Shown: piece by piece, positions 1 to 64,000 of the stretch | Position numbering within the stretch: position 1 is the first letter of the stretch | Layout: the number at the start of each line of letters is the position of its first letter | Origin: Escherichia coli | GTDB lineage: Bacteria; Pseudomonadota; Gammaproteobacteria; Enterobacterales; Enterobacteriaceae | NCBI RefSeq assembly: GCF_044324875.1 | Contig: NZ_CP172186.1 | Direction: 5' to 3' (one strand) | DNA length: 64,000 nt | The notes under the pieces: model-generated | Told to the model about the DNA's origin: nothing | Database searches by the model: none | What the model saw: the letters and a program-made list of their open reading frames with translations, nothing else | Program-made: the position numbers and the translations under genes

Positions 1-23
1 TGGAGAGTGTTTTATCTGTGAAC

Positions 24-914
24 TCAGGCTGCCAGATCATCGTTTCCGATGGAAGCATAATAAGCTTTTTCTGCTTCTGCCGGTGGGATATGGCCCAGCC
101 TTTCCAGCAATCGTCGATTGTTATACCAGTCCACCCACGTGAGTGTGGCCAGCTCCACTTCTGTCCGGTTTTTCCAGCTCTTACGGTGTATTACCTCCGC
201 TTTGTAAAGGCCATTGATGCTCTCCGCCATCGCGTTGTCATACGAGTCACCAGTACTTCCTGTTGATGCCAGTAATCCGGCTTCCTTAAGCCGCTGTGTG
301 TAGGCCAGCGATACATACTGAGAACCTTTATCACTGTGATGGACTGTGCCGGACGGTCGACGGGCCCATAACGCCTGCTCCAGAGCATCCAGCACGAATG
401 TCGTTTCCATAGACGATGAGACCCGCCACCCCACGATGTATCCGGCAAACACATCAATGATGAACGCCACATAGACGACCCCCTGCCATGTGCTGACGTA
501 AGTAAAATCAGCCACCCACAACTGGTCAGGACGTTCTGCCACAAACTGACGGTTTACGCGGTCGCCTGCGGCAACGGCTTTCCGGCTGACGGTAGTGCGG
601 ACCTTTTTACCCCGGAGAACACCGGCAAGTCCCATAACCGCCATGAGGCGCGCCACTGTACATCTGGCTACCCTGATTCCTTCCCGTAACAACTGACGCC
701 AGACTTTACGCACACCGTATACCTGATGATTCCCATCGTATACGCGCAGTATCTCTTTCTTCAGCCAGTCATCGCGCTGCGCACGGGCACTGCGTTTATA
801 AGGATGATGTCGCTGTTGCTGACAGTGGTAATACGTTGACGGGGCAATATGTAGTTCACTGCATACCGGTCCGACCCCGTACAGCTTACGCAGCTTATCC
901 AGCAGTGGCATCAC
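24..914 (-). CDS. IS3-family transposase OrfB (DDE integrase core)
   Basis: 296-aa ORF, one substitution relative to 25472-26362; HSDKGSQY...YDNAMAES motif. Confidence 0.9.
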
Positions 915-1163
915 TTTTTCCAGAGGCGGTCGAACTCCGCCTTCGCAAAATAAGCGGAAGCCTGGCGAAGGATATCGTTACTGCGGCGCAGTTCACGATT
1001 TTCACGTTCCAGCTCTTTCAGACGCTGACGTTCAGCGGTGGTGAGCCCGCCATCACCGCCTCCGGTATCCCGCTCATGCTGGCGTACCCAGACACGCAGG
1101 GTCTCTGGCGTACAGCCAATCTTTGGAGCAATGGAACAAATTGCCGCCCACTGTGAGTCATAT
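911..1163 (-). pseudogene. 5'-truncated orfA of the IS629-like element
   Basis: Reverse complement matches the 3' two-thirds of orfA 25149-25475; N-terminal coding sequence absent. Confidence 0.7.
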
Positions 1164-1193
1164 GTAAGCGACTCGTCAGAACCGTATTGATAT

Positions 1194-2765
1194 TTACTGA
1201 GAGCTCAGATCAACTTTCCAGGGCAACAGATCGCGTACCCGGTTTGCCGGCCAGTCCTGGATATGTTCAATGACGTAACGCAGCCACTTTTCTGGCTCCA
1301 CATTGTTCAGACGGCATGTGCCGATCAGCGAGTACAACACCGCCGCATGTTCACCACCGCTGTCGGAACCCGCGAACATCCAGTTTTTCCGGCCTACGGC
1401 CACTCCCCGTAAGGCGTTCTCTGCGATGTTGTTGTCGATTTCCACCCAGCCATTACTGCAGTACACGTTCAGTGCATCCCACTGTTTCAGCAGGTATGCG
1501 AACGCTTTTGCCGTATCTGAGTGACGCGACAGTGTTTTCATCTGTTGCTGTATCCAGTCATACAGTGACTGCATCAGTGGCGCGGCTCTGGCTTTTCTTG
1601 CCGCCAGACGCTGTTCTGCTGAACAGCCCCGGACCTCTGCCTCGATGGCATACAGTTCACCGATACGCTGCAGGGCTTCCGTGGTGATGTAGGTGGGCGC
1701 TCTTGCATGCACATCGTGGATTTTTCTCCGGGCATGAGCCATACACGCGGCTTCCGTTATTCTGCCGGATTCGTATAACGCCCGGTAACCACCGTAAGCA
1801 TCGGCCTGAAGCACACCGCTGTAACCGGCCAGGTGATTTTGTGGATGGATACCTTTCCGGTCCGGACTGTACGCGAACCAGACCGCCGGGGGCATCTGTG
1901 AACCGGCGTTACGGTCATCACGGACGTAGACCCACAGCCGGGCTGTCCGGGTTTTACCGCTGCCCGGCTCCTGGACCGGGACGGGGATATCATCAGCATG
2001 GACTTTACCGGGCATCAGCACATACTGGCGCAGGACGTCATACAGCGGCTCCAGCAGTTCAGCAACAGCACCTGTCCAGCGCCCCAGTGTGGCACGGCTC
2101 AGCTCCACTCCCTGACGACGGTATATTTCTGACTGGCGGTATAACGGCAGATGGTCTGCATATTTCCCGGTGACAACATGGGCCAGAAGCCCCGCTCCGG
2201 CATAACTGCGTGCAATGGGTTTTGAAGGTACTGGTGCCTGCACGATATGGTCGCACCGGCAACAGGCCTGTTTCGGACGTTGTGTTTCGATAACCTTAAA
2301 GGCGCTGCTGATAAGCTCCAGTTGCTCTGACACATCACATCCCAGAGAACTGAGTTCACCACCACAGGCAGGACAGCATTCCTCTTCCGGCCGGATAACC
2401 CGGGTTTCACGGGGAAGTGAGGCCGGTAACGGTTTACGGGCTGAAGACTGGCGCAGGGCGGATGGCAGTACCGGGTCATATTGCTCACCCAGCGTTTCCG
2501 CCATTTCTTCCTGAAGTGCGCTGATTCGCTCCTGTGCTTCCTGTATCTGCCGTTCGGTTTTTGCACGAAGTTTTTCTGAGCTTTTACCGAACTGCATACG
2601 TTGCAGTTTCGCAACCAGCGCCTTCAGCCGGTTGATTTCGGAAGCATAAGCCGCCACCCGCTGTGAGAGCAGGCGGTTGTATTCAGCCATCTGGCGGATG
2701 GTGTCCTGTTGCGTCTGCAACAGTGCCCGCAGGCGGGCGTTCTCATGAGCAAGTGAGGTGTCCAT
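1194..2765 (-). CDS. tnpC: IS66-family transposase TnpC
   Basis: 523 aa, N-terminal coiled-coil/leucine zipper, CxxC zinc motifs, C-terminal DDE region. Confidence 0.9.
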
Positions 2766-2784
2766 ATCCTCACTTTACAACGGG

Positions 2785-3132
2785 TTATATGCGGATTCCA
2801 GCGCGTTCCGTTCGTTTCGGGTGCTTCCAGTTGATACCTTCAAGAAGCATGGATAACTGAGCCGGAGTAAGGTGCACCTTGCCGTCACGGGTGACTGGCC
2901 AGACGAAGCGGCCCCGCTCCAGGCGTTTGGTGAAGAGGCACAGTCCGTCACTGTCAGCCCACAACACTTTTATCTGGTCACCCCGGCGTCCGCGGAAGAT
3001 GAACAGGTGTCCGGAGAACGGGTCATCCTTCAGGACGTTCTGAACTTTTGATGCCAGGCCGTTAAAGCCATTTCGCATATCGGTGATACCTGCAACCAGC
3101 CAGATACGCGAACCTGCAGGGAGAGATATCAT
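2785..3132 (-). CDS. tnpB: IS66-family Orf2 (TnpB)
   Basis: 115 aa, typical IS66 Orf2 size, start/stop coupled to neighbours. Confidence 0.9.
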   Translation of the reverse strand: MISLPAGSRIWLVAGITDMRNGFNGLASKVQNVLKDDPFSGHLFIFRGRRGDQIKVLWADSDGLCLFTKRLERGRFVWPVTRDGKVHLTPAQLSMLLEGINWKHPKRTERAGIRI

Positions 3133-3809
3133 CAGTGGCTGCTCCCTTTTATTTCGCGGATAAGTGTCTGTAATAACGCCGGCGTCAGTTTACCTTTAAG
3201 CCTGAGAGTTCCGGCCGGCAGAACCAGCTCACAACACAGACTGTCGGACGGTGTATTTATCTGCTCTGGTTCCTGTGCGGGGGCCGGGATTTTATTATCC
3301 GGCTCCGGCGTTAACGTCACGGGAAGCAGTGCCGGCATATTTTTTCCGGAAGGCAGCAGGCCACCTTTCCGGTATTGATGGCGCCAGTTGAAGAGCAGGT
3401 TATCGTTGATTCCGTTTTCCCGGGCGATCTGCGCCACACAGGCTCCGGGCTGCAGTGACTGCTCCACTAAGGCGATTTTAAACTCATAAGGGAAGTTGGG
3501 CCGCCGGGGACGTTTTTTTACCACGGGGGCTTCGGATATAACGGTGCTTTCAGGACGTACGACTGGTACCGTGGAAAATTGTCCGTAAAGGCAGGCATCA
3601 AGTTCCTGCTCCGACATGCCTGCGGGCAAAGGCCACGAAAGGCCAGCTCTCCGAAAGCGCACGAACATACTACAAACTGTTGATTTTGGTACACCCAGGC
3701 GACGCCCGGCCACAACCCGGGGTAAATGTTCTTCAAAGTGAAGACGTAAAGCTTCAGTGATCCAGGTCCGGTGTTTCATACGATAGTGTCCATTAAAAAT
3801 GATGGACAT
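3132..3809 (-). CDS. IS66-family accessory protein Orf1 (TnpA-like) with N-terminal HTH
   Basis: C-terminal half resembles IS66 Orf1 (PRRPNFPYEFKIALVEQ...); N-terminal part has HTH and an LSWPLPA motif also seen in IS21-type IstA. Confidence 0.6.
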   Translation of the reverse strand: MSIIFNGHYRMKHRTWITEALRLHFEEHLPRVVAGRRLGVPKSTVCSMFVRFRRAGLSWPLPAGMSEQELDACLYGQFSTVPVVRPESTVISEAPVVKKRPRRPNFPYEFKIALVEQSLQPGACVAQIARENGINDNLLFNWRHQYRKGGLLPSGKNMPALLPVTLTPEPDNKIPAPAQEPEQINTPSDSLCCELVLPAGTLRLKGKLTPALLQTLIREIKGSSH

Positions 3810-4085
3810 TATTTTTGTAGAGCCGGAGGAAACAGACCAGACGGTTTAAATGAGCCGGTTACTTCCCGACAGACGACTCGGTGAAAAAAGTGGTGTGGCT
3901 GGCAATCCAGTCTGCGTCCCGGAAATGGACGATGCCGTTGAAGGACTGGCGAATGGCAATGAGCCGCTTTATTATCGAGTTCGGTGACCGCCTGGACGGT
4001 CACTTCTGAGAAAGGCATTTACACAGAATCTTAAACAGGCTCAAGTGAAGCTAAGCACACAATCAATTCAGGTCTTTGACATCCT

Positions 4086-4152
4086 CCATCTTAACTTCCA
4101 AAGGGTACTCCCGCCGACATAAGGCGGGAGTACCCTTTGGAAGTTAAGATGG
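4086..4152. repeat. Perfect 30-bp inverted repeat with 7-nt loop (hairpin; candidate bidirectional terminator or protein-binding site)
   Basis: CCATCTTAACTTCCAAAGGGTACTCCCGCC-gacataa-GGCGGGAGTACCCTTTGGAAGTTAAGATGG read directly. Confidence 0.9.
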
Positions 4153-4296
4153 AAAACCGACATAAGAACCCTCTGTTATCCTGAAACTCTTATATTTATA
4201 TAACTTGTGAAGGCGTTATGCACACAACCAATCTTCGCAAAGTCGGCGTCTCGTTGACATCCTCCACGCCCTGACGAATGTGGAGGAATGTCAATA

Positions 4297-6570
4297 TTAA
4301 TGTCCGGGCCACTCCTGTTGTTCAGTGACGTGATGTGATATTTCTTCTTTAGCTGTAGCCTCATTCTGGAGGTTTGAAGTAAATATACGCTCCATTGTTT
4401 GTGCAACCGATGGTGGCATTTTTTCTTCCACACGTTCCTCTTCCGGACAACTCTGTGTGATATAGCATACGTGCCGTTCTTCCCGGGATGTGGTATTGAT
4501 GATGTGAACTGCCTTGTTCCACAGGCTGTTTCCCCGGGCAGAGATATCTGTATCATATTGCGGAAGCAGATCCAGCGATGTTTGTGTTTCGTTAAGCTGC
4601 TTCTGGAAGGTATCGATGATACGGTAAGGCTCTGTACGGTTTTTACGACGTTTACGGGATGGTTTTGCTGTCAGTACACCAATAATGCTGCTGACATGCT
4701 CCGGTGTGGGAAAACGGCGCTGCACTGTCCTGGGGACGAGACGGCGGAGACGCTCCAGGCGGGGGGCTTCAACGGAAATATAGCGGTTGATGACCACCGG
4801 ATCACTGTCGCAACTTTTCTCGCTGTCCGGAATATACACAGAGGCTGACGGCACCACATCCCCCTGGAAAACGGTAAAGAACTCACCGGCATTCAGTCTG
4901 ATCAAATCCTGCACGTCGATTTTGCTTTCCATCTGGATGGTGATCTGGTTACCGTCCACCCAGGACTCACCCATCACACCATCGTGGCGCTGCAGGCTGC
5001 CCATTCTGGCCCGAGCCTCTTCACCGGCGGCATTTTTCACCGTTCTTGCCGTTTTGTCGTCACTGACAATGCGTCCGGCGAATTTGGTGCCGGCGTTCTG
5101 CATCAGTGTGGCGGTGTTGGTGGCGGAGGTCTGCCCTTCAATTCGCTCCTGATCCTGCGCCATCATTATCAGGGAAAACTCCAGTGAACGTACCTGGGTG
5201 GCCTCCACAGCAATGCGGTCTGTGTAGTAGGCACCGACTTCGTCAAGGATACAGATATAGGGGAAGCGGCCTTTGTATTTTTTTACTTCCAGGGTCTGTG
5301 CGTCTGTGCCTTCCAGGCGGTAGCCCAGGTCACGGGCGAGGATCATGCTCTGCTGGGTGATGAACATACGACCGAGTGCCGACGTGGTATGGGCTGATGT
5401 GTCCAGTGCGGGGATCATCACAATCAGAATTCGGTCGCTGTGGATACTGTCGCGAATATCGATGTCGCCGGCATCTGCCGCAAAGACGTCCCCGAAGGTT
5501 TCGGCAAAGGTTGTGAATGTTTCCGAGAACTGACCGGAGAGATAAGCATGCTGTTTACGGGGCTCCTCAGTCCAGGCTGACGGCGTTCTCACCAGTGACA
5601 TATCGAATCCCGGAACGTCCTGCAGGTAATTTCTCAGTGGTGCGATGGCTTCTTCCGGCCACTGGTCATCAAGCCCACGGCAATAGAGTTTTGCCATACC
5701 TTCCAGCGTCATATGCTCCCGTAACATCTGCAGGGACATGGTTTTTCTTTCCCGGACGCACCAGAATTTTGTGCCAAAGACCAGGGCTTTGTTCATGGCT
5801 ATCGCCCGTGACTGCCATTCACCCCCCTGAACGTTCTGGGGAAGCATGGACTGCATGGTTTCGGCGGTGAAGGCTTCGGTGCTGAATGCGAACGGGTTCC
5901 AGGTGTTTGACTGTGGGCGGGATTTTTCGCCGCTCTGAATGATTTCACTGCGGGATTTTCCGCCGTTCATGAAGTTGATGACCTCGATATCATCCTCCCG
6001 GCCAAAACGTCGGGAGAGATACCAGATTGTCCTCGTGGTATCGTTCTGTGCCTTTCCGTCAACAAAGGTAAAGCCTCTTCCCCAGCAGAGAGGGTTGAGC
6101 AGCCAGGCAAAGGTGGTTTCTGTTTTACCGCCACCGGTGGTGGAAAAAAATATGATATGCCGGGTGAGGTCATCCATGCTCAGCCAGAGCTCACGACCGA
6201 TATCGTTGATACGGCGGTAACCGACATAAAAAATCCCCCGTGCGGGGGATGTTTCATCTGCTTCATACTGAAACAGGGTGGGCCAGAAGCTGAAGAGGCT
6301 TCGCCTGACCTTTCTGTCCTGGGAGGGGTCATCAAGGCTGAGCGTCATGGGCATACGCAGGGGGCATCGCCAGCGTTGCAGCGTGAATATCACGGAGGTG
6401 ACCAGGGTGAACAGCAGACAGACAGGAAGGGCCAGTGGCCATATCAGGGCCGTAATGATACTGCCGGCCAGACACAGACCAATGATGTTCAGGTTGTGCA
6501 GTGCATTCCACAGCGGGTTTCCCCAGGCCGTGCGGTGTATGAGGTCAGGATTAACGTGATGCTGGCTCAT
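4297..6570 (-). CDS. trbC: Type IV coupling protein, TrbC/DotL(IcmO)-like
   Basis: 757 aa, N-terminal TM helices, Walker A STTGGGKTET; last gene of a trbA-trbB-trbC unit as in IncI1. Confidence 0.75.
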   Translation of the reverse strand: MSQHHVNPDLIHRTAWGNPLWNALHNLNIIGLCLAGSIITALIWPLALPVCLLFTLVTSVIFTLQRWRCPLRMPMTLSLDDPSQDRKVRRSLFSFWPTLFQYEADETSPARGIFYVGYRRINDIGRELWLSMDDLTRHIIFFSTTGGGKTETTFAWLLNPLCWGRGFTFVDGKAQNDTTRTIWYLSRRFGREDDIEVINFMNGGKSRSEIIQSGEKSRPQSNTWNPFAFSTEAFTAETMQSMLPQNVQGGEWQSRAIAMNKALVFGTKFWCVRERKTMSLQMLREHMTLEGMAKLYCRGLDDQWPEEAIAPLRNYLQDVPGFDMSLVRTPSAWTEEPRKQHAYLSGQFSETFTTFAETFGDVFAADAGDIDIRDSIHSDRILIVMIPALDTSAHTTSALGRMFITQQSMILARDLGYRLEGTDAQTLEVKKYKGRFPYICILDEVGAYYTDRIAVEATQVRSLEFSLIMMAQDQERIEGQTSATNTATLMQNAGTKFAGRIVSDDKTARTVKNAAGEEARARMGSLQRHDGVMGESWVDGNQITIQMESKIDVQDLIRLNAGEFFTVFQGDVVPSASVYIPDSEKSCDSDPVVINRYISVEAPRLERLRRLVPRTVQRRFPTPEHVSSIIGVLTAKPSRKRRKNRTEPYRIIDTFQKQLNETQTSLDLLPQYDTDISARGNSLWNKAVHIINTTSREERHVCYITQSCPEEERVEEKMPPSVAQTMERIFTSNLQNEATAKEEISHHVTEQQEWPGH

Positions 6571-7669
6571 TGTGATTATCCTCGGTATCTGTGGCTTTCA
6601 GGAACAGGCTGACGGTAGTGGCGTCTTTCAGGATGCCGGACGGCAGGTGCCAGCCGGTATCGGATAACACCCATGGGGTACCGCCAAAACCGAACTGGCG
6701 GAAAGCCTGGTTATTGACATCGATGGCAGCACGAGCAGCGGTCAGACACTTTTCATCCGGTGCAGCCGGTGCATCGCCGGTGGGTGCCATACCACCGTCT
6801 GCGGAATACAGCTGATGCCATCCGGTCGCCCGTTTTTGTGCGTCCGGTTCACACAGCAGTGGCGCAGTCCGGTTTGTGCTGGCCTCTCCGCCGATTACGG
6901 AGACCGGATAAATCACCACGCTGAATTCCCGGGCCAGTTGCTTAAGCGCGGGCTCCAGAAGACGGCAGTTGATGCATGCGGGGTCAAGGAAGGCGTAGAG
7001 TGTGCGTTCATGACCAGTGGAGAGATTAATGGTGAACATACCCCGGTCCGCGTTGCGTTTAAGTACAGTGGCCAGATTACGGCGGGCTTCAGCGACCAGA
7101 GTATTTTTGTCTGCTGTTATCGCCGGGGTAGCGGATGTCTCCTGCATTTCCTGTGATGCCGGGTGAACGATTTCATTTTTCGTCTCTGACGGGGCTACTG
7201 ACCGGACAATTTCCTTGTCGATGTGTAATGGTGCTGTTTCTGTTACGGATTCTGTGACAGGTACCCTGAGAGGGGAATCGCTGTCCGGTTTCAGTAAAAT
7301 ATATCCGGCTGTTACCGCTGTCAGAAGTGCCAGCACTAATCCTGCACCGTATATCAGCCCTCTCATGAAGCTGGTTTTCCGGGCAGGAAGTTCTGCATAT
7401 GCCGCGCTCAGACAGCTGTCAATCGCGGAGAGCATTCTGCCGATGTGATGTCCGGGACGTTCAGTATCAACGGTATCAACAAGCAGTGTTTCGGTTATTT
7501 CACGAAAAGGGGTGCTGAAGGACAGGTGCATCAGCCTGTTATTACGGTTAATCAGTGCGCCCAGTTCTGTAACCGGCAGGATGGCAATAACCTCCTGACC
7601 ACCGTCAGGGTACAGGGCGGTCAGGGACAGGTGTTTATTGTTCAGTGTTGCAGTGTAGCGGATGGTCAT
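6551..7669 (-). CDS. trbB: TrbB, DsbC-like thiol:disulfide interchange protein
   Basis: 372 aa, TM/signal anchor, thioredoxin-type CINC (CxxC) motif; coupled between trbA and trbC. Confidence 0.65.
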   Translation of the reverse strand: MTIRYTATLNNKHLSLTALYPDGGQEVIAILPVTELGALINRNNRLMHLSFSTPFREITETLLVDTVDTERPGHHIGRMLSAIDSCLSAAYAELPARKTSFMRGLIYGAGLVLALLTAVTAGYILLKPDSDSPLRVPVTESVTETAPLHIDKEIVRSVAPSETKNEIVHPASQEMQETSATPAITADKNTLVAEARRNLATVLKRNADRGMFTINLSTGHERTLYAFLDPACINCRLLEPALKQLAREFSVVIYPVSVIGGEASTNRTAPLLCEPDAQKRATGWHQLYSADGGMAPTGDAPAAPDEKCLTAARAAIDVNNQAFRQFGFGGTPWVLSDTGWHLPSGILKDATTVSLFLKATDTEDNHNEPASR

Positions 7670-8982
7670 TGTGCTTTTTCCTTGTCGGCGGGATGCTGTT
7701 TTTCGGTGGTTTCGGTGGTTTCGGTGGTTTCGGTGGTTTCGGTGGTTTCGGTGGTTTCGGTGGTTTCACCAGTGTCAGTGTCTTCGTCGTTATCATGGCG
7801 GCGGGGTATCACGTCATCCGTGAGTGACCAGCGGGTCCTGATCTGACGTTTACGATCGCGATCTGGCTGAGGTTCGTCCCATATCAGGCCCAGCCCCAGC
7901 ATGTCCCGTCGAAGCCCTTCAATGGCCTCTTCCACACAGGGTTCCGGGCAGGGGAGGCCGAGACGGCTGGCTTCATTTTCTGCCCGGGCAACGGCCACCA
8001 CGCCGGCCCCTTCGATGAAGCCTTTTGTGGTGTTTGCCCGGTGAAGGGCATAGAAGAGCGTCCGGTCAACGCCCTTGAGCCACAGCCAGTTCGGAGGCGT
8101 CAGGCGCAAATCATGTGCGTAAAGCCAGACCAGACCGCTGCGAACGTAACGGTGCTGCCTGAGCCACTTTTGTGCGCCTTCTGTTTTGATGACCCGGATA
8201 AAGGCGTTTCTGGCCAGTGAATACACCGGCGTGCTGAAACGCCCCTGGTCCCGTTTACTTTTGAGCCTGCAGGAGAGATTGAGGTTGTTCATCAGGGCTA
8301 CCGCTGCTTTCCGGTCACCGAGGAAGAACTGCAGGCCAAAGATGGCAAAGAGCGCTTTTTCATGTGGGGCCATGTCTTTCCAGCTGGTCAGTGGTTGCCC
8401 CAGTTGCGCCATGAAGCACTGGCGTGTGGACGCAACATCGAGCTGCATGTTGCGGATAAGGTTGTTCTGCTCCACAAAGGCTTCGGGGGTTAGTGCGACA
8501 CGGCGCTCGGGACGTTTTTGTCCGTGGAAGAGTCTGTTGTTGTCTCCGTCAGCCAGAACGGGGGCGATCGCCGGTGACAGAGCTGAAAAAATATGGGGCA
8601 GTGTGTGGATATTCAGTGGCCTGCGGGTAAAACGGGGCTGGGCCGGATGGTGAAACCACATCCACAGAAAGCCGAATGTCATGGGAAGCAGAATCAGCCA
8701 GAGGATCCCCACTGTCCGGGACATAACATCCAGCCACTGGCTGAAAGTGATGGTTGCCGCGTTGTTAGCAGTGATGGCCAGCAGGTTGTAACGGGGGACG
8801 GCAAAGTTGTGAAAGGGCCCCCAGTCAATCATGCCCCACAGTGTGTGCAGGATCAGGCAGGAGGCGAAGACGATTTCAGGTAAAAAGCGCCAGATGATAA
8901 TCGCAAAGAGCAGGCATATGGCACCGACGATATACCATATAGCCATTGGATCTTCGGCGGCAGACGTCTGTTGGTAAGACAC
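7666..8982 (-). CDS. trbA: TrbA/DotM(IcmP)-like inner-membrane protein with C-terminal (TET)n acidic repeat
   Basis: 438 aa, several TM segments; position and size fit IncI1 TrbA. Confidence 0.65.
   Translation of the reverse strand: MSYQQTSAAEDPMAIWYIVGAICLLFAIIIWRFLPEIVFASCLILHTLWGMIDWGPFHNFAVPRYNLLAITANNAATITFSQWLDVMSRTVGILWLILLPMTFGFLWMWFHHPAQPRFTRRPLNIHTLPHIFSALSPAIAPVLADGDNNRLFHGQKRPERRVALTPEAFVEQNNLIRNMQLDVASTRQCFMAQLGQPLTSWKDMAPHEKALFAIFGLQFFLGDRKAAVALMNNLNLSCRLKSKRDQGRFSTPVYSLARNAFIRVIKTEGAQKWLRQHRYVRSGLVWLYAHDLRLTPPNWLWLKGVDRTLFYALHRANTTKGFIEGAGVVAVARAENEASRLGLPCPEPCVEEAIEGLRRDMLGLGLIWDEPQPDRDRKRQIRTRWSLTDDVIPRRHDNDEDTDTGETTETTETTETTETTETTETTEKQHPADKEKAQ
7701..7766. repeat. Tandem 9-bp repeat TTTCGGTGG x7 (coding, minus strand ACCGAAACC = Thr-Glu-Thr)
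   Basis: Seven perfect head-to-tail copies inside the 3' end of trbA. Confidence 0.9.
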
Positions 8983-9292
8983 GGGGATTCCTCCATAGAT
9001 GAATGGATAAATTTCGGGATTAAGTCGGGTGGCATGAATGCGAATCAGCGCCGGTAATAACCGGACAGGAATGAATTCAACAGGACATTTTTACAGAGAA
9101 GAGCGAACGGCAGAAGGTGGTGGGAGACAGGTACAAAAAAACCGACTGGTGAGGCCGGTTTTTTTGCGATTCCGGGGTGGAGTTGGTGGCTCTGACCGGA
9201 GGAAGTCTCTTTTCAGCTAACAATGAGAGAGCTGTTGTGACAGGCAATGTAAGAGTAAGCAGCAGTGATTTCCTCCATTGACGGAGAAACGG

Positions 9293-9376
9293 ATGATTAA
9301 CCTGTTAATCATCGTTCTCAGGGCGGTTGTTGCTGTGGCTAACGCAGTGATAGCTCTCCGGGAACTGGTTGACTGA
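9293..9376 (+). CDS. 27-codon hydrophobic peptide MINLLIIVLRAVVAVANAVIALRELVD (candidate type I toxin-like small membrane peptide)
   Basis: ATG 7 nt downstream of GGAGA; single predicted TM helix; hairpin 9399-9428 just downstream; below ORF-track length cutoff. Confidence 0.3.
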   Translation: MINLLIIVLRAVVAVANAVIALRELVD

Positions 9377-9785
9377 TAATCCCGGAAACGTACTTAAGGG
9401 CAGAGGGTCACCTCCTTCTGCCCTTTAACAAAATATGCTCAGGTTAAAAATCGAAAACCTTCCTGCACTTCCTGTGCCTGTTCCCGTGAGCCAAACATGA
9501 GCCGGCTTTTACCCGGAACTCCCCAGGAAATATATTCTACATCCACCCACCATTTTCCGTATTCTTCATACGGTCCGGATATCACTTTAGTGACAAATGC
9601 ATCAATCAGGTTCATTTTTACACCTTTCTGTTATTCTGCTTATTACGACCAGCAGACAGCAAATATTAAAAATAACGCGGCGGTAATGCGTATTCCGCTC
9701 TATTCGATCACGGATTGGCATCGAAGTCCGATCAGCGATTCGCATCCATTCGATCAACCGGGAACTTAACTTTTTCTACCGCTTT

Positions 9786-10565
9786 TTAACGCGTTTTTTC
9801 GCTGCTTTCCACTACCGGGGGATTTTTCCTCAGTGACTCTCCCTGAAGGACCACTCGGTGTGAGTTATGTACCAGTCTGTCCAGGATGGCATCTGCTGTT
9901 GTTGGGTTCTCCATCAGACCATGCCATTTATCTACCGGGAACTGGCTTACCACTATCGTGCTGCTTTGTCCGTAACGATCCTCTATGAGCTCCAGAAGGT
10001 CATTACACTGGGCGTTACTTAACTGTTCCAGCCCCAGATCGTCCAGGATTAGAACCTGTATTTTTTGCAACTGTTTCAGATATTTCAGCCAGCTGCCATC
10101 AACACGTCCCTGAGCCAGTTGTTCCAGTAATCGCCCGGTTCTACAGTACCGGACGCTGTGTTTCTGTCGACATGCCTGTTCGCCCAGCGCATTGGCTATC
10201 CAGCTCTTGCCACATCCTGTCGGACCGGTTATCAGCAGGTTTTTCCTGTGGGTTATGTAGTGGCCGTTCAGCAGTTCTCTCATCTGTTCAGCCCGCAGAC
10301 CTCTTGAGGCCGGATAGCGCAGCCCTTCCGGTGTTGCCTGGTATTTCAGGCCGGCATTTTTTCTCAACCGTGCCACACGGCTGTTTTCCCTGCTCAGAAG
10401 CTCGTCATCAACCAGCAGCGTCAGCCTTTCCTCGAACGACAGTTCGTCGTAGGTCTGAGGCGTTTCCCGCTGCCGTATCAGGCTCCCGGCCATCGCCGGG
10501 AGTTTCAGTTGGGTCAGTTTGTTTAACAGGTTATCACTCATACTGTTGTTCCTTCTGTCAGTGGT
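9786..10565 (-). CDS. istB: IS21-family helper ATPase IstB
   Basis: Walker A GPTGCGKSW, DnaC-like AAA+; start taken at MSDNLLNKL inside the 332-aa ORF. Confidence 0.9.
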   Translation of the reverse strand, partial: TTDRRNNSMSDNLLNKLTQLKLPAMAGSLIRQRETPQTYDELSFEERLTLLVDDELLSRENSRVARLRKNAGLKYQATPEGLRYPASRGLRAEQMRELLNGHYITHRKNLLITGPTGCGKSWIANALGEQACRQKHSVRYCRTGRLLEQLAQGRVDGSWLKYLKQLQKIQVLILDDLGLEQLSNAQCNDLLELIEDRYGQSSTIVVSQFPVDKWHGLMENPTTADAILDRLVHNSHRVVLQGESLRKNPPVVESSEKTR

Positions 10566-12204
10566 AGTAGCCCGGACCACGCAGGTTTTCATGCTCTGAA
10601 GCATATGCCGGATGTTGTTCGCCCTGGCGGGATAATGGAAGCTCCAGGTTCTCCCGATGGTGACGCAGCAGATTGTCGATAAAGCGTCTGTCAGGGGCGT
10701 TATAGTGCAGGGCAACGTAACAGGCCTTTTCCAGCCGTTCCGGGCCGTATTTTTTCTGAAGTGCCAGCAGCCCCAGAACTGCACGATAAGCCAGTTCCGG
10801 ATGGGGTTTTGCCTTCAGCATGGATTCAACCACCCGGCCTGTGGACGGGCCCGTACGTTTTCCCTGCTCGATCAGGCGTTCCGGTGTCCATGTCCCGTGC
10901 TGCCGGTGGCGCTCTGGCATGTGAAGCGGATTGGTTGTGTGTTTATATTCATGTGTGCTGCGCGGATGTTGCGCCACACACTGCCCCTTGTGCCAGAGCT
11001 GTACCACCGACTGCCCCGCCTTCAGTGACAGACGCTGACCGACCAGTTCGTGTGGAACGGAGTACCAGTGACGGGCATATTCAACGTGGTAGTCAGGGCC
11101 AACCTTCACAGCTTTGTATTCCGTGTATTCATAAGGTGCCAGAGGCAGCGGAGAGAGTGCTGGCGCATCCAGTATGCGGAAGCGTTCTGCACGGGTTTGA
11201 TTGCCGTACCCCTTCATTGGCCGGTTATTCATGTCTGTCAGTAACTCCCTAAGGCGCGCATTCAGCGCCCTGAGCGTGTGGAAGGTTTCATTACGGATGC
11301 GGGCAAGAAGCCATCGTTCAACGATGAGGACGCCGTTTTCTGCTTTTGGTTTATCTTTAGGTTTGCGTGGTCGGGCCGGGATGATAACCGTGCCATAGTG
11401 CTCAGCCAGTGCCTGATAACTGTCGTTGATGACAGGCTCATATCGATCGGCCTTTTTCACTGCGCTTCTGAGGTTATCGGGGATGAGCAGCTTCGGTACG
11501 CCGCCCAGGAAGGTCAGGCAACGGCTGTGGGCATTTAACCATGACATCATGTCCTGACCTTCGCACGCTTCAACGTAGGTATAGTTGGACGCCCCCATTA
11601 CGGCCACGAAGATTGCCACGCGGCGTATCTCACCGGTGTCCGGATTAATAACAGGAACCGTAGGACCACAGAAGTCGATAAAAAGCTTTTCGCCGGCACG
11701 ATGCTCCTGGCGCATGGAGAGACGTCGCGTTTTTTTCCACTCCCGGTAGCAACGGCAGAAGTGCGAGTATCCCATCGCTTTGTTACCCGCCTGTGCCTTG
11801 TATTCCATCCACAACAGTTGCCGCGTCACACCTGGTTTTCTCATTTCCGTATCGAAGTACAACATGTCAGGCATTACAAGCTCTGATGCAAAGGTGTCTT
11901 TGGGCGGAAAAATGAGTTTCTCCAGCGTGTCATGGGATATATCAGCAGGTAATGGCCATGACAGAGAAGAGGCTTTGAAGCGGGCAAGAACCTCAAAAAC
12001 GGTTGAGGCGCTGATGTGTAACGTCAGTCCGATACAACGGTTAGTCAGCTTCTTGTCGAACTTGAGCTGAAGGATCTTAAAACAGGTTTCCATAGTGCTC
12101 CTGGATTTTCTCTTTCTGGACATTGACGTCTCCACTGGTTTAAACACGGCAATGGAGACTGTGGTGAAAAGAGTTAATTCCCGGAGTGACTGGCAGGATG
12201 CCAA
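10558..12204 (-). CDS. istA: IS21-family transposase IstA (true start probably internal, METCFKIL at ~12093)
   Basis: N-terminal HTH, LSWPLPA motif, DDE core; 2-nt spacing to istB. Confidence 0.9.
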   Translation of the reverse strand: MASCQSLRELTLFTTVSIAVFKPVETSMSRKRKSRSTMETCFKILQLKFDKKLTNRCIGLTLHISASTVFEVLARFKASSLSWPLPADISHDTLEKLIFPPKDTFASELVMPDMLYFDTEMRKPGVTRQLLWMEYKAQAGNKAMGYSHFCRCYREWKKTRRLSMRQEHRAGEKLFIDFCGPTVPVINPDTGEIRRVAIFVAVMGASNYTYVEACEGQDMMSWLNAHSRCLTFLGGVPKLLIPDNLRSAVKKADRYEPVINDSYQALAEHYGTVIIPARPRKPKDKPKAENGVLIVERWLLARIRNETFHTLRALNARLRELLTDMNNRPMKGYGNQTRAERFRILDAPALSPLPLAPYEYTEYKAVKVGPDYHVEYARHWYSVPHELVGQRLSLKAGQSVVQLWHKGQCVAQHPRSTHEYKHTTNPLHMPERHRQHGTWTPERLIEQGKRTGPSTGRVVESMLKAKPHPELAYRAVLGLLALQKKYGPERLEKACYVALHYNAPDRRFIDNLLRHHRENLELPLSRQGEQHPAYASEHENLRGPGYYH

Positions 12205-12408
12205 TCAATGATCGGAAGCATGCCAAATCGTGATCGATTGTGATGCCAAACTGTGATCGGAGATGGATGCCAAATCATGATCGATTCGAATGCCAAACTG
12301 CGATCGATTCAGATGCCATTTTGCAGGTAAAAATGGCAATTTTTTTCATGCTGTATTTTTGCCATTTATTTTCTTTGAAATGGTTTTTTTCTTCATATCA
12401 GCAAATAA

Positions 12409-12876
12409 TTATTTCTTATTCTGTTTTCTCCAGGTCCATGGTGGTACCGGATTTTTATCTGCCCATAATCCCCGCTTCAGGGCGCGGGCATCACGCTGGA
12501 GCGGCGGGAGAGTATAGTCATTATTGTAGTCCGGGTACACCCAGGCAGCGCCGTTACGGACCTGCCAGCGATTTGCTTCTGTGCCGTCAGCGGTATAGAC
12601 CCGGCCGAGAATACGGCCATACCTGTCTGTCTGCGCGTATTGCACGGTTACGGGCTTTCCGGCCACCAGGTCCTTCAGCTGAGTGGCTGACCAGCGTCCA
12701 AAGGGCTGTTTCTTTTCCGGTGCATCAATATTAGCCAGACGGACCCTGACAGGCTTTTTGTCCTGTAATATTTCCAGCGTATCACCATCAAGAACGCGGA
12801 TGACGTGCCCCTGAATCTGTGCGGCACAGAGAGAAGCGGAAAAAATAATGGTGAGTGAAAAGATATATTTTATCAT
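12409..12876 (-). CDS. nuc: Secreted thermonuclease (staphylococcal nuclease/SNase-like) Nuc
   Basis: 155 aa, signal peptide, VIRVLDGDT and RLANIDAPE motifs typical of SNase fold. Confidence 0.8.
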   Translation of the reverse strand: MIKYIFSLTIIFSASLCAAQIQGHVIRVLDGDTLEILQDKKPVRVRLANIDAPEKKQPFGRWSATQLKDLVAGKPVTVQYAQTDRYGRILGRVYTADGTEANRWQVRNGAAWVYPDYNNDYTLPPLQRDARALKRGLWADKNPVPPWTWRKQNKK

Positions 12877-12978
12877 TTCATCGTCTCCTTTTTATTTATG
12901 AAAACAGGTGCAATTAATATTGCGAAATAATAACGTTCAGGTGTGTTTTTTTTGGCAGTGTGATACTTCACGCAGGGC

Positions 12979-13659
12979 ATGAATTCCAGTACGCTGATAT
13001 CCGTGATGATACGGCAACAGATATCCGGTGACGGTATGCAGGAACATATTGATTATCAGATTGAGAAATATCAGTTCAGGGCCAGGAATGAGTCACCGCG
13101 ACTGATGCGCCAGTGGGAAGATGTCATGCGTGAATGCCGTGATACCGGAGCAGGAGCCAGGGAGCGGCTGCGGATTGCCTTACTTAATGTTGATTATGTG
13201 ACCAGTTTTGAACTGCCGTTTCGTCTGCTGTTAACCCGGACACCGCAGATGATTGACAGCGTGCGGCGGGAATGGCAGCTCAGCCAGAAAAAAGTCGTAT
13301 TCAATGAGCGGCAGCGGGGATGTGTATACAGTCTGCAGAATGACTTATCCGGCGTGCCGGATAGCTTCAGTTACAGTCTTGCGACGCGAATACGGCGGGT
13401 GGACAGCTATGGCATGACGACGCGTTGTTTCACTGATATAGCCGGGCAGGTTAAAGCCCCGACAGCACGGCTGAAACTGGCGCTGGAAAGCGGGTTAATT
13501 GTCACCGCGCTGGATGGTCTGTTCTGGCTTGGTATTCAGCGTATTGCCGCAGATGTGCAGCGGCTGCGTCAGTCCGGAATGACAATCATCACCCGGGATG
13601 TTGAGGTCTCAGACTCGCTGACCGGAACCACACGGGTTGTTTCCGGGTACAGACTTTGA
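12979..13659 (+). CDS. Hypothetical protein, possible C-terminal DNA-binding helix
   Basis: 226-aa ORF divergent from nuc with AT-rich shared upstream region; no recognised family. Confidence 0.45.
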   Translation: MNSSTLISVMIRQQISGDGMQEHIDYQIEKYQFRARNESPRLMRQWEDVMRECRDTGAGARERLRIALLNVDYVTSFELPFRLLLTRTPQMIDSVRREWQLSQKKVVFNERQRGCVYSLQNDLSGVPDSFSYSLATRIRRVDSYGMTTRCFTDIAGQVKAPTARLKLALESGLIVTALDGLFWLGIQRIAADVQRLRQSGMTIITRDVEVSDSLTGTTRVVSGYRL

Positions 13660-13860
13660 TTTATGCAACAAAGTATCGCAGCGTCGAATATGAGCTATGG
13701 CCAGATTTTTGTTAATCGTGGTTGTTGCAACATGTAAGGCGAATGACCACACTATTCTGGTACGCTCGTAATCACGCTGAAATTCTGCTTCCTGTCCTGC
13801 CGTGATGAGTTCCGACCAGGACATACGGCGAAGTGTATGTCTGTCAGTAATATCCGTCAT
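13609..13860 (-). CDS. Hypothetical small protein (83 aa), last gene of a four-ORF cluster
   Basis: Start overlaps stop of upstream ORF; no recognisable domain. Confidence 0.35.
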   Translation of the reverse strand: MTDITDRHTLRRMSWSELITAGQEAEFQRDYERTRIVWSFALHVATTTINKNLAIAHIRRCDTLLHKSKSVPGNNPCGSGQRV

Positions 13861-14072
13861 GAGCTCTCAGCCTCCTCCTTCGTATTTCCGTCAGAAACAC
13901 AAACGCCCCGCAGAGAAAATTCGCCAACATTCTCCTTTTTAATGGCGCGCAATGCATCGCGGCAGGCCCGTTCGGTATGAAAGGCCTGGCTGTGCACCGC
14001 CAGTGTGGGCTGACGGGCATCACCGGAAGAGACATTAAAGGGCGATGAAAGCCAGAAAATCAGTAGCCACAT
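13857..14072 (-). CDS. Hypothetical small secreted protein (71 aa)
   Basis: N-terminal hydrophobic signal-like segment; coupled with neighbours. Confidence 0.35.
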   Translation of the reverse strand: MWLLIFWLSSPFNVSSGDARQPTLAVHSQAFHTERACRDALRAIKKENVGEFSLRGVCVSDGNTKEEAESS

Positions 14073-14075
14073 GCG

Positions 14076-14459
14076 TCACACCTCGTCCTTTTTATGCGGG
14101 TATCTGGACAGAATATTGAGCGCCTGTAATGGCGCTTCATGCATTTCACGGATACAACGGGCATCGGTGATATTTTCCCGGTAATGTGTGGTTTCCAGCA
14201 TCATATGATGCATATGGAGCATCCGGGCCAGGGCTGCGCGGAGTTCTTCAATATGTTGTTCATGGGAATGCTGGCGGGGCTGTATCCGGCAGAGAGGGAT
14301 AACCTCCACATCATCCGGGTGCGCGCGAAGCCACGCGTCAGTGACTGCAATGTCGTCAGTGTAAAACCATGTGCCGGATGTCCCGTTGGCCAGAAAACGC
14401 ATTTTCCAGGCTTCTGGGGTGGCGGTTGTGTTGTTATCTTTCATGGTGCCACCACTCAT
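14076..14459 (-). CDS. Hypothetical protein (127 aa), His/Met-rich segment
   Basis: ORF with ATGA overlap to upstream ORF; HMHHMMLETTHY stretch. Confidence 0.45.
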   Translation of the reverse strand: MSGGTMKDNNTTATPEAWKMRFLANGTSGTWFYTDDIAVTDAWLRAHPDDVEVIPLCRIQPRQHSHEQHIEELRAALARMLHMHHMMLETTHYRENITDARCIREMHEAPLQALNILSRYPHKKDEV

Positions 14460-14647
14460 TCAACAGGCTTAATGCTGTCCAGGCGCAGTCTGCTCAGACT
14501 GTCGTGGCTGCCACAGCGGCGTCCAGTGCTTTTGCTGTAGCACTCCTGCCCCCTGATACACCATGCCGTTGGCGTTTCGTAGAGGCTGACACGTCGGGTT
14601 TTATCTTTAATGATGAGAAGCCCGGTGTGAGTTTTTGTCTTTTTCAT
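14456..14647 (-). CDS. Hypothetical small basic protein (63 aa)
   Basis: First ORF of the coupled cluster; weak support. Confidence 0.3.
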   Translation of the reverse strand: MKKTKTHTGLLIIKDKTRRVSLYETPTAWCIRGQECYSKSTGRRCGSHDSLSRLRLDSIKPVE

Positions 14648-14901
14648 CGGTGGGGTACAAACGCAGAAATTTTGTTGTCATTACATCATCAGTTTTAGCC
14701 TGCAGAGACGCTGAAAAATCAGCGTTTTCAGACCCTGTTCAGGTTAGTGAATATTCTTGCCTGGCCTTTCGGCAATATCAATCCCCTGATGTGTGCACAC
14801 GTAGTCACTTTCCGGCTTTATTTCTGTCCCTGACACAAAATACGTGGTGGCATGAAAAGGATTGTGGCGGACAGGAAAACGATTAGAATAGCGGCGGGCG
14901 C

Positions 14902-15195
14902 TTGAGGCTGTATGCCGAAAGCGTTTTGTGGACGGCATGTAGCAGAAAGCCCCAGGCGATTTTTTTATCAATCAACCCAGGGCCCACTGTAATGCCTAGA
15001 CAACATTATAGTAGCCCGATGACGGCCGAAAGGCAATGGAGGGGCTGCGATGCCACAACGAACGTTTTTAATGATGTTAATCGTCGTCTGTGTGACGATA
15101 CTGTGTTTTGTCTGGATGGTGAGGGATTCGCTTTGCGGATTTCGTATCGAGCAGGGAAATACGGTGCTTGTGGCAACGTTAGCCTACGAAGTTAA
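14902..15195 (+). CDS. Possible pndC (mok-like) overlapping reading frame of the pnd locus
   Basis: ORF in alternative frame overlapping the Hok-family toxin gene, as in hok/mok loci; real start uncertain. Confidence 0.35.
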   Translation: MRLYAESVLWTACSRKPQAIFLSINPGPTVMPRQHYSSPMTAERQWRGCDATTNVFNDVNRRLCDDTVFCLDGEGFALRISYRAGKYGACGNVSLRS

Positions 15196-15202
15196 ACGTT
15201 AA
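15050..15202 (+). CDS. pndA: Hok/Gef-family type I toxin PndA
   Basis: Hand-translated 50 aa MPQRTFLMMLIVVCVTILCFVWMVRDSLCGFRIEQGNTVLVATLAYEVKR; GGAGG 9 nt upstream; not in ORF track (<60 aa). Confidence 0.85.
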   Translation: MPQRTFLMMLIVVCVTILCFVWMVRDSLCGFRIEQGNTVLVATLAYEVKR

Positions 15203-15339
15203 CGGGCAACACGGCGGTAGAGAATCTGCCGCCGGATTGTTGCGAAGGCTGACCTCAATGCGCCTTGTTTGTCTTTTTTACCGGACGACTGCTGGTTGCT
15301 GCTGTCCGGCAGCTATTATTTTTTCCGTCCTGTGCGTCA

Positions 15340-15555
15340 TCAATTATGACAGTCGCTCTCATTTAGTTGTCTCTGGTTAGATGTATTATTATATATTTTC
15401 GGGGTAATTCGATAAAAGTTATCCACTTCAGCACCAGACTGAATGATATATGCAATAAGATCTAAACGATGAATCTCGTATCGTGTACGTAACTCCATTA
15501 TTTCACGCCATGGAGTACCATGTCGTGCTGGAAAATTGCTGCGGGATTCAGACAT
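15340..15555 (-). CDS. Hypothetical small protein in AT-rich segment
   Basis: 71-aa ORF only; no recognisable domain. Confidence 0.25.
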   Translation of the reverse strand: MSESRSNFPARHGTPWREIMELRTRYEIHRLDLIAYIIQSGAEVDNFYRITPKIYNNTSNQRQLNESDCHN

Positions 15556-15828
15556 GATTTTATCTTTATGTTTTCTAGGTACTGCCTTGAGTGTGTGGAT
15601 ATGATAATTATTTATAATGATATTGTTATCTTTTATAGATAACTGATATGCAGAATTGTATTGATTTTGTCTACAGTGGGCAAGACAGTGCTAAGAATTT
15701 GTGGGGAAAACATAGAGACTCCATGCTGCGTCCTGAGATAGACGGCAGACAGGCATTCTGCCTGAAAAGAAAAAGCCGGTTCAGAGAAAACCGGCTGACG
15801 GATTATCGTCTAACAGTTGATAGCTACC

Positions 15829-16476
15829 TCAAAATACTTCTGCAACAGGAACACCGGCAACTTTTTCCCACTCTTTAACCCGATACCGGATCATCTGTGG
15901 GAAACGTTCCTTGTACTCATATCCACGTGCAGCCATGGTGTGCATGGTGTTGGCCAGCGTCCTTGCTGAGATGCCGGAGATCTCAAGAGGAATCATCGGC
16001 AGACTCACATAGGTGGTGTGGATTTCCAGCTTGCCGTCCTCAGCAACCGTGCGGGTAAAGTTGTGAATATCCAGACCAATCACATCCATCACATTGTTTG
16101 GATAAATACGCACATACAGCATGGTGCCGTTTTTAATGTCGATCCCGAAATAACAACTCTTCGAGAATGACAGTTGCTCATAATCGCTGGTCGGCGCAAA
16201 GGGACTGCTTTCTTTTATCTGCTGAACAACCTGCTGGACTTTCTTTTTCTTCGCCCTGGTTCTTAGATATAGCCAGAGTAATGGGAGGATAATCAGCGTT
16301 GAACATCCATATGTTATCATATAGATATTAGGGGAGGAGTATCTGGCGTAGCTAATACTTAATGTACCTAATATTGCATATATTAATAGGAATGGTATTC
16401 CAATAATAAAATAAGCATTGCGGATCAGGTAATAATATGCCCACCAGGAAGGATATCTGTTTTTTGTTGTACTCAT
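15829..16476 (-). CDS. Inner-membrane protein, putative entry-exclusion ExcA-like
   Basis: 215 aa, N-terminal TM helices, AT-rich, immediately downstream of traY as excA is in IncI1; assignment by position. Confidence 0.45.
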   Translation of the reverse strand: MSTTKNRYPSWWAYYYLIRNAYFIIGIPFLLIYAILGTLSISYARYSSPNIYMITYGCSTLIILPLLWLYLRTRAKKKKVQQVVQQIKESSPFAPTSDYEQLSFSKSCYFGIDIKNGTMLYVRIYPNNVMDVIGLDIHNFTRTVAEDGKLEIHTTYVSLPMIPLEISGISARTLANTMHTMAARGYEYKERFPQMIRYRVKEWEKVAGVPVAEVF

Positions 16477-16563
16477 AATAAACCTCCATATTCACCTGAA
16501 TGTATTTTAATCTCTTCAGGTGAATATGGCAATGGTATTTTAGTGGTTTTTCGATATTTTCAT

Positions 16564-18723
16564 TTATTGTTTTATTCCGTCTTTATCATCTCTATTAATA
16601 TTTTTCAGTTTTTCTTCACGAACGCCAGGTGTTCTGCGCATATTGGTATTACCTCCGGCAATAATATCTTTGACGGATGAAACCATATTCCCCAGCATAT
16701 TAACACCGTCACGTCCGCCCAGAAAATTAATCACATGGTCAGGCAGATAAGCCTGAAGCGCAAAAACGGCCGCAACCAGCGTGGTACAGACTCGGGCATA
16801 AATCAGCAAAAATCCTGCCATGCTGAATAGCCCCGTCAGGGAGTCTGTCTGTACATTGGCCAGTGCAGCTCCAAACAACGAATTTAGAATGGTTCCGGCA
16901 GCAATGATAGCGACTGACGCAAAGAAGAACCCGAATACCATCAGCAGCGGTCTGATCATGCTGTCTATCAGGTAGATGTAACCGTAAGCGGCCCGGCTTC
17001 CCCGGTCCTGGCTTGTTCCCAGGTGGGTGGCCGCCCAGAGGGGGCCAGCAGCACATCCAATCAGCACGCTGACTATCCAGTTACCAATGCCGGTCATCCA
17101 GAAGATAAACGGAATAAACGGCAGGTAAATGGATAACGAAAAGCCGGCACAGAACAGCAAAAACAGCAGGAAGTAGAGCGGTGGAGCGGCTGCTTCCATA
17201 AAAGCCTTTGCAGCCTCAGGTAAGCCCGTAACGGTATTAACCAGCCGACCAAAAATGGAGTTGCTGCCGGCAGTCGAAAGCACCCTGACTGTGGTATAAC
17301 CCGCCCAGATGCTTTCAGTAATGCCCATAGTGTAATCACCGATATTTTTCATTTTTATCAGTGGGTTTAGTTGGTCAGTGGTTGTGCCGGTTTTTGTAAA
17401 GATTGTTGCTACATTATTTGTAAGTTCTACTCCAGGAATTGAACTTAAAATAGCACTTTGCGGATCGTTACTGCCTGCGCTGTTATATTCATTTGCTGAT
17501 TTTAATGTTCCCAGTGCAGGAGTATACGTTGAGTTCTGTAGCTGTGCCTGGTAAGCCCCCTTGACTTCCTTCAGGAACTCCGTATCCCCGGCTTCGCCCA
17601 GTGACGAGACGCCACTCACAGTAGGAGCGCGGTTGGCCAGGTCTTCCAGTCGCTGGTTGGCGGTGGCAAAGGTCTGGTACCAGGCGCCCAGGGCAACCCA
17701 GCCGTAGGTGGTCAGGTAGGATTTCAGCTGCTCCCTGCGCTCAGTTTCTGCGTTATCTGCCGGCAACGCCTTCTGCACCGTTTCTTCATACCGGTTGGCA
17801 GCCTGCTGAATACGGCTTTCAATATCCGGCAGGTTGCCGTTACCCGTGTCGCGTCGGGTCCGGTACGCTGACACAAATTCCTGCGCCGCGCTGTCCAGGT
17901 CACGGAGCATGGTATCCATGGCGGAGCGCTGTGCCGTCAGAACCCCCTGATATTCCGTTTCAATGAAGGGATTGAAAAAATGGGCCAGCGCGGACTGCTT
18001 GTTACTGCCGTTTCCTTTCACGGAGAGACTCACACTCCCGCAGGTGGCGCTGCCATTTGAGACGGTGACGGTATATCTGCCATTCTCTGTCCGTGAGGAT
18101 TCGCTCATGGGCGGCGTTGATGAACGTGCGGTACGGTTAAAGTCATCGAGGCCCGTATTCATGGCGTGTTTGCACAGTTCCATCTCCAGTATTCCCCGTG
18201 CTGCCGTGCGGGTGGAGACATGTACTGGCTGTACGGTCATTGAATAGCCTTCAGCGATGTTTTCTGCCGCTGTCTGAACCATGATATTGGCGGAACCGAT
18301 GCCCATGATGGATGCGCCCCACAGCATGACCAGTTGTGCCAGACTCCAGCCGGAAGCGGTGGGCACAATCATCATAAAACCGCTCACAATACTGAGCATT
18401 CCGACGACGTCCCGTCCGTTGTTAAAGACATTGCCCTGGTGTCCCGTGCGGACAGCATGACGGATACCAATAAACAGAAACCAGACTATCCCCATCGTGG
18501 CGATAATTGCGTTAAACACCATGAACAGGTTGCCAATGATGGTGTTGCTGCTGGCTGTCAGGGGATTTGTGACCACATCACCAAAAATGGTGACCAGTGC
18601 CTGGCGCGACAGGTCATCCGGATTGGTGGCGGCACTCACAATGTCCTGATAGGTGACGAAAGCCTGTGCAGGTACGGCAGCCAGCGCCAGACCTGCACTC
18701 AGTGCTCTGGGTATGATTTTCAC
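16564..18723 (-). CDS. traY: TraY, polytopic inner-membrane protein (DotA-like)
   Basis: 719 aa, signal peptide plus many TM helices; terminal gene of tra block. Confidence 0.75.
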   Translation of the reverse strand: MKIIPRALSAGLALAAVPAQAFVTYQDIVSAATNPDDLSRQALVTIFGDVVTNPLTASSNTIIGNLFMVFNAIIATMGIVWFLFIGIRHAVRTGHQGNVFNNGRDVVGMLSIVSGFMMIVPTASGWSLAQLVMLWGASIMGIGSANIMVQTAAENIAEGYSMTVQPVHVSTRTAARGILEMELCKHAMNTGLDDFNRTARSSTPPMSESSRTENGRYTVTVSNGSATCGSVSLSVKGNGSNKQSALAHFFNPFIETEYQGVLTAQRSAMDTMLRDLDSAAQEFVSAYRTRRDTGNGNLPDIESRIQQAANRYEETVQKALPADNAETERREQLKSYLTTYGWVALGAWYQTFATANQRLEDLANRAPTVSGVSSLGEAGDTEFLKEVKGAYQAQLQNSTYTPALGTLKSANEYNSAGSNDPQSAILSSIPGVELTNNVATIFTKTGTTTDQLNPLIKMKNIGDYTMGITESIWAGYTTVRVLSTAGSNSIFGRLVNTVTGLPEAAKAFMEAAAPPLYFLLFLLFCAGFSLSIYLPFIPFIFWMTGIGNWIVSVLIGCAAGPLWAATHLGTSQDRGSRAAYGYIYLIDSMIRPLLMVFGFFFASVAIIAAGTILNSLFGAALANVQTDSLTGLFSMAGFLLIYARVCTTLVAAVFALQAYLPDHVINFLGGRDGVNMLGNMVSSVKDIIAGGNTNMRRTPGVREEKLKNINRDDKDGIKQ

Positions 18724-18797
18724 GGTAACTCCGGAACCGAAGGGGATGCCCGGGCATCAGCCCCCGGAATGAGGAAAAGAAATTGCAGACCGGACGG

Positions 18798-19367
18798 TCA
18801 GTACTGCCGGTGGGTAATGGCCAGCCATGTGGCCTGTTTCCAGCCGTGCCGGGCCTGCAGGTAATCGGGGAAGGTGCCCTGTTCGTCCTCGCTGACCCGC
18901 CGTTCATTCAGCTGCCAGAGGCGGTATGACGCAATCAGGGCTTTTGAGGCACACAGTGCTGCAATGGTGCTCATCAGTAACAGGCAGACCAGGATACGTA
19001 TCAGGGTGATGACCGGCAGTGCGGTGGCCGCAAGGGCCATACCACACAGCAGAAGTACCGGTATCATCATCAGCCAGAATCCTGTCCGCCAGAACATCCT
19101 GCGACGTCGCAGACGCCGGTCCAGTTCGTCGACCGTCAGTCCGCTGGCCCTGACCGCTTCCTCCCAGGTCATACAGACCGGACTCTCCGGTTGCCGGTCG
19201 GGCATGAGGCGCTTCAGGCGCGTTTTATGCTGGTCCAGCATATGGCGGCAGCTGCGCAGCATCCAGCGGGTTTCTGCCAGTGGTGCGAACAGATTTATCC
19301 CTATATCACCGATGCGGCGGAGACGGGGGGCCGGTTTTTTTTCGTCGATGCTGTTGTCGTCTTTCAT
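18798..19367 (-). CDS. traX: TraX membrane protein
   Basis: 189 aa, TM helices; synteny traU-V-W-X-Y. Confidence 0.55.
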   Translation of the reverse strand: MKDDNSIDEKKPAPRLRRIGDIGINLFAPLAETRWMLRSCRHMLDQHKTRLKRLMPDRQPESPVCMTWEEAVRASGLTVDELDRRLRRRRMFWRTGFWLMMIPVLLLCGMALAATALPVITLIRILVCLLLMSTIAALCASKALIASYRLWQLNERRVSEDEQGTFPDYLQARHGWKQATWLAITHRQY

Positions 19368-20569
19368 CTTACGCTCCCCTGGCTCATGGCCTGTGACAGT
19401 TCGCCAAGGCGCTGTCCGTAATACTGCCGTGCGGCCAGCGCAAGTTGCTGCCCGGCGATAACGTTACCCTGACGAATCTGCTCTTTCAGGTCGTTCATCT
19501 GCCAGTTCAGCAGGGCGGTGGTGCGCAGCAGTTCACGGAGAAGGTTATCGCCTTCCATGCCCTGCAGATCCTGCTGCCAGTCGGTGTTTGCATAGCGTCT
19601 GCCGGCTTCAAAGGCCTCAAACTCCCGCTGGCTCATGTGACCACGGGTGCGGGCCTCTGATGATGCGGTCCGGTCAAAATATGCCGCAGCGGATGGTGAC
19701 TGCAGGGCTTCAGTCAGCGCTCCACGGGTGGCCTCATTAGGGGTGCTGTCAGCTATCAGTGACAGTTGCGGATGAGAGGCGGCATCGATGATGCCGTTGT
19801 ATTCATTCTGCAGGCCCACATACGTGCGCCCGGTCTGTGTTCCCACTTCACCTTTCCCCGGGGCACGACCCGCTGACGGTCTGGCGGTGTTTTTCATGTA
19901 AGCCGTGGCAGCATCAATCTGTTTCTGATCCCAGGTGAGGGCGGCAGGGGTATCTGCTGTGCCTGCACCCTGATAGAGCGATCGCACCTGGCTGTCTCCG
20001 CCCGGCAGCTCGCCCACGGCAGGGCAGACATCGGTTCCGCCAAAGCGGGCATATTCAGCTTCCGTGCAGTAACCGGCATGAATGCCTGCACTGTCATATG
20101 CCTCGCGGGTTGGTGAGTCTGCTGCCCGGGAGAGACGTTCACGGATGAGTTTACTGCTGACGCCTCCTCCCTGACTCAGACGTGCAGCCGCAGACGCTGC
20201 TGCACGGCGACTTTCAGCTGCAACTCCGGAGGCGGATTCACTGCAGATGGAGTCCGGCACGCTGAAGCTCTTCCGGGCTTCCTCAAGCCGGCGGGTTTCA
20301 TTACTGAATATCATCTGCTGACGGGTGGCCTGCCCATCCTGTGCGATGACAGAGGCCAGCTTCTCTGAACTCTGGTTGATGGCTGTGCCGGTGGCTGTCT
20401 GCATACGGACCATCTCTGCCATCACGCCCTGAATGGCGGCCAGCTCCGGCATGATTTGTGTGGTGACAGGCTGGCTGGCCACTACGGTCACAGAATAGGC
20501 GTGGGTGGACGGGATAACCGCACAGCCTACCAGGAGTGCAAGCAGTGTGGTTGCTGGTTGTCTTTGCAT
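19364..20569 (-). CDS. traW: TraW lipoprotein
   Basis: Lipobox LLVGC after internal Met; ORF-track start at 20674 probably too far upstream. Confidence 0.6.
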   Translation of the reverse strand: MQRQPATTLLALLVGCAVIPSTHAYSVTVVASQPVTTQIMPELAAIQGVMAEMVRMQTATGTAINQSSEKLASVIAQDGQATRQQMIFSNETRRLEEARKSFSVPDSICSESASGVAAESRRAAASAAARLSQGGGVSSKLIRERLSRAADSPTREAYDSAGIHAGYCTEAEYARFGGTDVCPAVGELPGGDSQVRSLYQGAGTADTPAALTWDQKQIDAATAYMKNTARPSAGRAPGKGEVGTQTGRTYVGLQNEYNGIIDAASHPQLSLIADSTPNEATRGALTEALQSPSAAAYFDRTASSEARTRGHMSQREFEAFEAGRRYANTDWQQDLQGMEGDNLLRELLRTTALLNWQMNDLKEQIRQGNVIAGQQLALAARQYYGQRLGELSQAMSQGSVR

Positions 20570-21147
20570 TCTTTTTTCTCCGTTTTCAGGGGATACAGGA
20601 TGTCTGGTACGCGGTGACTGTGTGATTCCGGCAGCGGAGCCAGCGGGAAACACTGGAAGCGGCGCGTGATCCATCCCTGACGGTTACGGTTATCGATGAG
20701 CGTGAAGGTACGACGCTTCACGCGTTTCAGTGTCGGGGTGTCGCTTTCCATGACCGGCCAGTCTCCGGCTGTGAGTGCCGGTGTGCCGGGGACATCCGGC
20801 CACAGCCAGGTGTTGTCAGACATCAGCGCCGTGAGAGGCGAGGGCAGAAGCCAGTGAATGACATGCTGTATATCAAAAGGCGGTCGCTCCGGCACGTTAA
20901 CCTGCCAGGTGGCCGTTGTTATCAGCGTGCCTGTCTCTCCGGGCAGGGCCAGGCGAATACCACTCATCTCCCCGTCAGCCCGTCTGTCACTGGCAAAAAT
21001 GACCCGGGGATTGGGGGACGGTCGCAGTGTGAAGCAGGCGGACGGCAGGGTGAAGCTGAAACTGTCACCGTCCACGCGCAGCGTTTTCAGGAAGACCTGT
21101 CCCCGTGCAGGACGCCGGCAGCGGGGAGTGATGTGTATGCTGTACAT
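20527..21147 (-). CDS. traV: TraV
   Basis: 206 aa, stop/start coupled to traU; assigned by synteny. Confidence 0.5.
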   Translation of the reverse strand: MYSIHITPRCRRPARGQVFLKTLRVDGDSFSFTLPSACFTLRPSPNPRVIFASDRRADGEMSGIRLALPGETGTLITTATWQVNVPERPPFDIQHVIHWLLPSPLTALMSDNTWLWPDVPGTPALTAGDWPVMESDTPTLKRVKRRTFTLIDNRNRQGWITRRFQCFPLAPLPESHSHRVPDILYPLKTEKKECKDNQQPHCLHSW

Positions 21148-24100
21148 CAGAGGTGATATCCCTGCTTACGGATGAGTTCCGCAGCCAGATCATGGATGAC
21201 GTTTTCACTGTCATGTGTACGGGCGCGGTGTTCTATCAGTGAGGTGGCTGAACCACGGGGAAAGTTTTCTGCCAGGATCTGGCGTGCCCGCAGTGACCCG
21301 AGCTCCTGCGTCAGCGCACGTCTCAGGGCGCTGTCTTTGGGTGAGGAATTCAGAGCCCACAGCTCCAGTGGACCGAGAGTGAATTTCAGGATCCGGGCCA
21401 GCGTACCGTTTTTTACACGGAACACAGCCAGTACCGGGACACCGCTGCCATCCGGTGCAGCCCCTTCCGGCATTTTCAGAAAGCGCCGCAGGGTGACTTC
21501 AGGGACACCAAAATTATCCCGCAGAAACGGAATTTCGTCAGGGCGGTAACGCAGCAACCAGAGGGTGTTGGCGGATTTGAGAACTGCCGGTGGATAGTCC
21601 TGCAGTAGCTGGGTGCTCAGCACTGTGCGTATCCCGAACTTACGCTGCTCCAGCTCCTGGGTGTCCAGGGCTTCCCAGATGAAGTTGATCCCTTTTGCAT
21701 TGTGCAGTTCGTCATAGACTTTGGTCTTGACCTCCTGATCAAGCTGTTCAATGCGGCGGAAAATCACCTCATGGTAGCGTGGGTCGAGATTTTTCCGTAT
21801 TTCCTCCTGATACTGCGGCAGGACAAAATCCCCGCCGGCGATTTGTCCTGCCAGCAGGTACATGATGCCGGTGCGCAGACGCCCGGCAGGTGTCTTGTCA
21901 CCGGCCACATTGTTCAGATCAACGGCCACAACGCGGGTGTCGGGGCTGAGCATAAACCGGGTACAGCCGGACATCATCGGGTAGTCACTGTGTCCCTGAT
22001 CGAGGGCACGGCGGATGTAGTCCAGTAACAATTCTGCTGAGTTATCGCGCTGAACTGTGCCGAACACATCCCGGATGGATGGCTGTCCCAGCAGGGCGGA
22101 CATTTCAGCCAGCAGGGGCATGGCCTGGTAGTGTGCCCGCTGGGCTGCGGGGATATTGCCAGCCATATGCAGCATGTCCCTGATTTCAAACCAGGTGGCA
22201 GCATTCCACCATCCAGAGTCATGTTGTTCTGCGATGCCACTCTCTTCCAGGGCGAGATCCACAAGGGGCTCTGTTCCTGCACGGTACAGTCTGGGGTTGT
22301 TTTCGCCATACTCCCTGAAGGCCAGATCCACCAGGTTGCTTATGATTTGCCGGGTGTCACCGGGATTACAGGGCTGACCGGTGCCGGTATCCACGCACAG
22401 TGCGCAGAGTACAGATACCATGAAGTTCTTTTCCGGGGTGGCGGGTTTTTTAGCACCGTACATCACATCAAACAGGTTACGGGTGTGTTCCGGATCATTG
22501 CTCAGAATGATCCCCACGGCTTCGTCCTTTCTCTGCTCCGGCAGGCTGTCACGGATAAGCTGTACCAGTCCCTGTGCACTGAATCCCTTGTCGATATAGG
22601 CAATGAAAGGCAGGTTCTTCTGGGCTGAGGCTATCTGGATCTCCGACAGTGCGTTGATGAGTACCGATTTGCCCAGACCGGGTGCGCCGGGCGTCAGTTC
22701 CGTGTGCTTGTTCTGTTGTGACGATGCCAGTGCGACCTCCCATGCAGAGCCGTCCTCGGTGTGCATCATCAGATTTCCCTGTCCCCGCCAGACAGAGCCT
22801 GCCCTGTTCAGGGGAAACAGGGAAAGGGCGTGTGAAAGGGGCGGGTAAAGGGGGATCGGGCCGGAGCTGTGGGAGGCTGCCAGAACCGTGTTCACCCAGG
22901 CACGTCTCGGATCACCGAAGGTGGTGGTGGTGCCGCATACCCCCCAGCCTTCCAGCGCAGATTTCAGGAGAGCCTGGTTACGGGTACAGACTTCCCGGCT
23001 GTTTCCCCATGTGGTGGCAACAATGGTCATGATACAGACCGGATCATGTTTGTTGATGTCATTCAGCATCATCACCGAGTCATACATGGGCCGGAGAGGG
23101 GAAATAAAGCTGCTGTAGGTTAGCAGGGTTTTCTTGACTCCAAGCGCCTTCATGCCGCCGGGCATCAGATCCATCCGGATACGCCAGGGGATTGCGCGGG
23201 GCACATCCCTGACCAGCTGGTTGAATGTCCGCAGATTCTGGGGTGGCAGGGTAATGGCGACCATACCGTGCCAGAGGTCACCGGCCTTTATCAGGCTGCC
23301 GTGTGTTTCAGGCTGTGTGGTGAATAACTGCAGATTCAGCGACGGTGCGTGGAATACAGAGGTATCCTCGCCCTGTCGCCAGCCGGCAGGACGGGCATCT
23401 TCAGGCAGATGAGGCTGCCATACTGCAGGTGTGCTGTTGCGCTCCAGTTGACGGCGGATTTCCCGTCCCACTTCATGAATATCCATCAGGCGAACCAGCA
23501 GACCATCAGAATCATGTGTCAGGGCCTGCTCCAGCGTGTCCAGAAAGGCGTCATGCCGTATTTTGAGTGCGGAAAGTGTCCAGCGCCATGGATCCTGCGC
23601 AAATCGGGCTGGCGGAGCGTGTTCAGCGAGTTTCCTGATACGGGTCTGGTGGTCCTTGCGATCGGTCCGGCTCAGCAGTTCTTCAGAGCTCCAGACGGTC
23701 AGCCAGCAGCGTTCCCGGACAAGCCAGGGGGTGAGGGTGGTGACTTTTTCATCCAGAACGTCCTGAAGCAGGATCCCCGTACGTGCGATGGATTTTCGCT
23801 GGGGTAAGAGCATGGCTTCGATTTCATCCCTTCCACGCTCCGGATCGCGTTCGAAAACAAAACTGATTTTGTGACCGGTGTTTTTATAGGCAGTGTTCAT
23901 TCGCTCTGCCAGCGCTGTAATCAGTGATTCCAGTGTGCCGGGGGCTGTCAGGTCCGGGTTTTCATCCATTTCTTTCAGGGCACCGCTGATTTCAAAGACG
24001 GAAAGGTAATACCCCTGTTTTGTGGTGGCAATGTAGGGGGCTTTCAGCCAGGGGCGGCGTTCGCGGTCCTGTTGGTCCAGACCGATGACGGTGTGCAGAT

Positions 24101-24203
24101 CACAGTAATCGGGGAAGAATGCGGAAACGGAATACCGTGACAGGGTACTGATACAGTCTTCAATGGCAAAAATAATGCGGTTGATATTCATGGCATGGAG
24201 CAC
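21147..24203 (-). CDS. traU: TraU ATPase (DotO/IcmB-like, VirB4-class)
   Basis: 1018 aa, Walker A GAPGLGKS; size matches IncI1 TraU. Confidence 0.85.
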   Translation of the reverse strand: MLHAMNINRIIFAIEDCISTLSRYSVSAFFPDYCDLHTVIGLDQQDRERRPWLKAPYIATTKQGYYLSVFEISGALKEMDENPDLTAPGTLESLITALAERMNTAYKNTGHKISFVFERDPERGRDEIEAMLLPQRKSIARTGILLQDVLDEKVTTLTPWLVRERCWLTVWSSEELLSRTDRKDHQTRIRKLAEHAPPARFAQDPWRWTLSALKIRHDAFLDTLEQALTHDSDGLLVRLMDIHEVGREIRRQLERNSTPAVWQPHLPEDARPAGWRQGEDTSVFHAPSLNLQLFTTQPETHGSLIKAGDLWHGMVAITLPPQNLRTFNQLVRDVPRAIPWRIRMDLMPGGMKALGVKKTLLTYSSFISPLRPMYDSVMMLNDINKHDPVCIMTIVATTWGNSREVCTRNQALLKSALEGWGVCGTTTTFGDPRRAWVNTVLAASHSSGPIPLYPPLSHALSLFPLNRAGSVWRGQGNLMMHTEDGSAWEVALASSQQNKHTELTPGAPGLGKSVLINALSEIQIASAQKNLPFIAYIDKGFSAQGLVQLIRDSLPEQRKDEAVGIILSNDPEHTRNLFDVMYGAKKPATPEKNFMVSVLCALCVDTGTGQPCNPGDTRQIISNLVDLAFREYGENNPRLYRAGTEPLVDLALEESGIAEQHDSGWWNAATWFEIRDMLHMAGNIPAAQRAHYQAMPLLAEMSALLGQPSIRDVFGTVQRDNSAELLLDYIRRALDQGHSDYPMMSGCTRFMLSPDTRVVAVDLNNVAGDKTPAGRLRTGIMYLLAGQIAGGDFVLPQYQEEIRKNLDPRYHEVIFRRIEQLDQEVKTKVYDELHNAKGINFIWEALDTQELEQRKFGIRTVLSTQLLQDYPPAVLKSANTLWLLRYRPDEIPFLRDNFGVPEVTLRRFLKMPEGAAPDGSGVPVLAVFRVKNGTLARILKFTLGPLELWALNSSPKDSALRRALTQELGSLRARQILAENFPRGSATSLIEHRARTHDSENVIHDLAAELIRKQGYHL

Positions 24204-24366
24204 TCCGGTAAGGATGAATCATCACGGTCTGATATTTTTTGATGCCACAGCAGGGGATGTGGCATGAAAAAACAGCAGAGGAAATAAATAATCTGTTGAG
24301 GGACAGGTGCGTATTTCTGTGTGATTACAGTAAATAATAAAAATGTAATAAGGTGGAAACACGCTG

Positions 24367-24489
24367 TCAGCTTAGTGAATTTACAGGCGGATAAGTGATT
24401 TTATTAATATGTACAACAATAGATTTTCTTCTTTTATTTTGTATAAATACCGGTGGGACATAAAAGAAACGGAGACTGCAGAGACAGAG
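24367..24489 (-). pseudogene. 3' remainder of the tra-region gene split by the Tn3-family insertion
   Basis: Reading frame of 31268-31678 continues in frame across the ATGAA duplication for 41 codons to a stop at 24367. Confidence 0.5.
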
Positions 24490-24526
24490 ATGAAGGGGTT
24501 CTACGCCGGAACCGCCGAAATTTCCG

Positions 24527-25120
<594 letters not shown>

Positions 25121-25148
25121 TAAACTCCCTGAGAAAGAGGTAAACAGA

Positions 25149-25475
25149 ATGACTAAAAATACTCGTTTTTCCCCCGAAGTCCGTCAGAGGGCGATTCGTA
25201 TGGTTCTGGAAAGTCAGGGCGAATATGACTCACAGTGGGCGGCAATTTGTTCCATTGCCCCAAAGATTGGCTGTACACCGGAGACTCTGCGTGTCTGGGT
25301 ACGCCAGCATGAGCGGGATACCGGAGGCGGTGATGGCGGGCTCACCACCGCTGAACGTCAGCGTCTGAAAGAGCTGGAACGTGAAAATCGTGAACTGCGC
25401 CGCAGTAACGATATCCTTCGCCAGGCTTCCGCTTATTTTGCGAAGGCGGAGTTCGACCGCCTCTGGAAAAAGTGA
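25149..25475 (+). CDS. IS3-family transposase OrfA (HTH)
   Basis: 108 aa [19 protein letters not shown]..., leucine-zipper region; overlaps orfB start. Confidence 0.9.
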
Positions 25476-26362
25476 TGCCACTGCTGGATAAGCTGCGTAA
25501 GCTGTACGGGGTCGGACCGGTATGCAGTGAACTACATATTGCCCCGTCAACGTATTACCACTGTCAGCAACAGCGACATCATCCTGATAAACGCAGTGCC
25601 CGTGCGCAGCGCGATGACTGGCTGAAGAAAGAGATACTGCGCGTATACGATGGGAATCATCAGGTATACGGTGTGCGTAAAGTCTGGCGTCAGTTGTTAC
25701 GGGAAGGAATCAGGGTAGCCAGATGTACAGTGGCGCGCCTCATGGCGGTTATGGGACTTGCCGGTGTTCTCCGGGGTAAAAAGGTCCGCACTACCGTCAG
25801 CCGGAAAGCCGTTGCCGCAGGCGACCGCGTAAACCGTCAGTTTGTGGCAGAACGTCCTGACCAGTTGTGGGTGGCTGATTTTACTTACGTCAGCACATGG
25901 CAGGGGGTCGTCTATGTGGCGTTCATCATTGATGTGTTTGCCGGATACATCGTGGGGTGGCGGGTCTCATCGTCTATGGAAACGACATTCGTGCTGGATG
26001 CTCTGGAGCAGGCGTTATGGGCCCGTCGACCGTCCGGCACAGTCCATCACAGTGATAAAGGTTCTCAGTATGTATCGCTGGCCTACACACAGCGGCTTAA
26101 GGAAGCCGGATTACTGGCATCAACAGGAAGTACTGGTGACTCGTATGACAACGCGATGGCGGAGAGCATCAATGGCCTTTACAAAGCGGAGGTAATACAC
26201 CGTAAGAGCTGGAAAAACCGGACAGAAGTGGAGCTGGCCACACTCACGTGGGTGGACTGGTATAACAATCGACGATTGCTGGAAAGGCTGGGCCATATCC
26301 CACCGGCAGAAGCAGAAAAAGCTTATTATGCTTCCATCGGAAACGATGATCTGGCAGCCTGA
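25472..26362 (+). CDS. IS3-family transposase OrfB (DDE)
   Basis: 296 aa, rve domain; made as OrfAB fusion by -1 frameshift in this family. Confidence 0.9.
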
Positions 26363-26405
26363 GTTCACAGATAAAACACTCTCCAGGAAACCCGGGGCGG
26401 TTCAA

Positions 26406-28271
26406 AACGTCAGCCACATCACAAAATGGTAGCTGTTCATAGAATCGCGTCTCTTTTGCCTTATTACGATTGACAACGGGTTTATGCCAAGTCAGCTTCT
26501 GCGTTTCTCTATCGTATATCACATGCTTCAACTTTCCCTGTTTTAGCTCGCGGTTGAATGCTTTCCATTGTCGATGCAGTTCAGACTCCAACTTCTTTAG
26601 TTGTGTTTTGATCGGCTTGTGCAAAAATGGGATATTCATTTCAGCCAGCACCGTCGCCTTTTTTCCTTCTGGTACCAGTTCATCAGAAAGATGACGATGA
26701 CGGAGACTGTTATTGAGGTGGAATTCACCTGCCTGAAAGCGTTTTCTAATCTGTCGGTAGAGCCAGAACTCATAGCGCCCAGCATTCAGTCCAATGACTT
26801 CGCCACTCTCATCAAACTCTAGCAAATACGGGCGTAATCGTTTGGGTAATGTTCCCTTTGGGCATTCTGTTAGTGGTCGCTGCGAAAGCGTCTGCTTTTT
26901 ACTGAATACCACCTTAAGCCAGTTCATGGCTTTTACCCACGGACTATCGCTGACTACACTGTTGAGGTCGAGCGACAGAAATAATGGTCGAAGGTGACGC
27001 CGGATTAATCCGGTCATACCATCGACAGCTTGCCACTGTAATGCCAGTTTGCTGACGGGTTTTACGCTCATACGCTGAGCGGTGGTTTGCAGTGTCTCCC
27101 GTGGCATAATCTTCCACGCTCTACGGCGCACTTCGCCAAAGGTGGTAAAGTCTGAGACACTATCATCAACATAAAGAGACAGCAGTCGTCCGATCTTAGG
27201 CGTTTCACGCCGGTGTTTTTCTTGAACGTCAACCAGAAGCTGCTTAGCTACACGGCGACTCTCATCCTCGATCTTTTTCAAATGGAAAAACATGGCTTCC
27301 ACCAAGTTATCGCTGAACTGACGATAACGAACCCATGCATAACACAGCAGATAAAGACGCGCCTGCTCGGGTTTCAGTTGACGCAGATCGTAAACGGTAT
27401 AGAAATTTGCCAGACTCGCGTAGTACAACAGGTTTTGCTGAGAAATATTCAGTGTAGGTAAAATATTGCAGGCTTTATGGTGCAGTGCTTCCAAAATGGT
27501 TCGTTTTTCCCTTTCTTGGGTCATCTGTCGCCATCCGAAGTCTCGGGCATCTTGCCTGAGAATGGCAAGGCGGGAAAGAGTTTCATCGCGTTCAATCAGC
27601 TTGTTCAAATGAGCAATAGTCGCGTCATCGAGTTGTTCCGTTAAAATATGTCCTAATCTTTGTCTTTCATTAGAAAGGACTTTGCTGACTAGCTCTTGAA
27701 GTGTGGTATAGCCGGGTCTGATAATTTTGTTCTCGTTGAGCCAGATAATTAGCTCTGTGGCAACAAATCCGGGAGTGATATCGCGGTGAACAATATGGAC
27801 AGCTTGTTGTTCAACCAATGAAGACAATGCTGAGGACCATGGACGATAATTATACAATTTGAATATTTTTTCTCGCTGAGCATAGCGTTCATATTTAGAG
27901 GGCGATTGAAGTGGAATTGACTCTCCAGGAAAATAACGACTCAGGATAAAGTTGCAGTCGTCCAAGACATCATGCCAATTGAAATGAAAAAACAGACTTT
28001 TAGCTTTAAAGTAAGCAATCTGCAGAATGCAACAAAGCTGCGCATGAAGCCCTTTTCGACTGTTGACTAACGCTAACTCCGATTCATCCAGAACCAAAAA
28101 CTCTAATTGTTGTGCATCATCGAAATCAGGGAGGCCATAGAGAGCTTCTTGTTCAGCATTACTTAATACCGCTAGTCGTTCACTTTTACCAGCGGCTTTA
28201 CCACCACTTACCATCTTGCCCCCCGAAATTAATGTCCGTAAGAGGATCGTTAAGCGGACAGTAATAACCAC
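26406..28271 (-). pseudogene. tnpA: Tn3-family transposase tnpA, N-terminal ~620 codons (interrupted, internal deletion)
   Basis: Tn3-type TnpA N-terminal region; ORF-track frame runs into IS629; combined fragments shorter than a ~1000-aa TnpA. Confidence 0.8.
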
Positions 28272-28362
28272 TTTTATAATCCGCCTATTTATTAGGCTGA
28301 CGTTGTCTCATATAACTGGTACGATATCAATCTCTTTTATCCCCCCTTAAACGTACATTAAT
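28272..28362. promoter_or_regulatory. Probable res site / divergent tnpA-tnpR promoter region
   Basis: Intergenic between divergently oriented tnpA and tnpR, the usual res position in Tn3-family elements; inferred, subsites not mapped. Confidence 0.4.
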
Positions 28363-28938
28363 ATGACTGGAATCAAGATTGGCTATGCTCGTTGCTCCAC
28401 AGACCAACAAGACCTAACTGCCCAGATAGATGCGCTGATAAATCTAGGCATTTCCACTGACAGGATCTATACAGACAAAGGACTGACTGGTTCAAACCGA
28501 CAGAGGCCGGGCCTAGAACAGGCGCTTGCAGCGGTTCGAGAGGGAGATACGCTAGTTGTTCCAAAACTAGATCGTTTAGCCCGTTCAGTACCTGATGCAA
28601 GAGGTATTGCTGATATCCTACAAGCTCGAGGAGCGAAACTCGCTCTAGGGGACAGTATCTATGATCCAACAGACCCGATGGGGAAAATGTTCTTCAATAT
28701 TCTTGCTACTTTTGCAGAGTTTGAAGGAGACCTTATTCGACTACGAACTAAAGAGGGGATGGCTGTTGCCCGTTCAAAGGGAAAATTGAAAGGAAAACAG
28801 CCTAAATTATCTGAAAAACAACAAAAAGAACTATGCCGTATGCGTGATACTGGCCAGTACTCTATCAGCGATCTAGCGGAACTATTTACCGTCTCGCGTG
28901 CAACGGTTTATCGAACACTTTCACGAGGACAAAAATGA
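28363..28938 (+). CDS. tnpR: Serine recombinase (resolvase) TnpR
   Basis: 191 aa, GYARCSTDQQ catalytic serine motif, C-terminal HTH. Confidence 0.9.
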   Translation: MTGIKIGYARCSTDQQDLTAQIDALINLGISTDRIYTDKGLTGSNRQRPGLEQALAAVREGDTLVVPKLDRLARSVPDARGIADILQARGAKLALGDSIYDPTDPMGKMFFNILATFAEFEGDLIRLRTKEGMAVARSKGKLKGKQPKLSEKQQKELCRMRDTGQYSISDLAELFTVSRATVYRTLSRGQK

Positions 28939-29149
28939 CCGATTTAACTACACAGCAACATCTAGTAAAAATTGTCCATGATTATGCCTGCCCTCAAAAG
29001 GGTCATGGACAGTCCATCAAAGGTTCAAATGGATTACATCTGCATTCAATACCCAGATTACTTCCGCTTTGCTAAATGGATAGAACGGTTGGCGTAGGGT
29101 ATTGTTGATGGTGTAATTAAAGTTCCTAAAGATCATTAAAATATCAGAT

Positions 29150-29188
29150 CGGAAATTTAGGCGGTTCCGGCGTAGAACCCAGAACCCC
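29150..29188. repeat. Internal third copy of the Tn3-family terminal IR (variant terminus)
   Basis: CGGAAATTTAGGCGGTTCCGGCGTAGAACCCAGAACCCC, same orientation as the right-end IR at 31234-31267. Confidence 0.8.
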
Positions 29189-29197
29189 TTATCCGAA

Positions 29198-30061
29198 TTA
29201 TTGTTCAGTTAACTTCATTTCGACAAGTAAAGGTAAATGATCTGAGACAGATGCATATGGCTTACTTTCAGGGGTCGCTCTATCTGACGGTTTAGGAATA
29301 TATACATCTTTAATGTCCCATTTTTGAGCATTTGATGTAAGTATATAATCAATTTTCCTGTCTGGATTCCATGATGGTGCCGTGTACTTCAATTCCTTAT
29401 CAGTGTCATTGAACCATGCTGTTAAATCCAAGTACTCTGTTGATTGAGGTGGTAAATTAAGATCACCCACTATAATTGGAAGTGCATTTTTAAACTGCCA
29501 AGAAGAGAATTTTGTTTGAAGAGTTCTTACTTGCTCTGCTCGTAATGGCTGCGTAGTGAAGTCCAAATGAGTAGTTACTAACATAACAGGCGCAGGATAA
29601 TTAGGGACATCAACTTCTACAGCACAGGCCGCTCTTTGCTCCGCACCTTTGATGTTAGGTAGTTCCATCCTTTTACTCAATTTCAAATCATACTTAGACA
29701 GTACTGCTGTACCATATTCCCCACCATCATGATCTATAGCCTTGCAGAAGTAATAATTCATTCCCAACTTATTAGCTATATACTCTGCTTGATTGACTGG
29801 GTTAGAACCCTCTTTACTAAAGTTCTTACCAGAACGCCTAGTCATGTTATCAACTTCTTGCAGTCCAATAATATCAACATTCATTTTACGAATTGCTTCT
29901 ACAATGGCATCAGTACTCCCCATTCTAGAGGCCATTATGTTATATGACCCAACACGAATACTATCGGTATCTGCTGGACCATCCATGAGGCGATCAGAAG
30001 CTAAAGTTGAAGAGGAAAGAACTATAAACCCTATAACCGCAGCAATGCTTGTTAATTTCAT
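29198..30061 (-). CDS. Secreted endonuclease/exonuclease/phosphatase (EEP, DNase I-like fold) family protein
   Basis: 287 aa, N-terminal signal peptide, SYNIM...GLQEV and C-terminal SDHLP motifs; AT-rich; cargo inside transposon. Confidence 0.7.
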   Translation of the reverse strand: MKLTSIAAVIGFIVLSSSTLASDRLMDGPADTDSIRVGSYNIMASRMGSTDAIVEAIRKMNVDIIGLQEVDNMTRRSGKNFSKEGSNPVNQAEYIANKLGMNYYFCKAIDHDGGEYGTAVLSKYDLKLSKRMELPNIKGAEQRAACAVEVDVPNYPAPVMLVTTHLDFTTQPLRAEQVRTLQTKFSSWQFKNALPIIVGDLNLPPQSTEYLDLTAWFNDTDKELKYTAPSWNPDRKIDYILTSNAQKWDIKDVYIPKPSDRATPESKPYASVSDHLPLLVEMKLTEQ

Positions 30062-30062
30062 T

Positions 30063-30390
30063 TGGATTTGCCCCTATATTTCCAGATACCTGTTATCACT
30101 TAACCCATTACTGGCTTGCTGCCGTAGATATTCCCGTGGCGAGCGATAACCCAGTGCACTATGCGGATGCCATTCGTTATAATGCTCGAACGCCTCTGCA
30201 AGGTTCTTTGCTGCCGTTAACCCGTCTGGTTTGGGCATGACACTGATGTAGTCACGCTTTATCGTTTTCACGAAGCTCTCTGCTATGCCGTTACTCTCCG
30301 GACTCCGCACCGCCGTGCTCTTCGGTTCAAGCCCCAACATCCGGGCAAACTGCCGTGTTTCATTAGCCCGGTAGCATGAACCATTATCCG
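30063..30390 (-). mobile_element. IS2 remnant (3' end of orfB plus terminal IR)
   Basis: IS2 end TGGATTTGCCCCTATATTTCCAGA; translation matches IS2 OrfB C-terminus; junction with IS1 approximate. Confidence 0.8.
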
Positions 30391-30937
30391 TCATCCATAT
30401 CACCACGTCAAAGGGTGACAGCAGGCTCATAAGACGCCCCAGCGTCGCCATCGTGCGTTCACAGAATACGTGCGCAACAACCGTCTTCCGGAGCCTGTCA
30501 TACGCGTAAAACAGCCAGCGCTGGCGCGATTTAGCCCCGACATAGCCCCACTGTTCGTCCATTTCCGCGCAGACGATGACGTCACTGCCCGGCTGTATGC
30601 GCGAGGTTACCGACTGCGGCCTGAGTTTTTTAAGTGACGTAAAATCGTGTTGAGGCCAACGCCCATAATGCGGGCAGTTGCCCGGCATCCAACGCCATTC
30701 ATGGCCATATCAATGATTTTCTGGTGCGTACCGGGTTGAGAAGCGGTGTAAGTGAACTGCAGTTGCCATGTTTTACGGCAGTGAGAGCAGAGATAGCGCT
30801 GATGTCCGGCGGTGCTTTTGCCGTTACGCACCACCCCGTCAGTAGCTGAACAGGAGGGACAGCTGATAGAAACAGAAGCCACTGGAGCACCTCAAAAACA
30901 CCATCATACACTAAATCAGTAAGTTGGCAGCATCACC
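30390..30937 (-). mobile_element. IS1 remnant (IR, insA, 5' two-thirds of insB) fused to the IS2 remnant
   Basis: IS1 terminus GGTGATGCTGCCAACTTA at 30920-30937; InsB sequence ends at WMTD then continues as IS2 OrfB. Confidence 0.8.
30607..30882 (-). CDS. insA: IS1 InsA
   Basis: 91 aa [30 protein letters not shown]... Confidence 0.85.
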
Positions 30938-31267
30938 CGCGAATTATTAAATAAATACCATGGGCTCTCTCGTATTAGCCAAAAATTAAGGCAAAAAGGC
31001 TCGAGACCTTAGTAATAGAACAAGAGCTTGAAGATACCGATGTCAATTGGTTTGAGACGTGCCTTAAAGCAAAAGAAAAAAGTTTGGCAGCAGCTTCCCC
31101 CAAAATCAGAGTTAGAAAACAAAGATGATTCGTGACCTTCTATATTAAGGTCACTCGTTATCAATGATATTAGAGTGCATAAGCAAATAGAAAGAACATA
31201 CCAGTCAATTACTTATACTTTCTTTGACTCAATGTCGGAAATTTCGGCGGTTCCGGCGTAGAACCCC

Positions 31268-31678
31268 ATGAAGTTGTTTTCTCCGTTTCCTTAATGAAAA
31301 TTCAGCCAGAGGCGCAGCAGGATGATTATGTAGTGCACTTAATGCCCTGTTGAACTGAAGTATTCCGGCAATATCCATCCATGAGAGATATTTATCGACG
31401 CTCACTGTGACGGTGATGCAGTCATGGGTACGGGATTTTTCATGAATTTCTGCAGCCAGAAAGAGCAGCCAGCCGCCGTTAAATGCCGGGTGGCGGAGAA
31501 TGAACCGGGCAATCTCTTTTTCAACTCCATCAGGCGGAATATCGTCCGTCAGTGTCCGGATAATAAAGTGCCGGAATGCATCAGCGGTGAACTGATATGC
31601 GGCAGAGAGGGTATCCATTTTTGTTCCTCTGTAAGTTGAGAGGGCCGGCAGAACGTCACCGGCACCGGTGTGTGTCAC
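31268..31678 (-). pseudogene. 5' part of the tra-region gene disrupted by the Tn3-family insertion
   Basis: ORF-track ORF 31229-31678 takes its last 13 codons from the transposon IR; native frame continues at 24489-24367. Confidence 0.55.
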
Positions 31679-32493
31679 ATGACGTACTTTTTGTCAGGAA
31701 ACGAATCCGGCAGCAGGATAAGCGCCACACCGTCCATTTTCTCCCGCAACATTTGACGCTGTGCCGGCGGCCAGCGGCGCAGTGCATCAGCAAAATCCGC
31801 CGGACGCCAGGTGCGAAATTTCTCCTCAACGGCCAGGCGGTTCTGTACCAGGGCATTCAGTACGGCCCGTCCCTGTCTGACTCGCTTACGCTCATCGCTG
31901 AAAATTTCCTTCAGTGCCCGTGCATTGAGAGCAACTACCGAGGCCGGATGCAAATCAGGGAGCCAGACCATCACCCCCTGTGCGGCAGCGTAGCCGTTCA
32001 GGCAGTGCCAGGCGTGGCAGAAGGCACAGAGATGAAAGGGCGGGCCTTCCGGCTGCAGCAGTTCACTTTCATTTTCGCTGAGTGCATCTGTTGTGACGAT
32101 TTGTGACTTTTCCACATGACGCAGGGCCAGTCGCCTGGCCGACAGGCGGGCCTGTGCCAGGGACCGCTCCGCATCCTGCAGGGTTCGGGTGTGTTTCTTT
32201 TTTTCGTCAGCGTTTTCCGGTACCGGATGTTTTTTCAGGCGCATCACCCGGGTGAGGTTTTTTTCCAGCAGGACGACCGTATCCCGGCAGGTGTCAGCCA
32301 TCTGCTGTAATGGCCATGAATCCTCCAGAATGAAGCGGTGAGTGACGGTCCTGCGACAGCAGGGACAGCGTCCGGGTGTTGAGAGCACGGGTGGTGGCAG
32401 CAGGGATTCACCGCTGAATACCGTGTCCGGTTGCGGGAGCGGGAAAAGCCAGCGTTCCCGGGCCGGGGCGATGAGTGGCGGTGTTTTGTTCAT
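31675..32493 (-). CDS. Tra-region protein (traS/traT position), unknown function
   Basis: 272-aa ORF coupled to neighbours; no recognised domain. Confidence 0.5.
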   Translation of the reverse strand: MNKTPPLIAPARERWLFPLPQPDTVFSGESLLPPPVLSTPGRCPCCRRTVTHRFILEDSWPLQQMADTCRDTVVLLEKNLTRVMRLKKHPVPENADEKKKHTRTLQDAERSLAQARLSARRLALRHVEKSQIVTTDALSENESELLQPEGPPFHLCAFCHAWHCLNGYAAAQGVMVWLPDLHPASVVALNARALKEIFSDERKRVRQGRAVLNALVQNRLAVEEKFRTWRPADFADALRRWPPAQRQMLREKMDGVALILLPDSFPDKKYVM

Positions 32494-32715
32494 ACGTTTT
32501 TCTCTCTGTATACAGGGTGACGGCAGCCAGAATCAGTGCTGCGATGGCGGTGGAATAACACTCTGCAAACACAAACTCCTGATTATCCCGGTTGTCGCGG
32601 GCAATCACGTTGCCGTGCTCTGTTCTGAGCAGGGTGAAAGGGGGCAGCTCACAGGACATGGTCTGGTCCTCTTCATTGTGTGAAGACGGCACCGGGAAAC
32701 CGGTGCCGTTGTGGA

Positions 32716-33114
32716 TTAACTGATGGAGACCGGAGAAAGACCGAGCGTTTTCTGTCCGCTGCTCATCATTTCCGGTACGACGGCAAGACAGGCACCGACC
32801 ACAATGGACAGTATGCAGGCCAGCCCTGCTCCGGGTTTTTTACCGATTTGTTTGAGGCCAAGCAGGCCGGCAATAAAGAGCACCAGGCCAATAACCTGAG
32901 CGATGGTCACAAATGAACTGCTGGAGCCTTTTGCACCATCGCCAACGGTTTTGATCATATCGAATAGGGTGTTTGCCATCGCTGTGTGGGGCAGCAGTAT
33001 CACGGGAAGCAGAAGTAACAGGCGTATCAGCCGGTCACGGCAGGCCACCAGGCATAACTGAACATAAATAAATGCAGCGCACAGACGCGCCGCCATGGCA
33101 CGGAATCGTGACAT
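32716..33114 (-). CDS. traR: TraR-position small inner-membrane protein
   Basis: 132 aa, three TM helices; symbol by synteny. Confidence 0.45.
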   Translation of the reverse strand: MSRFRAMAARLCAAFIYVQLCLVACRDRLIRLLLLLPVILLPHTAMANTLFDMIKTVGDGAKGSSSSFVTIAQVIGLVLFIAGLLGLKQIGKKPGAGLACILSIVVGACLAVVPEMMSSGQKTLGLSPVSIS

Positions 33115-33160
33115 ATAGTCTCCTTAACTAACAGACTGAATTACTGAAAATGAATGTGGA

Positions 33161-33691
33161 TCAGAAGGCGAGACCAAGACTCGCCAGAGAGGCATCGATG
33201 ACGCGATCGATAAAAACCAGCAGAACGCCGGCAACAAACTTGACGTTTCCTTTGCTGATGGACTCACTGCTGCTCAGGGCGGTATGCCCGTCCAGCAGGG
33301 ATTTACGCCAGATGGAAATGCCGTTCATGGCAAATCCCACTCCGGCCAGTTTTACCAGTGAGAGCATGGCATTGGCGGCACCGGCAGCGGCACCAAAGGT
33401 GGTTGGTTGTACATAAGCGATAGGGCCGAAGGAATCTGCCCTGAATCCCATCTGGGTACCCCCGGCATTGATGAAGGATGGCAGGGCGACCAGCATGCCG
33501 CAGATGACGATACCGGCGATAAATTTTCCCGGTCCCATACTGTGACGCCCTTCTGCCCGGGCGCGCATCAGATGACCAATCAGGCCGATAATCCCCAGCA
33601 GCTCTCCCCAGGTGAAGAGAAACTCCATGCCTGCACTGAATATACCGCTGGCAAAGTTCTCTATGGCTGTCAGGGCATCAATGCTCATCAT
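33161..33691 (-). CDS. traQ: TraQ inner-membrane protein
   Basis: 176 aa polytopic; by synteny. Confidence 0.5.
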   Translation of the reverse strand: MMSIDALTAIENFASGIFSAGMEFLFTWGELLGIIGLIGHLMRARAEGRHSMGPGKFIAGIVICGMLVALPSFINAGGTQMGFRADSFGPIAYVQPTTFGAAAGAANAMLSLVKLAGVGFAMNGISIWRKSLLDGHTALSSSESISKGNVKFVAGVLLVFIDRVIDASLASLGLAF

Positions 33692-34401
33692 CGTAATGTA
33701 CCGGCAGAGGTGATGACTGAGCGGCTGGACGGTTCAATCCGGGTGATGGTGATATTCCCCAGCCTGTCACCTTCCCGTACTGCCCAGGCGCTACCCTGCC
33801 AGCGGATCCAGGCCATTCCTTTTTCCACCGACATGATTTGCATGCCCTGCAGGCGGGAAGGCGGGGTTTTCGTTGACTGGCCGTTATTCCCGGTCGGGAT
33901 TTGCAGTGGTCCCTGCATCTGCAGGGCATGCACCTGCTTACGGGTTTCATCAAGCAACTGACGGGTTTCCTGTGCCCAGGCCTCATCTTTCCGTATGGTG
34001 TCGCCAAGGGTTGTGATGCTCTCTTTCAGCATGGTCAGGGTACGTCGGATTTCCTCATCCCGCCTGTCCAGCTCTGCTTTCAGGTCACGGGCAAGCTGCT
34101 GCATGTCTGCCTGTGGGGTGACAGGAGGCGCGGACATGGTGTTTCCGCTCCCGGTCTCCGTTATGGGCATGGGCTCTGCCCAGCTTTCGGCTGCGGGCGG
34201 TGTGACAGCGAAGCCTGCATCTGCAGGGGGCTCTGAGGGTGTCCGCAGAAACTTGTACCAGACTGCGGCCAGGATGATGAGGACACAGCCGGCCCAGACT
34301 GGCAGGCTGTATCCCATATACTGGCGTTTCAGGAAGGATTTGCCGGATGCCGGTGTCGTTGTTTCGCCAAAACTGCCGGGATCTTCATGTTCGTTTTTCA
34401 T
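33688..34401 (-). CDS. traP: TraP membrane-anchored protein
   Basis: 237 aa, single TM; coupled to traO and traQ. Confidence 0.5.
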   Translation of the reverse strand: MKNEHEDPGSFGETTTPASGKSFLKRQYMGYSLPVWAGCVLIILAAVWYKFLRTPSEPPADAGFAVTPPAAESWAEPMPITETGSGNTMSAPPVTPQADMQQLARDLKAELDRRDEEIRRTLTMLKESITTLGDTIRKDEAWAQETRQLLDETRKQVHALQMQGPLQIPTGNNGQSTKTPPSRLQGMQIMSVEKGMAWIRWQGSAWAVREGDRLGNITITRIEPSSRSVITSAGTLR

Positions 34402-35729
34402 GGATGACTTTCCTGTTGTATTCCGTAACGTTGCCGCATTTCGTTCTGTTTACGCATGACAGCTGCCTGGATCCTGTCAGACGCCTGACGCTCTGCTTCT
34501 TCCTGGGTGAGCGGGCGTCCGGAGGGCGGTGGCACAGAAGGGGCAGTGCCGGAGGAGGGGGGACTGATATCGTTGCTCATGACCGGCTCAACAAACAGAA
34601 TGGAGACAACCTCTCCGCGTGACACTGTCACCTGCCGGTAAGGTTCGCTCTCCGCCTGGCGGGTCAGCAACTGACTGCCCCGTTCGGCCATGCCGCCTGC
34701 AATGACGCCAGCCAGCGCCTCGCCATCAGGCATTCCCACCCTGCCAGTAATGCTGCCGTAGTTTCCCTGAATGACCTGTGTGTTGGCGTCTTTGTAAAGA
34801 CTTCCGACACTGCCCACCCCACCGAGCACAGACGGCAGAACGATATGCTTAAACCAGCGGTGGTTCACGTCGCTGGCCACGGATGACATGCCGGTATGTT
34901 CATTCAGGGCATATGCATTGACTTTCAGAAACATGCCCCGCCACATCATCCGGTCAAAGTGGATATCCATTCCCTTGCCGGCGAGTCTGGCGTCCTGGCT
35001 GTAGAGGACGGCCCCGGCCCATGGGCCGGCAGGTACGGAGGCCACCACGCGGGAGACAGCATTGTCAGAGTCCACTTCCGTATCAATGAAGGCAGGTACG
35101 CGGGTCAGTGCCGGTATCAGCTGTATCCCTGTACGAGCTGCCGGGGTTGCCAGACTGGCCTCCTGCAGACGTGGTTGTGGTGATGTGCCGGTACCGGGTG
35201 GTGAGGCGTGTGAGCTTATCCCGGGAGCACCAGTGGCACCCCACATTGCAGCCGCCACTACCGGGGGGCGGGCGTCAGGATGCTGTGTGTTGATGCGGGC
35301 AAGCAGTTTTTGTAACGCTTCCCGCTGTTTTTCCCGGGCTGTTTGATCTGCCTGAGGGGGCGTTGATGGTTGACCAGAACCCTCGGCCTGGTCAGCAGGC
35401 TGAGTATCCCTACTTTGATTCTTTCCGTGATCAGTATCCAGTCCCCTGGGCAGACTGGCGATGAACGTCTGGTTATTACGTAATGCTTCTGCGGCCCCGC
35501 GCTCATTGTCAGCACGCAGTAAATCCCGGTAGTGCTGTGACTCCACCACGGTCCGCCCGCTGCCTGTTGTCGTGCTGTTGATATTGACTGACGAGAGCGA
35601 TGCGCTGTTTTCGGGGGAAAGCCAGGTGAGCAGCAGGTATCCGCCCCCGATGATAATCACGCTCCCGAGAACCAGCAGGGCTGACAGTTTTTTGCCGGAC
35701 TTTACGGCTGTGTCCTGTTCTGCGCTCAT
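34398..35729 (-). CDS. traO: TraO (DotG/VirB10-like core component)
   Basis: 443 aa, N-terminal TM, Pro/Gln-rich linker, conserved C-terminal domain. Confidence 0.6.
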   Translation of the reverse strand: MSAEQDTAVKSGKKLSALLVLGSVIIIGGGYLLLTWLSPENSASLSSVNINSTTTGSGRTVVESQHYRDLLRADNERGAAEALRNNQTFIASLPRGLDTDHGKNQSRDTQPADQAEGSGQPSTPPQADQTAREKQREALQKLLARINTQHPDARPPVVAAAMWGATGAPGISSHASPPGTGTSPQPRLQEASLATPAARTGIQLIPALTRVPAFIDTEVDSDNAVSRVVASVPAGPWAGAVLYSQDARLAGKGMDIHFDRMMWRGMFLKVNAYALNEHTGMSSVASDVNHRWFKHIVLPSVLGGVGSVGSLYKDANTQVIQGNYGSITGRVGMPDGEALAGVIAGGMAERGSQLLTRQAESEPYRQVTVSRGEVVSILFVEPVMSNDISPPSSGTAPSVPPPSGRPLTQEEAERQASDRIQAAVMRKQNEMRQRYGIQQESHP

Positions 35730-35732
35730 GAT

Positions 35733-36707
35733 TTACTCCAGTTCAGGGGTGACGTGAATGGACTGACCATTCACGGAGAAGGTGAGTAAGGGAGTCACCG
35801 GCAGTTTCCACAGACGCGTACCGTCAGCAGATGCCAGCGTCTGTTCAAATTCATCCCGCAGCATGGCCCGCGATCGCACGAGCAGATCATCGCCGTGCTG
35901 CCAGATGGTGGTGCCCGGAACATTTCCGGAGAATTTCAGCCGACGCACGGTGGGATCATCGGGAGGAACACCGTCCAGAAAGGCCTGCAGGGTGGCATCA
36001 TGCAGGGCAATCTTCTCTGATGGTACGGCTACCACAGGACTGGCAGGTCCCTGACGGGGAATGCGCAGATCCAGACGGCTGTCGATCTCCTGACTCAGGG
36101 TATTGGTGTCGGTTTCACCACTGGTGATATTCAGAATGACCGGTACAGACAGTCCTTTGAGGTAGACCGTTACATTCCCTGCAGCCCAGGCGCGCAGGGG
36201 GGTGACGGAGACCATATTGCCGTTGAACTGCACATCAAAGTGACCGGGTGCCGCGTTATAAGGCGGATCCGACTGAGGCCACGGGGAGCCGTTGATGTCC
36301 GTGAACGTTACCACGCTGACGTTATGCAGTGCGGTTCGGACAAGCGGCAGACTGGCCCCGGGTGACAGATTTACCGTGAGGGAGCTGATACGGGGCACCA
36401 CACTGGTGACAGGTGCGCTGATGGCCCGTTCGTTATCGGCCATTCGTCCCCGCAGTTCCCGAATTTCACCTGCATTCAGGGGGGAATCCAGTGATGCGGC
36501 TTCCTGAACAAGAGGAGAGGCAGGTGGCGGCAGGGGGCCTGTGAGTTGTGTGGCTGGCGGGGGGCCGCCTGCGGGGGCGCTCCCGGGAGCCTGTCCTGTC
36601 TTTCCGCCAGCCTGTGGGGTTCGTGCGTTCTGCCAGCCCGGGTTATCTGCAGCCGTGACAGTGCCGCACACAATAAGCAGTGCGCCAAGAAGATGATGTA
36701 TTTGCAT
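35733..36707 (-). CDS. traN: TraN (DotH-like periplasmic/outer-membrane component)
   Basis: Signal peptide MQIHHLLGALLIVCGTVTA; start taken at internal Met. Confidence 0.55.
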   Translation of the reverse strand: MQIHHLLGALLIVCGTVTAADNPGWQNARTPQAGGKTGQAPGSAPAGGPPPATQLTGPLPPPASPLVQEAASLDSPLNAGEIRELRGRMADNERAISAPVTSVVPRISSLTVNLSPGASLPLVRTALHNVSVVTFTDINGSPWPQSDPPYNAAPGHFDVQFNGNMVSVTPLRAWAAGNVTVYLKGLSVPVILNITSGETDTNTLSQEIDSRLDLRIPRQGPASPVVAVPSEKIALHDATLQAFLDGVPPDDPTVRRLKFSGNVPGTTIWQHGDDLLVRSRAMLRDEFEQTLASADGTRLWKLPVTPLLTFSVNGQSIHVTPELE

Positions 36708-36717
36708 GATATGAGTC

Positions 36718-37413
36718 TCAGGTTCCTGATGCGGCGTTACGGGAAACCATCTGGCTGATTTCCATGCCGCCGGGTTTGATTCGTGGGTCAACGCGCCGGA
36801 CAGTGATTTCAAAGGTGAAGGCCTGCTCGGGGCGGGTGCTGGTCTGACCGACCAGACGCATCCTGACCGGATACTGGAATTTCCAGAACCAGATGCCGTT
36901 TTCCATCTGGCCCTGATTCACCAGCGTGCCGGCCCCGATGGTGGCTGTGAGGTTAAATTTCTCCTTTTTAATGGTGTCCAGAATGTTGGAGGCCTGAAGA
37001 GCATTCACATAGCCGGCAAAACCGGCTTCGGAAAAGCGTGGAGCCAGTGTCGTGATTTGTTTCCTGTAGTGGACAAAATCCAGATTAAAAGCTTCGCTCA
37101 GCGTCATGCTGCCAAACGTCATGACGTCGCTCTGACTCCAGGCTGGCTGACTGGTGGGGGCCAGGCGGACCAGCCGGCCATTGTCGGTGGCAAAGTATTC
37201 GCGCGTCACGTCGGTGGCATGCCAGTACTGTATGATATTGCCGGTCAGACTGATGACGAGAGCTGCGCTGCTACACAGCAAGGCCCTGACCAGTCCGGGA
37301 ACCAGTGCGGCCCGTTGTTCTGACTGTGCGATGGTTCTGAGCACGGGGTTATAAATATCTCCGCTGTTATCCGCTTCCGGTGAGACAGGGGAGGTGGGTT
37401 GTGCTTCGCTCAT
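36718..37413 (-). CDS. traM: TraM membrane protein
   Basis: 231 aa, one TM; by synteny. Confidence 0.5.
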   Translation of the reverse strand: MSEAQPTSPVSPEADNSGDIYNPVLRTIAQSEQRAALVPGLVRALLCSSAALVISLTGNIIQYWHATDVTREYFATDNGRLVRLAPTSQPAWSQSDVMTFGSMTLSEAFNLDFVHYRKQITTLAPRFSEAGFAGYVNALQASNILDTIKKEKFNLTATIGAGTLVNQGQMENGIWFWKFQYPVRMRLVGQTSTRPEQAFTFEITVRRVDPRIKPGGMEISQMVSRNAASGT

Positions 37414-37424
37414 GGTGCTCCTGT

Positions 37425-37775
37425 TCAGAGGTTATAGTCTTTCCAGGGGTCGATATTCCCCGGCAGATGTTCATTCACCCGATCCACGACGGCATCACAG
37501 ACCTGGTTTTCCAGGTCGCGGAGGAGTTTGTCCAGGCTGGGGAACTGCGGAAGAGTGATGCTGACGTCCTTGATGCGGGACAGGCAGGACTGCAGGGAAG
37601 AGGCGACGTCATTCTCCCGCTGTGACCATGCCTGGCTGGCTGTGCGCGCCCGCTCCCAGGCGGCTCTGCTGCCGGCTTCGGCAGCGGCCCCCGCCCGGCA
37701 GGTGGCGGCACCTGCCACCGGTGATGCCAGGGTGATGCCGGTCAGTATGACCAGCAGCGTTTTTTTCATGTTCAT
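37425..37775 (-). CDS. traL: TraL small secreted protein
   Basis: Signal peptide MNMKKTLLVILTGITLASPVAGA; start taken at internal Met downstream of primase stop. Confidence 0.5.
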   Translation of the reverse strand: MNMKKTLLVILTGITLASPVAGAATCRAGAAAEAGSRAAWERARTASQAWSQRENDVASSLQSCLSRIKDVSITLPQFPSLDKLLRDLENQVCDAVVDRVNEHLPGNIDPWKDYNL

Positions 37776-37791
37776 GGTCGTCCTTACCGGC

Positions 37792-40700
37792 TCATCGGCC
37801 GGGGCTGTGAGATTGTGCCTGTTGCAGAGTTTTTTCCTGCCTGTCCTCCGCCTTTTGGCTGTCAGACCACTCTTTCCAGGTCTGCTCAAAACCCAGAGAG
37901 CGGAAAAGCTTGTCCGGCTGCTCTTCCGGTTTGTGGATGGCGGCAAACAACGGGGAGTCCTGTTGCTTCAGGTGAAACTGCATCAACTGTGGGGCAGGAC
38001 GCTTAGGGCCGTCCGCATCCCGGTTGATGGCCTCACCGTAACCGGAAAACTGAAGGCCCCTGTCGGTCATGGCGTTGATGACCAGCTGACGGCTGTCCGC
38101 TGTCGGGGTGGCCAGTGCCGGGTAAAGGGTGCCGTTCAGGCGGACCACGCCCTGCATGTATTCGTCGGCGCTTTGTAACAGCAGCAGATCCAGACGCTGG
38201 CTTTGTTTGTCGACGGAGAAGATGAGCGGCGTCAGTGTGGCGGGCGGTGTTCCGTTAAGTGGAACCCGCAGTGCCGGGTCTCGCGGTGCAGCGGCTGGCT
38301 GGCGGTCCTCCCCCAGATACAGGGTGTCGGGTACTTTGTCGGGGAGACGTACATCCTGCATGAGCTGTGGCCATCCCTGCTGTAACAGGGTCATCATCTG
38401 GCGGAATGTGGCCGCCGGATATTCCCGGATGTACTGGCCTTCATGCGGGTTATCATGCGATACGCTGATCCCGTTACAGACCGGTTTCATGGTCCAGATA
38501 TTTCGCACCCATTCCGGTTTGCCCTGTGATGAAGGTGATCTCTCCCGGGCCTGCAATGTCAGCGTGACGGGGTCGCCTTTCTGGTGGTTTTTGACCAGTT
38601 CTTCCAGGCCTTTTCCCCAGTATTCCCGTTTGCCACTGCGGTTGGTGAGCTCCACAAAAAAGCAGCGCCCTTTTCCGGGCGCATACTCTTTTTCTCCGTA
38701 GTTTGTCAGGACGGCAGTCACACTTTCACCGGGTCTGAGTTTGCCGGGGGGCTCTTCCTCCGGTGTGTCGGGTTGCTGTGGCTGTGCACTGACAGCGACG
38801 TTTCCTGCTGACGATGACGGGGCGGCTGGTTGTTCCGGTGTGTCGGCCCGGGGGGCTTCAGCTTTTGCCGTGACCGGCGCTTCCGGATGCGGTGTTTCAG
38901 CCGTACTGCCTGCAGTTTGCTCTGTTTCTGCTTTCGGTGACACAGGGGGGGCCGGTTGTGCCATTGTTGTCTCTTCCGGTGACAGGCGGTTGAGTTCCGG
39001 CGTGGGTCTGTGGGTGACGATGGCATCATGCGCCATCCCTTTCTCCTGGCGGAGTTTTTCCAGCGCAGCCCTCTGGGTCGGGAGTTTCATGCGAACCTTG
39101 ATGTCGTATTCGACAATCAGTTGCATGGCTTTTTGTTTAAAGGCATCACTGCCGGTCAGCTCGATAACGCCGCCATAGAAATTGGTGGCCACAGCAAGGG
39201 CAGCCAGAACCTTTTTGTCATCCGCGCTGGCGCCATCCACCATTTCCAGACGGTTGAGTTTATCCAGGAATGCCGGTTCGCCGTCGACGCGGTAGAGCGC
39301 AGTATTGTCGGGTAACTCTTCGTGCTCAAGATTTTTAATAATCTCGTCCAGGTTGTGCCGCTGCGGACTGTCGGGACGGCGGGGCGCAAAGATAATCGTG
39401 TCCGGTTCCGTTGACGATGTGTCTTCCGGGCTGTTTTCCGGTGGTGATGGTGGTGCGACCTCCTCTGTTGCTGTTTCAGCCTCCGTGGGCTTTTTCTCCT
39501 GAATAACGGAAGGTTCTGAGGTGCGTGATTTCCCACCGGTCAGAAAACGGCGCAGACGGCTGAAAAGCGATGGCGTTTCAGGGTGGGCTGCTTCATTCGC
39601 TGTGCTGGTCTCAGTGGCAGACACAGGACGCTCTTCCTGCAGTTTATCTTCAGCCGTCGGTTCAGCGGTGGCCTGCCGGACTGGCTGAGTTTCTGCAGGT
39701 TCAGAAGGTGAGGCTGTTTCTGCTGTGCCGGTGTTGTGAACAGTGGCAGCAACCGTGGCATCGGCATTGAGCTCCTCAGGCGGTGCGTCACGGTTGTTAT
39801 CGGGGACGGCAGAGGCACTCTTTTCACTGGTATCCGTTGCAGACAGAACATCCTCTTCCTGCGGTTTATTTTCTGCCGTTGCTTCAGGGGTTGCCTGCTG
39901 AACAGGCTGAGTCCCGGCAGGTTCAGAAGGTGAGGCTGTTTCTGTTGTATCGGTGTGGTGAGCCGTGGTCATCACAGTGGCATCAGCGTTGAGGTCTTCC
40001 GCAAATGCGCTCCAGTCGTCAGCGCTGGCCATGGAGACCTGCAGTTGTTCTTCAGTCTGCGTTGTGGTGGTGTGCTGTGTCCCGGTCGCGTCGGAGACGG
40101 AGGTTTCCGGTGTGTCGTCACCTGGGGAGAGCTCTTCTGCCTGTACGCTCTGGTTGTCAGCGGTGGTGGCAGAGGCATTTTTTTCACCGGTATCAGCGGC
40201 AGGTATAACGCTCTCCTGAGGTTTGTCTTCTGCTGTTGGTTCAGGGGAGGACTTCTGAACAGGCTGAATCTCTGCAGGTTCAGGAAGCGTTCCTGTTTCT
40301 GCTGTGTTGGTGTTGTGAGCGGTGTCTGTACCTGTGGCGTCTGTATTGAGGTCTTCCTGGTCGCCAGCGGTAGCCGCAGAGGTATTCTCTGTGCCGGTAT
40401 CAGCGGCAGACGCAATATTCTCCAGTGGTTTATCCGGGGATAACGTCTCCGTAGTTACTGACTGCAGGGATGCATAGGCGGCATAGTCATCTTCATATGC
40501 CTGGTTTTCTGTCTCTTCAGTGTGGATGTCATAAGGCGTATCCGGTGTCGCCAGCACCGTTTCCGGGGCTGTGCTCTGTTTGTTTTCAGGGGACATTTGT
40601 GGCTTCTCATCTTTTACCGGTGTGAATATCAGGTTGCCGATCACGACAGCTTCACGGTGGTCGGCAGTGTCACTGTTGGGTGTGGGGATACCGATATGTT

Positions 40701-41823
40701 TTAACTGTGCGTTCATGACATGCTGAAAGTCGTCCCGTCCCCGGCTGGCGTCCAGGTCATTGAAATCGGTCAGTCCCTGTGCTTTTTCCTCCTCCGTAAA
40801 GGCCGGAATAATGACTTCGCCATTCGTGACTTCTGCGGCTTTTGTTGCACTAAAAACCCCCTTGTTAATTTCCCGTTGATGATCGTTGTCGGCACAGAAG
40901 ACAAAGGGGCTGTCAGTCCAGATTTGGCGGGCATTTTCTGCCACGGCAATCATATTGCCGGCATCAACTGTCATCAGAACCGGAAGGCCGGTGGCTTCGT
41001 GCAGGGAGGCGGCAGTAGCGTAACCTTCCGCAAATAACAGGGGACGGCCATTTTCCGGGGTTCCGAAGGTGAACCAGTTGCCGGTTTTCTCGGAGTCTTT
41101 CAGAATGCGGGCATCCTTCCCGCCGGTGACCGGAATACGCTGGTACGAACGTATTTCCCCCCGGCCGTTGCTGAAGGGAATAACCAGCTCATTTTTATTG
41201 TTCAGCCGCACGCCAGGCGCGGCCCGGATGCCCTTGCGCGTCAGGTATTCATGTGCTGTTGCCTGTGGCAACCCGTTAATATAGGAGCGGGCATACCGGG
41301 CCTGTTTGTTGTACTGTTGCTGCAGTTTACGTGCGTTATCATCGCGCTGTTGCTGAGCGAATGCCCGCAGATGCAGTCTGGCCAGAGGATCGTGTTGTTC
41401 TCCGCCGGAAAATACCCAGTTTGTGGGACTGTCATCGGCGCTCCGGTAGTCGCGGTACCAGCCAGCGGGGCGCCCATCAAGATAGGCTTTGTATGCGCCA
41501 CTTTTGGCCCCTTTTTTGTCATCCCGGGTGGCGACTCTGTGTATGGCGCCATCCATCTGTGGCAATCCCTGAATAACCAGCCCGGCGTTTTCCAGGACCT
41601 GAGCAAATTCGGTGACCGGATCGCCGGCATCCATCGACAGTTCCTGCGGCCGGGGTAACCAGCGCTCCAGCAGAGAAAGTTCGGTACCTGCCCGGGCATA
41701 CCAGAGTTTTTTTTCTGGATCCCATGCGACAGCTTTGCGGCCATTTAACGGGGGTACTGCATTTTTTACGGCTTCTGTCTCCTCAGGCGGGACAGCAAGC
41801 CAGGTACGATATCTGGACTTCAT
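37792..41823 (-). CDS. sogL: Conjugative DNA primase (Sog-like; Toprim domain, repeat-rich linker)
   Basis: 1343 aa, Toprim-type CADNDH acidic motif, position between traK and traL. Confidence 0.75.
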   Translation of the reverse strand: MKSRYRTWLAVPPEETEAVKNAVPPLNGRKAVAWDPEKKLWYARAGTELSLLERWLPRPQELSMDAGDPVTEFAQVLENAGLVIQGLPQMDGAIHRVATRDDKKGAKSGAYKAYLDGRPAGWYRDYRSADDSPTNWVFSGGEQHDPLARLHLRAFAQQQRDDNARKLQQQYNKQARYARSYINGLPQATAHEYLTRKGIRAAPGVRLNNKNELVIPFSNGRGEIRSYQRIPVTGGKDARILKDSEKTGNWFTFGTPENGRPLLFAEGYATAASLHEATGLPVLMTVDAGNMIAVAENARQIWTDSPFVFCADNDHQREINKGVFSATKAAEVTNGEVIIPAFTEEEKAQGLTDFNDLDASRGRDDFQHVMNAQLKHIGIPTPNSDTADHREAVVIGNLIFTPVKDEKPQMSPENKQSTAPETVLATPDTPYDIHTEETENQAYEDDYAAYASLQSVTTETLSPDKPLENIASAADTGTENTSAATAGDQEDLNTDATGTDTAHNTNTAETGTLPEPAEIQPVQKSSPEPTAEDKPQESVIPAADTGEKNASATTADNQSVQAEELSPGDDTPETSVSDATGTQHTTTTQTEEQLQVSMASADDWSAFAEDLNADATVMTTAHHTDTTETASPSEPAGTQPVQQATPEATAENKPQEEDVLSATDTSEKSASAVPDNNRDAPPEELNADATVAATVHNTGTAETASPSEPAETQPVRQATAEPTAEDKLQEERPVSATETSTANEAAHPETPSLFSRLRRFLTGGKSRTSEPSVIQEKKPTEAETATEEVAPPSPPENSPEDTSSTEPDTIIFAPRRPDSPQRHNLDEIIKNLEHEELPDNTALYRVDGEPAFLDKLNRLEMVDGASADDKKVLAALAVATNFYGGVIELTGSDAFKQKAMQLIVEYDIKVRMKLPTQRAALEKLRQEKGMAHDAIVTHRPTPELNRLSPEETTMAQPAPPVSPKAETEQTAGSTAETPHPEAPVTAKAEAPRADTPEQPAAPSSSAGNVAVSAQPQQPDTPEEEPPGKLRPGESVTAVLTNYGEKEYAPGKGRCFFVELTNRSGKREYWGKGLEELVKNHQKGDPVTLTLQARERSPSSQGKPEWVRNIWTMKPVCNGISVSHDNPHEGQYIREYPAATFRQMMTLLQQGWPQLMQDVRLPDKVPDTLYLGEDRQPAAAPRDPALRVPLNGTPPATLTPLIFSVDKQSQRLDLLLLQSADEYMQGVVRLNGTLYPALATPTADSRQLVINAMTDRGLQFSGYGEAINRDADGPKRPAPQLMQFHLKQQDSPLFAAIHKPEEQPDKLFRSLGFEQTWKEWSDSQKAEDRQEKTLQQAQSHSPGR
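39550..40450. repeat. Degenerate tandem coding repeats (~70-110 codons, at least three copies) in the primase linker
   Basis: Repeated LNADAT...ETASPSEPA.TQPV.QAT.E.TAE.K.QE blocks; mirrored by similar antisense ORFs; boundaries approximate. Confidence 0.6.
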
Positions 41824-41886
41824 GTCGTTCTCCGGGGATTAAAGATGAGGGCGTTGTGATACGCCGGGATGATGGACAAAAGAGGG

Positions 41887-42177
41887 CTATTCTGGTCCGT
41901 GCCATTCACGGGGTAATTCTGTGCGGTGTCGGTACCACCAGGGACGTCCTGATGCCTGCTTACCCTGAAGCAGGCTGTACAGACGTATACAGAGGGTGCG
42001 GACTGTCCAGCCGGAATATCCCAGGAGCATAAAAAACAGCAGAATGCCGCTGCACACCCAGAATGTCGTTTTTGACGGATACGGAAACAACAGCAGGTAA
42101 ATCATGGTAAACGGCAGGGGGACACCATAAATGTTGAGCGGTGGAGTTACATCCCGCCAGAAGCCTTCGCGTTTCAT
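41887..42177 (-). CDS. traK: TraK small inner-membrane protein
   Basis: 96 aa, two TM helices, stop/start coupled to traJ; by synteny. Confidence 0.45.
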   Translation of the reverse strand: MKREGFWRDVTPPLNIYGVPLPFTMIYLLLFPYPSKTTFWVCSGILLFFMLLGYSGWTVRTLCIRLYSLLQGKQASGRPWWYRHRTELPREWHGPE

Positions 42178-43385
42178 CGGGGGAACTCTCCGGCCGGGAT
42201 GAAGAGCGCTGCTTCTGATTTCTCAATGCGGTCGTTCTGATACATGGTCAGAACCTGATCCCTTATCCGCCGTTTTTCCTGACGAATGATTTCGTCAATG
42301 TAATGTCCCCATGTTGCATGGGATTGTCCGGAGAGCGTATTGCGCAGTTCGTCAGTCATGACGATGTATTCCCGGACAGCCTGCCTGCCGCCGTCATTTG
42401 TTCTGACCAGTACCTGCACCAGAATGAACTGTACGAGGGAAAGCGTGGCTGCAGCCATCGAATCCCTGATTTCAGGAGGAAACAATCCCAGCAGGCGGGC
42501 AAAGGTTTCTCCGGGTGATTTTGTGTGCATGGTGCCGATACAAAAGTGTCCGGTATTACCCGCCTGGACTGCGGCATCTGCTGTTTCATAATCCCTGATT
42601 TCACCGATACCAATGATGTCCGGATTACGGCGAACGGCAGAGCGAAGTCCTGCAGCAAAACTTTCCACATCGCGCCCGATTTCGGCCTGATGGGGAGGCA
42701 GAAGGTCATTCTCTCCGCCCAGAATGTATTCCACCGGATCTTCATAGGTCACTATTTTGCGATCGGGGAAATTTTTCAGAATGTGGCGATACAGTGCCGC
42801 CGCCAGTGTGGATTTCCCGGAGCCGGTTTCTCCGCAGATGAAGCCCAGGCCGGTTTTTCTGAGCATGGCATCCAGCAGATCCGGTTCAATATTCATAGTG
42901 AGGATGTCCGGAATATCTGACGGGATCACCCGCATGGTGACGGAAATGGCTTTTTCTTCTGTTGCCGATGTTCCCTGTATCAGGTGGCAGCGCAGGCGAA
43001 CACGCTGACCTCGTTGCAGGCCATAGCGACCGGAGGCATCTCCGCTGACCTGAATGGTACGATCCACGGGATGACCTGACAGAACCCGGGGAAGAACCTC
43101 CCGCCCAAACAGCTCATCACTCAGTGCCATCATGATGGAGGACGGAAGGGGATTTACGGATGAGCGAACCCGCCGTCCAAAGCGACTGACGGATACCGGT
43201 GAACCGCCGGTCAGATCAATATCACTGACGCGGTGGCGGGCACACCAGGCAAAAAAATGGCGAAACTCTTCTGCCGTAAAACGGGAGAAGGGGAAGGTAC
43301 CGAAGTCATCTGGTGATATCATTTTTCTCTCCTTCGGTGCTGACAAGAGGGCGCCAGCGCGATTTCTGCAGCGTAAATTCAGCAT
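42174..43385 (-). CDS. traJ: TraJ secretion ATPase (DotB/VirB11/PilT-class)
   Basis: 403 aa, Walker A GETGSGKST. Confidence 0.85.
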   Translation of the reverse strand: MLNLRCRNRAGALLSAPKERKMISPDDFGTFPFSRFTAEEFRHFFAWCARHRVSDIDLTGGSPVSVSRFGRRVRSSVNPLPSSIMMALSDELFGREVLPRVLSGHPVDRTIQVSGDASGRYGLQRGQRVRLRCHLIQGTSATEEKAISVTMRVIPSDIPDILTMNIEPDLLDAMLRKTGLGFICGETGSGKSTLAAALYRHILKNFPDRKIVTYEDPVEYILGGENDLLPPHQAEIGRDVESFAAGLRSAVRRNPDIIGIGEIRDYETADAAVQAGNTGHFCIGTMHTKSPGETFARLLGLFPPEIRDSMAAATLSLVQFILVQVLVRTNDGGRQAVREYIVMTDELRNTLSGQSHATWGHYIDEIIRQEKRRIRDQVLTMYQNDRIEKSEAALFIPAGEFPR

Positions 43386-44142
43386 GTGTTTTCAGGCGGC
43401 GGACGCGATCGCCAGTGATGAGTTTTTGCCCGTTGCCGGTAACCGTCTGCATCTGCTCTGTGACATCTGGACGTGTGATCATGCCCTGACGCCACAGAAG
43501 GGCGTAAAGCATCATGCCCCGGTAATCACGGGTCAGGCGCTTCTGATTAGCTTCCAGTGTGAGATCTGCGTTGAGGCGCCCTTCCTGCCATCCCTGACGT
43601 AAGGCGTTTTCCCATAGTCTGCGTTGTGCCCGGTCTTCCGGCACAACCCGGCCTTCAGTGCCTGGTGTGGCGGTGGTTGAGAGTCCTTTCAGCAGCCAGT
43701 CACGCCATCCAGGAGGATTACTGACAAAGCGTTCCGGGCGGAGGATAGTCCAGACACGGGAGGCTGTTCTTATCTGGTCCGGTCTGATGTGTGCAACATC
43801 CTGCGCTTCATCGATAACAGGAGGCAGCCAGCCTTCCTTGCTGATGAGAGGCCGGAAATCATACAGGGCATTCAGGGTACTTTCCCGGGCATTCAGTGCC
43901 TGAATCAGTTCCCATGAGCGCTGTGCTTTTCCACCACGGAATCCCAGCGTTCTGCCGGCATCCGTGAGCATCTGACGACGGGTATCTGAAATACCATCAT
44001 CCTGGTTGCCGGAGGGCGTCAGCCATGCACGGATATCCGGGGGCGGTGCGTTTTCTGTCATGACGGCAGAAGAACGGTGATGCTGTCCGGCACAGCCTGT
44101 AAGCAGGAGAGCAGACAGCAGGAGACACAGGTGTGTTTTCAT
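43306..44142 (-). CDS. traI: TraI lipoprotein (DotC-like)
   Basis: Lipobox LLLTGCAG; 278 aa. Confidence 0.65.
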   Translation of the reverse strand: MKTHLCLLLSALLLTGCAGQHHRSSAVMTENAPPPDIRAWLTPSGNQDDGISDTRRQMLTDAGRTLGFRGGKAQRSWELIQALNARESTLNALYDFRPLISKEGWLPPVIDEAQDVAHIRPDQIRTASRVWTILRPERFVSNPPGWRDWLLKGLSTTATPGTEGRVVPEDRAQRRLWENALRQGWQEGRLNADLTLEANQKRLTRDYRGMMLYALLWRQGMITRPDVTEQMQTVTGNGQKLITGDRVRRLKTHAEFTLQKSRWRPLVSTEGEKNDITR

Positions 44143-44591
44143 TTTTTCTCCGGCGTCATAAAAGACAGATGTAAACGCCCGGCTGACTGCGAGAGTGTTG
44201 CCCGCCAGGCAGTCTGGGCTTCAGTGAGACGAAGGACATCAGCAAAGGTCATGTCGCGGACGTGCAGTGAGACGGGTAAGGGGAGACGGACGCCGCTGTA
44301 GCTGAACTGCTGGCCGCGCAGACGGGCCAGTTCGTTGAGCAATTCCAGGGCATCGCCTTCCCAGTCAAAGGAAACACGGTCGCTGTGAGCCTTCAGACTG
44401 CCGCCGGACTGACGCTCCGGAAGGGCTGCAGAGTAAATTCCCTGCCCCCATAGCTGATACTGCGCATGCCGGGCGACGGCGACATCAGAGGCAGCACCAT
44501 ACTTTCTGGTCGGAGCTGTATTATCCGGGGGGAGATGGCAGCCGTTCAGGCAGAGTACGGCGAGACATCCCGCAGGTATCATACGGTTCAT
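44139..44591 (-). CDS. traH: TraH lipoprotein (DotD-like)
   Basis: Lipobox LCLNGC; 150 aa; ATGA coupling to traI. Confidence 0.65.
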   Translation of the reverse strand: MNRMIPAGCLAVLCLNGCHLPPDNTAPTRKYGAASDVAVARHAQYQLWGQGIYSAALPERQSGGSLKAHSDRVSFDWEGDALELLNELARLRGQQFSYSGVRLPLPVSLHVRDMTFADVLRLTEAQTAWRATLSQSAGRLHLSFMTPEKK

Positions 44592-44949
44592 GGTGTATTT
44601 TTCCTGAGCAGTGAAAGAAGAAAGCGTTGTGGGGAGGATTTACTGGTTCGTGTTTTTGCTGAATGGCTGGAACACCTCAGAGGGTGACAGTGCTACCCGG
44701 ATACAAATATCGTTTGCTATCACGATATTACATTCGTTAGCTGTCGGATCCCGGAACGGTTCCACCATAAAGGCTTTGTTTTCGATATGCGTTTTATTTT
44801 TGTTAAACATGCATTTCCTCATGCGAAAATGATATGTCAGATAACAGCCAGATCAGAGGCAGCACTACAGGTCTGGCTGTGTCGTTTGATGGTCGGAAAA
44901 CGCGAGGATGCAGGTCTGGATACCCCGGTCAGTACCGGGGCAGAGATGA

Positions 44950-46152
44950 TCAGAATGTGAACTGCAGTTGTGCAACGGCACCGTAGTTGTTGTCTGTGCC
45001 TGCTATACCCGCCACATCAATATGGACGACATCAAATGGTGAGATACCCAGCCCGGCGGTGAACGCACTGCCATCATTGCTGGCCAGATTCTGGCGGTAG
45101 CCTGCACGTAACTGTGCCCATTTCCAGGCATTAAATTCAGCACCAATGGCAGCAAACTGACGTTTACTGTCTGATGTGAAGCCACTGGCCGGGGTCAGGT
45201 CAACATCCAGTGCTGTAGTGAACATGTCGTTGTGCCAGGAGACACCGGCAGTCACCTGCGGGCGGATCCTGAAAGTTTCAGTGACACCGTTCACTTCTTT
45301 TGTCTCAATACTGCGGGGGAGCAGGTTCTGTGCGACCAGACCCAGTGTCCAGTTGTCATCCAGGTCCATGCTGGCCCCGATATCAGCGTTAATGCCGTTT
45401 CTGGTGTTGTGGTAACGGTCGCCTTTGAAAGCGCTGCTGTCGTAATTTTTAACCAGCACGTTGTAGCTAAACAGGTCAACACGCTGGAATTTTGGTGTGA
45501 AGCCCAGAGACCACTTTTGTCCGGCCGTTTCCAGTTCAGTAGCCAGAGCAATACCCACATCGGTGACCAGTGCGGCACGGGCAAAAGCCTGAGAGGTCAG
45601 TCTGTCTTTATCCACATCCTGACCGTTACTGTTTGCAATGCTTTCCAGATAGTTCAGGTCGGCATCACTGACTTTACCGTCGACACTGACCGTACCGTAG
45701 CTTTTCAGCATCAGAGCGGCAGCGAGGGTGTCACCGGGAAGAGTCGCCACAGCAGATGTTCCCACCTGTGCGTCAGCATGCGTGTGACGGAAGTCCTGAA
45801 GTCGCGTCTTCAGACGTGCAGCAGTCTGCGACACGTTGCTCTGACTGTCGATGGCACGATCAAAGGCTTTCCAGTCATCACTGATTTTGTCTGCGTTGTC
45901 ACTGATATTACCCGGATCGGACAATTGCCCACCAACGGACGGAATCAGAAGACTGAAGTCATCTTCCGGACCGGCTTTTGTCAGCAGGGCCGGGTTTGCC
46001 AGAGGTGCCACACCGTAGTGAGAGGAGGCTACCCCGGTTCCCCCCATTGCATCATTGCGGGCTTCAAAATATGAAGTTGCGGCTGTTGAATTAAAGGAAA
46101 ATAAAACAGCAGATGCGATGAGAGTTCGGGTAATGTGCATATTCATCATCAT
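44950..46152 (-). CDS. Outer-membrane beta-barrel protein (traG/traF position)
   Basis: Signal peptide after internal Met, alternating-hydrophobic strands, C-terminal aromatic QLQFTF. Confidence 0.55.
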   Translation of the reverse strand: MMMNMHITRTLIASAVLFSFNSTAATSYFEARNDAMGGTGVASSHYGVAPLANPALLTKAGPEDDFSLLIPSVGGQLSDPGNISDNADKISDDWKAFDRAIDSQSNVSQTAARLKTRLQDFRHTHADAQVGTSAVATLPGDTLAAALMLKSYGTVSVDGKVSDADLNYLESIANSNGQDVDKDRLTSQAFARAALVTDVGIALATELETAGQKWSLGFTPKFQRVDLFSYNVLVKNYDSSAFKGDRYHNTRNGINADIGASMDLDDNWTLGLVAQNLLPRSIETKEVNGVTETFRIRPQVTAGVSWHNDMFTTALDVDLTPASGFTSDSKRQFAAIGAEFNAWKWAQLRAGYRQNLASNDGSAFTAGLGISPFDVVHIDVAGIAGTDNNYGAVAQLQFTF

Positions 46153-46241
46153 TTCAGTTTCCTGGTTTGAGGTGTTTTGGGTACAGCAACGGTATGACAC
46201 GACTGTGCCATTAAAAATTTACTGGTTTTTTCTCTGCGTTA

Positions 46242-47063
46242 TTACCAGGGTAATAACGGTATACTGAATAACTCAGCAGGTAATATTTTTCCTGTCATCA
46301 GATATTCTGCCTGTGCCGGACGAAGCGTTACGGTCCGGACGGATGTCTTTGCATATAAATTGCGGGCAGTGTGAAACCAGTTTTCTTTTTCCTTATTCAT
46401 TCTTACAGGTGATAAAGAAAGTACAGGATAAATGATGGCTTTATTAATTTCTTTTTTCTTGCGGAACAGTACACCGCAATATTCCTGTGAATGAACACCG
46501 GCAAAAGGAAAACTGTGCCAGATAATAATATCCACATTATCGCTGGCTGAAATAAGCTGGCAGAACGCATCCTGTGTTGCTGGCCACTCACCGGCACGGC
46601 TTAAAGGATAACGTACCCTGCCGTTCAGCCATTCCGGGTTGAGATAAAACCAGTCAGCCAGAGCAGTCAGAATCTCTCCTGTCAGATAATCTGCGAGTTT
46701 GTCCGGGTCACGGAAAACGGCAGGACGGATATTCCAGGGAGCCAGTAACGTTGTCATCGTTGTTACGCAGACATCATGTGCCTGCATGATGTGTTCTGTC
46801 CGGCAGATAAGACGGTGAACGATGTTTTCAGCCGGGAGAAACATTTCAGTTAATGCATCTTCGACCAGGATACGCGTCAGGTCGGATACAGAAAGGGAGA
46901 GTTGCTCGCTCATTATTCCGAGTGCTTCTCTGACGCCCTGCGGATAACGGATCTGCAGGGGAGTGGACTGCAACTGGCGGTTATTGAGCAGAGCTTCACT
47001 AATCCGGGCCCTGTCAATGGAGAGCATCATGCGGGCAGCAATGCCTGTGCTGTTGGGTTTCAT
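46242..47063 (-). CDS. Hypothetical protein (tra-region, traE/traF position)
   Basis: 273-aa ORF; no recognised domain. Confidence 0.4.
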   Translation of the reverse strand: MKPNSTGIAARMMLSIDRARISEALLNNRQLQSTPLQIRYPQGVREALGIMSEQLSLSVSDLTRILVEDALTEMFLPAENIVHRLICRTEHIMQAHDVCVTTMTTLLAPWNIRPAVFRDPDKLADYLTGEILTALADWFYLNPEWLNGRVRYPLSRAGEWPATQDAFCQLISASDNVDIIIWHSFPFAGVHSQEYCGVLFRKKKEINKAIIYPVLSLSPVRMNKEKENWFHTARNLYAKTSVRTVTLRPAQAEYLMTGKILPAELFSIPLLPW

Positions 47064-47322
47064 TTCACCTCCGTGCGGTTCATATGTTAAGTCTAAAGAG
47101 CGTGTTTACTGAACGGAAACGAGTTATTTCGATCGTTATGATCGAGTGTGTTTCAAGAGTGCTTTTAACTCTGTTTTAAGCGTGAATGAAAAGGATTCGG
47201 ACAGGACGTGATTTAGTATGCCGCTGGTCTGGCATTATGCTGCAGAGCAGACGGAGTCAGGAGATTGAAAGTATTTCGTTATATAATCTTTTCCTTTTCG
47301 GGATGAAATCAACGAGGTTCGT

Positions 47323-47643
47323 ATGAAAATTAAACAGCATAAAGAAAAACTGGAGATTATAAGGGATATTATTCGAGAGACGCTGTTGGGTAATGCTGCT
47401 CTTATTGTTCTGGCAGCCATGGTTCCGGTTGTACTGGTGAAACCATGGGATTCGATGACATTTATTTTTATGGGGGCCGTGTGTGTTTCTTTTGCAGTCA
47501 TTCTGTTTTGGCTGGTTTATATAGTTTGTTTGTATATAGGAACGCTTGTAAAGAATATTTTTATAAGGATTTTTGCTTTTTCTATTTGGGCCCTTTCTGC
47601 TGAGGGGGCAATTATTTATAACATGATAAAGATATTATCATAG
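47323..47643 (+). CDS. Hypothetical small membrane protein
   Basis: 106 aa, 2-3 TM helices, AT-rich, opposite strand to backbone. Confidence 0.35.
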   Translation: MKIKQHKEKLEIIRDIIRETLLGNAALIVLAAMVPVVLVKPWDSMTFIFMGAVCVSFAVILFWLVYIVCLYIGTLVKNIFIRIFAFSIWALSAEGAIIYNMIKILS

Positions 47644-47734
47644 AAAAGTTGTTTATATATTGGCTCTATGTAAAAAGAATGGTACCTCTGCCAGAGTTCC
47701 CGGCGTTATTTTTATGTGTTGGGGCCATGAATGT

Positions 47735-48055
47735 TTATTTGGCATCCCTTATCTCGCCCATTAGCAGGCGGATACGCAGCCAGGTGTCATGATCCAGAAC
47801 AGGTGATGGTGTTACCATGCAAGCACAGTGCCCGATGGCGAGCGTATCAAGGAAGCGTTTTGCATCGCTGGCACTTTCATATTCACCAGTATGGATCAAC
47901 ATCCACCTTTGCCCCAACGCTGATTCGGTGTGAATTGGTTGCGAGAATGCGATTGTGTAAACGTCTTCAATTGTAACGATACGATTATTATCCGCAGTGG
48001 CTGCACGGGAGGATAAGTGTTTCATAAAGGGTCTCATAGCGTTAATTTTGAACAA
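47735..48055 (-). CDS. Hypothetical protein downstream of rci
   Basis: 106-aa ORF; no recognised domain. Confidence 0.35.
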   Translation of the reverse strand: MFKINAMRPFMKHLSSRAATADNNRIVTIEDVYTIAFSQPIHTESALGQRWMLIHTGEYESASDAKRFLDTLAIGHCACMVTPSPVLDHDTWLRIRLLMGEIRDAK

Positions 48056-48066
48056 AAATTATTTGT

Positions 48067-49236
48067 TCAGGAGGAGGATATGAAAATACTGTTCGCTTTT
48101 GTCATGAACTGGCTGTTTGTTAACGGACAAATCATGACCCGTTCATCAATGTTTGCGGGTAGCTCGCCTGGTGTGGGGACGCGTTCACCCCGCTGAGCAG
48201 CCTGGGCCAGTGCGCGCAGCAACAATACGCTGGCGTGAGATATTGCCAGTTCCCGGGTTTCAGCACGGCTTTCAAGGTCGAAATCGTGCAGTGTCACAAT
48301 GAACACTCCGTTTCTGTTTCTGACAGTTGCAGGGTAGGGAACAAAATAAGGGGAAATTTTGCTGGTCTGTTTACGCCTTGCATCGAGTTTACTGACCAGG
48401 TGATATGCCCGGAGATGTGTGTACCGTTTCAACATGTTCAGGGAGCGGTGACCGGAAATGGCTGCAATCTCCATAACGTTCAGTGTGCCGAGCTCGAACA
48501 GACGGCTGATGGCCTCATGGCGGAGATCGTGAAAATGCAGATTTTCTATTTTCAGATCCAGAAGAGCGGTACGCCAGGCGCTTTTGAAACCGGACGAGGT
48601 GTAATTGAACACATTGCCGTTTATCTGTTGTGGCAGAATTTGCAGGTAGTTACGTGCTTTCCGGGAGAGTGGTACGTCGCGTGGTGAGCCATTTTTCGTT
48701 TCAGGAAGATGCGCCACGCCGTGCTGCAAATCGAGGTGTTCCCAGCGTAATGAGAGAATTTCTCCCTGGCGCATTGCTGTTTCCAGAGCCAGATGGAAGA
48801 TAACGTAGAGCTGCGGATTTTTGTCCCTGAAATAGCGGGAAAGGCGGCGTTCTTCACCAGAAGTCAGTCGGCGGTCGCGGCCATTACTGATTTTCGGTTT
48901 TCGGACCAGTTCAACAGGATTCATACGGCATGTTCCCCATTCCACACGGGCGATATTGAATAATGATGATAAAAGGGCAAGTTCAAGACGGACGGTATTT
49001 CCGGTGATTTGACGCCCTGTTCGTGGGTTAATTTGAGCTAAACGCTGATCCCGGTAACCGGCGATATCAATGGTAGTGATTTCATCCATATAGCGCTCGG
49101 CCATAGGGTGACGTTTAATCACATTGACGCGATAAAACTCCTGCAGATGACCTTTTTTATGGACGGAAACGGTTTTCAGGTATTTGTCCAGCGCCCGGTT
49201 GAGAGTCATTTTGCGAATTTTGATTTTTCGAAACAT
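48067..49236 (-). CDS. rci: Shufflon-specific tyrosine recombinase Rci
   Basis: Tyrosine-recombinase C-terminus (HDLRHEAIS...[14 protein letters not shown]); adjacent to 19-bp repeats; start taken at MFRKIK since the ORF-track start overlaps a repeat. Confidence 0.85.
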
Positions 49237-49298
49237 ATCTGCCTTCCACGATAAAAACGGGGAAGGTAGGAATAGTGAAACGGAAATGCAATATCGCC

Positions 49299-51117
49299 GT
49301 GCCAATCCGGTTCGTGGATTAGGGTATCAGGTAGCACTGTTCTGACAGGAAAAATCGCAAATGGAGAACGACTACCTTTGCCGTCTGGTTTTTCTGCCAG
49401 CCAGTGTACCTGGAGCGTCAGCAATGCTGAAAACCCGCATGGCTGGAAGCCAAATTACTTCGCAGGTTCTGTTGCGACATATGATTCGAACAGGATTGTG
49501 AAGTGTGGTTACTACGATGAATACAATTTTCACGGCGGTACAAACAGGAACGACCTGACGGGGAAATGTAGTTACATTGTGGTTTGCCAGTAAATCACTT
49601 TGTCATTGGCAAATGGCATGTACAGTTATTTTTCCAATGATGTGTTCTGTCGTATCGCAATAGCCATACCAGGCATTATTGTTTACAGGTATTGAACGGA
49701 CAAGCCAGATAAAGCCAATTCCAGAGCTGCATTCTGCACCACCCCCGATCACCTTCTTACCCATTGGGCAGGTGGCAGTAGCACCAGGCCAGCGGAGTTT
49801 TGATGCTGTTACTTTGACGATTTCAATATCGCCTTTTCCTGCATTTTTCCACGAACCGGATTGGCACGGAGGCCAGTGCCAATCCGGTATCTGGACAACG
49901 ACAAAAATGAACTTCACTACCAGTACATACAATATCGGGAAAAATACTCGTAATCTGAGCATTGGCGTACATGCGTACTGCTCGTGGACATACCTTAATG
50001 GCTCGCCTTTTGGTGGTTTTCAGCAGATATACGCCGACCAAAACAAGGTTTGGTATGTGAATAATTATGCGTGGGGAAATTATGAGTCCGGTGGCACAAT
50101 TACAGTGACATGCCTCAACCTTCCTGGTGCCGGAATCTAACCAAAAGGGCAACAGTAAGCATCGACGTGCTCTTCATCAATACCATCTCCGATGCCGTAC
50201 ATTCTTGTACCTGTCATGACGTACCCGGCAGGGCACTGAATCGGCTTGTAATAAATAGAACCTCCACTTCTGCCACCGATAAAATGTGCGGAGGTCGCTT
50301 CATACCATTTACAGGCAGAATAGTTCACTTTATTGCCTCCAAGCCACAAACCGGATTGGCACTGGCCTCCGTGCCAATCCGGTGTGTGGGTTGGCTTTGA
50401 ATCCTACCCTGTGGGAAGCCCTATCCCGTGGCCATCTGCCACTCCTCCACAAGGCTATCTGTTGATGAACGGCCAGTCGTTTTCCTGTTCCCGGTATCCT
50501 CAGCTTGCCCGTGCTTATCCTGGCTGTAAATTGCCCGATCTGCGCGGTGTTTTTATCCGTGGCTGGGATAACGGGAAGGGACTTGATGGTGATCGGAACA
50601 GACAACTCCTGAGTTATCAGGCCGATCAATCAGGCGTCTATCACGAACGTGGCGGATGGCTGAAAGGGCATCATAGTGGTATGCCATACTGGGCACAGGG
50701 GAGTACCACAGAAATGCGTCCCAAAAATATTGCATTCAACTACATTGTTAAAGCCAGCTAGGGACTCACATCTGATAGGCATACACAGAGAAAACACCGT
50801 TACCACAGGCGTAATTTTGTGTTGGTCTGGAGATGATTTGATATGACGCTCCCACTGGCACGGCAAATGAAATAAATGCTGTCTTTCCGTAGGAGGGGTT
50901 ATTGCTGGCATTCATACCAATGAAAGCGCCGTTCACATAGCCCTGAAGATTTGATGTGTTGGCGCAATCACCGCCACCGGCACCATTTCCACCGGAAGCG
51001 TACACAAACAAAGTTCCTCTGCCGTTATTTCTCCCGTTAAATGTTCCCCGGTGAGAACCCAGATTGCTGTAACTTCCGTCAGGTGCACCAATCGTTCGCC
51101 ACACACCGGATTGGCAC
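49299..51117. repeat. PilV shufflon: six 19-bp repeats GTGCCAATCCGGTNNGTGG bounding three invertible segments with convergent alternative pilV 3' exons
   Basis: Repeats at 49299-49317(+), 49849-49867(-), 49876-49894(+), 50345-50363(-), 50371-50389(+), 51099-51117(-); overlapping ORFs on both strands. Confidence 0.85.
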
Positions 51118-52100
51118 GAAAGTATTGCCCCTTTACTGTCGCGGCCTACAAGTCCGTCCGGTGAGCAGGAAGTACCTGCGGTGGCTGTTTTATCCAGCTG
51201 TAAATACTCACCCGTGGAAAGACGCCCCTCAGACCGGACAGTTCCACCACTGACTTTTCCTCCTTTGAGCTCTCCTTCGGTTGTGATCCCTTTGTTGTTA
51301 ACAGCACGTATCCATTGGCTGTCCGTCATGGTGAAACCGCCTCCGTGCGTCGTGTTCATCCACCCCTTGTTGTTTCTGGTGATAAGCCAGCCGTCTTCGC
51401 TGGTTATATCGCCTTTCACCGTGGCTTTCTGACCATTGAGGTTACCGGCGTTATTGATGTCATTTCCGCCCATGTTGATAGCTGTGTGCATCTGGTTCAG
51501 CTCTGATCTCCCCGGGACCTGGAAACGATACAACCTGTCGCTTTCCTGCAGATCATCACCCGTCATGACGACGGCAATGTGACCTGCCGAACAGGTGAGT
51601 CCGTAATCCCCCGGTTTGTCTGTCCAGGCGCCGAATGCGCCGGTTGCTGTTCCGTTTTTACCAATATAACCACCCAGCCCGGGAAGCTGTCCTGCCACAC
51701 TGCGCAGACCATCTTCTTTGATATTCTGCCCCCCTGTTGAGCAGGTCAGGGCTTCAAGACGTCCTGTAGTCTGGTTACGGCGGATACCCGTGATATAACT
51801 CTGCCCAAACGGAGAATGATTAAATCCCTGTTTCAGGTATCCCTTGCGAATCAAATCATCGGCTGTAAAGTTTGCCGGAAGGCTGCCGTTGTGCAGAGTG
51901 GCATTGTTATCGGCAATGTAATTTCTGGCTGCGGTATTGTAGGCATCTGCATGAGAAGCAGCACTCTGGTAAAGCTGTTCATTCAGCCAGTTTTCTATTT
52001 CGGAATAAATCAGCGGCGTGGCGATACCAATCACTATCAGTCCCGCCAGTATTTCAAGCAGAATAAAACCTTTGTCGTCATCGTGTCTGAACTTTTTCAC
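50766..52100 (-). CDS. pilV: PilV minor pilin/adhesin (constant N-terminus plus currently attached shufflon exon)
   Basis: Prepilin-like N-terminus GFILLEILAGLIVIG; ORF crosses the repeat at 51099-51117. Confidence 0.85.
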   Translation of the reverse strand: MKKFRHDDDKGFILLEILAGLIVIGIATPLIYSEIENWLNEQLYQSAASHADAYNTAARNYIADNNATLHNGSLPANFTADDLIRKGYLKQGFNHSPFGQSYITGIRRNQTTGRLEALTCSTGGQNIKEDGLRSVAGQLPGLGGYIGKNGTATGAFGAWTDKPGDYGLTCSAGHIAVVMTGDDLQESDRLYRFQVPGRSELNQMHTAINMGGNDINNAGNLNGQKATVKGDITSEDGWLITRNNKGWMNTTHGGGFTMTDSQWIRAVNNKGITTEGELKGGKVSGGTVRSEGRLSTGEYLQLDKTATAGTSCSPDGLVGRDSKGAILSCQSGVWRTIGAPDGSYSNLGSHRGTFNGRNNGRGTLFVYASGGNGAGGGDCANTSNLQGYVNGAFIGMNASNNPSYGKTAFISFAVPVGASYQIISRPTQNYACGNGVFSVYAYQM

Positions 52101-52804
52101 GTGAATATCTCCGAAGTGCGGAAAACGGAATCAGGGAGGAGGGTTAGTGCATACAGTGATGCGCAGAGAAACGGGGCGAACGGCAGTGCCTGCTGATGTC
52201 TGTGACGGCAGAAGAGGAGGATAAACAGAAATGCCCCGGAAGCTGCGGCGGTGATTAGCAGCGGCGTGTGTTGTGGCTGTGTCCACATTGCAATTCCTGC
52301 TATCAGGAATACATCACCAAGGCCGAGTGCTTCTGTTCCTTTTGCCGTTATGAAAAACTGCCGTAGCAGGTATGTCATGCCGAACCAGAGTGATGCGTTG
52401 AGGAGGCTGTATGTGAGCTCCTCCAGGCTGTACCTGAACGCTGCCCCCAGAACAATCAGTGAAAGCGTGAATATCCGGGGAAGCCGACAGACGGCGATGT
52501 CCGTCAGCGTCATTACAGTTAATAATCCCGTCAGAATGGAAAGGAATAACAGCCCCGTGGCTTCAACACCATATGCGCCGTTGAGGCTGACACTCACTAT
52601 GGCCAGAAGGCAACACACGTACACCACCGGCCTGGGCGGCCGGGTGTCGTGTACTGCTGACAGGTAGAGAGCGGCGGTGATGTATGCAATATAAAGAATA
52701 ACCGCCAGGATGATGATTATTATTGTCATGCTCAGTAATGCGCTCACCGTCACCTCGTATTTATTAATATTGTCTGAAATACCGGTTGTGGATTTTTCGG
52801 GCAT
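52097..52804 (-). CDS. pilU: PilU prepilin peptidase-like polytopic membrane protein
   Basis: 235 aa, multiple TM; position between pilT and pilV. Confidence 0.7.
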   Translation of the reverse strand: MPEKSTTGISDNINKYEVTVSALLSMTIIIIILAVILYIAYITAALYLSAVHDTRPPRPVVYVCCLLAIVSVSLNGAYGVEATGLLFLSILTGLLTVMTLTDIAVCRLPRIFTLSLIVLGAAFRYSLEELTYSLLNASLWFGMTYLLRQFFITAKGTEALGLGDVFLIAGIAMWTQPQHTPLLITAAASGAFLFILLFCRHRHQQALPFAPFLCASLYALTLLPDSVFRTSEIFT

Positions 52805-53240
52805 ATATCATGCGCCGGGCTGTGTTATTTTTGCTGAAACCGGCGTTATAGCTGCCAAGGCATTCCCAGTTAACGCCGCAGCGTTGAAAATGGCGGGCCA
52901 GTATCCAGGCACCGGTATGAATATTCAGGCAGGGCTTTTTAAGCAGTTCATCCTTGTTTTTAATGACGCCCAGTTTTTTCAGTTCAGGAATATGCACTGA
53001 ATTAATCTGCATTATTCCGTAATCCGTACTGATAATTTTTCCGGATTTGTTTTTATTGTGATTTATCGCAGTGGCGACCAGGCCGCTTTCCTGCTGTGCA
53101 ATGGTTTTAAGAAGCTCAGGCGCAATCAGGTAACGTTTTCCGGCCTGAATAAAACAGGAATCGAGATGATTATTATTCATCACAGATGCGATTGATGTGT
53201 GACTGAATAAAAGCAGGACAGAGAGATATAACCATTTCAT
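52764..53240 (-). CDS. pilT: PilT lytic transglycosylase (SLT domain)
   Basis: Signal peptide; SLT catalytic-region motifs QQESGL...DYGIMQIN. Confidence 0.8.
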   Translation of the reverse strand: MKWLYLSVLLLFSHTSIASVMNNNHLDSCFIQAGKRYLIAPELLKTIAQQESGLVATAINHNKNKSGKIISTDYGIMQINSVHIPELKKLGVIKNKDELLKKPCLNIHTGAWILARHFQRCGVNWECLGSYNAGFSKNNTARRMIYARKIHNRYFRQY

Positions 53241-53298
53241 TATGATAATCCCGGCAGTGACAGCATCCTCTGGTATTTAAGGATGCTGTCCGGAAACA

Positions 53299-53835
53299 TT
53301 AGCTGTTTGTTTCAAGGGTGATGTTATTTTTGTCGTTACTACATACTGTTACGGGATCCACAGTAGCCGGGGCGGTATTCATGATTTTGGTAAACATGGA
53401 TGAACTGCGCAGGCTGTTAATGAGTTCCACGCAATTTTCTTTCGGTACATTATTGCTGGTAATCGTATAACCATACTTATCTGCTGTTGCCTTAATGGTG
53501 ACATCACCGCCCCAGGCATTTTTGGCCTTGTTACCACCGGCGATCATATCGGCCGGCAGGGAACCACTCTGCGTCAGCGTTTTGATATAATCACTGCTGG
53601 TATATTGTCCCTGGAACTTGTACTGCTTCATTTTGGTTGCAATGGTCTGCAGGTTTTTCACTTCGCGCTGGTTATCACTGGATGACATGGTACTGGACAT
53701 CTGACTCATTGCGAGAACAACCACAATACCGATAATAATCAGTGCGCCGGCAACTTCCAGTAAGGTTAAACCTTTATCCTCCTCTTTCTCTTTTTTTAAA
53801 GCAAAATAAGAATAAAGACATGATCTGAAGTTCAT
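53299..53835 (-). CDS. pilS: PilS type IVB prepilin (major thin-pilus subunit)
   Basis: Long leader followed by GLTLLEVAGALIIIGIVVV hydrophobic pilin N-terminus. Confidence 0.8.
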   Translation of the reverse strand: MNFRSCLYSYFALKKEKEEDKGLTLLEVAGALIIIGIVVVLAMSQMSSTMSSSDNQREVKNLQTIATKMKQYKFQGQYTSSDYIKTLTQSGSLPADMIAGGNKAKNAWGGDVTIKATADKYGYTITSNNVPKENCVELINSLRSSSMFTKIMNTAPATVDPVTVCSNDKNNITLETNS

Positions 53836-53884
53836 ATATCACTCCTGGTTTATGGGATGTTTCAGAAATATTCTGTATGCGGGA

Positions 53885-54985
53885 TTATTGTTTCAGCATG
53901 TCGCTGATACTGTAGATGGCAGATATCATGTTAAGAATAAAAAAGAAGACAAAACCTCCTGATATACCGGTAATAATTAATCCAATTCGTTTTACCCGTT
54001 TTTTTGCTTCCTCCAGCCACTGATCGGCATAGAGTGCCATGGTTGCCACACTGTCCTCCCTTTCGGAGTTCAGGAGCAGTTTATTGATGCATATTCTGGA
54101 CGGAAAATCGTAACCGGAATTTCGCATTGCTGTGGCCAGATTCTGACCGGATAATACATGTTTTCGTATTGCCTGAATTCTCTCCTTTAACCATTTATTC
54201 TTTTCTGCACCTTTTTCCATTCGGAGCAGCGCCTGCGAAAGAGGAATATTAATCTGCAGCATGGATGAAATACTGAACAGATAATTCACCCCGTGTAAGG
54301 TCTGATACAGTGACCAGGGGGGAGCCTTGTCCAGCATCCTCCGGCCGGGGCCGGTATACCGGCTGAATGAAAAACGGATCAGAAGCGTCAGGGCGAAAAT
54401 GGTCCCACAGAGCCAGAATCCGTACCCGATGAAAAATTCCGACATGCCGGCAAGCAATTTCATCTGGAATGACCATTTATCTTCTGAAGCAAACGCACTG
54501 ACGATGGGGATGATACGGGTATGGGCGTTGTACATATTCACCACACAGAGCGAAAGCAGCAGAAGGGGGTAGAGGCAGACGGCAATGAGGCTGGATGTCA
54601 TTTCCCGCCGGGCTTTAACGGTTCTGGCCACCTGGAAAAGGGCGTCGGCAATATTTCCGCGCTCTTCCCCGTTTCTGATTAACGTGGCTTCCTCCGGTGG
54701 CACCCAGGTTAACAGGGCACCGGATAACATGCCGCTGGCTTTGATGGAATCGATGCATTCTTTTGCCAGAAAATACATGCCGGATGTGCCTTTCTTTTCA
54801 CCAAAATCGGTTTCGATCTCGCAGAGAAATTCGAGTGCACGCAGGGACGGCGTTCCGTCACGTATCATGCCGCCCAGGGCTTCGTAGAACTCCACCCGGT
54901 TCAGGGCAAAGGTTTTTCTGGCTATCCAGACAGTCAGTGCTGTCAGCTCAATGTCGGTGTTGTTGAGTTTTTCCAGAAATCTCAT
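53885..54985 (-). CDS. pilR: PilR inner-membrane platform protein (GspF/PilC family)
   Basis: Polytopic; start taken at internal Met adjacent to pilQ stop. Confidence 0.75.
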   Translation of the reverse strand: MRFLEKLNNTDIELTALTVWIARKTFALNRVEFYEALGGMIRDGTPSLRALEFLCEIETDFGEKKGTSGMYFLAKECIDSIKASGMLSGALLTWVPPEEATLIRNGEERGNIADALFQVARTVKARREMTSSLIAVCLYPLLLLSLCVVNMYNAHTRIIPIVSAFASEDKWSFQMKLLAGMSEFFIGYGFWLCGTIFALTLLIRFSFSRYTGPGRRMLDKAPPWSLYQTLHGVNYLFSISSMLQINIPLSQALLRMEKGAEKNKWLKERIQAIRKHVLSGQNLATAMRNSGYDFPSRICINKLLLNSEREDSVATMALYADQWLEEAKKRVKRIGLIITGISGGFVFFFILNMISAIYSISDMLKQ

Positions 54986-54986
54986 G

Positions 54987-56495
54987 TCAGTGCAGCAGCG
55001 TATAGCTGTCCTCGTCGATGGGAGAGATGTAATGGGCCGCCAGCGGATCAACCTGCCCGCTGTTGATTTTTCCCAGCAGATGCTGATTTCGTGTCATGCC
55101 GCCCAGCTCCCGGTGCCAGTATGTTCTGGCCTCAATACGCCCCTTTTCCCGGTACAACTGGAAAAAACGGGCATCCGGGGAGATGACTTCTGCGATCACC
55201 GTTCGTCCTGTCACGCCACGCCAGCAGTGCGGGCAGCCTTCATGATTTCGCAGATATACCTGGTCCGGGTTGCAGACGCTTTCCACCAGGTGCCGTTCAT
55301 CATCCGTGCGCTCGGTAGCCACCTCATGCCAGGGGCGACGGCAGTGCGGACATATCAGCTGAACCAGACGCTGGCTCAGCAGGCCAATGAACAGTTGCGG
55401 GTCGGCAATCATCCTGGCCTGTACCCCCTCCATCTCAAGACGTTCGAGGATGTTAATCGGGTCGTTCGCATGGATGGTGGTCAGCATCAGATGGCCGGTC
55501 ATGGCGGCTTTTATTGCCGTAATGGCGGAATCGTGGTCGCGGATTTCACCGTTCAGGATCCCGTCGGGGTCAAGACGCAGTGCCGATTTGATGGAGTCCA
55601 CCCAGCCCTGCGCGGTATCCATGACGGCGGTCTGAATGGCACCGGGAATACGCCCTTCCGGCGGGGATTCGATGGTGAACAGCCTGCGACGGGGAAGAAG
55701 AATATCGCCGGTGTTGTTGAAGCCGTACTGTTCAAGGTACGCCGCAGAGGCGGTTCTCAGCGTGGTGGATTTTCCTGAGCCGGTGGGGCCTGAGAGCGTG
55801 ATAATGCCTTCAGGGCGCTGCAGAATGCGGCGAAGAGTGCGCTCCTGGTCAGGGTGATAGCCCAGCATACTGAAGGTCGGGATTTGCTGACTGTCATCCT
55901 TGATCAGACGGAGCACAGCATATAGGCCGCCCACACAGGGGTAGTGGGAGTAGCGTGCACCAAACAGACCGGCCAGTTTCAGATACTGCTCTGAAAGACG
56001 TGCATCCTGAGGCACCCCGGGATCAAACTGTGTGCCCTTGATAACATCGGTCATGCCGGAATAGGTGGCCCCCAGTAATTCGAGGCCTTCTTCTTTCCGG
56101 AGGATATCGAGCACTTCCAGTTCGCCGTGAACCCGGGCTTCCACATAGGTGAAGTCCGTGTTGTCTCGTCCCGGGGTCATATGAAGGTCTGAGGCACCAA
56201 GAGAGGCAGAATGGCGGATATAGCCGAGCATTTTCTGCTGTACCGGGTTAATGACGCTTTCATCACCGGCGGTTGTGGTGTCCTGTCTGAGGCGGGCTAT
56301 CACATCCAGGGTGGTGAATTCAAAGTCTCCCACACGCCCCTGATGACGTGCGCGCAGGCGGGTCAGATATTCCTGGACGGCACGCAGATGTTTTTTTCCC
56401 TCCACGACCCTGACCCGCAGATGACCGGTTTTATCTGTGTCGATAGCCACATAATCCAGAATGTCATCCGGTGGCAGGTCTGCAGGCTCCAACAT
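54987..56495 (-). CDS. pilQ: PilQ pilus-assembly ATPase (GspE/PilB family)
   Basis: 502 aa, Walker A LSGPTGSGKSTT, tetracysteine motif. Confidence 0.85.
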   Translation of the reverse strand: MLEPADLPPDDILDYVAIDTDKTGHLRVRVVEGKKHLRAVQEYLTRLRARHQGRVGDFEFTTLDVIARLRQDTTTAGDESVINPVQQKMLGYIRHSASLGASDLHMTPGRDNTDFTYVEARVHGELEVLDILRKEEGLELLGATYSGMTDVIKGTQFDPGVPQDARLSEQYLKLAGLFGARYSHYPCVGGLYAVLRLIKDDSQQIPTFSMLGYHPDQERTLRRILQRPEGIITLSGPTGSGKSTTLRTASAAYLEQYGFNNTGDILLPRRRLFTIESPPEGRIPGAIQTAVMDTAQGWVDSIKSALRLDPDGILNGEIRDHDSAITAIKAAMTGHLMLTTIHANDPINILERLEMEGVQARMIADPQLFIGLLSQRLVQLICPHCRRPWHEVATERTDDERHLVESVCNPDQVYLRNHEGCPHCWRGVTGRTVIAEVISPDARFFQLYREKGRIEARTYWHRELGGMTRNQHLLGKINSGQVDPLAAHYISPIDEDSYTLLH

Positions 56496-56591
56496 AAGGC
56501 CTCCTTACGGGCAGCGGCGCCCGGAAAATATGTTTTCTGTTATTAAGCGAGGGAAATAATCAGTTCTTCTGCGGAGAGAATCTGGACATTT

Positions 56592-57266
56592 TCAGCACAG
56601 GCTTAACAGTGTAAAAATGATTACGCCTCCAAAAGCGAATAACAGGGGAATGTTTTTCTCCGGCTGTGTTGATCTCAGCGTTAATACCGGTGTGGCGAGA
56701 GCGTAAAAAATAATACCTGCGGTATAAATAAAATAAGGTGTGATGCCGGACAGATTACATACACTGGCGAATATCATAAGCATGACGGCAACTACCGATA
56801 AAATAATGGAAGTATTCTTCCATTCACCAGATGGTGTAAGTGAAATGATATCGCCATCCTGTTTATAGTTCGTGTTCAGCTTCAGGAAATGACGGATATC
56901 TTTCAGCGTGTTCAGTTTCTGCTGGATATCTTCCACAAGTTCCTGTCTGTCGGTTTTTTCACGGAGCAGCTGGAATTTTGTCTCCCTCAGTACAGATATA
57001 ATACGGTCCACCTGGCCGGGGGAGGGATAGTAATGATGTTCGAGCATCCACCGGATATCGGCGATTAACCGGTCAGTTACCGGTGTATTACCGTTGTTAA
57101 TGAGAGGTGTTTCGTGCATCCACTGAAATATGCGGTAGATATGTTGCTTAACAAAAATAAAATCATCGGTGGTTTTATTCTCCAGCATGAGATATATCCC
57201 GTCGAGTGTTAATAATAAAACGTCCCGGGTGTGAGGTGATTTGTGATGTATTGTACGGAATATCAT
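56592..57266 (-). CDS. Hypothetical membrane protein (soluble N-domain, 3 C-terminal TM), AT-rich
   Basis: 224-aa ORF between pilP-like gene and pilQ. Confidence 0.4.
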   Translation of the reverse strand: MIFRTIHHKSPHTRDVLLLTLDGIYLMLENKTTDDFIFVKQHIYRIFQWMHETPLINNGNTPVTDRLIADIRWMLEHHYYPSPGQVDRIISVLRETKFQLLREKTDRQELVEDIQQKLNTLKDIRHFLKLNTNYKQDGDIISLTPSGEWKNTSIILSVVAVMLMIFASVCNLSGITPYFIYTAGIIFYALATPVLTLRSTQPEKNIPLLFAFGGVIIFTLLSLC

Positions 57267-57283
57267 TTCTGCACTGTAATCGT

Positions 57284-57838
57284 TTACGCAGGTGATATAT
57301 CACACCAGAGTAAATACAGCGGAATGAAGCTGTAGAGTGACCAGAAAAGCCCGAGGGGATCTTTTGCCCACAGGCATAAGAATGTCAGTCCGGTGCACCA
57401 TGCGCCGGCAAGTGCCGCGCATAATTCAGCGCCTCCGGAATTGCCGCTCTTCATCATATAACAGAGCGCGATCAGCAGTGGGATAATGAAGACGAGCGGC
57501 AGGACAAAGGATTCGGCTGCGGATATCCATTCCCGGTAACGCCAGCGGTCGTTTAATCTGTCGGCATCATATTTCAGACAGTTGCTCAGGAACGCCAGAT
57601 CGTTCATGAGGGGGGCGTCCTGGCCATACTGCGCCGCGAGGCGCATTCTGGCACCCCACAACCGGGCACTCAGGGCACGGAGTTGTGCCGGGGTGACCTG
57701 TTTTCCCCGACAAAGTTGTACCTGTAATTGTGTTGCCTCGTGGACAATATCTGTGTGGTTCACCCCATATTCTGCAGCGGCTGTTTCCAGGTCACGGATG
57801 ATCAGGCTGAGCCAGGATATCAGTTCACTGATGTTCAT
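57284..57838 (-). CDS. Hypothetical membrane protein (soluble N-domain, 2 C-terminal TM)
   Basis: 184-aa ORF between pilP-like gene and pilQ. Confidence 0.4.
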   Translation of the reverse strand: MNISELISWLSLIIRDLETAAAEYGVNHTDIVHEATQLQVQLCRGKQVTPAQLRALSARLWGARMRLAAQYGQDAPLMNDLAFLSNCLKYDADRLNDRWRYREWISAAESFVLPLVFIIPLLIALCYMMKSGNSGGAELCAALAGAWCTGLTFLCLWAKDPLGLFWSLYSFIPLYLLWCDISPA

Positions 57839-57886
57839 TGTCGTTCATCCTTTTGTACGGACAGCCGCCTGTACTGGCGGCCGGTT

Positions 57887-58339
57887 TCATGGTCGCAGGG
57901 TTTTTCTGATGCCGGACTGCTCCAGTACCACACTGTCCGGTGTGATTTTCTCCACGAGATAAGGGGTTCCGGGGATGTTCTGGCCCGTCTTCACATCGGT
58001 GATGTGTCCACCCGAAAGTTCTATCCGGGCGCTCAGCTGAGGCTGTACACCAAATATTTCTGTCAGACGGGGGGATGTCGCCGTCGACGGGGCAGTCGGG
58101 ATGGCGGACGTGCTTTCCTGCGGACGACCGGGCTCTGCGGGAATACCCTGCTCCAGCATGCGCAGTTCATGACGGATTTTCTCTCTCGCCAGCATGGCTT
58201 CATACAGGGCTGTTTCGTCCTGTATCCGCTCAATCTGCAGTTGCCGGGGACTCTGTTCCTCTGCGTTTCCGGTTGTGGCCATTGCCGTTGCCGGTAACAG
58301 CAGCGCTGAAACCAGAAGGGCTTTTGTTTTAGCGTGCAT
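57887..58339 (-). CDS. PilP-position periplasmic protein
   Basis: 150 aa with signal peptide; downstream of pilO. Confidence 0.5.
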   Translation of the reverse strand: MHAKTKALLVSALLLPATAMATTGNAEEQSPRQLQIERIQDETALYEAMLAREKIRHELRMLEQGIPAEPGRPQESTSAIPTAPSTATSPRLTEIFGVQPQLSARIELSGGHITDVKTGQNIPGTPYLVEKITPDSVVLEQSGIRKTLRP

Positions 58340-59624
58340 AATATTTACCTGTAAATTGATAGTGGAAACGACCGTTCTCCAGTTGTCGTGTGACAGAGAT
58401 AAAACGGACAGAAGGCGCCTTCAGACGTTCAACCAGCTGGTATGCCGGGAGTAGCGTCTGTATCTGAAGGTCATACTCTTTCCACGGAGGCTGGATAATA
58501 TTTCCGTTTTCATCGGTGACGCTGTTACTGACCTCCTGCCAGTCCAGCGTCAGTGGCATTGACTGAGCAAGCGTGGTCAGTTGTTCTTGCAGGACAGAGC
58601 TTTCCGGCAGAGCATCAACGTCGACGGGATGTTCAGGCAGGCGGAAGCTGACTGGCAGGCCAATGCCGCCGGTCTTTCCTTCCGGCATCACAATAAAGGG
58701 GCGGGTACCCGTCATATCACTGATGCGCCGGATGAAGTCAGTCACTGTCGCGCCAGCTGTATTAGTGTACGAGGCGCGAAGATTGCCGCTGCCGCCGTCA
58801 GTTGAACATTCAGCCAGCGAATAACGCCATCCGGAGGCAGACAGTGGCAGTGACGTCCATATGTCAGCACATCCCTGGATAAAGGCGTCGGTTTCGGGGA
58901 GTCCGGGCCAGGGGGGACTGATTTGTTCCTCTGTGACCTGTCGGGCAGCTGCTGCCTGCGCGGCTTGTTCAGTCTTCCACCGTTCATAATACTGCCAGCC
59001 GTACCATGCAGCGCCGAGAAGGGCGATGATCAGCGAGACAGTGATGAACTGCGCTCCCCGGGATACCGGATTCAGGCGCGCGGCAGCCGGATGTTTACCA
59101 GAGCCGGTCAGGGTGGACAGCGGCAGGGCCTGATTCTGATCGCCTGCTGAAAATGCCACCGGTTCATAGCGTGTCCAGCCCTGCTCCGGTTCGGTGTTGA
59201 TGGAAAGAAAGGTATCCCGGGCTTCACGGACCTCTTCTCCGCTTCCCACCAGGTCACTGACGAGAACACCGTCGACAGCGGAAACAAAGCTGTAGCGCGG
59301 TGTTTCTCCGGGTAACGTCAGTTCCGTGATGGCATAGCCGCCCTGTTCAAGCAGTGGCAGGATCAGCAGGGCGAGGGAGAAGCACTGACGGGGTTTTCCG
59401 GGCAGTATGCGGCGACTGGCTGTGGCCACCATGGTGTGGGTATCGGCATCTTCATTACTGAGATACTGACAGGCCAGGAAAAGGTCGGCTTTCTGTGCCC
59501 GGGCAAAGTCGCGGGCATGCCGGTACTGTGAGGGCAGTGTTTTCCATTCCAGACCGGCCAGAAACACATTGCGCCCTGCCGTCAGCGGAAACACCTGCCG
59601 CTCTGTCGGTGAAATATCCGTCAC
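58329..59624 (-). CDS. pilO: PilO
   Basis: 431 aa, one TM; synteny pilN-pilO. Confidence 0.55.
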   Translation of the reverse strand: MTDISPTERQVFPLTAGRNVFLAGLEWKTLPSQYRHARDFARAQKADLFLACQYLSNEDADTHTMVATASRRILPGKPRQCFSLALLILPLLEQGGYAITELTLPGETPRYSFVSAVDGVLVSDLVGSGEEVREARDTFLSINTEPEQGWTRYEPVAFSAGDQNQALPLSTLTGSGKHPAAARLNPVSRGAQFITVSLIIALLGAAWYGWQYYERWKTEQAAQAAAARQVTEEQISPPWPGLPETDAFIQGCADIWTSLPLSASGWRYSLAECSTDGGSGNLRASYTNTAGATVTDFIRRISDMTGTRPFIVMPEGKTGGIGLPVSFRLPEHPVDVDALPESSVLQEQLTTLAQSMPLTLDWQEVSNSVTDENGNIIQPPWKEYDLQIQTLLPAYQLVERLKAPSVRFISVTRQLENGRFHYQFTGKYYAR

Positions 59625-59644
59625 GATCGTCCTCCTTGTGAAAA

Positions 59645-61264
59645 TCAGATGATATTGGGCGTGATCAGCACCACGAGAATGGTGTCGTCGTTTTCACTGT
59701 TGATCCCACCGCCAAGACCGAAGAATCCCGGCGTGCCTACACCCTGTTTTCCGCTGCGACGTCCTGACTGCTGGAAGCCACTGATAATGACCGTCTGCCC
59801 GGATTTCAGATCCACGGTCTGATTGATGGTTTTCAGATCCACATTCGGCAGCTGGGCTTTACTTCCACCGCTCTCATAATTCTCAATAACCGGTTTGTCG
59901 GAGAGACTCATGGAATAGAGCAACTGCAGTGTCTGTGAGTCCGGGAGAATGAACGGCAGAAGGGTCATGTTAAAACCGGTGGTGATGGTGGCCGCATTCA
60001 GGGAGGTGGATGAGCCGACATTGGCAGTGGTATCCGTCGTCACACTCTCGATGTAACTCTGCTGATTGGCGATCTGCATTGGCACCGGCGTCAGGTTTTT
60101 GGTGACGGCAGAGTTCTGGGTCACCACACTGACATCCCCCTGGGAAGACAATGCTTTCAGGAAGGCTTTTGAACCGGTGAGTTTACCGTCCACAATGGAA
60201 ACACCACCTGTGATGGCATCACTGGCTGCACTGGTGAATGTGCTGCCGAGACTCAGTCCCAGCGTTCTGTCGCTGAAGACTGCGTTCCAGTCGATACCGG
60301 CCTGCTCATTGCGGGTTTTCCGGATACTCAGAATTTCCACATTCAGCACCACCTGACGTTTCATCTCTTCATTGCGTTTTTCAATGAATGCCCGGACCGT
60401 TTCCAGAACCTGTGGATTATCTGTGACGGTGATAAAGCCCGTGGACATGAACATGCGTCCGATACCCGGGGTCAGCATTGATGTGACCGCATTTTTCACA
60501 TCCTGATACAGCGCAGACTTCATATCCACGGTGGTGGTCTGGGTATTGCTGGCATCACCGGAAATGGCATCTGATGCACTGCCTCCTGATGAGCCGTTTG
60601 AGGACATGGTGCCGCTGACCACAGTGGCGTTATAGGTCACCTGACTGTCCATATAGGTGATGGGGAAGGTCTGTGTCTCGAGATAATAGAAGATGATATG
60701 CGAGCCGTCATAGCGCCAGGATATACCGAGACGGGAGGAGACCGCATTCAGCAGGGTCGTCAGGCCGGAGGCATTCAGTTCAGACAGTGCTGCGGTATTT
60801 CCCGGCAGACGGGATGGTGGCGTGTCAGATGCGCCAATGGCGGCAAGGGGGACCATGCCGCTCGCATCTGGTGGGGGTAACGCGCCCTGGATTTGTTGTG
60901 TGCTGCCGGTTGTGGATGTATTCAGGTATGTCAGTACATCAGGTGTGATCCGTACCGGAATATGGCAGCTTTCCGTGATTCGCTGAACCACCTGCTGAAG
61001 GGTGATGCTCTGACGGGTATGAATGACAATGGGACAACCGGGAACGGTTTTGCCGGTGTTTTTATCCATGACCGGACGGGGATTGATCCATTGTCGTGAT
61101 GATTCCTTAACAACCGGCGTCCGGGTTCGCAGATCAGACATCATTTCCCGTGCCCGTTGTTGTTCCGCAACGGCTTCCTTTCTTGTGCTCTCAAGCTCTC
61201 TGTAACTGGCACAGCCCTGTAACAGAGCGGCGGCAATCATAATGGCAAGAATTTTTTTATTCAT
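59645..61264 (-). CDS. pilN: PilN secretin-like outer-membrane lipoprotein
   Basis: Lipobox ALLQGCAS, 539 aa, secretin-type C-terminal domain. Confidence 0.7.
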   Translation of the reverse strand: MNKKILAIMIAAALLQGCASYRELESTRKEAVAEQQRAREMMSDLRTRTPVVKESSRQWINPRPVMDKNTGKTVPGCPIVIHTRQSITLQQVVQRITESCHIPVRITPDVLTYLNTSTTGSTQQIQGALPPPDASGMVPLAAIGASDTPPSRLPGNTAALSELNASGLTTLLNAVSSRLGISWRYDGSHIIFYYLETQTFPITYMDSQVTYNATVVSGTMSSNGSSGGSASDAISGDASNTQTTTVDMKSALYQDVKNAVTSMLTPGIGRMFMSTGFITVTDNPQVLETVRAFIEKRNEEMKRQVVLNVEILSIRKTRNEQAGIDWNAVFSDRTLGLSLGSTFTSAASDAITGGVSIVDGKLTGSKAFLKALSSQGDVSVVTQNSAVTKNLTPVPMQIANQQSYIESVTTDTTANVGSSTSLNAATITTGFNMTLLPFILPDSQTLQLLYSMSLSDKPVIENYESGGSKAQLPNVDLKTINQTVDLKSGQTVIISGFQQSGRRSGKQGVGTPGFFGLGGGINSENDDTILVVLITPNII

Positions 61265-61294
61265 GGGAGATCCGTGATTTATTCAGATTCGTGA

Positions 61295-61732
61295 CTAATT
61301 CATCCAGAGGATGACGTGATCGGGGATCACTGACGGAAGTGTGATGGAAAGCGCTCTGCCGGCAGTGTCCAGCAGTCGGCCGTTTTCCACCCTGCCGAGC
61401 AGAGCAGAGTCATTACTCTGTTCCCTGAGCGCGGCCATCAGGCCCGGGGTTTCTGTAGCCCAGACAAAAACACGTTGCTGGCTGATGATATGACTGACGG
61501 TATCCGTCCCGGGAATCCCGAGCTGAGCGGATGTCAGCCGCCCTCCGGCTGTCCGTCGTTCCGGATGCTGATGCAGGTAATCATTGATGGCGTTCATATA
61601 ACGAATGAACGTTGCTGCCTGTTGTGTGTTTTCTGCGGCCTGATGACGGTGTTCGCTGCGGGAGAGCTGACTGGTGAACCAGAAATTGCCGGTGGTCGTG
61701 ATGACCATGATGAACACGATGAACCAGCCCAT
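61295..61732 (-). CDS. pilM: PilM
   Basis: 145 aa, N-terminal TM; between pilL and pilN. Confidence 0.5.
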   Translation of the reverse strand: MGWFIVFIMVITTTGNFWFTSQLSRSEHRHQAAENTQQAATFIRYMNAINDYLHQHPERRTAGGRLTSAQLGIPGTDTVSHIISQQRVFVWATETPGLMAALREQSNDSALLGRVENGRLLDTAGRALSITLPSVIPDHVILWMN

Positions 61733-61736
61733 AAGG

Positions 61737-62807
61737 TTATTCCTGTGGACGATCTGTCACCCGCAGCAGACATTGTGCTGTGCTGGTCCGGGCATACAGC
61801 GGTTTTTCCACCGGGGTGTAGAGTGCAAAGAGCTGCTCCAGCGCCTGGCGGAAACTGCCGGTGAAAACCAGAGGAGCATCGATGCTGTAGTTGACAGGTG
61901 TTTCCCAGCGCAGTGTCCATGTGCCGTGCGGGCATTTTTCGGATGATGTCCAGCGGGCCAGTCCGTCTTTCAGGGTGGTCCCCTTTTCCATTTTCCATTG
62001 CCGTGGCGGTATGACCTTCTGCGGTGGTGGCACTACCGGTTTCGTGGCCACCGGGGCTGGCGTGGTTGTTCTGCTCTCTGGTGTTCCGGATGCCCCGGTG
62101 GTGGTCTGAGCCCGGGATACGCTGACGGCAGGTGTCACTGGTGTCGGGCCTGCCGGCGTTGCGGTGCTGCCCCTGAACGGATTACGCGGTGTATCAGCAG
62201 CTTTCTGTGAACCCTGCGGTGCCGTGACGTCGACCGGCGGTGTTGCAGAGGTCGTGACAGTCAGTATTTTCCTGTTCCAGTCCATATGTCCGTAAAGCTG
62301 CTGGCCGGCCAGCAGCGCATTCAGTGCCCGGTGCCACTGGTCATTAACGGACCAGGAAGGGAGGCGTTTGTTCAGTGCCGGTGTGGCGGCATTCTGCTGG
62401 CGGAACTGCCAGCCGGTTGGCAGCAGCTGGCGTATCCAGTCACTGACGGTGCGCTGACGTGCTTCACGTAAATAAACGACGGATGAGGGACCGGGCTTAC
62501 CGGTCATAACCAGTGCAGACAGCGGTGTGGCCTGAAGAAGCGGGCGGGGAGGCAGTGCGGTACTCTGGCTGCTGACAGTGGTTGAGGGTGTCGCCGTTGT
62601 TGTCGGACGGGGCGGTGTCACAGGGCGGGTCACCGGTGGCGGAAGCAGACGTTTTTGCGTATGGGTGATAATGGCAGCACTTTCGCGAATTTGTCCGTCG
62701 ACGAACACCAGAGCCGGAGGCGTGGTATCCGGAACAGGCGTGGCATTAAATGCCGTACAGCCGCTGAGTAATGACGGCAGAAGGAGTGTCAGTGATTTCT
62801 TTTGCAT
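61737..62807 (-). CDS. pilL: PilL lipoprotein
   Basis: Lipobox LLSGCTA, 356 aa, Pro/Thr-rich linker. Confidence 0.7.
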   Translation of the reverse strand: MQKKSLTLLLPSLLSGCTAFNATPVPDTTPPALVFVDGQIRESAAIITHTQKRLLPPPVTRPVTPPRPTTTATPSTTVSSQSTALPPRPLLQATPLSALVMTGKPGPSSVVYLREARQRTVSDWIRQLLPTGWQFRQQNAATPALNKRLPSWSVNDQWHRALNALLAGQQLYGHMDWNRKILTVTTSATPPVDVTAPQGSQKAADTPRNPFRGSTATPAGPTPVTPAVSVSRAQTTTGASGTPESRTTTPAPVATKPVVPPPQKVIPPRQWKMEKGTTLKDGLARWTSSEKCPHGTWTLRWETPVNYSIDAPLVFTGSFRQALEQLFALYTPVEKPLYARTSTAQCLLRVTDRPQE

Positions 62808-62928
62808 AGAATATAATCCGGTATATTACGGGTTACGGTATAAGACAGGTGGCGGGTAACTGGCCTTCAGATGAATATCATTTCATCGGGTTATTGATGA
62901 TGAACCTTAAAAATCACAGAGGTGATGC

Positions 62929-63324
62929 ATGATAAAGAAGATGTGGCGTTATTTACGGCAAATTGATAAGTATGAATTGCTGCAGCAGGTGATTTCAGTA
63001 CATGAAGTGGAACTGCTCAGGAAAATGATGACAGATTCATTATTAGGGTGCTCAGTAGGATATGTGTTTTCGAAAATACTGAAGATATCCTTTCTGCGTT
63101 TTATTCAGTCTGAGGGGGGATGGGATATTATTACTTACTTTTTGTGGATGCTGGGAATGCTTATTGTCATGGCCGTGCTGTTTATCTGGATGTGCGCCGC
63201 TGTATGCTATGAGCTTCGGATGTATAAAATAAAAACAGGAAGGGAGAACGATATATTATTCTGGGTGTGGATTCTTCTTTTTGATGTCGCGGTTGTATTT
63301 TCGCTGGGTAATGTTATCTGGTGA
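62929..63324 (+). CDS. Hypothetical membrane protein, AT-rich
   Basis: 131 aa, 3 TM helices. Confidence 0.35.
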   Translation: MIKKMWRYLRQIDKYELLQQVISVHEVELLRKMMTDSLLGCSVGYVFSKILKISFLRFIQSEGGWDIITYFLWMLGMLIVMAVLFIWMCAAVCYELRMYKIKTGRENDILFWVWILLFDVAVVFSLGNVIW

Positions 63325-63756
63325 TTATGGGTTCAGTGACATATGGAAAAAGATAAGTGCGAACATTGATACTGAAGAATAATATATCCAGGAATAGAAA
63401 AACATGAATTTCGGAGATGGTTTCTTCTGTCTCCTGTTTTTCAGGGGAGTCTGTGGGTCAAATGTTATCAGCGTCATTAAAGGATACCCTTTCATAAGAA
63501 TAAAAATATAGACGCATAAATGAGCGTAAAGAGGTAACCTGTCCTGCCAGAACAGAATCATCATGATGACGGCAAGATGAAATGTCGTTACATTGATATA
63601 ATAAAACCAGCTGTATTTACGCAGATACTGTTGGATATTCACGCTGTCAGCATGCGGTTCTGGTGAACAATTTATGCAAAAACAGAAGAAAGAAATGATG
63701 ATGAACACGGTCAGAGTGACCGGTAATACAGTCACAAGCAGAAAGAGTATGGACAT
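63325..63756 (-). CDS. Hypothetical membrane protein, AT-rich
   Basis: 143 aa, 4 TM helices; convergent with previous ORF. Confidence 0.35.
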   Translation of the reverse strand: MSILFLLVTVLPVTLTVFIIISFFCFCINCSPEPHADSVNIQQYLRKYSWFYYINVTTFHLAVIMMILFWQDRLPLYAHLCVYIFILMKGYPLMTLITFDPQTPLKNRRQKKPSPKFMFFYSWIYYSSVSMFALIFFHMSLNP

Positions 63757-64000
63757 AAAAATATCTCCGTCAGGATAGTGTGATTATTCCTTTATGGTTC
63801 CATAACCCGGCGTAGCTCCGTCGACTGGTTATAATTTTATCCGGGACCTGGCTTTAAGGGGTAATGCCACCTCTTTCCATTCACTACAGCTTCCGGGAAT
63901 ACGTTCTGTGCGTCGTATTATTCGTGTGTTCTGGCATACAATAATCAGGGCATTGTCTGCCGTCTGAAAAGGCATAATCGCAATGTTAATATCTTCTGTT

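Follow-up and report, generated by a model that had tools for sequence, protein, structure and literature searches.

The window analysed here is a stretch of 64,000 nucleotides from Escherichia coli (contig NZ_CP172186.1 of assembly GCF_044324875.1). Between positions 24490 and 31272 it contains a transposon bounded by terminal inverted repeats (IRs) and carrying a third, internal IR copy, which we call IR′. The features of this region are listed below in order.

24490-24494, no strand: left copy of the target duplication ATGAA, directly flanking the left IR
24495-24526, searched IR matches the minus strand (0 mismatches): left terminal IR (IRL), GGGGTTCTACGCCGGAACCGCCGAAATTTCCG, 100% complementary to 31236-31267
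24527-24907, minus strand: 3′ fragment of tnpA, codons 891-1015 plus the stop codon, located by tblastn with the intact Providencia TnpA
24908-25094, plus strand: 187-bp fragment of IS100 (IS21 family), a 100% match to istA, in place of tnpA codons 605-890
25095-26404, plus strand: complete IS3-family insertion sequence (IS1203/IS629-like) inside tnpA, with 25-nt IRs at 25095-25119 and 26380-26404
26405-28214, minus strand: 5′ fragment of tnpA, codons 1-604, with the DUF4158 region and the DDE domain missing, located by tblastn
28215-28362, no strand: 148-bp tnpA-tnpR intergenic region, the presumed res site from its position and Tn3-family organisation
28363-28938, plus strand: intact tnpR, encoding a 191-aa serine resolvase (Pfam Resolvase, 1.1e-39, plus HTH_7)
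29150-29188, plus strand: IR′, with the normal-register match at 29150-29181 (2 mismatches)
29198-30061, minus strand: cargo gene of the endonuclease/exonuclease/phosphatase (EEP) family, 287 aa
30063-30385, minus strand: right-end remnant of an IS2-like (IS3-family) element, abutting the EEP start codon
30386-30937, minus strand: partial IS1A, of which 552 of 768 bp are left, joined to the remnant of the IS2-like element
30938-31193, plus strand: degraded 3′ portion of a passenger gene resembling recX, with 84% identity to the recX-IR end of the Vibrio qingdaonensis element (L046)
31236-31267, plus strand: right terminal IR (IRR; 0 mismatches), which serves as the functional outer end and comes from the second transposon described below
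31268-31272, no strand: right copy of the target duplication ATGAA, directly flanking IRR

The element is carried by a plasmid of IncK2/Z or IncI type and sits within its transfer region, between a gene for a 1018-aa TraU-like ATPase (21147-24203) and a small ORF upstream of traT (31229-32493 region).

We scanned the window with the 32-nt IR CGGAAATTTCGGCGGTTCCGGCGTAGAACCCC, allowing at most 3 mismatches and using 100 shuffles as a control. Exactly three matches were found in the 64 kb, against 0 expected from the shuffles. The outer IRs are perfect 32-nt repeats starting GGGGTTCT, and the internal match differs from them at 2 of 32 positions. The sequence at 29150-29188 is therefore a third, homologous IR copy, as the initial annotation had proposed, and the proposed layout of IR, tnpA/tnpR, IR′, cargo and IR is borne out by the three mapped repeats. 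Its orientation was also read correctly, since IR′ and the right end are both plus-strand matches, as was its single substitution, which we place at 29159 as a C to A change. The extra material at its tip had been described as 6 bp, AGAACC, and is in fact a 7-bp tandem duplication of AGAACCC, so that IR′ measures 39 nt compared with 32 nt for the outer IRs.

The tip of IR′ reads GTAGAACCC-AGAACCC-C, where the outer IR has GTAGAACCCC, and the duplicated tip ends in ...AGAACCCC. In the normal register the two differ only in the terminal base (...CCCA in IR′, ...CCCC in the outer IR). We also considered whether the AGAACCC(C) following IR′ might be host DNA or a further IR remnant, and rejected this because an identity of 7-8 nt to the tip is unlikely to arise by chance. 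In Vibrio europaeus the second unit of the repeat has diverged (GGAACCCC), as would be expected of a tandem duplication of some age. The core of the IR was also found in 81 stretches across many Proteobacteria among representative genomes, and the tip duplication was absent from all 81 of these IR-bearing stretches.

Tn3-family transposons have IRs of about 38 bp starting with GGGG, 5-bp AT-rich target duplications, replicative transposition through cointegrates, and target immunity. By its transposase, its IRs, its 5-bp duplication and its resolvase, the element in the window is a transposon of this family. The intact 1015-aa TnpA of Providencia matches PF01526 (1.8e-105) and PF13700, and its DDE_Tnp_Tn3 domain spans residues 602-994. 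Because codons 605-890, and with them most of the DDE domain, have been lost from tnpA in the window, this copy cannot supply transposase; it is an IS-riddled, non-autonomous fossil that is unable to move by itself. PGAP calls a partial Tn3-family transposase in the identical copy on pLH50-c-A, where the same insertion carries the IS100 fragment and the tnpA deletion but lacks the IS3-family element. The tnpR gene is adjacent to tnpA and divergent from it, and may form a resolution module together with a putative res site in the region between the two genes. A small ORF at 28936-29105 overlaps the tnpR stop codon and seems to have been shortened in the lineage of the window; in the short Vibrio forms described below it corresponds to a 90-aa gene annotated as "arylsulfatase regulator".

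The closest separate homologues of the EEP cargo gene are found in Aeromonas, Vibrio, Photobacterium and Aliivibrio, at 58-80% identity and on contigs of up to megabase size. From reading the sequence we suspect an N-terminal signal peptide in its product, and a sequence search of the PDB with the protein gave no match at E<=0.01. The gene has lost its original upstream region: the end of the IS2-like element lies 1-2 nt upstream of the start codon and has replaced the native ribosome-binding site and promoter that are present in the Vibrio and Providencia copies. The ORF at 30074-30688 within these scars encodes a 204-aa chimeric frame joining IS1 InsB to IS2 OrfB.

The ATGAA copies on either side of the element, together with the uninterrupted site ...GAGATGCAGTTGTTTTC... 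carried by many related IncK/I-type plasmids (e.g., pLS45-2), indicate that the whole element moved as one unit. The same IRL...IR′...IRR structure occurs on p12100-PER of Providencia rettgeri, which has the intact 1015-aa TnpA and is flanked by the duplication AGTAA, and on chromosome 2 of V. europaeus, where the duplication is AATTA and the site is unrelated to the others. This V. europaeus copy (L085 927-3081) is a non-autonomous derivative of 2155 bp from which tnpA, res and tnpR are missing, and its duplicated tip has diverged to GTAGAACCCGGAACCCC. The outer pair, IRL and IRR, has thus been used in three independent transposition events, in the window, in Providencia and in V. europaeus. 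Of the two right ends that the initial annotation set against each other, the equivalent of 31267 is used in all three insertions, and no element ends at 29188; short forms of the element do end nearby, at the equivalent of 29181, without the duplication. In annotation, the transposon boundary should accordingly be placed at 31267 rather than 29188, and the copy in the window should be marked as non-autonomous.

The short form measures about 4.1 kb and consists of IRL, tnpA, res, tnpR, the small ORF and an IR, ending exactly at the position of IR′, where its tip is the normal ...CCCC. The Photobacterium damselae copy shares 93% identity with the left module of the window and lies between repeats of the target duplication ATATA; further copies occur in Vibrio campbellii, Vibrio parahaemolyticus and Vibrio gelatinilyticus. 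On these alignments, IR′ is best read as the ancestral right end of a 4.1-kb core transposon, and the duplication beside the P. damselae relative argues that this core transposes independently as the short form.

A closer relative, the short form on plasmid p152 of Proteus terrae, matches the left module of the window at 99.9% identity and has the same C to A variant. Its right tip abuts the interior of an unrelated IS1 that is itself interrupted, and a scan of the first 150,000 of the 152,824 bp of p152 detected neither a second copy of the short form nor a target duplication. In the 230 bp before IR′, p152 and the enterobacterial long forms have at least three derived substitutions in common in addition to the C to A change. 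The Vibrio long forms carry the tip duplication and are without these derived substitutions. This pattern suggests that short forms may still emerge from long ones. Judged from the alignments, either the duplication would have been precisely lost in the Proteus lineage, or recombination would have mixed the modules.

The origin of the right end can be traced through V. qingdaonensis. The element of this species (L046) has tnpA and tnpR genes about 92% identical to those described here and no IR′, and it carries an intact recX gene of 146 aa (Pfam RecX HTH1-3) followed by the same right-end IR. A 381-aa ORF with a weak match to the DnaJ domain precedes recX in this element (L046 5728-9681), and both passengers lie near the right IR. 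To our knowledge, recX is unusual as a gene borne on a transposon. On two plasmids, Proteus terrae p52 and pZF2-cfr (L005 804-937 and L006 5746-5882), the right end survives only as its final 134 bp, IRR among them; the rest was cut away by IS26. The flanking sequence there, ATTTTGGC..., is similar to the DNA on the left of the V. campbellii short form (L009).

An older state of the right part is preserved on Vibrio tapetis pVT1 and in V. europaeus, both without the IS1 and IS2 scars; an IS6-family element has cut off the left side of the V. tapetis copy. The EEP gene in these copies is preceded by its AT-rich promoter region, then by ATGAT and a fourth IR tip of the left type, GGGGTTCT(A/G)CGCCGGAAC, of which about 18-21 nt match the IR. 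This tip points towards the EEP gene, facing IR′, and is fused directly to the middle of recX. The right unit in the Vibrio copies reads IR tip, 360 bp, IR. The homology to recX and the junction in mid-recX indicate that the right module is a second transposon that has been gutted, leaving an IR tip, a deletion, the 3′ part of recX and IRR. The distal stump contains no tnpA remnant, and it comes from a related but different element rather than from a second copy of the same transposon. Since IR tips face the EEP gene from both sides, the gene appears to have lain outside both elements.

In the window the fourth tip is absent as a result of a 92-bp deletion between AATTA repeats in the enterobacterial lineage. 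IS1 was considered as the cause of this loss and rejected: the IS1 in the Providencia copy retains its own 9-bp target duplication, CGCGAATTA, which is also the first 9 bp of the recX remnant in the window. A separate 92-bp deletion must therefore have preceded the arrival of IS1. The order of scars in the enterobacterial lineage is thus the 92-bp deletion and then IS1, followed in the lineage of the window by the IS2-like element and a deletion joining IS1 to IS2.

These results bear on the suggestion that the element is a minimal Tn3 joined to an IR-bounded cargo cassette. Of the options offered by the initial annotation, the first part of this suggestion is the nearest to the findings, in that the core does exist alone and has been joined to DNA ending in an IR. 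The right part, however, is not an IR-bounded cassette, because IR′ and the right IR are direct repeats and cannot form a transposable unit. A module of IR′, cargo and IR standing alone, which was proposed as something to look for, was encountered solely in V. tapetis, where it results from the cut by the IS6-family element.

From these observations we infer the following history, to which we assign a probability of about 0.8: two related Tn3-family elements came to flank an EEP gene, and after the second had been gutted the outer ends came to work as a pair. A cryptic Tn3-family transposon of about 4.1 kb would have inserted immediately downstream of a resident EEP gene on a replicon of Vibrionaceae type. 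A second, related transposon of the V. qingdaonensis type, with recX beside its right IR, would have come to lie beyond the EEP gene, at a distance of about 1 kb. This second element would then have suffered an internal deletion that spared about 20 nt of the left IR tip, together with the 3′ half of recX and the right IR. The transposase of the first element could pair IRL with the distal IRR, allowing the core, the EEP gene and the stump to move as a 6.2-kb unit that would make 5-bp target duplications. The 7-bp duplication at IR′ would have displaced the conserved GGGGT cleavage box relative to the part of the repeat that the transposase binds, favouring use of the outer end.

Target immunity in the Tn3 family disfavours two related elements lying about 1 kb apart (PMC10250215). 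Neither an intermediate with two complete elements around the EEP gene nor a naive EEP locus was found. Immunity in this family is not absolute, and the origin of Tn1721 needs the same exception.

One alternative is nested insertion, in which the 4.1-kb element entered a larger recX transposon that already carried the EEP gene as a passenger, in the same orientation, and recombination between the tnpA-tnpR regions then dropped one copy. The V. qingdaonensis lineage does carry passengers between tnpR and recX, and tnpA/tnpR genes that are about 92% identical are similar enough to recombine. However, this scheme does not account for the V. tapetis and V. europaeus copies, in which a left-type tip joined to mid-recX faces IR′, and the outward-pointing tips on both sides make the EEP gene look external rather than like a passenger. 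It also requires insertion into an immune target, and we regard it as unlikely. Far less probable still is one-ended transposition, as raised by the initial annotation, or read-through, in which transposition began at IRL, missed IR′ and stopped at a fortuitous IR-like sequence. Such events are generally known for Tn3-family elements, need only a single IR, and give products with variable end points. Here, in contrast, the IR at the right end matches at 32/32 positions, the subterminal recX sequence beside it derives from a transposon, and three independent insertions share this same end, each with a 5-bp duplication, which speaks firmly against the idea.

The remaining alternative concerns the present state of IR′ and supposes a functional dual transposon like Tn1721/Tn1722, in which IR′ is active, the 4.1-kb core and the 6.2-kb element both move, and the duplication is neutral. 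The Proteus short form fits this picture, being 99.9% identical to the enterobacterial left module with the same derived substitutions and C to A change, and the DNA beyond its tip is internal sequence of an unrelated IS1, as it would be at a used end. That tip is, however, without the duplication, so that the end used was a normal one, and no target duplication accompanies it. The duplicated tip was never seen as a terminal junction in the plasmid collection, the complete E. coli genomes, the representative genomes or the metagenome contigs. Every duplicated IR′ inspected instead runs on into EEP sequence (six copies, on plasmids and one chromosome, and four metagenome contigs), and 22 plasmid records match contiguously from the DNA downstream of tnpR across IR′ into the EEP gene. 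In V. europaeus, 4 of the 39 nt of IR′ have changed, compared with 3-4% in the flanks, while IRL is conserved at 32/32 positions; these numbers are small, and the divergence hints at relaxed constraint on IR′. We consider an active IR′ with a neutral duplication unlikely, though somewhat less so than nested insertion.

Work on Tn4430 offers a way in which the duplication could act. Its TnpA reads the inner IR boxes in cis through its DNA-binding domains, and for cleavage the catalytic part of the protein contacts "box A", the GGGGT at the terminus, in trans (PMC9579193). At IR′, the 7-bp duplication leaves an intact GGGGTTCT tip displaced by 7 bp, a shift that would separate TnpA binding from cleavage. 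By analogy with Tn4430, the tip duplication probably disables the internal end, making IR′ a poor or dead one. If IR′ is dead, the long form would be stabilised and the outer end favoured. One could also imagine a reversible switch based on slippage, in which the duplication, when present, directs transposition to the distal IR so that the cargo travels, and its precise loss releases the 4.1-kb core. The unduplicated tip of the Proteus short form and its derived substitutions place it inside the clade of duplicated forms, a hint of such a switch, although we give this idea only a low probability, on a par with that of the dual transposon.

With this capture by two flanking elements as the preferred reading, the architecture is a three-IR composite of the Tn1721 type, a kind that is already known. 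The accepted origin of Tn1721 is that two Tn1722 copies flanked a tet region and one was partly deleted, resulting in three IRs, and either the whole element or the minor transposon is able to move (PMC5736529). Like Tn1721/Tn1722, which belong to the Tn21-type subgroup, the element in the window has three IRs in all, and the two that bracket the captured region share one orientation. Both also have a complete minor transposon from IRL to the internal IR, a distal remnant of a second transposon, and 5-bp duplications. They differ in that the parents here were two different, related elements, and the distal stump is a fragment of a recX passenger rather than a truncated tnpA. The internal IR of Tn1721 is intact and equivalent to the distal one, whereas IR′ differs by its substitution and 7-bp duplication, and the vestigial fourth IR tip of the Vibrio copies further sets the present element apart. 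The cargo is tetA/tetR in Tn1721 and an EEP-family gene here.

A second comparison is with TIME-COMP elements, in which, as here, a gene between two sets of Tn3-family IRs is mobilised and only the outermost IRs are used (PMC4133298, PMC13367494). The Vibrio right unit resembles a TIME formed by internal deletion, and the V. europaeus copy is likewise without transposase (PMC4133298, PMC13367494). In a TIME-COMP, however, short non-autonomous IR-IR miniature elements form both boundaries, while the left boundary here is a full transposon. The right unit, again unlike TIME-COMP, has kept no more than about 20 nt of a left IR and was not found as a mobile element standing alone. The nearest relatives are the cryptic 4.1-kb transposons on Vibrio, Photobacterium and Proteus plasmids, which PGAP annotates as "Tn3 family transposase" and which equal the left module in gene order and IR at 93-99.9% identity. 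These have a normal tip and lack the EEP gene, the recX stump and the third IR. A full-text literature search with the IR sequence gave no match, and we found no published transposon name for the element.

The element leaves the current understanding of Tn3-family biology unchanged. Its value is as a traceable case of passenger capture in this family, in which two elements bracket a resident gene and their outer ends come into use as the inner ones decay. Several intermediate states are kept in various hosts: the short form, the long form before and after it lost the fourth tip, a non-autonomous derivative, and IS-riddled fossils such as the copy in the window. An EEP gene of Vibrionaceae type, possibly encoding a secreted product, has moved into Providencia and into IncK/I-type and other plasmids of poultry-associated E. 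coli.

Related IRs were also observed in other arrangements. In Phaseolibacter flectens (L059 ~4383-4431) and Buttiauxella sp. B2 (L090 ~85-130), two IRs stand back to back as a palindrome of about 44 nt, GGGGTTCTACGCCGGAATTTTCGGCGGTTCCGGCGTAGAACCCC, and these may be miniature elements consisting of IRs only. In addition, about 600 Klebsiella plasmid records, of the virulence type represented by pLVPK and pK2044, contain a 40-nt match to the IRR region at 95% identity, which points to a related Tn3-family IR that would be common on virulence-type plasmids.

Follow-up and report, generated by a model that had tools for sequence, protein, structure and literature searches.

A predicted exported endonuclease/exonuclease/phosphatase-family hydrolase, probably captured by a Tn3-family transposon and present as a decayed copy on an Escherichia coli plasmid

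A gene for a protein of the endonuclease/exonuclease/phosphatase (EEP) family was analysed in a 64,000-nucleotide stretch of Escherichia coli DNA (contig NZ_CP172186.1; hereafter, the window). Our overall reading, which we regard as probable, is that the gene encodes an exported ~30-kDa Mg2+-dependent EEP phosphoester hydrolase that was captured by a Tn3-family transposon, and that the window holds a decayed copy of the resulting unit. The analysis shows the EEP fold, a full set of catalytic residues, an export signal and purifying selection on the gene, as well as the anatomy and movement of the transposon; the chemistry and the mode of capture are inferred. The protein is an uncharacterised member of a well-known superfamily, borne on a well-understood kind of transposon. 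RefSeq lists it as 'endonuclease/exonuclease/phosphatase family protein' (WP_052244185, WP_081521068).

In the list of open reading frames the gene occupies positions 29198-30061 on the minus strand and encodes 287 amino acids from an ATG start. The first-pass annotation, made from the letters of the window, had described it as much more AT-rich in codon usage than the backbone, and this was borne out by the composition: the gene has a GC content of 38.4% and a GC3 of 29%, compared with a GC3 of 61–64% for the flanking tra genes. The 1-kb segment over the gene is 39% GC, against ~55–59% for the backbone. The dN/dS ratio was 0.12 when the gene was compared with the Vibrio tapetis copy and 0.07 when compared with an 80%-identical prophage copy. 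Hence, the gene is a coding sequence under purifying selection and not a chance open reading frame. The allele in the window is identical to WP_081521068 from the plasmid pLH50-c-A, and its product differs from the common allele solely by G75R, at a position that is variable among the homologues.

To follow up its reading of the product as an EEP-type protein, the same annotation had proposed a Pfam profile search and a structural comparison with CdtB, DNase I and sphingomyelinase. The Pfam search gave a full-length match to PF03372 (Exo_endo_phos), with residues 39–275 aligned to positions 2–225 of the 225-position model (E 1.2e-16); PF03372 was the only Pfam domain detected in the mature protein. 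The AlphaFold (AF2) model had a pLDDT of 93.7 and a pTM of 0.89, and structure comparison placed it as a four-layer alpha/beta-sandwich, as in solved EEP enzymes. When 47 homologues were aligned, N41, E69, G117, H165, G199, D200, N202, D238, D274 and H275 were invariant, and Y116 was at least 90% conserved. An hhalign comparison with E. coli ExoIII paired N41 with N7, E69 with E34, Y116 with Y109, D200 with D151, and N202 with N153. The motifs that define the EEP group, namely N (motif I), E (QE), Y/H, GDxN, D and SDH, are all present, so that the EEP-type motifs noticed at first sight turn out to be a complete catalytic set (N41, E69, Y116, H165, D200, N202, D238, D274, H275). This set, along with the superfamily, is common to the protein and to ExoIII/Xth, DNase I and CdtB. 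Homologue alignments also showed conservation of the basic residues R76, K123, R143, R235 and K236.

If solved EEP enzymes are taken as a guide, the metal would be held by E69 and N41, the H275-D238 pair would activate the attacking water, and D200, N202, H165 and Y116 would hold the scissile phosphate. We infer that the protein is an exported, catalytically competent, metal-dependent phosphoesterase, its chemistry being read from these related enzymes.

Judged by inspection, the N-terminus (MKLTSIAAVIGFIVLSSSTLA followed by SD) is organised into n, h and c regions in the manner of a Sec signal peptide. An equivalent hydrophobic N-terminus is found in all 18 of 18 close homologues, in keeping with the signal peptide described earlier; lipobox-like motifs (LAAC/LLGC) occur in two of the 18. 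The enzyme is thus predicted to be exported by the Sec route and to be periplasmic or secreted. The mature protein has a computed mass of ~30 kDa and a computed pI of 5.4. Of the 18 close homologues, 16 have both C106 and C146 and the remaining two have neither; this paired presence and absence suggests a putative C106-C146 disulfide, which would fit an exported protein.

The gene lies within a Tn3-family unit (24495-31267) that has perfect 32-nt terminal inverted repeats starting with GGGG and is bracketed by a 5-bp target-site duplication, ATGAA. The features of the unit are as follows.

24490..24494, no strand: left copy of the ATGAA target-site duplication (a single ATGAA at the empty site)
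24495..24526, plus: IRL, left terminal inverted repeat; 32 nt, 100% complementary to 31236-31267
24527..24907, minus: tnpA 3' remnant, coding for the C-terminus of the transposase; NF033527 positions 893-954
24908..25094, no strand: 187-bp end remnant of IS100 (IS21 family), substituting for 857 bp of tnpA
25095..26404, plus: complete 1310-bp IS3-family insertion sequence inside tnpA, with 25-nt inverted repeats and transposase ORFs
26405..28271, minus: 5' two-thirds of tnpA, truncated and inactive; NF033527 positions 1-566 of 954
28363..28938, plus: tnpR, serine recombinase (resolvase), divergent from tnpA; from the ORF list and a profile match
29150..29188, plus: internal right-end inverted repeat; copy of the repeat at 29150-29180 (97%), with a 7-bp tip duplication
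29198..30061, minus: EEP-family gene encoding 287 aa, of which 1-21 form the predicted signal peptide; ~30 kDa when mature
30064..30385, minus: 3' end of IS2 (C-terminus of orfB and right inverted repeat); NF006918 IS2 TnpB, E 4e-70
30386..30937, minus: 5' part of IS1, comprising insA and the first part of insB, joined to the IS2 remnant; from sequence comparison and profiles
30938..31235, no strand: right arm, a probable relic of a second Tn3-type element; from comparison with the Vibrio copies
31236..31267, minus: IRR, right terminal inverted repeat (100%); the end used by the cargo-carrying unit
31268..31272, no strand: right copy of the ATGAA target-site duplication, matching the left copy

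As had been pointed out earlier, the EEP gene therefore sits between the internal right repeat (29150-29180) and the terminal right repeat (31236-31267). The IRL end is also present in the Providencia and Proteus copies described below, and the 3' tnpA remnant (24527-24907) aligns to positions 4034-4447 of the Providencia locus. The 5' part of tnpA scores 345 bits against NF033527, for which the cut-off is 500. The region is essentially identical to that of the E. coli poultry plasmid pLH50-c-A (IncK2/Z, NZ_CP100501), apart from the IS3-family element at 25095-26404, which appears as an alignment gap in that plasmid. In its general plan the unit resembles the passenger-carrying transposons of the Tn3 family, having inverted repeats that start with GGGG, 5-bp duplications, divergent tnpA and tnpR, and a passenger inside the ends. 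No published name for the EEP-carrying transposon was found in the literature.

That the gene moves with the element, as the first-pass annotation had held, is evident from three insertion sites. An IncK2/Z plasmid (NZ_CP027370) is free of the transposon and carries a single ATGAA (positions 896-900 of the locus examined), which falls within a small hypothetical ORF located between traT and traU. On Providencia rettgeri plasmid p12100-PER, the same EEP-carrying unit, with an intact 3048-nt tnpA, is flanked by AGTAA. On chromosome 2 of Vibrio europaeus PP-638, a 2.16-kb derivative without tnpA or tnpR (positions 5423-7578 of that locus) is flanked by TAATT, and the EEP gene is the only gene between the ends that it shares with the unit in the window. 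ATGAA, AGTAA and TAATT thus represent three independent insertions, which, together with the empty site, establish that the EEP gene moves with the element. The V. europaeus derivative resembles mobile insertion cassettes, or TIME-like elements, in being non-autonomous and bounded by inverted repeats. The intact 3048-nt tnpA was also found in a Proteus locus and in one further locus (L015), in addition to that from Providencia. The copy in the window is not self-mobile: 857 bp of its tnpA are gone, with the IS100 remnant in their place, and the IS3-family element is inserted as well. Since tnpA is destroyed, the element could move only with transposase supplied in trans.

The boundaries of shorter relatives bear on how the gene was acquired. 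In two Proteus terrae plasmids, a basic 4.7-kb tnpA-tnpR transposon (99.9%) stops exactly at the equivalent of window position 29180, and it ends likewise in plasmids of Vibrio campbellii, Vibrio parahaemolyticus and Photobacterium damselae (93–94%). The EEP gene is absent from these Proteus, Vibrio and Photobacterium plasmids. Sequence comparison thus identifies the internal repeat as the authentic right terminus of this 4.7-kb tnpA-tnpR transposon. The 7-bp tip duplication (GTAGAACCC-AGAACCCC) marks this internal end in all EEP-carrying copies, and in every one of them the EEP stop codon is 10 bp away from it. Towards the other end of the unit, ~190 bp upstream of the EEP start codon, Vibrio copies retain a decayed repeat resembling the left end (IRL', GGGGTTCTGCGCCGGAAC), with the terminal IRR ~380 bp beyond it. 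The enterobacterial lineage has lost the IRL' vestige by a deletion of ~80 bp.

The simplest reading of this arrangement is capture between two Tn3-type elements. A 4.7-kb Tn3-family transposon would have landed 10 bp past the EEP stop codon, and a second, related element ~190 bp upstream of the gene. The transposase would then have acted on the outermost left end together with the distal right one, and with these ends the whole ~6.2-kb unit moves and generates 5-bp target duplications. The EEP gene and its promoter would accordingly be chromosomal DNA trapped between the two elements. The usual passengers of the Tn3 family differ from this one: here the cargo lies outside a recognisable original right end, marked by the 7-bp tip duplication, and its far boundary is the end of a second, decayed element. 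Because both of these are kept, the route of capture is still legible. The source of the gene was probably a marine Vibrio-type bacterium, from which it would have travelled by way of the Tn3-family transposon. The copy in the window went into the small ORF lying between traT and traU on an IncK2/Z plasmid, and it decayed thereafter.

The decay extends to the sequences from which the gene would be expressed. In other copies, 165 bp of AT-rich leader precede the EEP gene and contain an AAGGTG ribosome-binding site (RBS) as well as two promoter-like sites, as seen in the Providencia locus. In the window, and also in pLH50-c-A, this native leader is missing, and 2 nt separate the EEP ATG from the right end of IS2 upstream of it. 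As the native promoter and RBS have been replaced, expression in the window would need read-through and is doubtful. An in-frame fusion joins the 5' part of IS1 to the 3' part of IS2 and gives a 204-aa hybrid transposase ORF (30074-30688), residues 92–204 of which are covered by the NF006918 match. This ORF stops 12 nt before the EEP ATG, and a GGGG at that point may act as a weak RBS. A sigma-70-like site matching at 10 of 12 positions spans the IS1/IS2 junction (30411-30383, minus strand) and is directed at the EEP gene. Scans for promoters and terminators at the locus found sites no more commonly than in shuffled sequence, so that such sites carry little weight.

It may be asked whether the gene is then a silent hitch-hiker on the plasmid, with an intact coding sequence and no phenotype, its promoter and RBS lost and its transposon dead. 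We take this to be a serious possibility, though on the whole a somewhat doubtful one. The displaced leader, with its RBS and promoter-like sites, and the tnpA broken by IS100 and the IS3-family element point in this direction, as do the finding that most copies on E. coli plasmids are IS-flanked remnants and the rarity of the gene in the species (32 of 5426 complete genomes). Against it, the reading frame is intact, with G75R at a variable position as its only change. Moreover, read-through or coupled translation from the chimeric ORF could occur, given the GGGG, and the junction carries the 10-of-12 promoter-like site, even if sites of this kind are as frequent in shuffled sequence.

All 32 of these E. 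coli copies are plasmid-borne, and most are chicken-derived. Beyond E. coli, the gene was found on p12100-PER of P. rettgeri and on pVT1 of V. tapetis. The pVT1 gene, pVT1_73 (WP_012397054), is the same gene, with 97.9% nucleotide identity and six amino-acid differences; in pVT1 an IS6-family element takes the place of the tnpA-tnpR part. A 2011 paper on pVT1 assigned to pVT1_73 a signal sequence and similarity to the ExoIII family, and its account of pVT1_73 is given without the Tn3-family context (PMC3033894). Literature searches found nothing on COG3568, on the protein accessions of the gene, or on EEP proteins with signal peptides in Vibrio, and a 2026 paper on IncK2 makes no mention of the EEP gene or of the transposon.

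The closest clade is small and uncharacterised, with ~23 clusters among 5.8 billion at 44–80% identity, and its members come from Vibrio, Aliivibrio, Photobacterium, Aeromonas and Pasteurella. All AFDB50 matches were uncharacterised EEP proteins, some of them from Citrobacter, Serratia, Klebsiella and Kluyvera at 30–43% identity. The 80%-identical homologue is a prophage moron (positions 8001-8864 of a locus from Logan SRR25120492), and its protein cluster is represented in Vibrio tarriae and Vibrio mimicus as well. It lies between the portal gene and those for a holin and a GH108 endolysin, just upstream of the lysis genes, and the terminase and portal of this prophage are like those of Stx phages. 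In a phage collection, only two distant homologues (24–30% identity) were present. PHROGs and PADLOC gave no matches for the protein, and hence no connection to a defence system or phage family already described. With carriers that include a transposon, plasmids and a phage, the gene counts as accessory, a status that points to no one substrate.

Most close homologues lie singly among unrelated genes, and when the surroundings of nine of them were compared, no general synteny was seen; just one cluster recurred, shared by Aeromonas veronii (positions 1-9416 of its locus) and Aliivibrio sp. S4MY1. It consists of an ABC importer, a GDPD, a ROK regulator, the EEP gene, a secreted 482-aa protein with a weak match to ConA-like lectins, and a secreted GDPD. 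These contents hint at an extracellular module that may scavenge phosphodiesters, with non-nucleic-acid substrates. As this cluster alone recurs, it is taken as a hint and not as evidence.

As to the substrate, our first choice, offered tentatively and as a guess that may quite possibly be right, is the phosphodiester bond of extracellular or periplasmic nucleic acid. The enzyme would be a non-specific nuclease/phosphodiesterase serving in scavenging or in degradation of foreign DNA. Several weak indications agree with this. In the NCBIfam search, xth, MnuA and ExeM/NucH were matched below threshold; a transposon, plasmids and a prophage all carry the gene; and V. tapetis secretes a nuclease activity whose source was not identified, for which the 98%-identical pVT1_73 was flagged as a candidate (PMC3033894). 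No close enzyme has been characterised, however, and the NCBIfam matches fall far under their cut-offs. For the exodeoxyribonuclease III equivalogs the scores were 33.2 bits against 99.05 (TIGR00633) and 20.8 against 182.55 (TIGR00195), and for ExeM/NucH and MnuA they were 19–21 bits against 300 and 185, with just 23–35 residues aligned. The mature protein is also acidic (pI 5.4), and no domain beyond PF03372 was detected to accompany the catalytic one. Extracellular EEP nucleases such as Xds and ExeM/NucH have additional DNA-binding domains. Finally, the Aeromonas/Aliivibrio cluster, with its two GDPDs and its ABC importer, points to phosphodiesters other than nucleic acids.

A second possibility is an exported enzyme that cleaves phosphodiesters derived from lipids or linked to glycerol, either sphingomyelinase/phospholipase-C-like or degrading glycerophosphodiesters or polymers. 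Its role would be to supply an uptake pathway or to harm the membranes of a host. We consider an enzyme of this kind unlikely, in either role. In the family-profile search the best matches were the structures 4ruw (3e-25), 3teb and 3g6s, followed by nocturnin and sphingomyelinase C at ~1e-15 to 1e-16. In the structure search the nearest entries were uncharacterised bacterial EEPs, and then nSMase2, nocturnin/CCR4 and TDP2. A single-sequence search of the PDB sequences gave nothing relevant.

The uncharacterised EEP structures 4ruw (Beutenbergia), 3l1w (Enterococcus), 3g6s/3mpr (Bacteroides) and 3teb (Leptotrichia) are 17–24% identical to the protein. Compared with them, the Vibrio-type clade alone has two insertions, GKNFSKEGSNP after motif II and PKPSDRATPESKPY before SDH. 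Identity to nocturnin, CCR4 (CNOT6L), PDE12, TDP2 and nSMase2 is 17–25%, which gives no basis for transferring substrate specificity from these eukaryotic enzymes. Nocturnin, CNOT6L, PDE12 and TDP2 are intracellular, with nucleotide, RNA or DNA-adduct substrates; the substrate of nSMase2 is sphingomyelin. The earlier statement that the protein could be assigned to no characterised subfamily holds after the profile and structure searches.

More unlikely still, it seems, is a scavenger of phosphate or other nutrients, exported as a phosphomonoesterase or as a phosphatase for nucleotides or sugar phosphates. Its models would be Bacteroides BT3783 (a mannose-6-phosphatase), nocturnin (an NADP(H) 2'-phosphatase) and ANGEL2 (a 2',3'-cyclic phosphatase). 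Enzymes of this type and unannotated bacterial relatives (3mpr, 3g6s, 3l1w, 4c1r, 6bt1, 6rw0) are among the closest structures and again among the profile matches, and a small, anionic substrate would match the conserved basic residues R76, K123, R143, R235 and K236. But sequence identity to all of these enzymes and structures is 15–25%, so that the structural ranking mostly reflects the shared core fold, and neither a Pho-regulon nor a glycan-utilisation context was seen around the close homologues.

The structural comparison proposed in the first-pass annotation upheld the EEP fold; CdtB and DNase I were both clearly farther in the structure search. A CdtB-like genotoxin or a DNase I-type toxin directed at the host is thus strongly disfavoured and in our view very improbable. 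What speaks for such a toxin is the shared superfamily and the export signal only, and the profile, NCBIfam and AFDB50 results lend it no specific support. No cdtA or cdtC neighbours are present in the window, where tnpR and IS remnants adjoin the gene, and none were seen in the contexts of the homologues. On structural rank and context, membership of the CdtB and DNase I groups was rejected.

A broader proposal, which we think improbable, is that the protein founds a clade of exported EEP phosphodiesterases whose carriage serves the mobile elements themselves, here a Tn3-family transposon, plasmids and a Vibrio prophage. In one form, itself improbable, a periplasmic or extracellular nuclease would destroy incoming DNA and so block the natural transformation that can delete mobile elements. 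The taxa on which the clade centres, Vibrionaceae, Aeromonas and Pasteurellaceae, include naturally competent bacteria. The alternative form, in which the protein would be a new secreted enzyme for colonisation or virulence, we likewise hold to be improbable.

Should the product be an exported nuclease, our preferred reading, or a lipid phosphodiesterase, an accessory trait would be passing from marine and aquaculture Vibrio-type bacteria to poultry E. coli plasmids. Such a reservoir link, if true, would be of some epidemiological interest. The locus is in any case a clear record of the acquisition of a passenger by a Tn3-family transposon, of which an intact copy, a transposase-less derivative with the EEP gene only and a fossil copy all survive. 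Specialists would not find it surprising. The gene is already generically annotated and is probably poorly expressed in the window.

Some further observations concern the plasmid around the unit. The transposon splits a small hypothetical ORF (24204-24494 and 31268-31678) in an IncI-type transfer operon. This ORF lies directly upstream of a gene for a 1018-aa traU-like ATPase (21147-24203), and a polar effect on conjugation is possible. Just to the right of the transposon, at ~31366-31377, the window is ~255 bp shorter than transposon-free IncK2/Z plasmids, through a deletion between 12-bp direct repeats that fuses two small hypothetical ORFs between traT and traU. Elsewhere in the window, stretches of low GC (40–47% against ~55%) were seen at 9001-10000, 12001-13000 and 15001-17000, and again at 46001-50000, 53001-54000 and 63001-64000, which suggests that these are other acquired segments of the plasmid.

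Follow-up and report, generated by a model that had tools for sequence, protein, structure and literature searches.

The rewiring of neighbouring gene expression by insertion sequences (IS) is textbook biology. The mechanism known for IS2 combines an outward -35 element in the IRR with a -10 element that starts 1 bp past the tip of the IS, across a mandatory 17-bp spacer (PMC3299598). IS2 hybrid promoters are described for ampC, neoR, and acrEF (PMC9330008). At ampC (Jaurin and Normark 1983, summarised in PMC9330008), the IRR -35 is paired with a resident -10 located 17 bp away, and both lie upstream of ampC's own RBS. Pjunc, the promoter of IS2 and IS911 minicircles, is composed of the IRR -35 and the IRL -10 of one element; it is made by the transposase and is transient (PMC3299598). 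Fusion promoters are also known for IS1, IS26, IS256, and other elements, where they activate silent or weak genes and are proven by phenotype (PMC9330008).

The locus described here is a fresh, lineage-specific instance of this known type of event. It lies in the window, which is the whole 64,000-nt (64-kb) stretch of Escherichia coli DNA that was analysed. There, an EEP-family gene on the minus strand directly follows a block of IS DNA (Table 1). We read the leader of this gene as a three-event mobile-element scar, and the gene, which is intact, as still expressed, mainly from a promoter-like site created where IS1 and IS2 were fused. Going by the sequence, the chances of this explanation as a whole are about even. 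Its structural part is close to certain.

Table 1. Features of the EEP gene, the IS block upstream of it, and the adjoining end of the transposon, in window coordinates
Feature	Position	Strand	Basis or remark
Third, internal IR-like copy, 2 mismatches	29151..29181	minus	Just 3' of the EEP stop, inner border of the EEP module
EEP-family gene, 287 aa, N-terminal signal peptide, intact	29198..30061	minus	ORF list and Pfam
Genuine EEP ATG start codon (reads CAT on the plus strand)	30059..30061	minus	Same ATG annotated in all IS2-free loci
Sole native nucleotide remaining 5' of the EEP ATG (t)	30062	minus	Comparison with IS2-free loci
IS2 relic, unique part (IS2 nt 1331 back to 1009): orfB 3' end and 41-bp IRR	30063..30385	minus	BLAST, joint alignment
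41-bp IS2 IRR	30063-30103	minus	
SD-like UAGGGG from the IS2 IRR, 9 nt before AUG	30071..30076	minus	Its UAG is the chimeric ORF stop
In-frame chimeric ORF, 204 aa: IS1 InsB' N-part and IS2 OrfB C-part	30074..30688	minus	ORF list, Pfam
Fusion promoter-like site TTGACG-17-GATAAT, predicted start near 30376	30383..30411	minus	Directed toward the EEP gene; consensus scan
IS1/IS2 crossover: 8-nt perfect microhomology TGACGGAT	30386..30393	minus	Three-way alignment of window, IS1, and IS2
IS1 relic (nt 552 back to 1): IRL, intact insA, 5' part of insB'	30386..30937	minus	BLAST; Pfam InsA domains
insA, intact	30607-30882	minus	Within the IS1 relic
Weak promoter-like site CTGCCA-16-TATGAT in the IS1 IRL	30903..30930	minus	Place of IS1's own promoter; 7.7 bits, rank 107
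Transposon tail 5' of IS1	30938..31236	minus	Starts with CGCGAATTA (30938-30946), one IS1 TSD copy
Right terminal inverted repeat of the transposon	31237..31267	minus	Exact match, 31 nt, to left IR 24495-24525

The right end of IS2, TGGATTTGCCCC, begins at 30063, and 1 base separates the IS2 tip from the EEP ATG. The native sequence at this place reads cat followed by tttttacacc, and the window reads cat, then t, then TGGATTTG. The exact place of the junction is uncertain by a single base, since position 30063 is T in the native sequence too. Comparison by BLAST with complete IS1 and IS2 copies from other loci identifies 30063-30937, i.e., the 875 bp located 5' of position 30062, as wholly IS DNA.

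These results bear out much of a sequence-only reading of the same DNA. It had placed the IS2 end at 30063 and the EEP ATG at 30061 on the minus strand, and direct reading of the sequence gives these coordinates. It had described the sequence 5' of the start codon as IS, and 30063-30937 aligns to IS2 and IS1. The GGGG that it had noted about 10 nt before the ATG occupies minus-strand positions 30074-30071, with 9 nt separating it from the ATG. It had also proposed that the native promoter and ribosome-binding region were replaced, and the IS2-free loci do carry AAGGTG and an AT-rich leader before the same ATG. A true start further upstream, which it had named as grounds for refutation, is ruled out. 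The homologues are 283-287 aa long, their signal-peptide N-termini align, the IS2-free loci share the ATG, and a native SD stands 5-6 nt before it.

IS2-free copies of the gene are carried by a Vibrio tapetis plasmid (L001), a Providencia rettgeri plasmid (L002), and many E. coli plasmids (L003, L004, L020). All five of these loci read AACAAGGTGTAAAA-ATG, preceded by an AT-rich stretch of native leader that is 55-166 nt long. The native SD, AAGGTG, stands 5-6 nt before the EEP ATG. The leader also contains modest promoter-like sites, the best of which score 9.1 and 8.4 bits with a position weight matrix (PWM). The EEP leader has been struck by three different IS elements in separate lineages. 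Natural alleles of the gene carry four leaders (native, IS1 at about -160, IS66 at -55, and IS2 at -1) and are handy for expression comparison.

The sequence-only reading had presented the IS as a means of switching on the neighbouring gene, and this claim is not supported. Nothing indicates a switch-on. An SD and promoter-like sites are present in the copies without IS2, so the event is a replacement of signals, not the activation of a silent gene. The EEP locus is like the fusion promoters of IS1, IS26, IS256, and others in that the expression of a neighbour relies on IS-derived sequence. It differs from those phenotype-proven activations of silent or weak genes, as the EEP gene had apparently adequate native signals and its case is known here from sequence.

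The upstream block is an IS1(1-552)::IS2(1001-1331) chimera. By BLAST, window positions 30937 to 30386 correspond to IS1 nt 1-552 (99.6% over 552 nt), and positions 30397 to 30063 correspond to IS2 nt 997-1331 (97.0% over 335 nt, with the full IS2 from L006 as reference). The IRR tip is identical to the tips in L006-L010, as expected of an IS2 right end. The complete chromosomal IS2 in L006 has atttc on both sides, which fixes the IS2 tip at the T of TGGA and confirms a 5-bp TSD. In the window, the last 323-331 bp of IS2 remain, and the IRL, orfA, and most of orfB are absent. The IS2 piece is a relic, not a mobile IS2.

The IS1 piece is also incomplete. It consists of nt 1-552 of the 768-bp element, with the IRL, insA, the frameshift site, and the 5' part of insB' present. 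One copy of the 9-bp TSD, CGCGAATTA, is kept, and the other copy has been deleted along with the IRR. A complete IS1 occupies the same site in L002, with CGCGAATTA on both sides, and the IS1-free L001 has CGCGAATTA once.

IS1 and IS2 meet at the perfect microhomology TGACGGAT. In each of the two transposase genes, this stretch codes for the Thr-Asp of the DDE motif (WMTD followed by GW in IS1, LTD followed by NGS in IS2). Because this joint lies at neither IS terminus, it points to a microhomology deletion, not to a product of transposition. The chimeric ORF across the joint contains a DDE_Tnp_IS1 domain at residues 37-109 and an rve_3 domain at residues 119-184 (Pfam). It ends with a UAG stop codon at 30076-30074, 12 nt before the EEP ATG. 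As a separate observation, an in-frame chimeric DDE protein is yielded by the same event as the fusion.

Three steps would account for this structure. In the first, IS1 would have inserted approximately 160-166 nt upstream of the EEP ATG. To judge by the loci compared, this insertion is old and shared, and the IS1-only state is widespread. In the second, a complete IS2 would have landed co-directionally and duplicated TCATT (30058-30062, tcatt), which the coding strand reads as AATGA. The EEP gene would have kept its start codon because the inferred AATGA duplication contains the ATG; the SD and promoter were lost. The ATG was thus probably kept thanks to the IS2 TSD, which is itself deduced, its IRL side being deleted. 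In the third step, a RecA-independent deletion between the two TGACGGAT repeats would have fused IS1 to IS2. Approximately 1.4 kb is missing in all. It comprises IS1 nt 553-768, IS2 nt 1-1000, and, between them, the native leader of ~160 nt that held the AAGGTG SD and the promoter-like sites. A search of 5,426 complete E. coli genomes and 72,556 plasmids gave no match to the predicted intermediate, AAGGTGTAAAAATGA joined to TAGACTGGCCCC (native leader, AATGA, and IS2 IRL), so the IS2 insertion and the deletion are reconstructed from the end-product by itself.

Among complete genomes and the plasmids of PLSDB, the junction occurs only in pLH50-c-A, an IncK2/Z plasmid from Swiss poultry. An exact-protein look-up identified nine further draft assemblies at NCBI with identical IRR-ATG, IS1::IS2, and IS1-IRL junctions. 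IS copies are a classic cause of mis-assembly, and the IS2/gene and IS1/IS2 joints might on that account be put down to mis-joined repeat reads. Such an artefact is next to inconceivable here, as all three junctions recur without change in a closed plasmid and in nine drafts assembled independently, and the joints lie in IS interiors at microhomology rather than at repeat edges.

The arrangement is thus present in at least 11 near-identical plasmid copies, in which the junction, the promoter-like site, and the ORF are unchanged. Their differences from the window are confined to a handful of scattered positions in the IS DNA and one poly-A indel. On this comparison, they are one recent, near-clonal plasmid lineage, and for that reason the conservation of the site across the 11 copies says nothing about selection. 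A search of metagenome contigs for the exact 33-nt junction gave 0 matches. Two-piece matches to the IS1::IS2 joint elsewhere (H62-H66) were rejected as unrelated IS1/IS2 adjacencies. One example is plasmid pTB222, which has IS1(634)::IS2(626) with a different IRR flank. No relevant account of this part of IncK2 plasmids was found in the literature.

For the expression of the gene, the sequence-only reading had invoked either read-through from IS2/IS1 or a hybrid promoter. The part that stands is that any EEP transcript must start within the IS block or further upstream. The classical IS2 geometry fails. The mandatory 17-bp spacer puts the -10 slot on ATGAAA (2/6), which coincides with the start codon (PMC3299598). 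This slot lacks the A at position 2 and the T at position 6, and the consensus scan called no site there. Because the slot sits on the EEP start codon, a transcript would start inside the ORF, approximately 13 nt after the ATG. The flank therefore offers no -10 that lies 17 bp from the IRR -35 and gives a start upstream of the RBS.

The comparison with ampC is instructive on this point. As at ampC, a co-directional IRR adjoins the gene and has replaced promoter DNA. At the EEP locus, in contrast, the tip is 1 nt from the ATG, too close for a -10, a transcription start, or the native RBS to fit in. A classical IS2 hybrid promoter driving the EEP gene is thus highly improbable, even though this orientation makes promoters at ampC, neoR, acrEF, and the minicircle junction (PMC9330008, PMC3299598). 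The canonical outward -35 can be excluded by geometry alone, which cautions against presuming that mechanism wherever an IS abuts a gene.

Promoter prediction on the minus strand, a check that had been suggested along with the hybrid-promoter idea, returned a strong-looking fusion site at 30411-30383, at the IS1/IS2 joint. As predicted by these scans, the only strong promoter-like site is at this internal joint, at a distance of 320 nt, not at the junction between IS2 and the gene. Its -35 comes from IS1 (nt 527-532), and its -10 is made up of GAT, shared by both elements, and AAT of IS2 (nt 1006-1011). The site is the best minus-strand match in the consensus scan (10/12), and the 64-kb window contains only 3 sites this good when both strands (128 kb) are counted. 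With a crude PWM it scores 12.2 bits and is rank 3 among 127,936 window positions. The same register scores 2.3 bits in intact IS1 and -3.2 bits in intact IS2. The site has the properties of a joint-made sigma-70 promoter, i.e., its halves come from different parents, they are spaced within 16-18 bp, and neither parent has the site.

The fusion site closely resembles lambda PR (TTGACG-17-GATAATggtt against TTGACT-17-GATAATggtt), with the same spacing, the same -10, and the same next four bases. This is a resemblance of sequence, not homology, and the spacer and upstream sequences differ. The site is also like Pjunc, where two harmless halves are joined by recombination with exactly 17-bp spacing. 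Pjunc unites parts of one element, whereas the halves of the fusion site derive from coding DNA inside two unrelated IS, would have been joined by microhomology deletion, and are permanently united. The locus would illustrate that microhomology deletion at a conserved catalytic motif can assemble a promoter out of internal coding sequence from two transposase genes that are unrelated to each other. Consensus matches are not proof of promoter activity, which counts against the expression reading.

As a control, every possible IS1-to-IS2 microhomology joint was built and scored. The observed joint is the best promoter-creating joint among the 233 with at least 6 nt of homology. It is also the best among the 15 with at least 8 nt, where the chance of this is 1 in 15 and thus too high to be compelling. 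Only 0.05% of random IS1/IS2 joints reach 12 bits. The rank of the joint suggests selection, with p ~0.002-0.07 depending on the null, and is not proof of it.

The stricter of these nulls (at least 8 nt of microhomology, p = 1/15) leaves room for a neutral scar, in which IS2 cut the EEP gene from its promoter, the gene is effectively silent, and the fusion site is a coincidence. IS scars are abundant on these plasmids, as seen from the three elements in the EEP leader and from the interrupted tnpA of the surrounding transposon, and a near-clonal, recent lineage is expected to have an intact ORF in the absence of selection. Against a silent gene stand a 10/12 sigma-70 match of optimal spacing with a lambda-PR-like core, a combination that is usually active, an IS2 end that gives a usable SD, and a path from the fusion site to the gene that has no terminator-like site. 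Read-through from IS1 and the tra genes, which are co-directional with the EEP gene, can also hardly be avoided altogether. The neutral scar is, on balance, rather doubtful.

Read-through may also be considered as the only source of the transcript. Upstream of the EEP gene and co-directional with it are traO to traT, a hypothetical gene, insA, and the chimeric ORF. A scan of the minus strand from 32883 down to 29100 found no terminator-like sites. With the promoter-like site in the IS1 IRL (30930-30903), this would allow the EEP gene to be the tail of IS1 IRL or tra transcripts, with nothing added by the fusion site. The IS1 promoter is a weak one that InsA represses, and IS1 is a classic example of an element with polar effects on the genes that follow it. 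Both properties argue against read-through as the whole explanation, as InsA is intact here and would repress the IS1 promoter. The IS1 site also scores 7.7 bits against 12.2 bits for the fusion site. Expression by read-through alone is unlikely.

If the EEP gene is expressed mainly from the fusion site, transcription would begin at TTGACG-17-GATAAT and produce a leader of approximately 315 nt. The weak IS1 promoter and tra read-through would add to it, and they can contribute because no terminator-like site intervenes. The leader is long and would be mostly untranslated, and it could be open to Rho-dependent termination. No special RNA structure was found in the predicted 315-nt leader (z = 0.36).

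Translation would then proceed from the IRR-borne UAGGGG. The duplex of this motif with the 16S 3' end has an energy of -5.6 kcal/mol, as compared with -3.9 for the native AAGGUG, and its gap to the AUG is 9 nt versus 6. Initiation at the EEP start is predicted to be 0.88x native by an RBS-calculator-style model (duplex energy, aligned-spacing penalty, start codon, and local unfolding), and translation is not predicted to be limiting. Ribosomes ending at the UAG of the chimeric ORF may help, as termination at this overlapping codon could add translational coupling to the EEP gene. The net effect would be that expression is rewired and native regulation is lost, with no switch-on.

A more elaborate history would make the deletion a rescue. 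IS2 would first have silenced the EEP gene, and the deletion, at the shared catalytic Thr-Asp codons, would then have been selected because this joint, out of hundreds that could form, builds the lambda-PR-like promoter, with the EEP gene as the distal cistron of a chimeric transposase remnant. From the sequence features described above, this two-step scheme is tentative and somewhat less than probable.

The EEP gene is a passenger of a Tn3-family transposon (24495-31267) on an IncK2/Z-type plasmid. The transposon sits in an IncI-type tra gene array, and its 5-bp TSD, atgaa, is found at 24490-24494 and 31268-31272. It carries a resolvase and a DUF4158 domain, the N-terminal domain of tnpA. The tnpA gene is broken by an IS3-family element, and the transposon is probably immobile on its own for this reason, to judge by the gene structure. 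GGGG-starting IRs, a 5-bp TSD, tnpA, and a serine resolvase place the element in the Tn3 family. Like other passenger transposons of this family, it has 31-bp GGGG-starting repeats, tnpA/tnpR, and a passenger between tnpR and the right end. It differs from the usual members in the third, internal IR-like copy, in the broken tnpA, and in its uncharacterised Vibrio-type EEP passenger.

The EEP protein matches Pfam PF03372 (Exo_endo_phos) with 8.4e-17 and a score of 62.1 bits, where the cut-off is 24.5. Its identity with the copies in L001-L005 is 98-100%. Residues N41, E69, D200, N202, D274, and H275 are invariant in 22 homologues, and all are retained in the window. The AlphaFold model (pLDDT 90.7) has the four-layer alpha/beta sandwich of the EEP fold. 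Pfam score, conserved catalytic residues, and fold together assign the protein to the EEP superfamily.

A sequence search of the PDB with the EEP protein gave no match. A fold search with the model returned Nocturnin, TDP2, CNOT6L, and uncharacterised bacterial EEP proteins as the top PDB entries, with E ~1e-15 and 15-20% identity. No substrate can be assigned because the fold search returns the generic EEP fold only. The practical significance of the locus is currently small, the EEP protein having no known function. A single substitution, G75R, is private to the EEP allele of the window and is also present in the IS2-free L020. It was considered as a sign of decay and rejected, since the position varies across the family and the allele also occurs IS2-free in L020.

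The EEP module is AT-rich, with 38% GC as compared with 52% in the window, and its relatives are in Vibrionaceae. Distant EEP homologues of 283-287 aa are found in Vibrio, Aliivibrio, Photobacterium, Aeromonas, and Pasteurella, and the signal-peptide N-terminus is aligned among them. The EEP protein is a Vibrio-type hydrolase with a signal peptide that is spreading on poultry E. coli plasmids.

The ~165-nt AT-rich leader of the EEP gene was struck independently by three IS families, in separate plasmid lineages. Relative to the gene, the insertion point is -160/-166 for IS1, -55 for an IS66-family element, and -1 for IS2, and after every one of these insertions the EEP ORF is intact. Two right-end flanks of IS2 from unrelated chromosomal sites, gcttgtctatttcatttc (1602-1619 of L006, a complete chromosomal IS2 locus) and cgcttagttaaatcatt (1501-1517 of L007, another IS2-bearing locus), resemble the flank at window 30047-30062, gcttgttaatttcatt. 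This likeness, of a kind that BLAST ranking itself favours, may reflect an IS2 target preference.

Coordinates of the EEP leader insertions and associated features
Feature	Sequence	Position	Strand	Remarks
Leader insertion	L002, Providencia rettgeri plasmid	4329		
Leader insertion	L004, E. coli plasmid	4323		
Leader insertion	L003, E. coli plasmid	4218		
Leader insertion	L020, E. coli plasmid	about 990		
Leader insertion	window	30063		
Chimeric DDE ORF	window	30074-30688		joint 30386-30393
Tn3-family transposon	window	24495-31267		31-nt terminal repeats identical; 5-bp target duplication atgaa
Third, internal IR-like copy	window	29151-29181		directly after EEP gene
IS3-family element in tnpA	window	25472-26362	+	NCBIfam transpos_IS3, 309 bits
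1018-aa ORF	window	21147-24203	-	directly outside transposon's left end

The IS1/IS2 deletion joint upstream of the EEP gene reads in frame across both transposases. In IS1 (WMTD|GW) and IS2 (LTD|NGS) alike, it falls on the Thr-Asp that holds the second catalytic aspartate, generating a chimeric DDE ORF whose N-half derives from IS1 and whose C-half (rve_3) derives from IS2. Because the A6C frameshift site of IS1 is still present, an InsA-InsB'-OrfB' fusion protein is conceivable. The chicken E. coli plasmid pTB222 (L009, 3734-5071) carries IS1 nt 1-634 fused to IS2 nt 626-1331. This chimera is independent of the one in the window, and interior fusions of IS1 and IS2 thus recur.

The transposon carrying the EEP gene is probably no longer autonomous, since its tnpA is interrupted by the IS3-family element; the gene at 26244-28271 retains only the N-terminal 675 aa. 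The EEP module (29182-31267) looks like an add-on with a second right end as its border, because the internal IR-like copy adjoins the EEP gene. In the Vibrio tapetis plasmid (L001, 4172-4549), the transposon tail contains an additional IR-like sequence, ggggttctgcgccggaactcc, in the opposite orientation, and this sequence and the terminal IR enclose a MITE-like unit roughly 380 bp long. About 85 bp of this tail is missing from the E. coli and Providencia copies, apparently by deletion between short AATTA repeats.

The transposon lies between the 1018-aa ORF and the traT-side genes. This ORF had no match in Pfam, PADLOC, or NCBIfam; an identical protein is named "ATP-binding protein" in RefSeq. 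Judged by its place in the IncI-type tra array, it may be the TraU/DotO-like ATPase.

Besides the site at the IS1/IS2 fusion, only two promoter-like sites with a match of at least 10/12 occur in the window, at 24584-24613 (+) and 16532-16504 (-). One of these two, TTGAAA-18-TAAAAT, is located just inside the left IR of the transposon and reads inward, in antisense orientation relative to the tnpA 3' end.

Follow-up and report, generated by a model that had tools for sequence, protein, structure and literature searches.

A Sog-type primase gene in an MPF_I transfer operon

The stretch of DNA analysed here (the window, 64,000 nucleotides from Escherichia coli, GCF_044324875.1 NZ_CP172186.1) carries on its reverse strand a long gene for a conjugative DNA primase, in whose middle part we describe an array of degenerate repeats (Table 1). 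At the DNA level the gene is 100% identical to its counterpart in NZ_CP100501.1 (pLH50-c-A), an E. coli plasmid typed as IncK2/Z, MOBP and MPF_I, in whose annotation the gene order is traJ, a 96-aa traK-like ORF, sog, a traL-like ORF and homologues of DotI and DotH. The same place between traK and traL, in a Dot/Icm-like MPF_I tra operon, is occupied by the window gene, and hundreds of copies of its allele are found in public databases.

In the encoded protein, Pfam assigns DUF5710 to aa 6-57, followed by a Toprim primase domain and, with the start of the folded C-terminal region, an LPD7 domain. The Toprim_3 match (28.2 bits, cut-off 27.2) was detected only by scanning the N-terminal part alone, the Pfam scan of the full-length protein having missed it; the translation contains FAEGYATAA, and the EGYATA motif is typical of plasmid primases. 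Searches returned no family in NCBIfam and no meaningful sequence match in the PDB. In tblastn against IncI1-type genes annotated as sogL, aa 3-1343 were matched in two pieces with the middle skipped (71% of the query aligned, 64-66% identity), which, together with the LPD7 match, marks the C-terminal region as homologous to that of IncI1 Sog. Based on the Pfam domains, the plasmid match and this two-piece alignment, we assign the gene as the Sog primase of a B/O/K/Z-group plasmid of the I-complex.

The gene family and its two-product organisation are well known, as is tandem duplication in disordered linkers. Like the window protein, SogL/SogS of the IncI1 plasmids R64 and ColIb-P9 combine an N-terminal DUF5710 and Toprim primase with a C-terminal LPD7-containing region, are encoded just upstream of traL in the MPF_I operon, have an internal in-frame start at the codon that aligns with the probable one in the window, and contain a long, acidic, non-conserved linker. 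IncI1-type Sog proteins are shorter (1254-1255 aa against 1343 aa), the Shine-Dalgarno element at their internal start is stronger, and their sog gene is preceded by nuc, which is absent in the window. In the IncI1-type plasmids (L006), this gene for an EDTA-resistant nuclease lies directly upstream of sog, at the place that corresponds to 41824-41890, whereas in the IncK2/Z plasmid there is no nuc and sog follows directly on the traK-like ORF. Pri of the IncM plasmid pCTX-M3 and TraC of RP4 are, like window Sog, primases of conjugative plasmids, and the 1070-aa Pri also has a potential shorter in-frame C-terminal product (PMC6112013). The IncL/M-like and other primases sampled align with the N-terminal 27-29% of the query only (30-43% identity), and in TraC1, unlike in window Sog, the Toprim domain is C-terminal.

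Table 1. Features of the sog locus, in window coordinates and in the order of the encoded protein
Feature	Position	Strand	Residues	Basis
sog-type conjugative DNA primase gene	37792..41823	-	1343 codons	ORF, flanked by traK and traL in MPF_I transfer operon
Toprim primase domain, with EGYATA motif	40732..41034	-	264-364	Pfam Toprim_3, E 2.7e-6
Probable internal in-frame start, ATG (40596-40594) with GAGAAG at -12 to -7 (40608-40603)	40594..40608	-	M410	alignment
x1 block	40351..40431	-	465-491	x profile, E 7e-14
First y block, type a	40222..40350	-	492-534	y profile, E 8e-28; unit typing
x2 block	40132..40221	-	535-564	x profile, E 5e-15
z block, splits the array, with acidic-aromatic motif ADDWSAFAEDL	39994..40131	-	565-610	shuffle tests
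Second y block, type b	39865..39993	-	611-653	y profile, E 2e-27; unit typing
Crossover interval of the 222-bp deletion in CP070395.1, in the second y block	39916..39945	-		diagnostic-site mapping
x4 block	39772..39864	-	654-684	x profile, E 3e-15
Third y block, type c	39643..39771	-	685-727	y profile, E 2e-27; unit typing
x5 block, truncated, end of array	39574..39642	-	728-750	x profile, E 6e-12
Two near-duplicate antisense ORFs, non-coding	39570-39770 and 39783-39992	+		mirror the 222-nt repeat on the other strand
Short conserved basic helix just past the array, TPSLFSRLRRFLTG	39535..39576	-	750-763	AlphaFold
LPD7 domain, start of the folded C-terminal region	39043..39300	-	842-927	Pfam LPD7, E 2e-11

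Anatomy of the repeat array

The original prediction, made from the window alone, was that degenerate tandem repeats lie in the primase linker at 39550-40450, with at least three related blocks of the LNADAT type. A degenerate array is indeed present inside the Sog-type primase gene, at aa 465-750 (39574-40434, reverse strand), and it includes three such blocks (the y blocks of Table 1). The predicted repeat length of 70-110 codons does not hold, the measured periods being 74 and 119-120 codons, of which the longer results from the interruption of the array by the 46-aa z block.

The periodicity is evident when the DNA of 39300-40700 is compared with itself, as the best ungapped identity over 120 nt reaches 82% at an offset of 222, 76% at both 357 and 579, 62% at 360 and 59% at 207, all of them multiples of three. 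In 200 codon-shuffled control sequences, the highest identity at any offset was 48% on average and at most 56%. Since a self-BLASTP of the protein returned the identity match alone, diagonal scoring and profiles were used at the protein level: the former gave offsets of 74, 119/120, 193 and 69, local alignments between pairs of y blocks scored 125-201, where shuffled sequences averaged about 40-45 (z = 11-22), and a profile made from the y blocks found each copy at E of about 1e-27. Tandem Repeats Finder reported nothing in 38000-42500, a consequence of the interruption and of a DNA identity between copies of just 68-80%.

According to the unit profiles, the array reads x1-y1-x2-z-y-x4-y-x5. 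The y block is 43 aa long, occurs in three copies and follows the pattern LNADAT...SEPA.TQPVQQAT.EPTAEDK, while the x block is looser, with 23-31 aa and the pattern KPQE..A.DT.EK.ASA... The units are not strictly contiguous head to tail, with z separating x2 from the second y block, and the array is therefore best described as interrupted and degenerate. We considered z as a decayed x or y unit and rejected this, as no significance was found at either the DNA or the protein level; its best short matches to the units are marginal, being reached by 6 of 500 and 37 of 500 shuffles.

Composition and predicted structure of the linker

As predicted from the window, the repeat blocks lie between the Toprim domain and the C-terminal LPD7-containing region, in agreement with the Pfam positions. 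The linker (aa 381-815) consists mostly of T, A, E, P and S, has a net charge of -63 and contains 2.3% aromatic residues; in the repeat region the corresponding values are -47 and 0.7%. AlphaFold, run on aa 340-870 with an alignment of 8 sequences, predicts near-zero secondary structure at a pLDDT <50 for aa 385-743, and it is more confident only where the primase domain ends, in a basic helix after the array and where the C-terminal region begins. Composition and this model, with its 8 aligned sequences, are the basis on which we consider the repeat region to be probably without stable structure. The helix (SLFSRLRRFL) is modelled for aa 740-761, where pLDDT averages about 75 by 10-residue block, and a similar basic sequence, SSFLDKARGLFTRKK, is found in IncI-type SogL.

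All Sog homologues examined have an acidic linker (net charge -29 to -62, 181-550 aa), yet the linker sequences are unrelated; it is their character that is conserved and not their sequence. Published Sog polypeptides reportedly run much slower on gels than their sequence masses predict, a behaviour expected from a long, acidic, disordered segment. In our literature search we found no experiment on the linker of any Sog protein. Transposon data from pESBL indicate that the SogS coding region is needed for transfer; these insertions truncate the protein and may be polar, and so are uninformative on the linker itself.

All Sog homologues (L006, L009, L010) have short acidic-aromatic motifs in their linkers, which are otherwise unrelated. 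In the window they are YEDDYAAYAS (40467-40496, aa 443-452) and ADDWSAFAEDL (39991-40023, aa 601-611), on both of which AlphaFold places short, low-confidence helices; elsewhere we find DKDWREFEAEL and EEYEDYSAYQEL in the IncI-type protein, QEDYADYSHI in Serratia and LDDYADIRAQ in Citrobacter. As functional linear motifs, they are more promising candidates than the repeats. The sequences that flank the linker, IFTPVKDEKPQMSPENKQSTAPET at 40534-40638 (aa 396-430) and SPPENSPEDTSSTEPDTIIFAPRRPDSPQ at 39358-39456 (aa 790-822), are weakly alike (diagonal score 58, background about 40), which may be chance; a hydrophobic-F/Y-x-P element is kept at both positions in the homologues.

A probable internal start upstream of the repeats

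In R64, sog gives rise to SogL (1255 aa) and, by same-frame translational reinitiation, to SogS (844 aa) (PMC6112013), and the sog gene of pESBL is likewise annotated with two products. The proposal that Sog-type primases make a shorter C-terminal product from an internal in-frame start thus stands for R64, and the start is conserved by position, while the product of the window gene is itself a prediction. In the window, the probable start is the ATG of M410, which is preceded by GATGAGAAGCCACAA and has a weaker, GAGAA Shine-Dalgarno-like element. M410 aligns exactly with M412 of the 1254-aa IncI-gamma/K1 SogL (L006), which has no other Met from aa 350 to aa 500. A start at M412, with TGAGGAAAAAACC before it, would yield 843 aa; as this length fits SogS, we matched M412 to the published SogS start. 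In 11 alleles from IncK2/Z-typed plasmids, the window's included, the M410 codon is ATG or GTG. Pairing with the anti-Shine-Dalgarno sequence amounts to -2.7 kcal/mol in the window, compared to -6.1 kcal/mol in the IncI-type gene.

Because M410 sits 55 codons upstream of the array, the repeats would belong to both products, and the short one would run from aa 410 to aa 1343 and carry the repeats at residues 56-341 of its own numbering. Transport of IncI1 Sog into recipient cells during conjugation is known from the literature.

Distribution, age and constraint

The repeats appear to be specific to the plasmid lineage of the window. The profiles detect neither x nor y blocks in IncI-gamma/K1 SogL, in a 1515-aa homologue from Citrobacter or in a 1078-aa homologue from Serratia, and a search with the y profile finds no y blocks in primases of the pCTX-M3 Pri and RP4 TraC type. 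The IncI1-type linker (341 aa in L006) differs from that of the window in that its sequence is unrelated and has neither x nor y blocks nor repeats of short period. The y profile, run against 1.84 billion representative proteins, gave 11 matches; among the five of these that were fetched, four are Sog proteins or frameshifted fragments of the window lineage, and one is an unrelated repeat protein matched by chance. The Citrobacter homologue (L009, NZ_CP073009.1, Citrobacter sp. BIDMC108, locus ~900-1700) is encoded by an unannotated gene of 1515 codons, and its linker contains about 250 aa of sequence that is neither of low complexity nor repetitive (GRETITLFHGSPAAFSAIDSEKIGLGQNLVGRGFYTDTS...) and looks like an inserted extra domain, for which a Pfam scan found no match.

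Judged by their divergence, the copies are old and only weakly constrained. Paralogous blocks differ by a dS of about 0.6, and the y blocks have a DNA identity of 74-80%. Omega between paralogues amounts to 0.24-0.39 in y and about 0.7 in x; between alleles, the y blocks reach 0.44-0.47 and the x blocks 0.62-0.63, compared to 0.11-0.14 in the primase domain and 0.26-0.28 in the C-terminal region. Across nine diverged units, 12 of the 43 positions of y are invariant. By these values, y does not evolve neutrally, and it may have some sequence-specific role.

The y blocks of six alleles group by type (a, b, c and d) and not by allele, and there is thus no concerted evolution. Their order is a-b-c in the window, a-d-c in L011, a-b-d-c in L003 and c'-d-b' in L008, and L002 and L004 combine a with a hybrid unit; whole units are thus occasionally reshuffled between alleles.

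Copy number

The comparison of repeat number across homologues has a divided outcome: related alleles have two, three or four y blocks, while the IncI-gamma/K1, Citrobacter and Serratia homologues have none. The allelic differences in length are all in register. The CP070395.1 allele is exactly 74 aa shorter, the OQ534118.1 allele is longer by 120 aa (an x tail, z and y), further alleles have a 12-aa duplication within x2, and in the 1463-aa allele z is duplicated along with a y block. In the deletion allele, the diagnostic bases switch from those of unit b to those of unit c inside a 28-nt interval, which is the longest perfect identity between the two units (39916-39945 and 39694-39723) and in which the DNA repeat search had found an identical 21-mer. 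This reads as the signature of homology-dependent unequal crossing-over or slippage.

Variants of this kind are a small minority, as follows from a blastn census with one y block. It gave 1339 places in 445 PLSDB records; without the chance match in one of these (Acidiphilium), 1338 copies are spread over 444 plasmids, on average 3.01 per plasmid. Of 59 plasmids sampled, 58 have exactly three; if only two, three and four copies occur, records with four exceed those with two by six. Full-length sequences among 134 proteins fall into size clusters of 1343, 1353 and 1338 aa (three y blocks), 1269 and 1281 aa (two) and 1458 and 1463 aa (four). The number of y blocks thus looks nearly fixed, with rare accidents, and not tuned. 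With alleles diverging by as much as about 17%, its near-fixation might be due to selection on length or valency and not to a low rate of recombination.

Interpretation of the array

We consider it likely that the repeats are an old, lineage-specific, degenerate tandem duplication in the disordered acidic tether of a Sog-type primase, where they serve mainly as bulk spacer. This tether would connect the N-terminal Toprim primase domain with the C-terminal LPD7-containing region and, in the short SogS-like product, would make up the N-terminal third. Unequal recombination or slippage would have duplicated a 74-residue unit, made of x and y, at a time when the present alleles had not yet split, and its copies would have drifted thereafter under weak constraint, with rare in-register unequal crossovers, also between different alleles, still deleting, adding and reshuffling units. 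The likeliest role is a physical one, as a long, negatively charged and extended spacer whose composition would be kept and whose exact sequence and repeat structure would not. The analysis shows how the repeats are built, their restriction to the lineage, their age and levels of constraint, the census of copy number and one crossover site, whereas disorder, the use of the internal start and the spacer function are what we infer.

The array shares with other degenerate duplications in disordered linkers a low-complexity acidic composition, predicted disorder, relaxed constraint, in-frame copy-number polymorphism by unequal recombination, and restriction to a lineage. It differs from this general class in its unusually long units (74 aa), its age and its near-fixation at three copies, and in nothing qualitative; it is an ordinary lineage-specific duplication in a disordered spacer. 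Our literature search found no description of these repeats.

An unlikely alternative is that the array is one of short linear motifs, where each y block (core SEPAxxQPVQQATxEPTAEDK) docks a partner, for instance a recipient factor or part of the I-type secretion system, with multivalent binding through the three copies. The purifying selection on y and not on x, the 12 unchanged positions, the persistence of four unit types across alleles and the stability of y at three copies would all fit such a role. The motif is nevertheless missing from IncI1-type Sog and from other homologues encoded in these same transfer operons. A low omega can also result from compositional constraint alone where a region is acidic and disordered, each unit supplies a small sample of 43 codons, and no docking partner is known. 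More speculatively, and with little probability in our estimate, y would be a lineage-specific motif that forms a three-copy, multivalent docking array on translocated Sog, aimed for example at a Dot/Icm-like I-type secretion adaptor or a recipient-cell factor, and the reshuffling of cassettes would be selected variation.

It was also proposed that repeat number may tune the length of the linker, so that the distance spanned from the primase to the C-terminal domain would depend on copy number, and plasmids would differ in the number they settle on. Natural alleles with two, three and four y blocks do remain open reading frames, and the 1458-aa form with four copies represents a cluster of 160 member sequences. 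Against this, the census is nearly fixed at three even across sub-lineages in which the y blocks are just 83-95% identical to those of the window, Sog homologues function with repeat-free linkers of between 181 and 550 aa, and no phenotype is linked to variants in y copy number; we regard such tuning as improbable.

That the repeats instead belong to the DNA as such or to the opposite strand, as antisense genes or a regulatory repeat, can practically be dismissed, since the antisense and out-of-frame ORFs that overlap the region (66-162 codons) are set against repeat offsets and allelic indels that are all multiples of three in the sog frame, an absence of internal stops in that frame in 12 of 12 related alleles (1078-1463 aa), substitutions with omega <1, and the fact that the antisense ORFs merely mirror the repeat. 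Both near-duplicate antisense ORFs at 39570-39992 do exist, and their attribution to the repeats was correct, as they are shadows of the 222-nt repeat.

As a disordered spacer, the array matters little beyond annotation, where it accounts for these spurious antisense ORFs. It also explains the range of sog lengths in B/O/K/Z-group plasmids (1269-1463 aa) and the alignment breaks in the middle of the gene, and the order of units (a-b-c, a-d-c, a-b-d-c) could be a simple marker for tracking these resistance plasmids. Were y to be a binding motif, it would offer a clue to the recruitment of Sog or to its action after transfer, which are poorly understood.

The C-terminal half and other sog alleles

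A second low-complexity stretch lies at 38719-39006 (aa 940-1035). It contains 21% P, is rich in A and E, has no aromatic residues and a net charge of -9, and shows weak self-similarity of short period, at offsets of 19 and 35.

The C-terminal approximately 300 aa that follow (37825-38720, aa ~1035-1332) are 36-42% identical to the C-termini of MobQ4 relaxases encoded on 4-7-kb plasmids of E. coli and Klebsiella, a relationship between MobQ4 relaxases and SogL that has been mentioned earlier (PMC6856555). The match suggests that this MobQ4-like domain may be the part recognised by the I-type transfer machinery. Within it, the DNA at ~37920-38520 (aa ~1101-1300) is 60-82% identical between the window and three other IncK2/Z alleles, compared to 85-99% in the flanking bins, which looks like an allelic replacement by recombination. 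The dS between alleles is 0.09-0.18 in the N-terminal domain and 0.40-0.42 in the C-terminal region, and by this contrast the sog alleles are mosaics.

Follow-up and report, generated by a model that had tools for sequence, protein, structure and literature searches.

What is encoded between traH and rci in the transfer region of an I-complex plasmid, and what could these genes contribute? I-complex plasmids (IncI1, IncK, IncB/O and IncZ) are major ESBL and AmpC carriers in E. coli and Salmonella, and in the IncI1 members the corresponding interval holds traE, traF and traG. Published work on R64 and pESBL has found traEFG to be dispensable for IncI1 transfer, and TnSeq of pESBL gave non-essential probabilities of 0.93 for TraE, 1.00 for TraF and 0.79 for TraG (PMC4288162). 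We analysed positions 44950–48055 of a 64,000-nucleotide stretch of E. coli DNA from contig NZ_CP172186.1, hereafter called the window.

Gene content of the block

The region 44950–48055 is 100% identical to the IncK2/Z plasmid pLH50-c-A. A preliminary description of the sequence had placed four ORFs here, and all four were found where it put them. Annotations of these four CDS are present in record NZ_CP100501.1, which is 100% identical, as well as in more than 130 other plasmids, and these accessory genes occur in hundreds of sequenced plasmids. The features of the block and its flanks are as follows.

44139–44591, minus strand: traH, encoding a DotD-family lipoprotein; flanking gene on the side opposite rci
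44623–44949: traF–traH spacer, occupying the place of R64 traG
44640–44810, minus strand: annotated hypothetical ORF of 56 aa inside the traF–traH spacer
44950–46152, minus strand: traF, 400 aa with the ATG as start, or 416 aa for the full ORF beginning at an upstream GTG
46242–47063, minus strand: traE, encoding a 273-aa cytoplasmic protein
47064–47322: intergenic region between the divergent traE and artA-like genes, with boundaries from blastn
47323–47643, plus strand: artA-like gene, encoding a 106-aa small membrane protein and antisense to the tra/pil genes
47735–48025, minus strand: 96-aa ORF, 41 nt downstream of rci; the version starting at the TTG at 48055 is 106 aa
48067–49236, minus strand: rci, shufflon recombinase; flanking gene

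The frame 47735–48055, first described as a minus-strand ORF of 106 aa, does exist, but its likely start is the internal ATG at 48025, which yields 96 aa and is the start in all 11 homologue clusters and in the RefSeq annotation. Judged by dN/dS, the four ORFs appear to be real genes beyond chance, with the 96-aa ORF weakly constrained. A promoter and terminator scan gave about as many candidates as shuffled sequence did, and no operon boundaries could be drawn; an Rfam scan of 44000–49500 gave no match at E ≤ 1. The block is a non-essential accessory part of the I-complex (IncK2/Z) plasmid transfer region, and consists of ordinary, previously catalogued gene content together with a few new annotation-level details.

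Correspondence with the IncI1 genes

The ORFs had initially been likened to traE, traF and traG by position only. For the first two this understated the match: alignment with the R64 proteins gave 74% identity across 400/400 residues for TraF and 57% over 273/274 residues for TraE, in both cases full length. As traF lies between traE and traH, and traE adjoins traF, identity and synteny agree in marking the two genes as orthologues of IncI1 traF and traE. The order rci, traE, traF, traH on one strand is that of R64, ColIb-P9 and pESBL, and the lengths of TraE and TraF equal those of the R64 proteins. The locus differs from its IncI1 counterparts in having no traG, in carrying about 1 kb with two added ORFs between traE and rci, where R64 has 150 bp, and in the 3′ end of rci, about 300 nt of which has no DNA-level homology to R64 rci.

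The traG gene of IncI1 is an LPS-phosphatase-like gene. In R64 it lies between traF and traH and encodes a 194-aa histidine phosphatase that matches His_Phos_1. Neither of the ORFs described as 106 aa matches it, and it has no counterpart in the window. The two small ORFs, which sit between traE and rci, were also considered as a relic of traG, and this was rejected. A tblastn search of the whole window with R64 TraG returned nothing below E 0.37 and no relic, and the traF–traH spacer showed no homology to R64. By these comparisons traG is absent from the window. Of the four ORFs, two have clear IncI1 homologues, whose genes are dispensable, and two have no R64 counterpart; they are not all IncI1 homologues of known function.

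TraF, a predicted outer-membrane barrel

TraF begins with MMMNMHITRTLIASAVLFSFNSTAA, which by inspection resembles a signal peptide, and ends in the aromatic sequence QLQFTF. Both features had been taken as signs of a FadL/OmpP1-type barrel, and that assignment held. Pfam PF13729 (TraF_2) matched TraF over model positions 1–264 of 264 with an E value of 1.8e-68 and 231.1 bits (cut-off 25), and the AlphaFold2 model (pLDDT 66) contains 14 long strands, in agreement with the 14-stranded beta-barrel of the FadL/OmpP1 family. A long two-helix insertion (residues 83–121) separates strands 1 and 2 of the model. A conserved N-terminal segment, EARNDAMGGTG...NPALLT, was interpreted as a hatch; conservation is 0.86 in this predicted hatch, and the predicted surface loops are more variable (0.59–0.73). 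In a profile comparison the NPALLT motif aligned with NPALIT of FadL, a weak match of 27 columns (E 0.04) in a hatch modelled at pLDDT 44–50. The dN/dS of traF is 0.09–0.19. Taken from the model, TraF is a predicted FadL-type beta-barrel.

The FadL/TodX/OmpP1 proteins are outer-membrane channels for hydrophobic compounds. On sequence grounds TraF is not assigned to the FadL family; its profile aligned with that of E. coli FadL at only E 0.04. Searches of Pfam and NCBIfam with TraF returned only TraF_2, PorV_fam, T9SS PorV and BamG, and no FadL-family model; a PDB sequence search gave no match at E ≤ 10, and PHROGs gave a single match, to an unnamed family. TraF also differs from FadL, TodX and OmpP1 in being plasmid or ICE borne, in being partnered with an HTH protein and in its predicted helical insertion. 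The NCBIfam PorV/PorQ model (NF033709) matched at 2e-11, and BamG also matched, both more weakly than TraF_2. PorV and BamG have the FadL fold, are subunits of larger outer-membrane machines rather than channels, and score almost as well for TraF. PorV belongs to type IX secretion and BamG to the BAM complex of Bacteroidota, whereas TraF scores far below the cut-offs (44 versus a curated 90 bits) and has enterobacterial hosts.

TraE, a predicted helix-turn-helix protein

TraE and the two small ORFs had been reported to lack recognisable domains, and searches of Pfam, NCBIfam, PHROGs and PADLOC agreed, giving no significant match to any of the three. For TraE, no Pfam HTH or RHH family scored above threshold, HTH_3 and HTH_31 included, and a PDB sequence search returned a single chance-level match; Foldseek against viral structures returned one unnamed match. 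The AlphaFold2 model (pLDDT 70.7) has a disordered N terminus, an XRE-type HTH at about residues 81–146 with the five helices of the Cro/C1 fold, and a C-terminal alpha/beta domain at about residues 164–265. Residues 34–74, approximately, are weakly RHH-like (RHH_5, E 0.02, 15 bits, below the cut-off of 26) and form two helices at low confidence and no strand in the monomer model. Compared with XRE and Cro/C1 repressors, TraE is thus extended at both ends, by the RHH-like segment at its N terminus and by a C-terminal domain of 100 aa. The dN/dS of traE is 0.18–0.20. No operator-like repeats or promoters were detected above chance.

Among the remote homologues of TraE, one matches HTH_3, four are fusions to N-terminal TIR, SEFIR, SMEK or DUF4062 domains, and others are solitary chromosomal genes. 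The fusions and the solitary relatives hint at a role different from that of a simple repressor. The fusions also bear on the idea that traE–traF is a conflict module acting in exclusion, anti-phage or anti-defence functions; TraE, akin to the effector-fused proteins, would then act as a sensor-regulator, and TraF would be a surface protein that alters adsorption to or entry into the cell. Variability in TraF is highest in its surface loops, the annotation of FadL itself names it as the phage T2 receptor, and in Brenneria the pair is adjoined by Dam methylase, DUF2786 and HEPN-like genes. Against this, PADLOC found no match for any of five proteins, TraE itself carries no effector domain, the fused relatives match weakly (E 1e-4 to 2e-7) and over the HTH-like core only, and selection on TraF overall is strongly purifying, not diversifying. 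We regard a conflict module as improbable.

Distribution of the traE–traF pair

TraE and TraF occur in near equal numbers of plasmids (1920 and 1936, respectively), and at 13 genome loci TraF is directly preceded by a TraE homologue. In a Salmonella chromosomal ICE the two genes stand alongside TraG-D_C, DtrJ and RAQPRD genes, and in a Brenneria element they adjoin a TraI_2 relaxase and an integrase. Comparison of these sequences indicates that traE–traF is a conserved two-gene module under purifying selection, present also in ICEs with a different secretion system.

The gene neighbourhoods bear on whether TraF is a PorV/BamG-like subunit that docks on the type IVb thin-pilus secretin PilN or on the DotC/DotD/DotH-like core, and that would matter only in other conditions, for example when mating takes place in liquid or in the gut, or with certain recipients. 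In addition to the PorV/PorQ match, traE–traF lies directly downstream of pil–rci in I-complex plasmids; the order pil–rci–traE–traF is kept in the Salmonella ICE, which has a different T4SS type, and recurs in loci of Brenneria and Pectobacterium that have no TraH/I/J, while IncM pCTX-M3 is without traEFG. On the other hand, for 7 of the 13 traE–traF pairs the fetched flank (≤10 kb) contains neither pil nor rci genes, and a family of chromosomal paralogues sits between zur and dusA, a core-genome context with no secretion genes nearby. Moreover, the same pESBL screen that scored TraE and TraF as non-essential found pilR–V to be required on solid medium. Such docking is a rather unlikely explanation, and we prefer the channel-type barrel set out below.

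The variable spacer between traE and rci

The traE–rci spacer, about 1 kb long and here holding both small ORFs, varies by lineage. I-complex plasmids share a conserved left part of the intergenic region 47064–47322, which extends to about 47221, and no promoter or terminator signal above chance was detected in the region. Rci recombination was considered as the origin of the variable spacer. All six shufflon sfx sites lie at 49299–51117, and the idea was dropped because a search within the block found no sfx site or meaningful repeat.

The product of the plus-strand gene has an invariant cytoplasmic N terminus, KEKLEIIR[DN]IIRETLLGNAA, followed in the hydropathy profile by 3–4 hydrophobic segments. 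Its dN/dS is 0.33–0.41 overall and 0.02 across the first 26 codons. Syntenic homologues with 48–53% identity are found in other IncK2/Z plasmids, and ORFs with the same N-terminal motif are carried by an MPF_T plasmid and by a small plasmid. A tblastn search of 7.3 Gb connected the protein to ArtA of an IncF plasmid (E 4e-5), with which it shares 35% identity (pairwise E 2e-13); this reference is the annotated 86-aa ArtA of an IncF plasmid, not that of F itself. Like F-plasmid ArtA, the protein has about 105 aa, several hydrophobic segments and the N-terminal motif KEKLEIIRNIIRE[ST]LLGNAA, and its gene is antisense within a transfer gene cluster, as is artA, on the opposite strand between traQ and trbA. 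It differs in plasmid family and T4SS type and in a highly diverged membrane part, and its gene lies between traE and rci, whereas artA is inside the pilus-assembly operon. By sequence similarity, size, hydrophobic profile and antisense position the plus-strand ORF belongs to the ArtA family, the IncF protein serving as reference.

Homologues of the 96-aa ORF fall into 11 clusters (58–96% identity, 93–99 aa) and occur in 201 plasmid records, almost entirely E. coli I-complex plasmids. The N- and C-terminal blocks are conserved and the middle is variable: dN/dS is 0.73–0.83 overall, 0.24–0.33 in the first 20 codons and 1.2–1.4 in the middle third. No domain (Pfam, NCBIfam) and no transmembrane segment was detected in the product, which appears to be a small soluble protein that is fast-evolving and weakly constrained. 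The ORF could instead be non-functional, a conserved open frame that arrived with the replacement of the rci 3′ end. Its overall and middle-third dN/dS values would fit such an origin, as would the lack of a domain, of a transmembrane segment and of relatives beyond (almost only) I-complex plasmids. In related plasmids, moreover, a duplicate of about 100 bp of the rci 3′ end flanks the segment, and plasmid L009 is without it. We nevertheless consider this doubtful, given that the frame is intact with start and stop unchanged in the 11 clusters down to 58% identity, that the blocks ADNNRI, PIH and CMV.PSPVL.HDTW are invariant, and that the first 20 codons have a low dN/dS.

Proposed function of the block

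We favour, with a probability of roughly 0.55, a reading of the accessory block as a module of a channel-type barrel, TraF, and a regulator, TraE, joined to a lineage-variable spacer. TraF would be exported by means of its Sec signal peptide and would form a FadL-type barrel of 14 strands in the outer membrane, with the conserved N-terminal segment presumably acting as the plug. The analogy with FadL and TodX suggests, as the most likely activity, that TraF would bind a hydrophobic ligand or let it pass through a lateral opening of the barrel; it would belong to the donor-cell envelope as an accessory, outside the core of the Dot/Icm-like secretion machine. TraE would most likely bind DNA and control the traE–traF module. 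The spacer carries the gene for a small inner-membrane protein of the ArtA family, whose transcription runs counter to that of the tra/pil genes, as well as the 96-aa ORF that follows rci closely. A ligand-channel activity of TraF is proposed from the analogy with FadL and TodX, and DNA binding and regulation by TraE, like any role for either small ORF, are putative.

A broader version of this scheme, which we consider unlikely, is that traE–traF, shared as it is by Dot/Icm-like (MPF_I) plasmids and MPF_G ICEs, is an autonomous, horizontally mobile module that serves conjugative elements in an undescribed envelope role. It may combine an HTH sensor-regulator, whose core is elsewhere fused to TIR, SEFIR or SMEK effectors, with a FadL-type barrel. 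Such a module may, for example, aid the type IVb mating pilus, or sense or import a hydrophobic cue that tunes natural transfer. The ArtA-like antisense gene, with family members inside three T4SS types, could belong to this hidden accessory layer as well.

Implications

For annotation, the naming of the genes is corrected in that the window has no traG, and the label 'toxin ArtA' on F-type plasmids is a confusion of names. For biology, purifying selection acts on TraE and TraF, which about 1,900 sequenced plasmids carry, although every laboratory transfer assay has found them dispensable; they must therefore be of benefit under some other condition. Plasmids and chromosomal conjugative elements exchange the two genes as one unit, and this joint movement, together with the TraF barrel and the repressor-like fold of TraE, provides concrete hypotheses for deletion and binding work. 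If the reading of traE–traF as an autonomous mobile module is true, laboratory matings would have missed its function.

Gene content of the block and comparison with R64

Positions 44500-48500 of the window are 100% identical to the E. coli plasmid pLH50-c-A (NZ_CP100501.1), which has an IncK2/Z replicon, a MOBP relaxase and an MPF_I mating system, and 53 plasmids are at least 99% identical over this interval. The gene map was taken from the annotation of NZ_CP100501.1 plus CP063741.1.

Annotated genes of the region
traJ, traI, then traH (44139-44591), minus strand
44640-44810, minus strand, hypothetical ORF, 56 aa
44950-46152, minus strand, TraF
46242-47063, minus strand, 273-aa protein, labelled 'hypothetical' or 'TraE'
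47323-47643, plus strand, hypothetical ORF, the sole plus-strand gene of the region
47735-48025, minus strand, hypothetical ORF, 96 aa
rci shufflon recombinase (48067-49236), then pilV and the pil operon, minus strand

All four ORFs placed between traH and rci by the preliminary description were present, at the coordinates it gave, in a mechanical ORF list. The start it gave to a minus-strand '106-aa' ORF, a TTG at 48055, is unsupported: the homologue clusters are all 93-99 aa and align from the ATG at 48025, 41 nt past the rci stop codon.

The IncI1 reference plasmid R64 (NC_005014) has the order traH, traG (194 aa, histidine-phosphatase), traF (400 aa), traE (274 aa), rci. Homology to R64 was detected by blastn at 44092-44622 (traH), 44949-47073 (traF and traE) and 48380-49218 (rci), and none was found at 44623-44948 or 47074-48379. 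TraF is 74% and TraE 57% identical to its R64 counterpart, in both cases over the full length, so traE and traF of the window are true homologues of those of R64. The earlier statement that the ORFs match traE/traF/traG by position only is overturned by these identities, and traG is missing: tblastn with R64 TraG found no relic of it in the window. The two small ORFs sit in a spacer that is missing from R64.

The 56-aa ORF lies in a lower-GC spacer taking the place of R64 traG, and no domain match was found for it. In pO26-Vir and in the plasmid of fetched record L009, just about 100 bp separate traF from traH, which leaves no room for this ORF.

Elsewhere in the window, the shufflon sfx core GTGCCAATCCGGT occurs in six exact copies of alternating orientation at 49299-51117. 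The PilV ORF of the window lies at 50766-52100 and not at the equivalent of 49521-50768, where the otherwise identical record has its pilV annotation; the shufflon therefore differs in arrangement or size between the two. Between a traU-like ATPase gene and traT (25505-31230), the matching record annotates recombinase-family and endonuclease/exonuclease/phosphatase-family genes and has about 3 kb without a listed gene; the tra operon seems to have received an insertion here. The stretches 480-1072 and 3548-7712 hold a MazE/MazF toxin-antitoxin pair, next after the relaxase gene, and then two IS3-family transposase genes.

TraF, a predicted outer-membrane barrel

TraF matched the Pfam family TraF_2 (PF13729) with E 1.8e-68, and sub-threshold NCBIfam matches were to PorV/PorQ (2e-11), T9SS PorV and BamG; some homologues also matched PorP_SprF or OMP_b-brl in Pfam. 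No PDB chain was detectable by sequence search. An AlphaFold2 model based on 23 homologues, which share 61-92% identity with the query, had pLDDT 66 and pTM 0.63, and contained 14 long antiparallel strands with a two-helix insertion at residues 83-121. A signal peptide and a terminal Phe were seen by inspection. At the profile level, TraF matched E. coli FadL (sequence from NC_000913) weakly (E 0.04), the single aligned stretch placing TraF 53-NPALLT on FadL NPALIT, which in FadL is the NPA motif of the hatch. Within the family, N-terminal residues 26-66 rank with the best-conserved parts (column identity 0.86), and variability is highest in the predicted surface loops (0.59-0.73). For the fold, the proposed FadL/OmpP1-type barrel has good support. 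In our literature search, no paper connected IncI TraF with FadL.

TraE, a probable HTH-fold protein

No library domain was found in TraE in Pfam, NCBIfam, PHROGs or PADLOC. Close relatives form a narrow family of 33 clusters, none below 50% identity, drawn from E. coli and Salmonella, and an exhaustive search of 1.8 billion representatives yielded 106 proteins matching the TraE profile at E <= 1e-3. Many of these are 280-390 aa long, the common part being TraE positions ~30-175, and four (P0102, P0127, P0137, P0140) carry an N-terminal SMEK, DUF4062, TIR or TIR/SEFIR domain before the TraE-like core. On metagenome contigs, the TIR-bearing form is part of a small conserved gene cluster. The AlphaFold model (pLDDT 70.7) has four parts.

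Parts of the TraE model
Residues 1-39, disordered N-terminus
Residues 44-55 and 59-74, two low-confidence helices
Residues 81-146, confident helical domain
Residues 164-265, alpha/beta domain

The segment LQIRYPQGVREALGIMSEQLSLSVSDLTRILVEDAL has an RHH-like look, but matched RHH_5 with just E 0.02. TraE is thus best seen as a protein with an XRE-type HTH fold that probably binds DNA and has a C-terminal domain to which searches gave no assignment.

traE and traF as a mobile pair

TraE was found by tblastn in 1920 plasmid records and TraF in 1936. A TraF profile scan of one genome per species gave 226 relatives, 80 of which were fetched and compared by tblastn with the proteins of the plasmid, yielding two groups. 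In group A, TraF is at least 46% identical, and a TraE homologue (23-37% identical) lies directly upstream of it in 13 loci. TraH/I/J are also present in three of the 13, which are MPF_I plasmid-like, and three others have rci-traE-traF with pil genes ahead but without TraH/I/J. One of these three lies in a chromosomal element of Salmonella, next to genes with TraG-D_C, DtrJ-like, RAQPRD and DUF2859 domains; from those domains, we take the element to be an MPF_G ICE of the PAPI-1/ICEclc type. In the remaining seven, the fetched flank contains neither pil nor rci genes; in Brenneria, traE-traF adjoins tyrosine recombinase, TraI_2 relaxase, DUF2786 and Dam-like genes. dN/dS was 0.09-0.19 for traF and 0.18-0.20 for traE, with rci similar at about 0.1. 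traE-traF is therefore a mobile module of conjugative elements that is conserved and under selection, often, though not always, beside type IVb pilus genes.

Group B is a chromosomal TraF paralogue of ~435 aa, 36-41% identical, without TraE and carrying the same EARNDAMGGTG motif as TraF. It is widespread in Enterobacteriaceae (L054:10007-11317, L086:10001-11308 and about 58 further loci of the profile scan), with hosts including Kluyvera, Buttiauxella, Enterobacter, Kosakonia, Cedecea and Salmonella arizonae/diarizonae. At the two loci inspected (Salmonella diarizonae and Cedecea davisae) the paralogue lies among apparent core genes, with lexA, dinF and zur to one side of it and dusA and dnaB to the other, as recognised from N-terminal sequences; no TraE or transfer genes were found near these two loci.

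The plus-strand ArtA-like ORF

The product of the plus-strand ORF is strongly hydrophobic (GRAVY 1.21), with 3-4 hydrophobic segments. The ORF was found by tblastn in 175 plasmids, with identity below 60% in 42 of them, and further IncK2/Z plasmids have a 48-53% identical copy in the same place, divergent from traE. One plasmid has a frameshifted copy. Residues 1-26 are invariant save one D/N change, the remainder being ~35% identical; the first 26 codons show eight synonymous changes and one replacement. Their dN/dS is 0.02, against 0.41-0.57 for the rest, and the ORF is therefore under protein-level selection.

F-plasmid artA insertion mutants reportedly transfer normally. Among more distant matches, one on an IncF plasmid (L100:3501-3761, plus strand) underlies a CDS labelled 'toxin ArtA', antisense between traQ and trbA, with 35% identity, pairwise E 2e-13 and the motif KEKLEIIRNIIRESLLGNAA. 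A similar, unannotated 107-aa ORF lies antisense between VirB genes on an MPF_T plasmid (L099:3498-3821, plus strand), and a small non-mobilizable plasmid has a 105-aa copy (L101:3492-3809, plus strand). The motif K.KLEIIRNIIR..LLGN is common to the ArtA-like ORFs of the IncF, MPF_T and small plasmids. The plus-strand ORF is thus an ArtA-family gene. The 'toxin ArtA' label is apparently a confusion of names with the ArtAB toxin. As cited in PMC5102898 and PMC4027160, artA of F figures in the literature only as an anti-tra-strand ORF for which Kathir and Ippen-Ihler (1991) made insertion mutants.

The 96-aa ORF and the variable traE-rci interval

The 96-aa ORF occurs in 201 plasmids, and its 11 homologue clusters are all from E. 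coli. Its terminal blocks are invariant and its centre variable; dN/dS is 0.73-0.83 overall, and 0.24-0.33, 1.2-1.4 and 0.4-0.7 for the N-terminus, middle and C-terminus respectively. It is probably, if with little confidence, a real small protein.

At the DNA level, the ~300 nt at the 3' end of rci (48067-48379) are not homologous to R64 rci. Two related plasmids carry a ~100-bp duplicate of the rci 3' end immediately past the small ORF (L008:3627-3726; L007:3358-3444), and in a plasmid without the ORF (L009) rci abuts the artA-like region. This suggests that the ORF came in when the rci 3' end was replaced; the arrangement looks as though the end of rci had received an inserted segment. The interval takes several forms across I-complex plasmids.

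Forms of the traE-rci interval
R64: 150 bp, with rci just beyond traE
L009: artA-like gene only
This window and L008: artA-like gene and small ORF
L005 (another IncK2/Z plasmid): 181-aa ORF and small ORF
pO26-Vir: deletion taking most of rci and the shufflon

The 181-aa ORF (L005:2741-3286, minus strand) stands in place of the artA-like gene and has no Pfam domain. In pO26-Vir (NC_012487.1, IncI-gamma/K1; 2972-3445) pilV follows traE almost directly; of rci, just 171 bp from its 3' part are left by match, and rci and the shufflon have apparently been deleted. Within the block, no sfx site, repeat or Rfam family was found, and no promoter or terminator above chance.

Discussion

The preliminary description was correct as an observation and right in its barrel call; its tra-gene mapping needs correction. 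Public annotation and the literature already list the content of the block as dispensable genes. In transposon sequencing of the IncI1 plasmid pESBL, TraE (0.93), TraF (1.00) and TraG (0.79) were non-essential for transfer (PMC4288162), and Guglielmini et al. give TraE(MPF_I) as 'function still unknown' (PMC4027160). The mechanism of these genes is one that we infer. The new points are at the level of annotation: model-based fold support for TraF as FadL-like, a predicted XRE-type fold in TraE, the presence of the traE-traF module in ICEs that have a different type of T4SS, a paralogue of TraF in the core genome, and the relationship of the plus-strand membrane ORF to ArtA.
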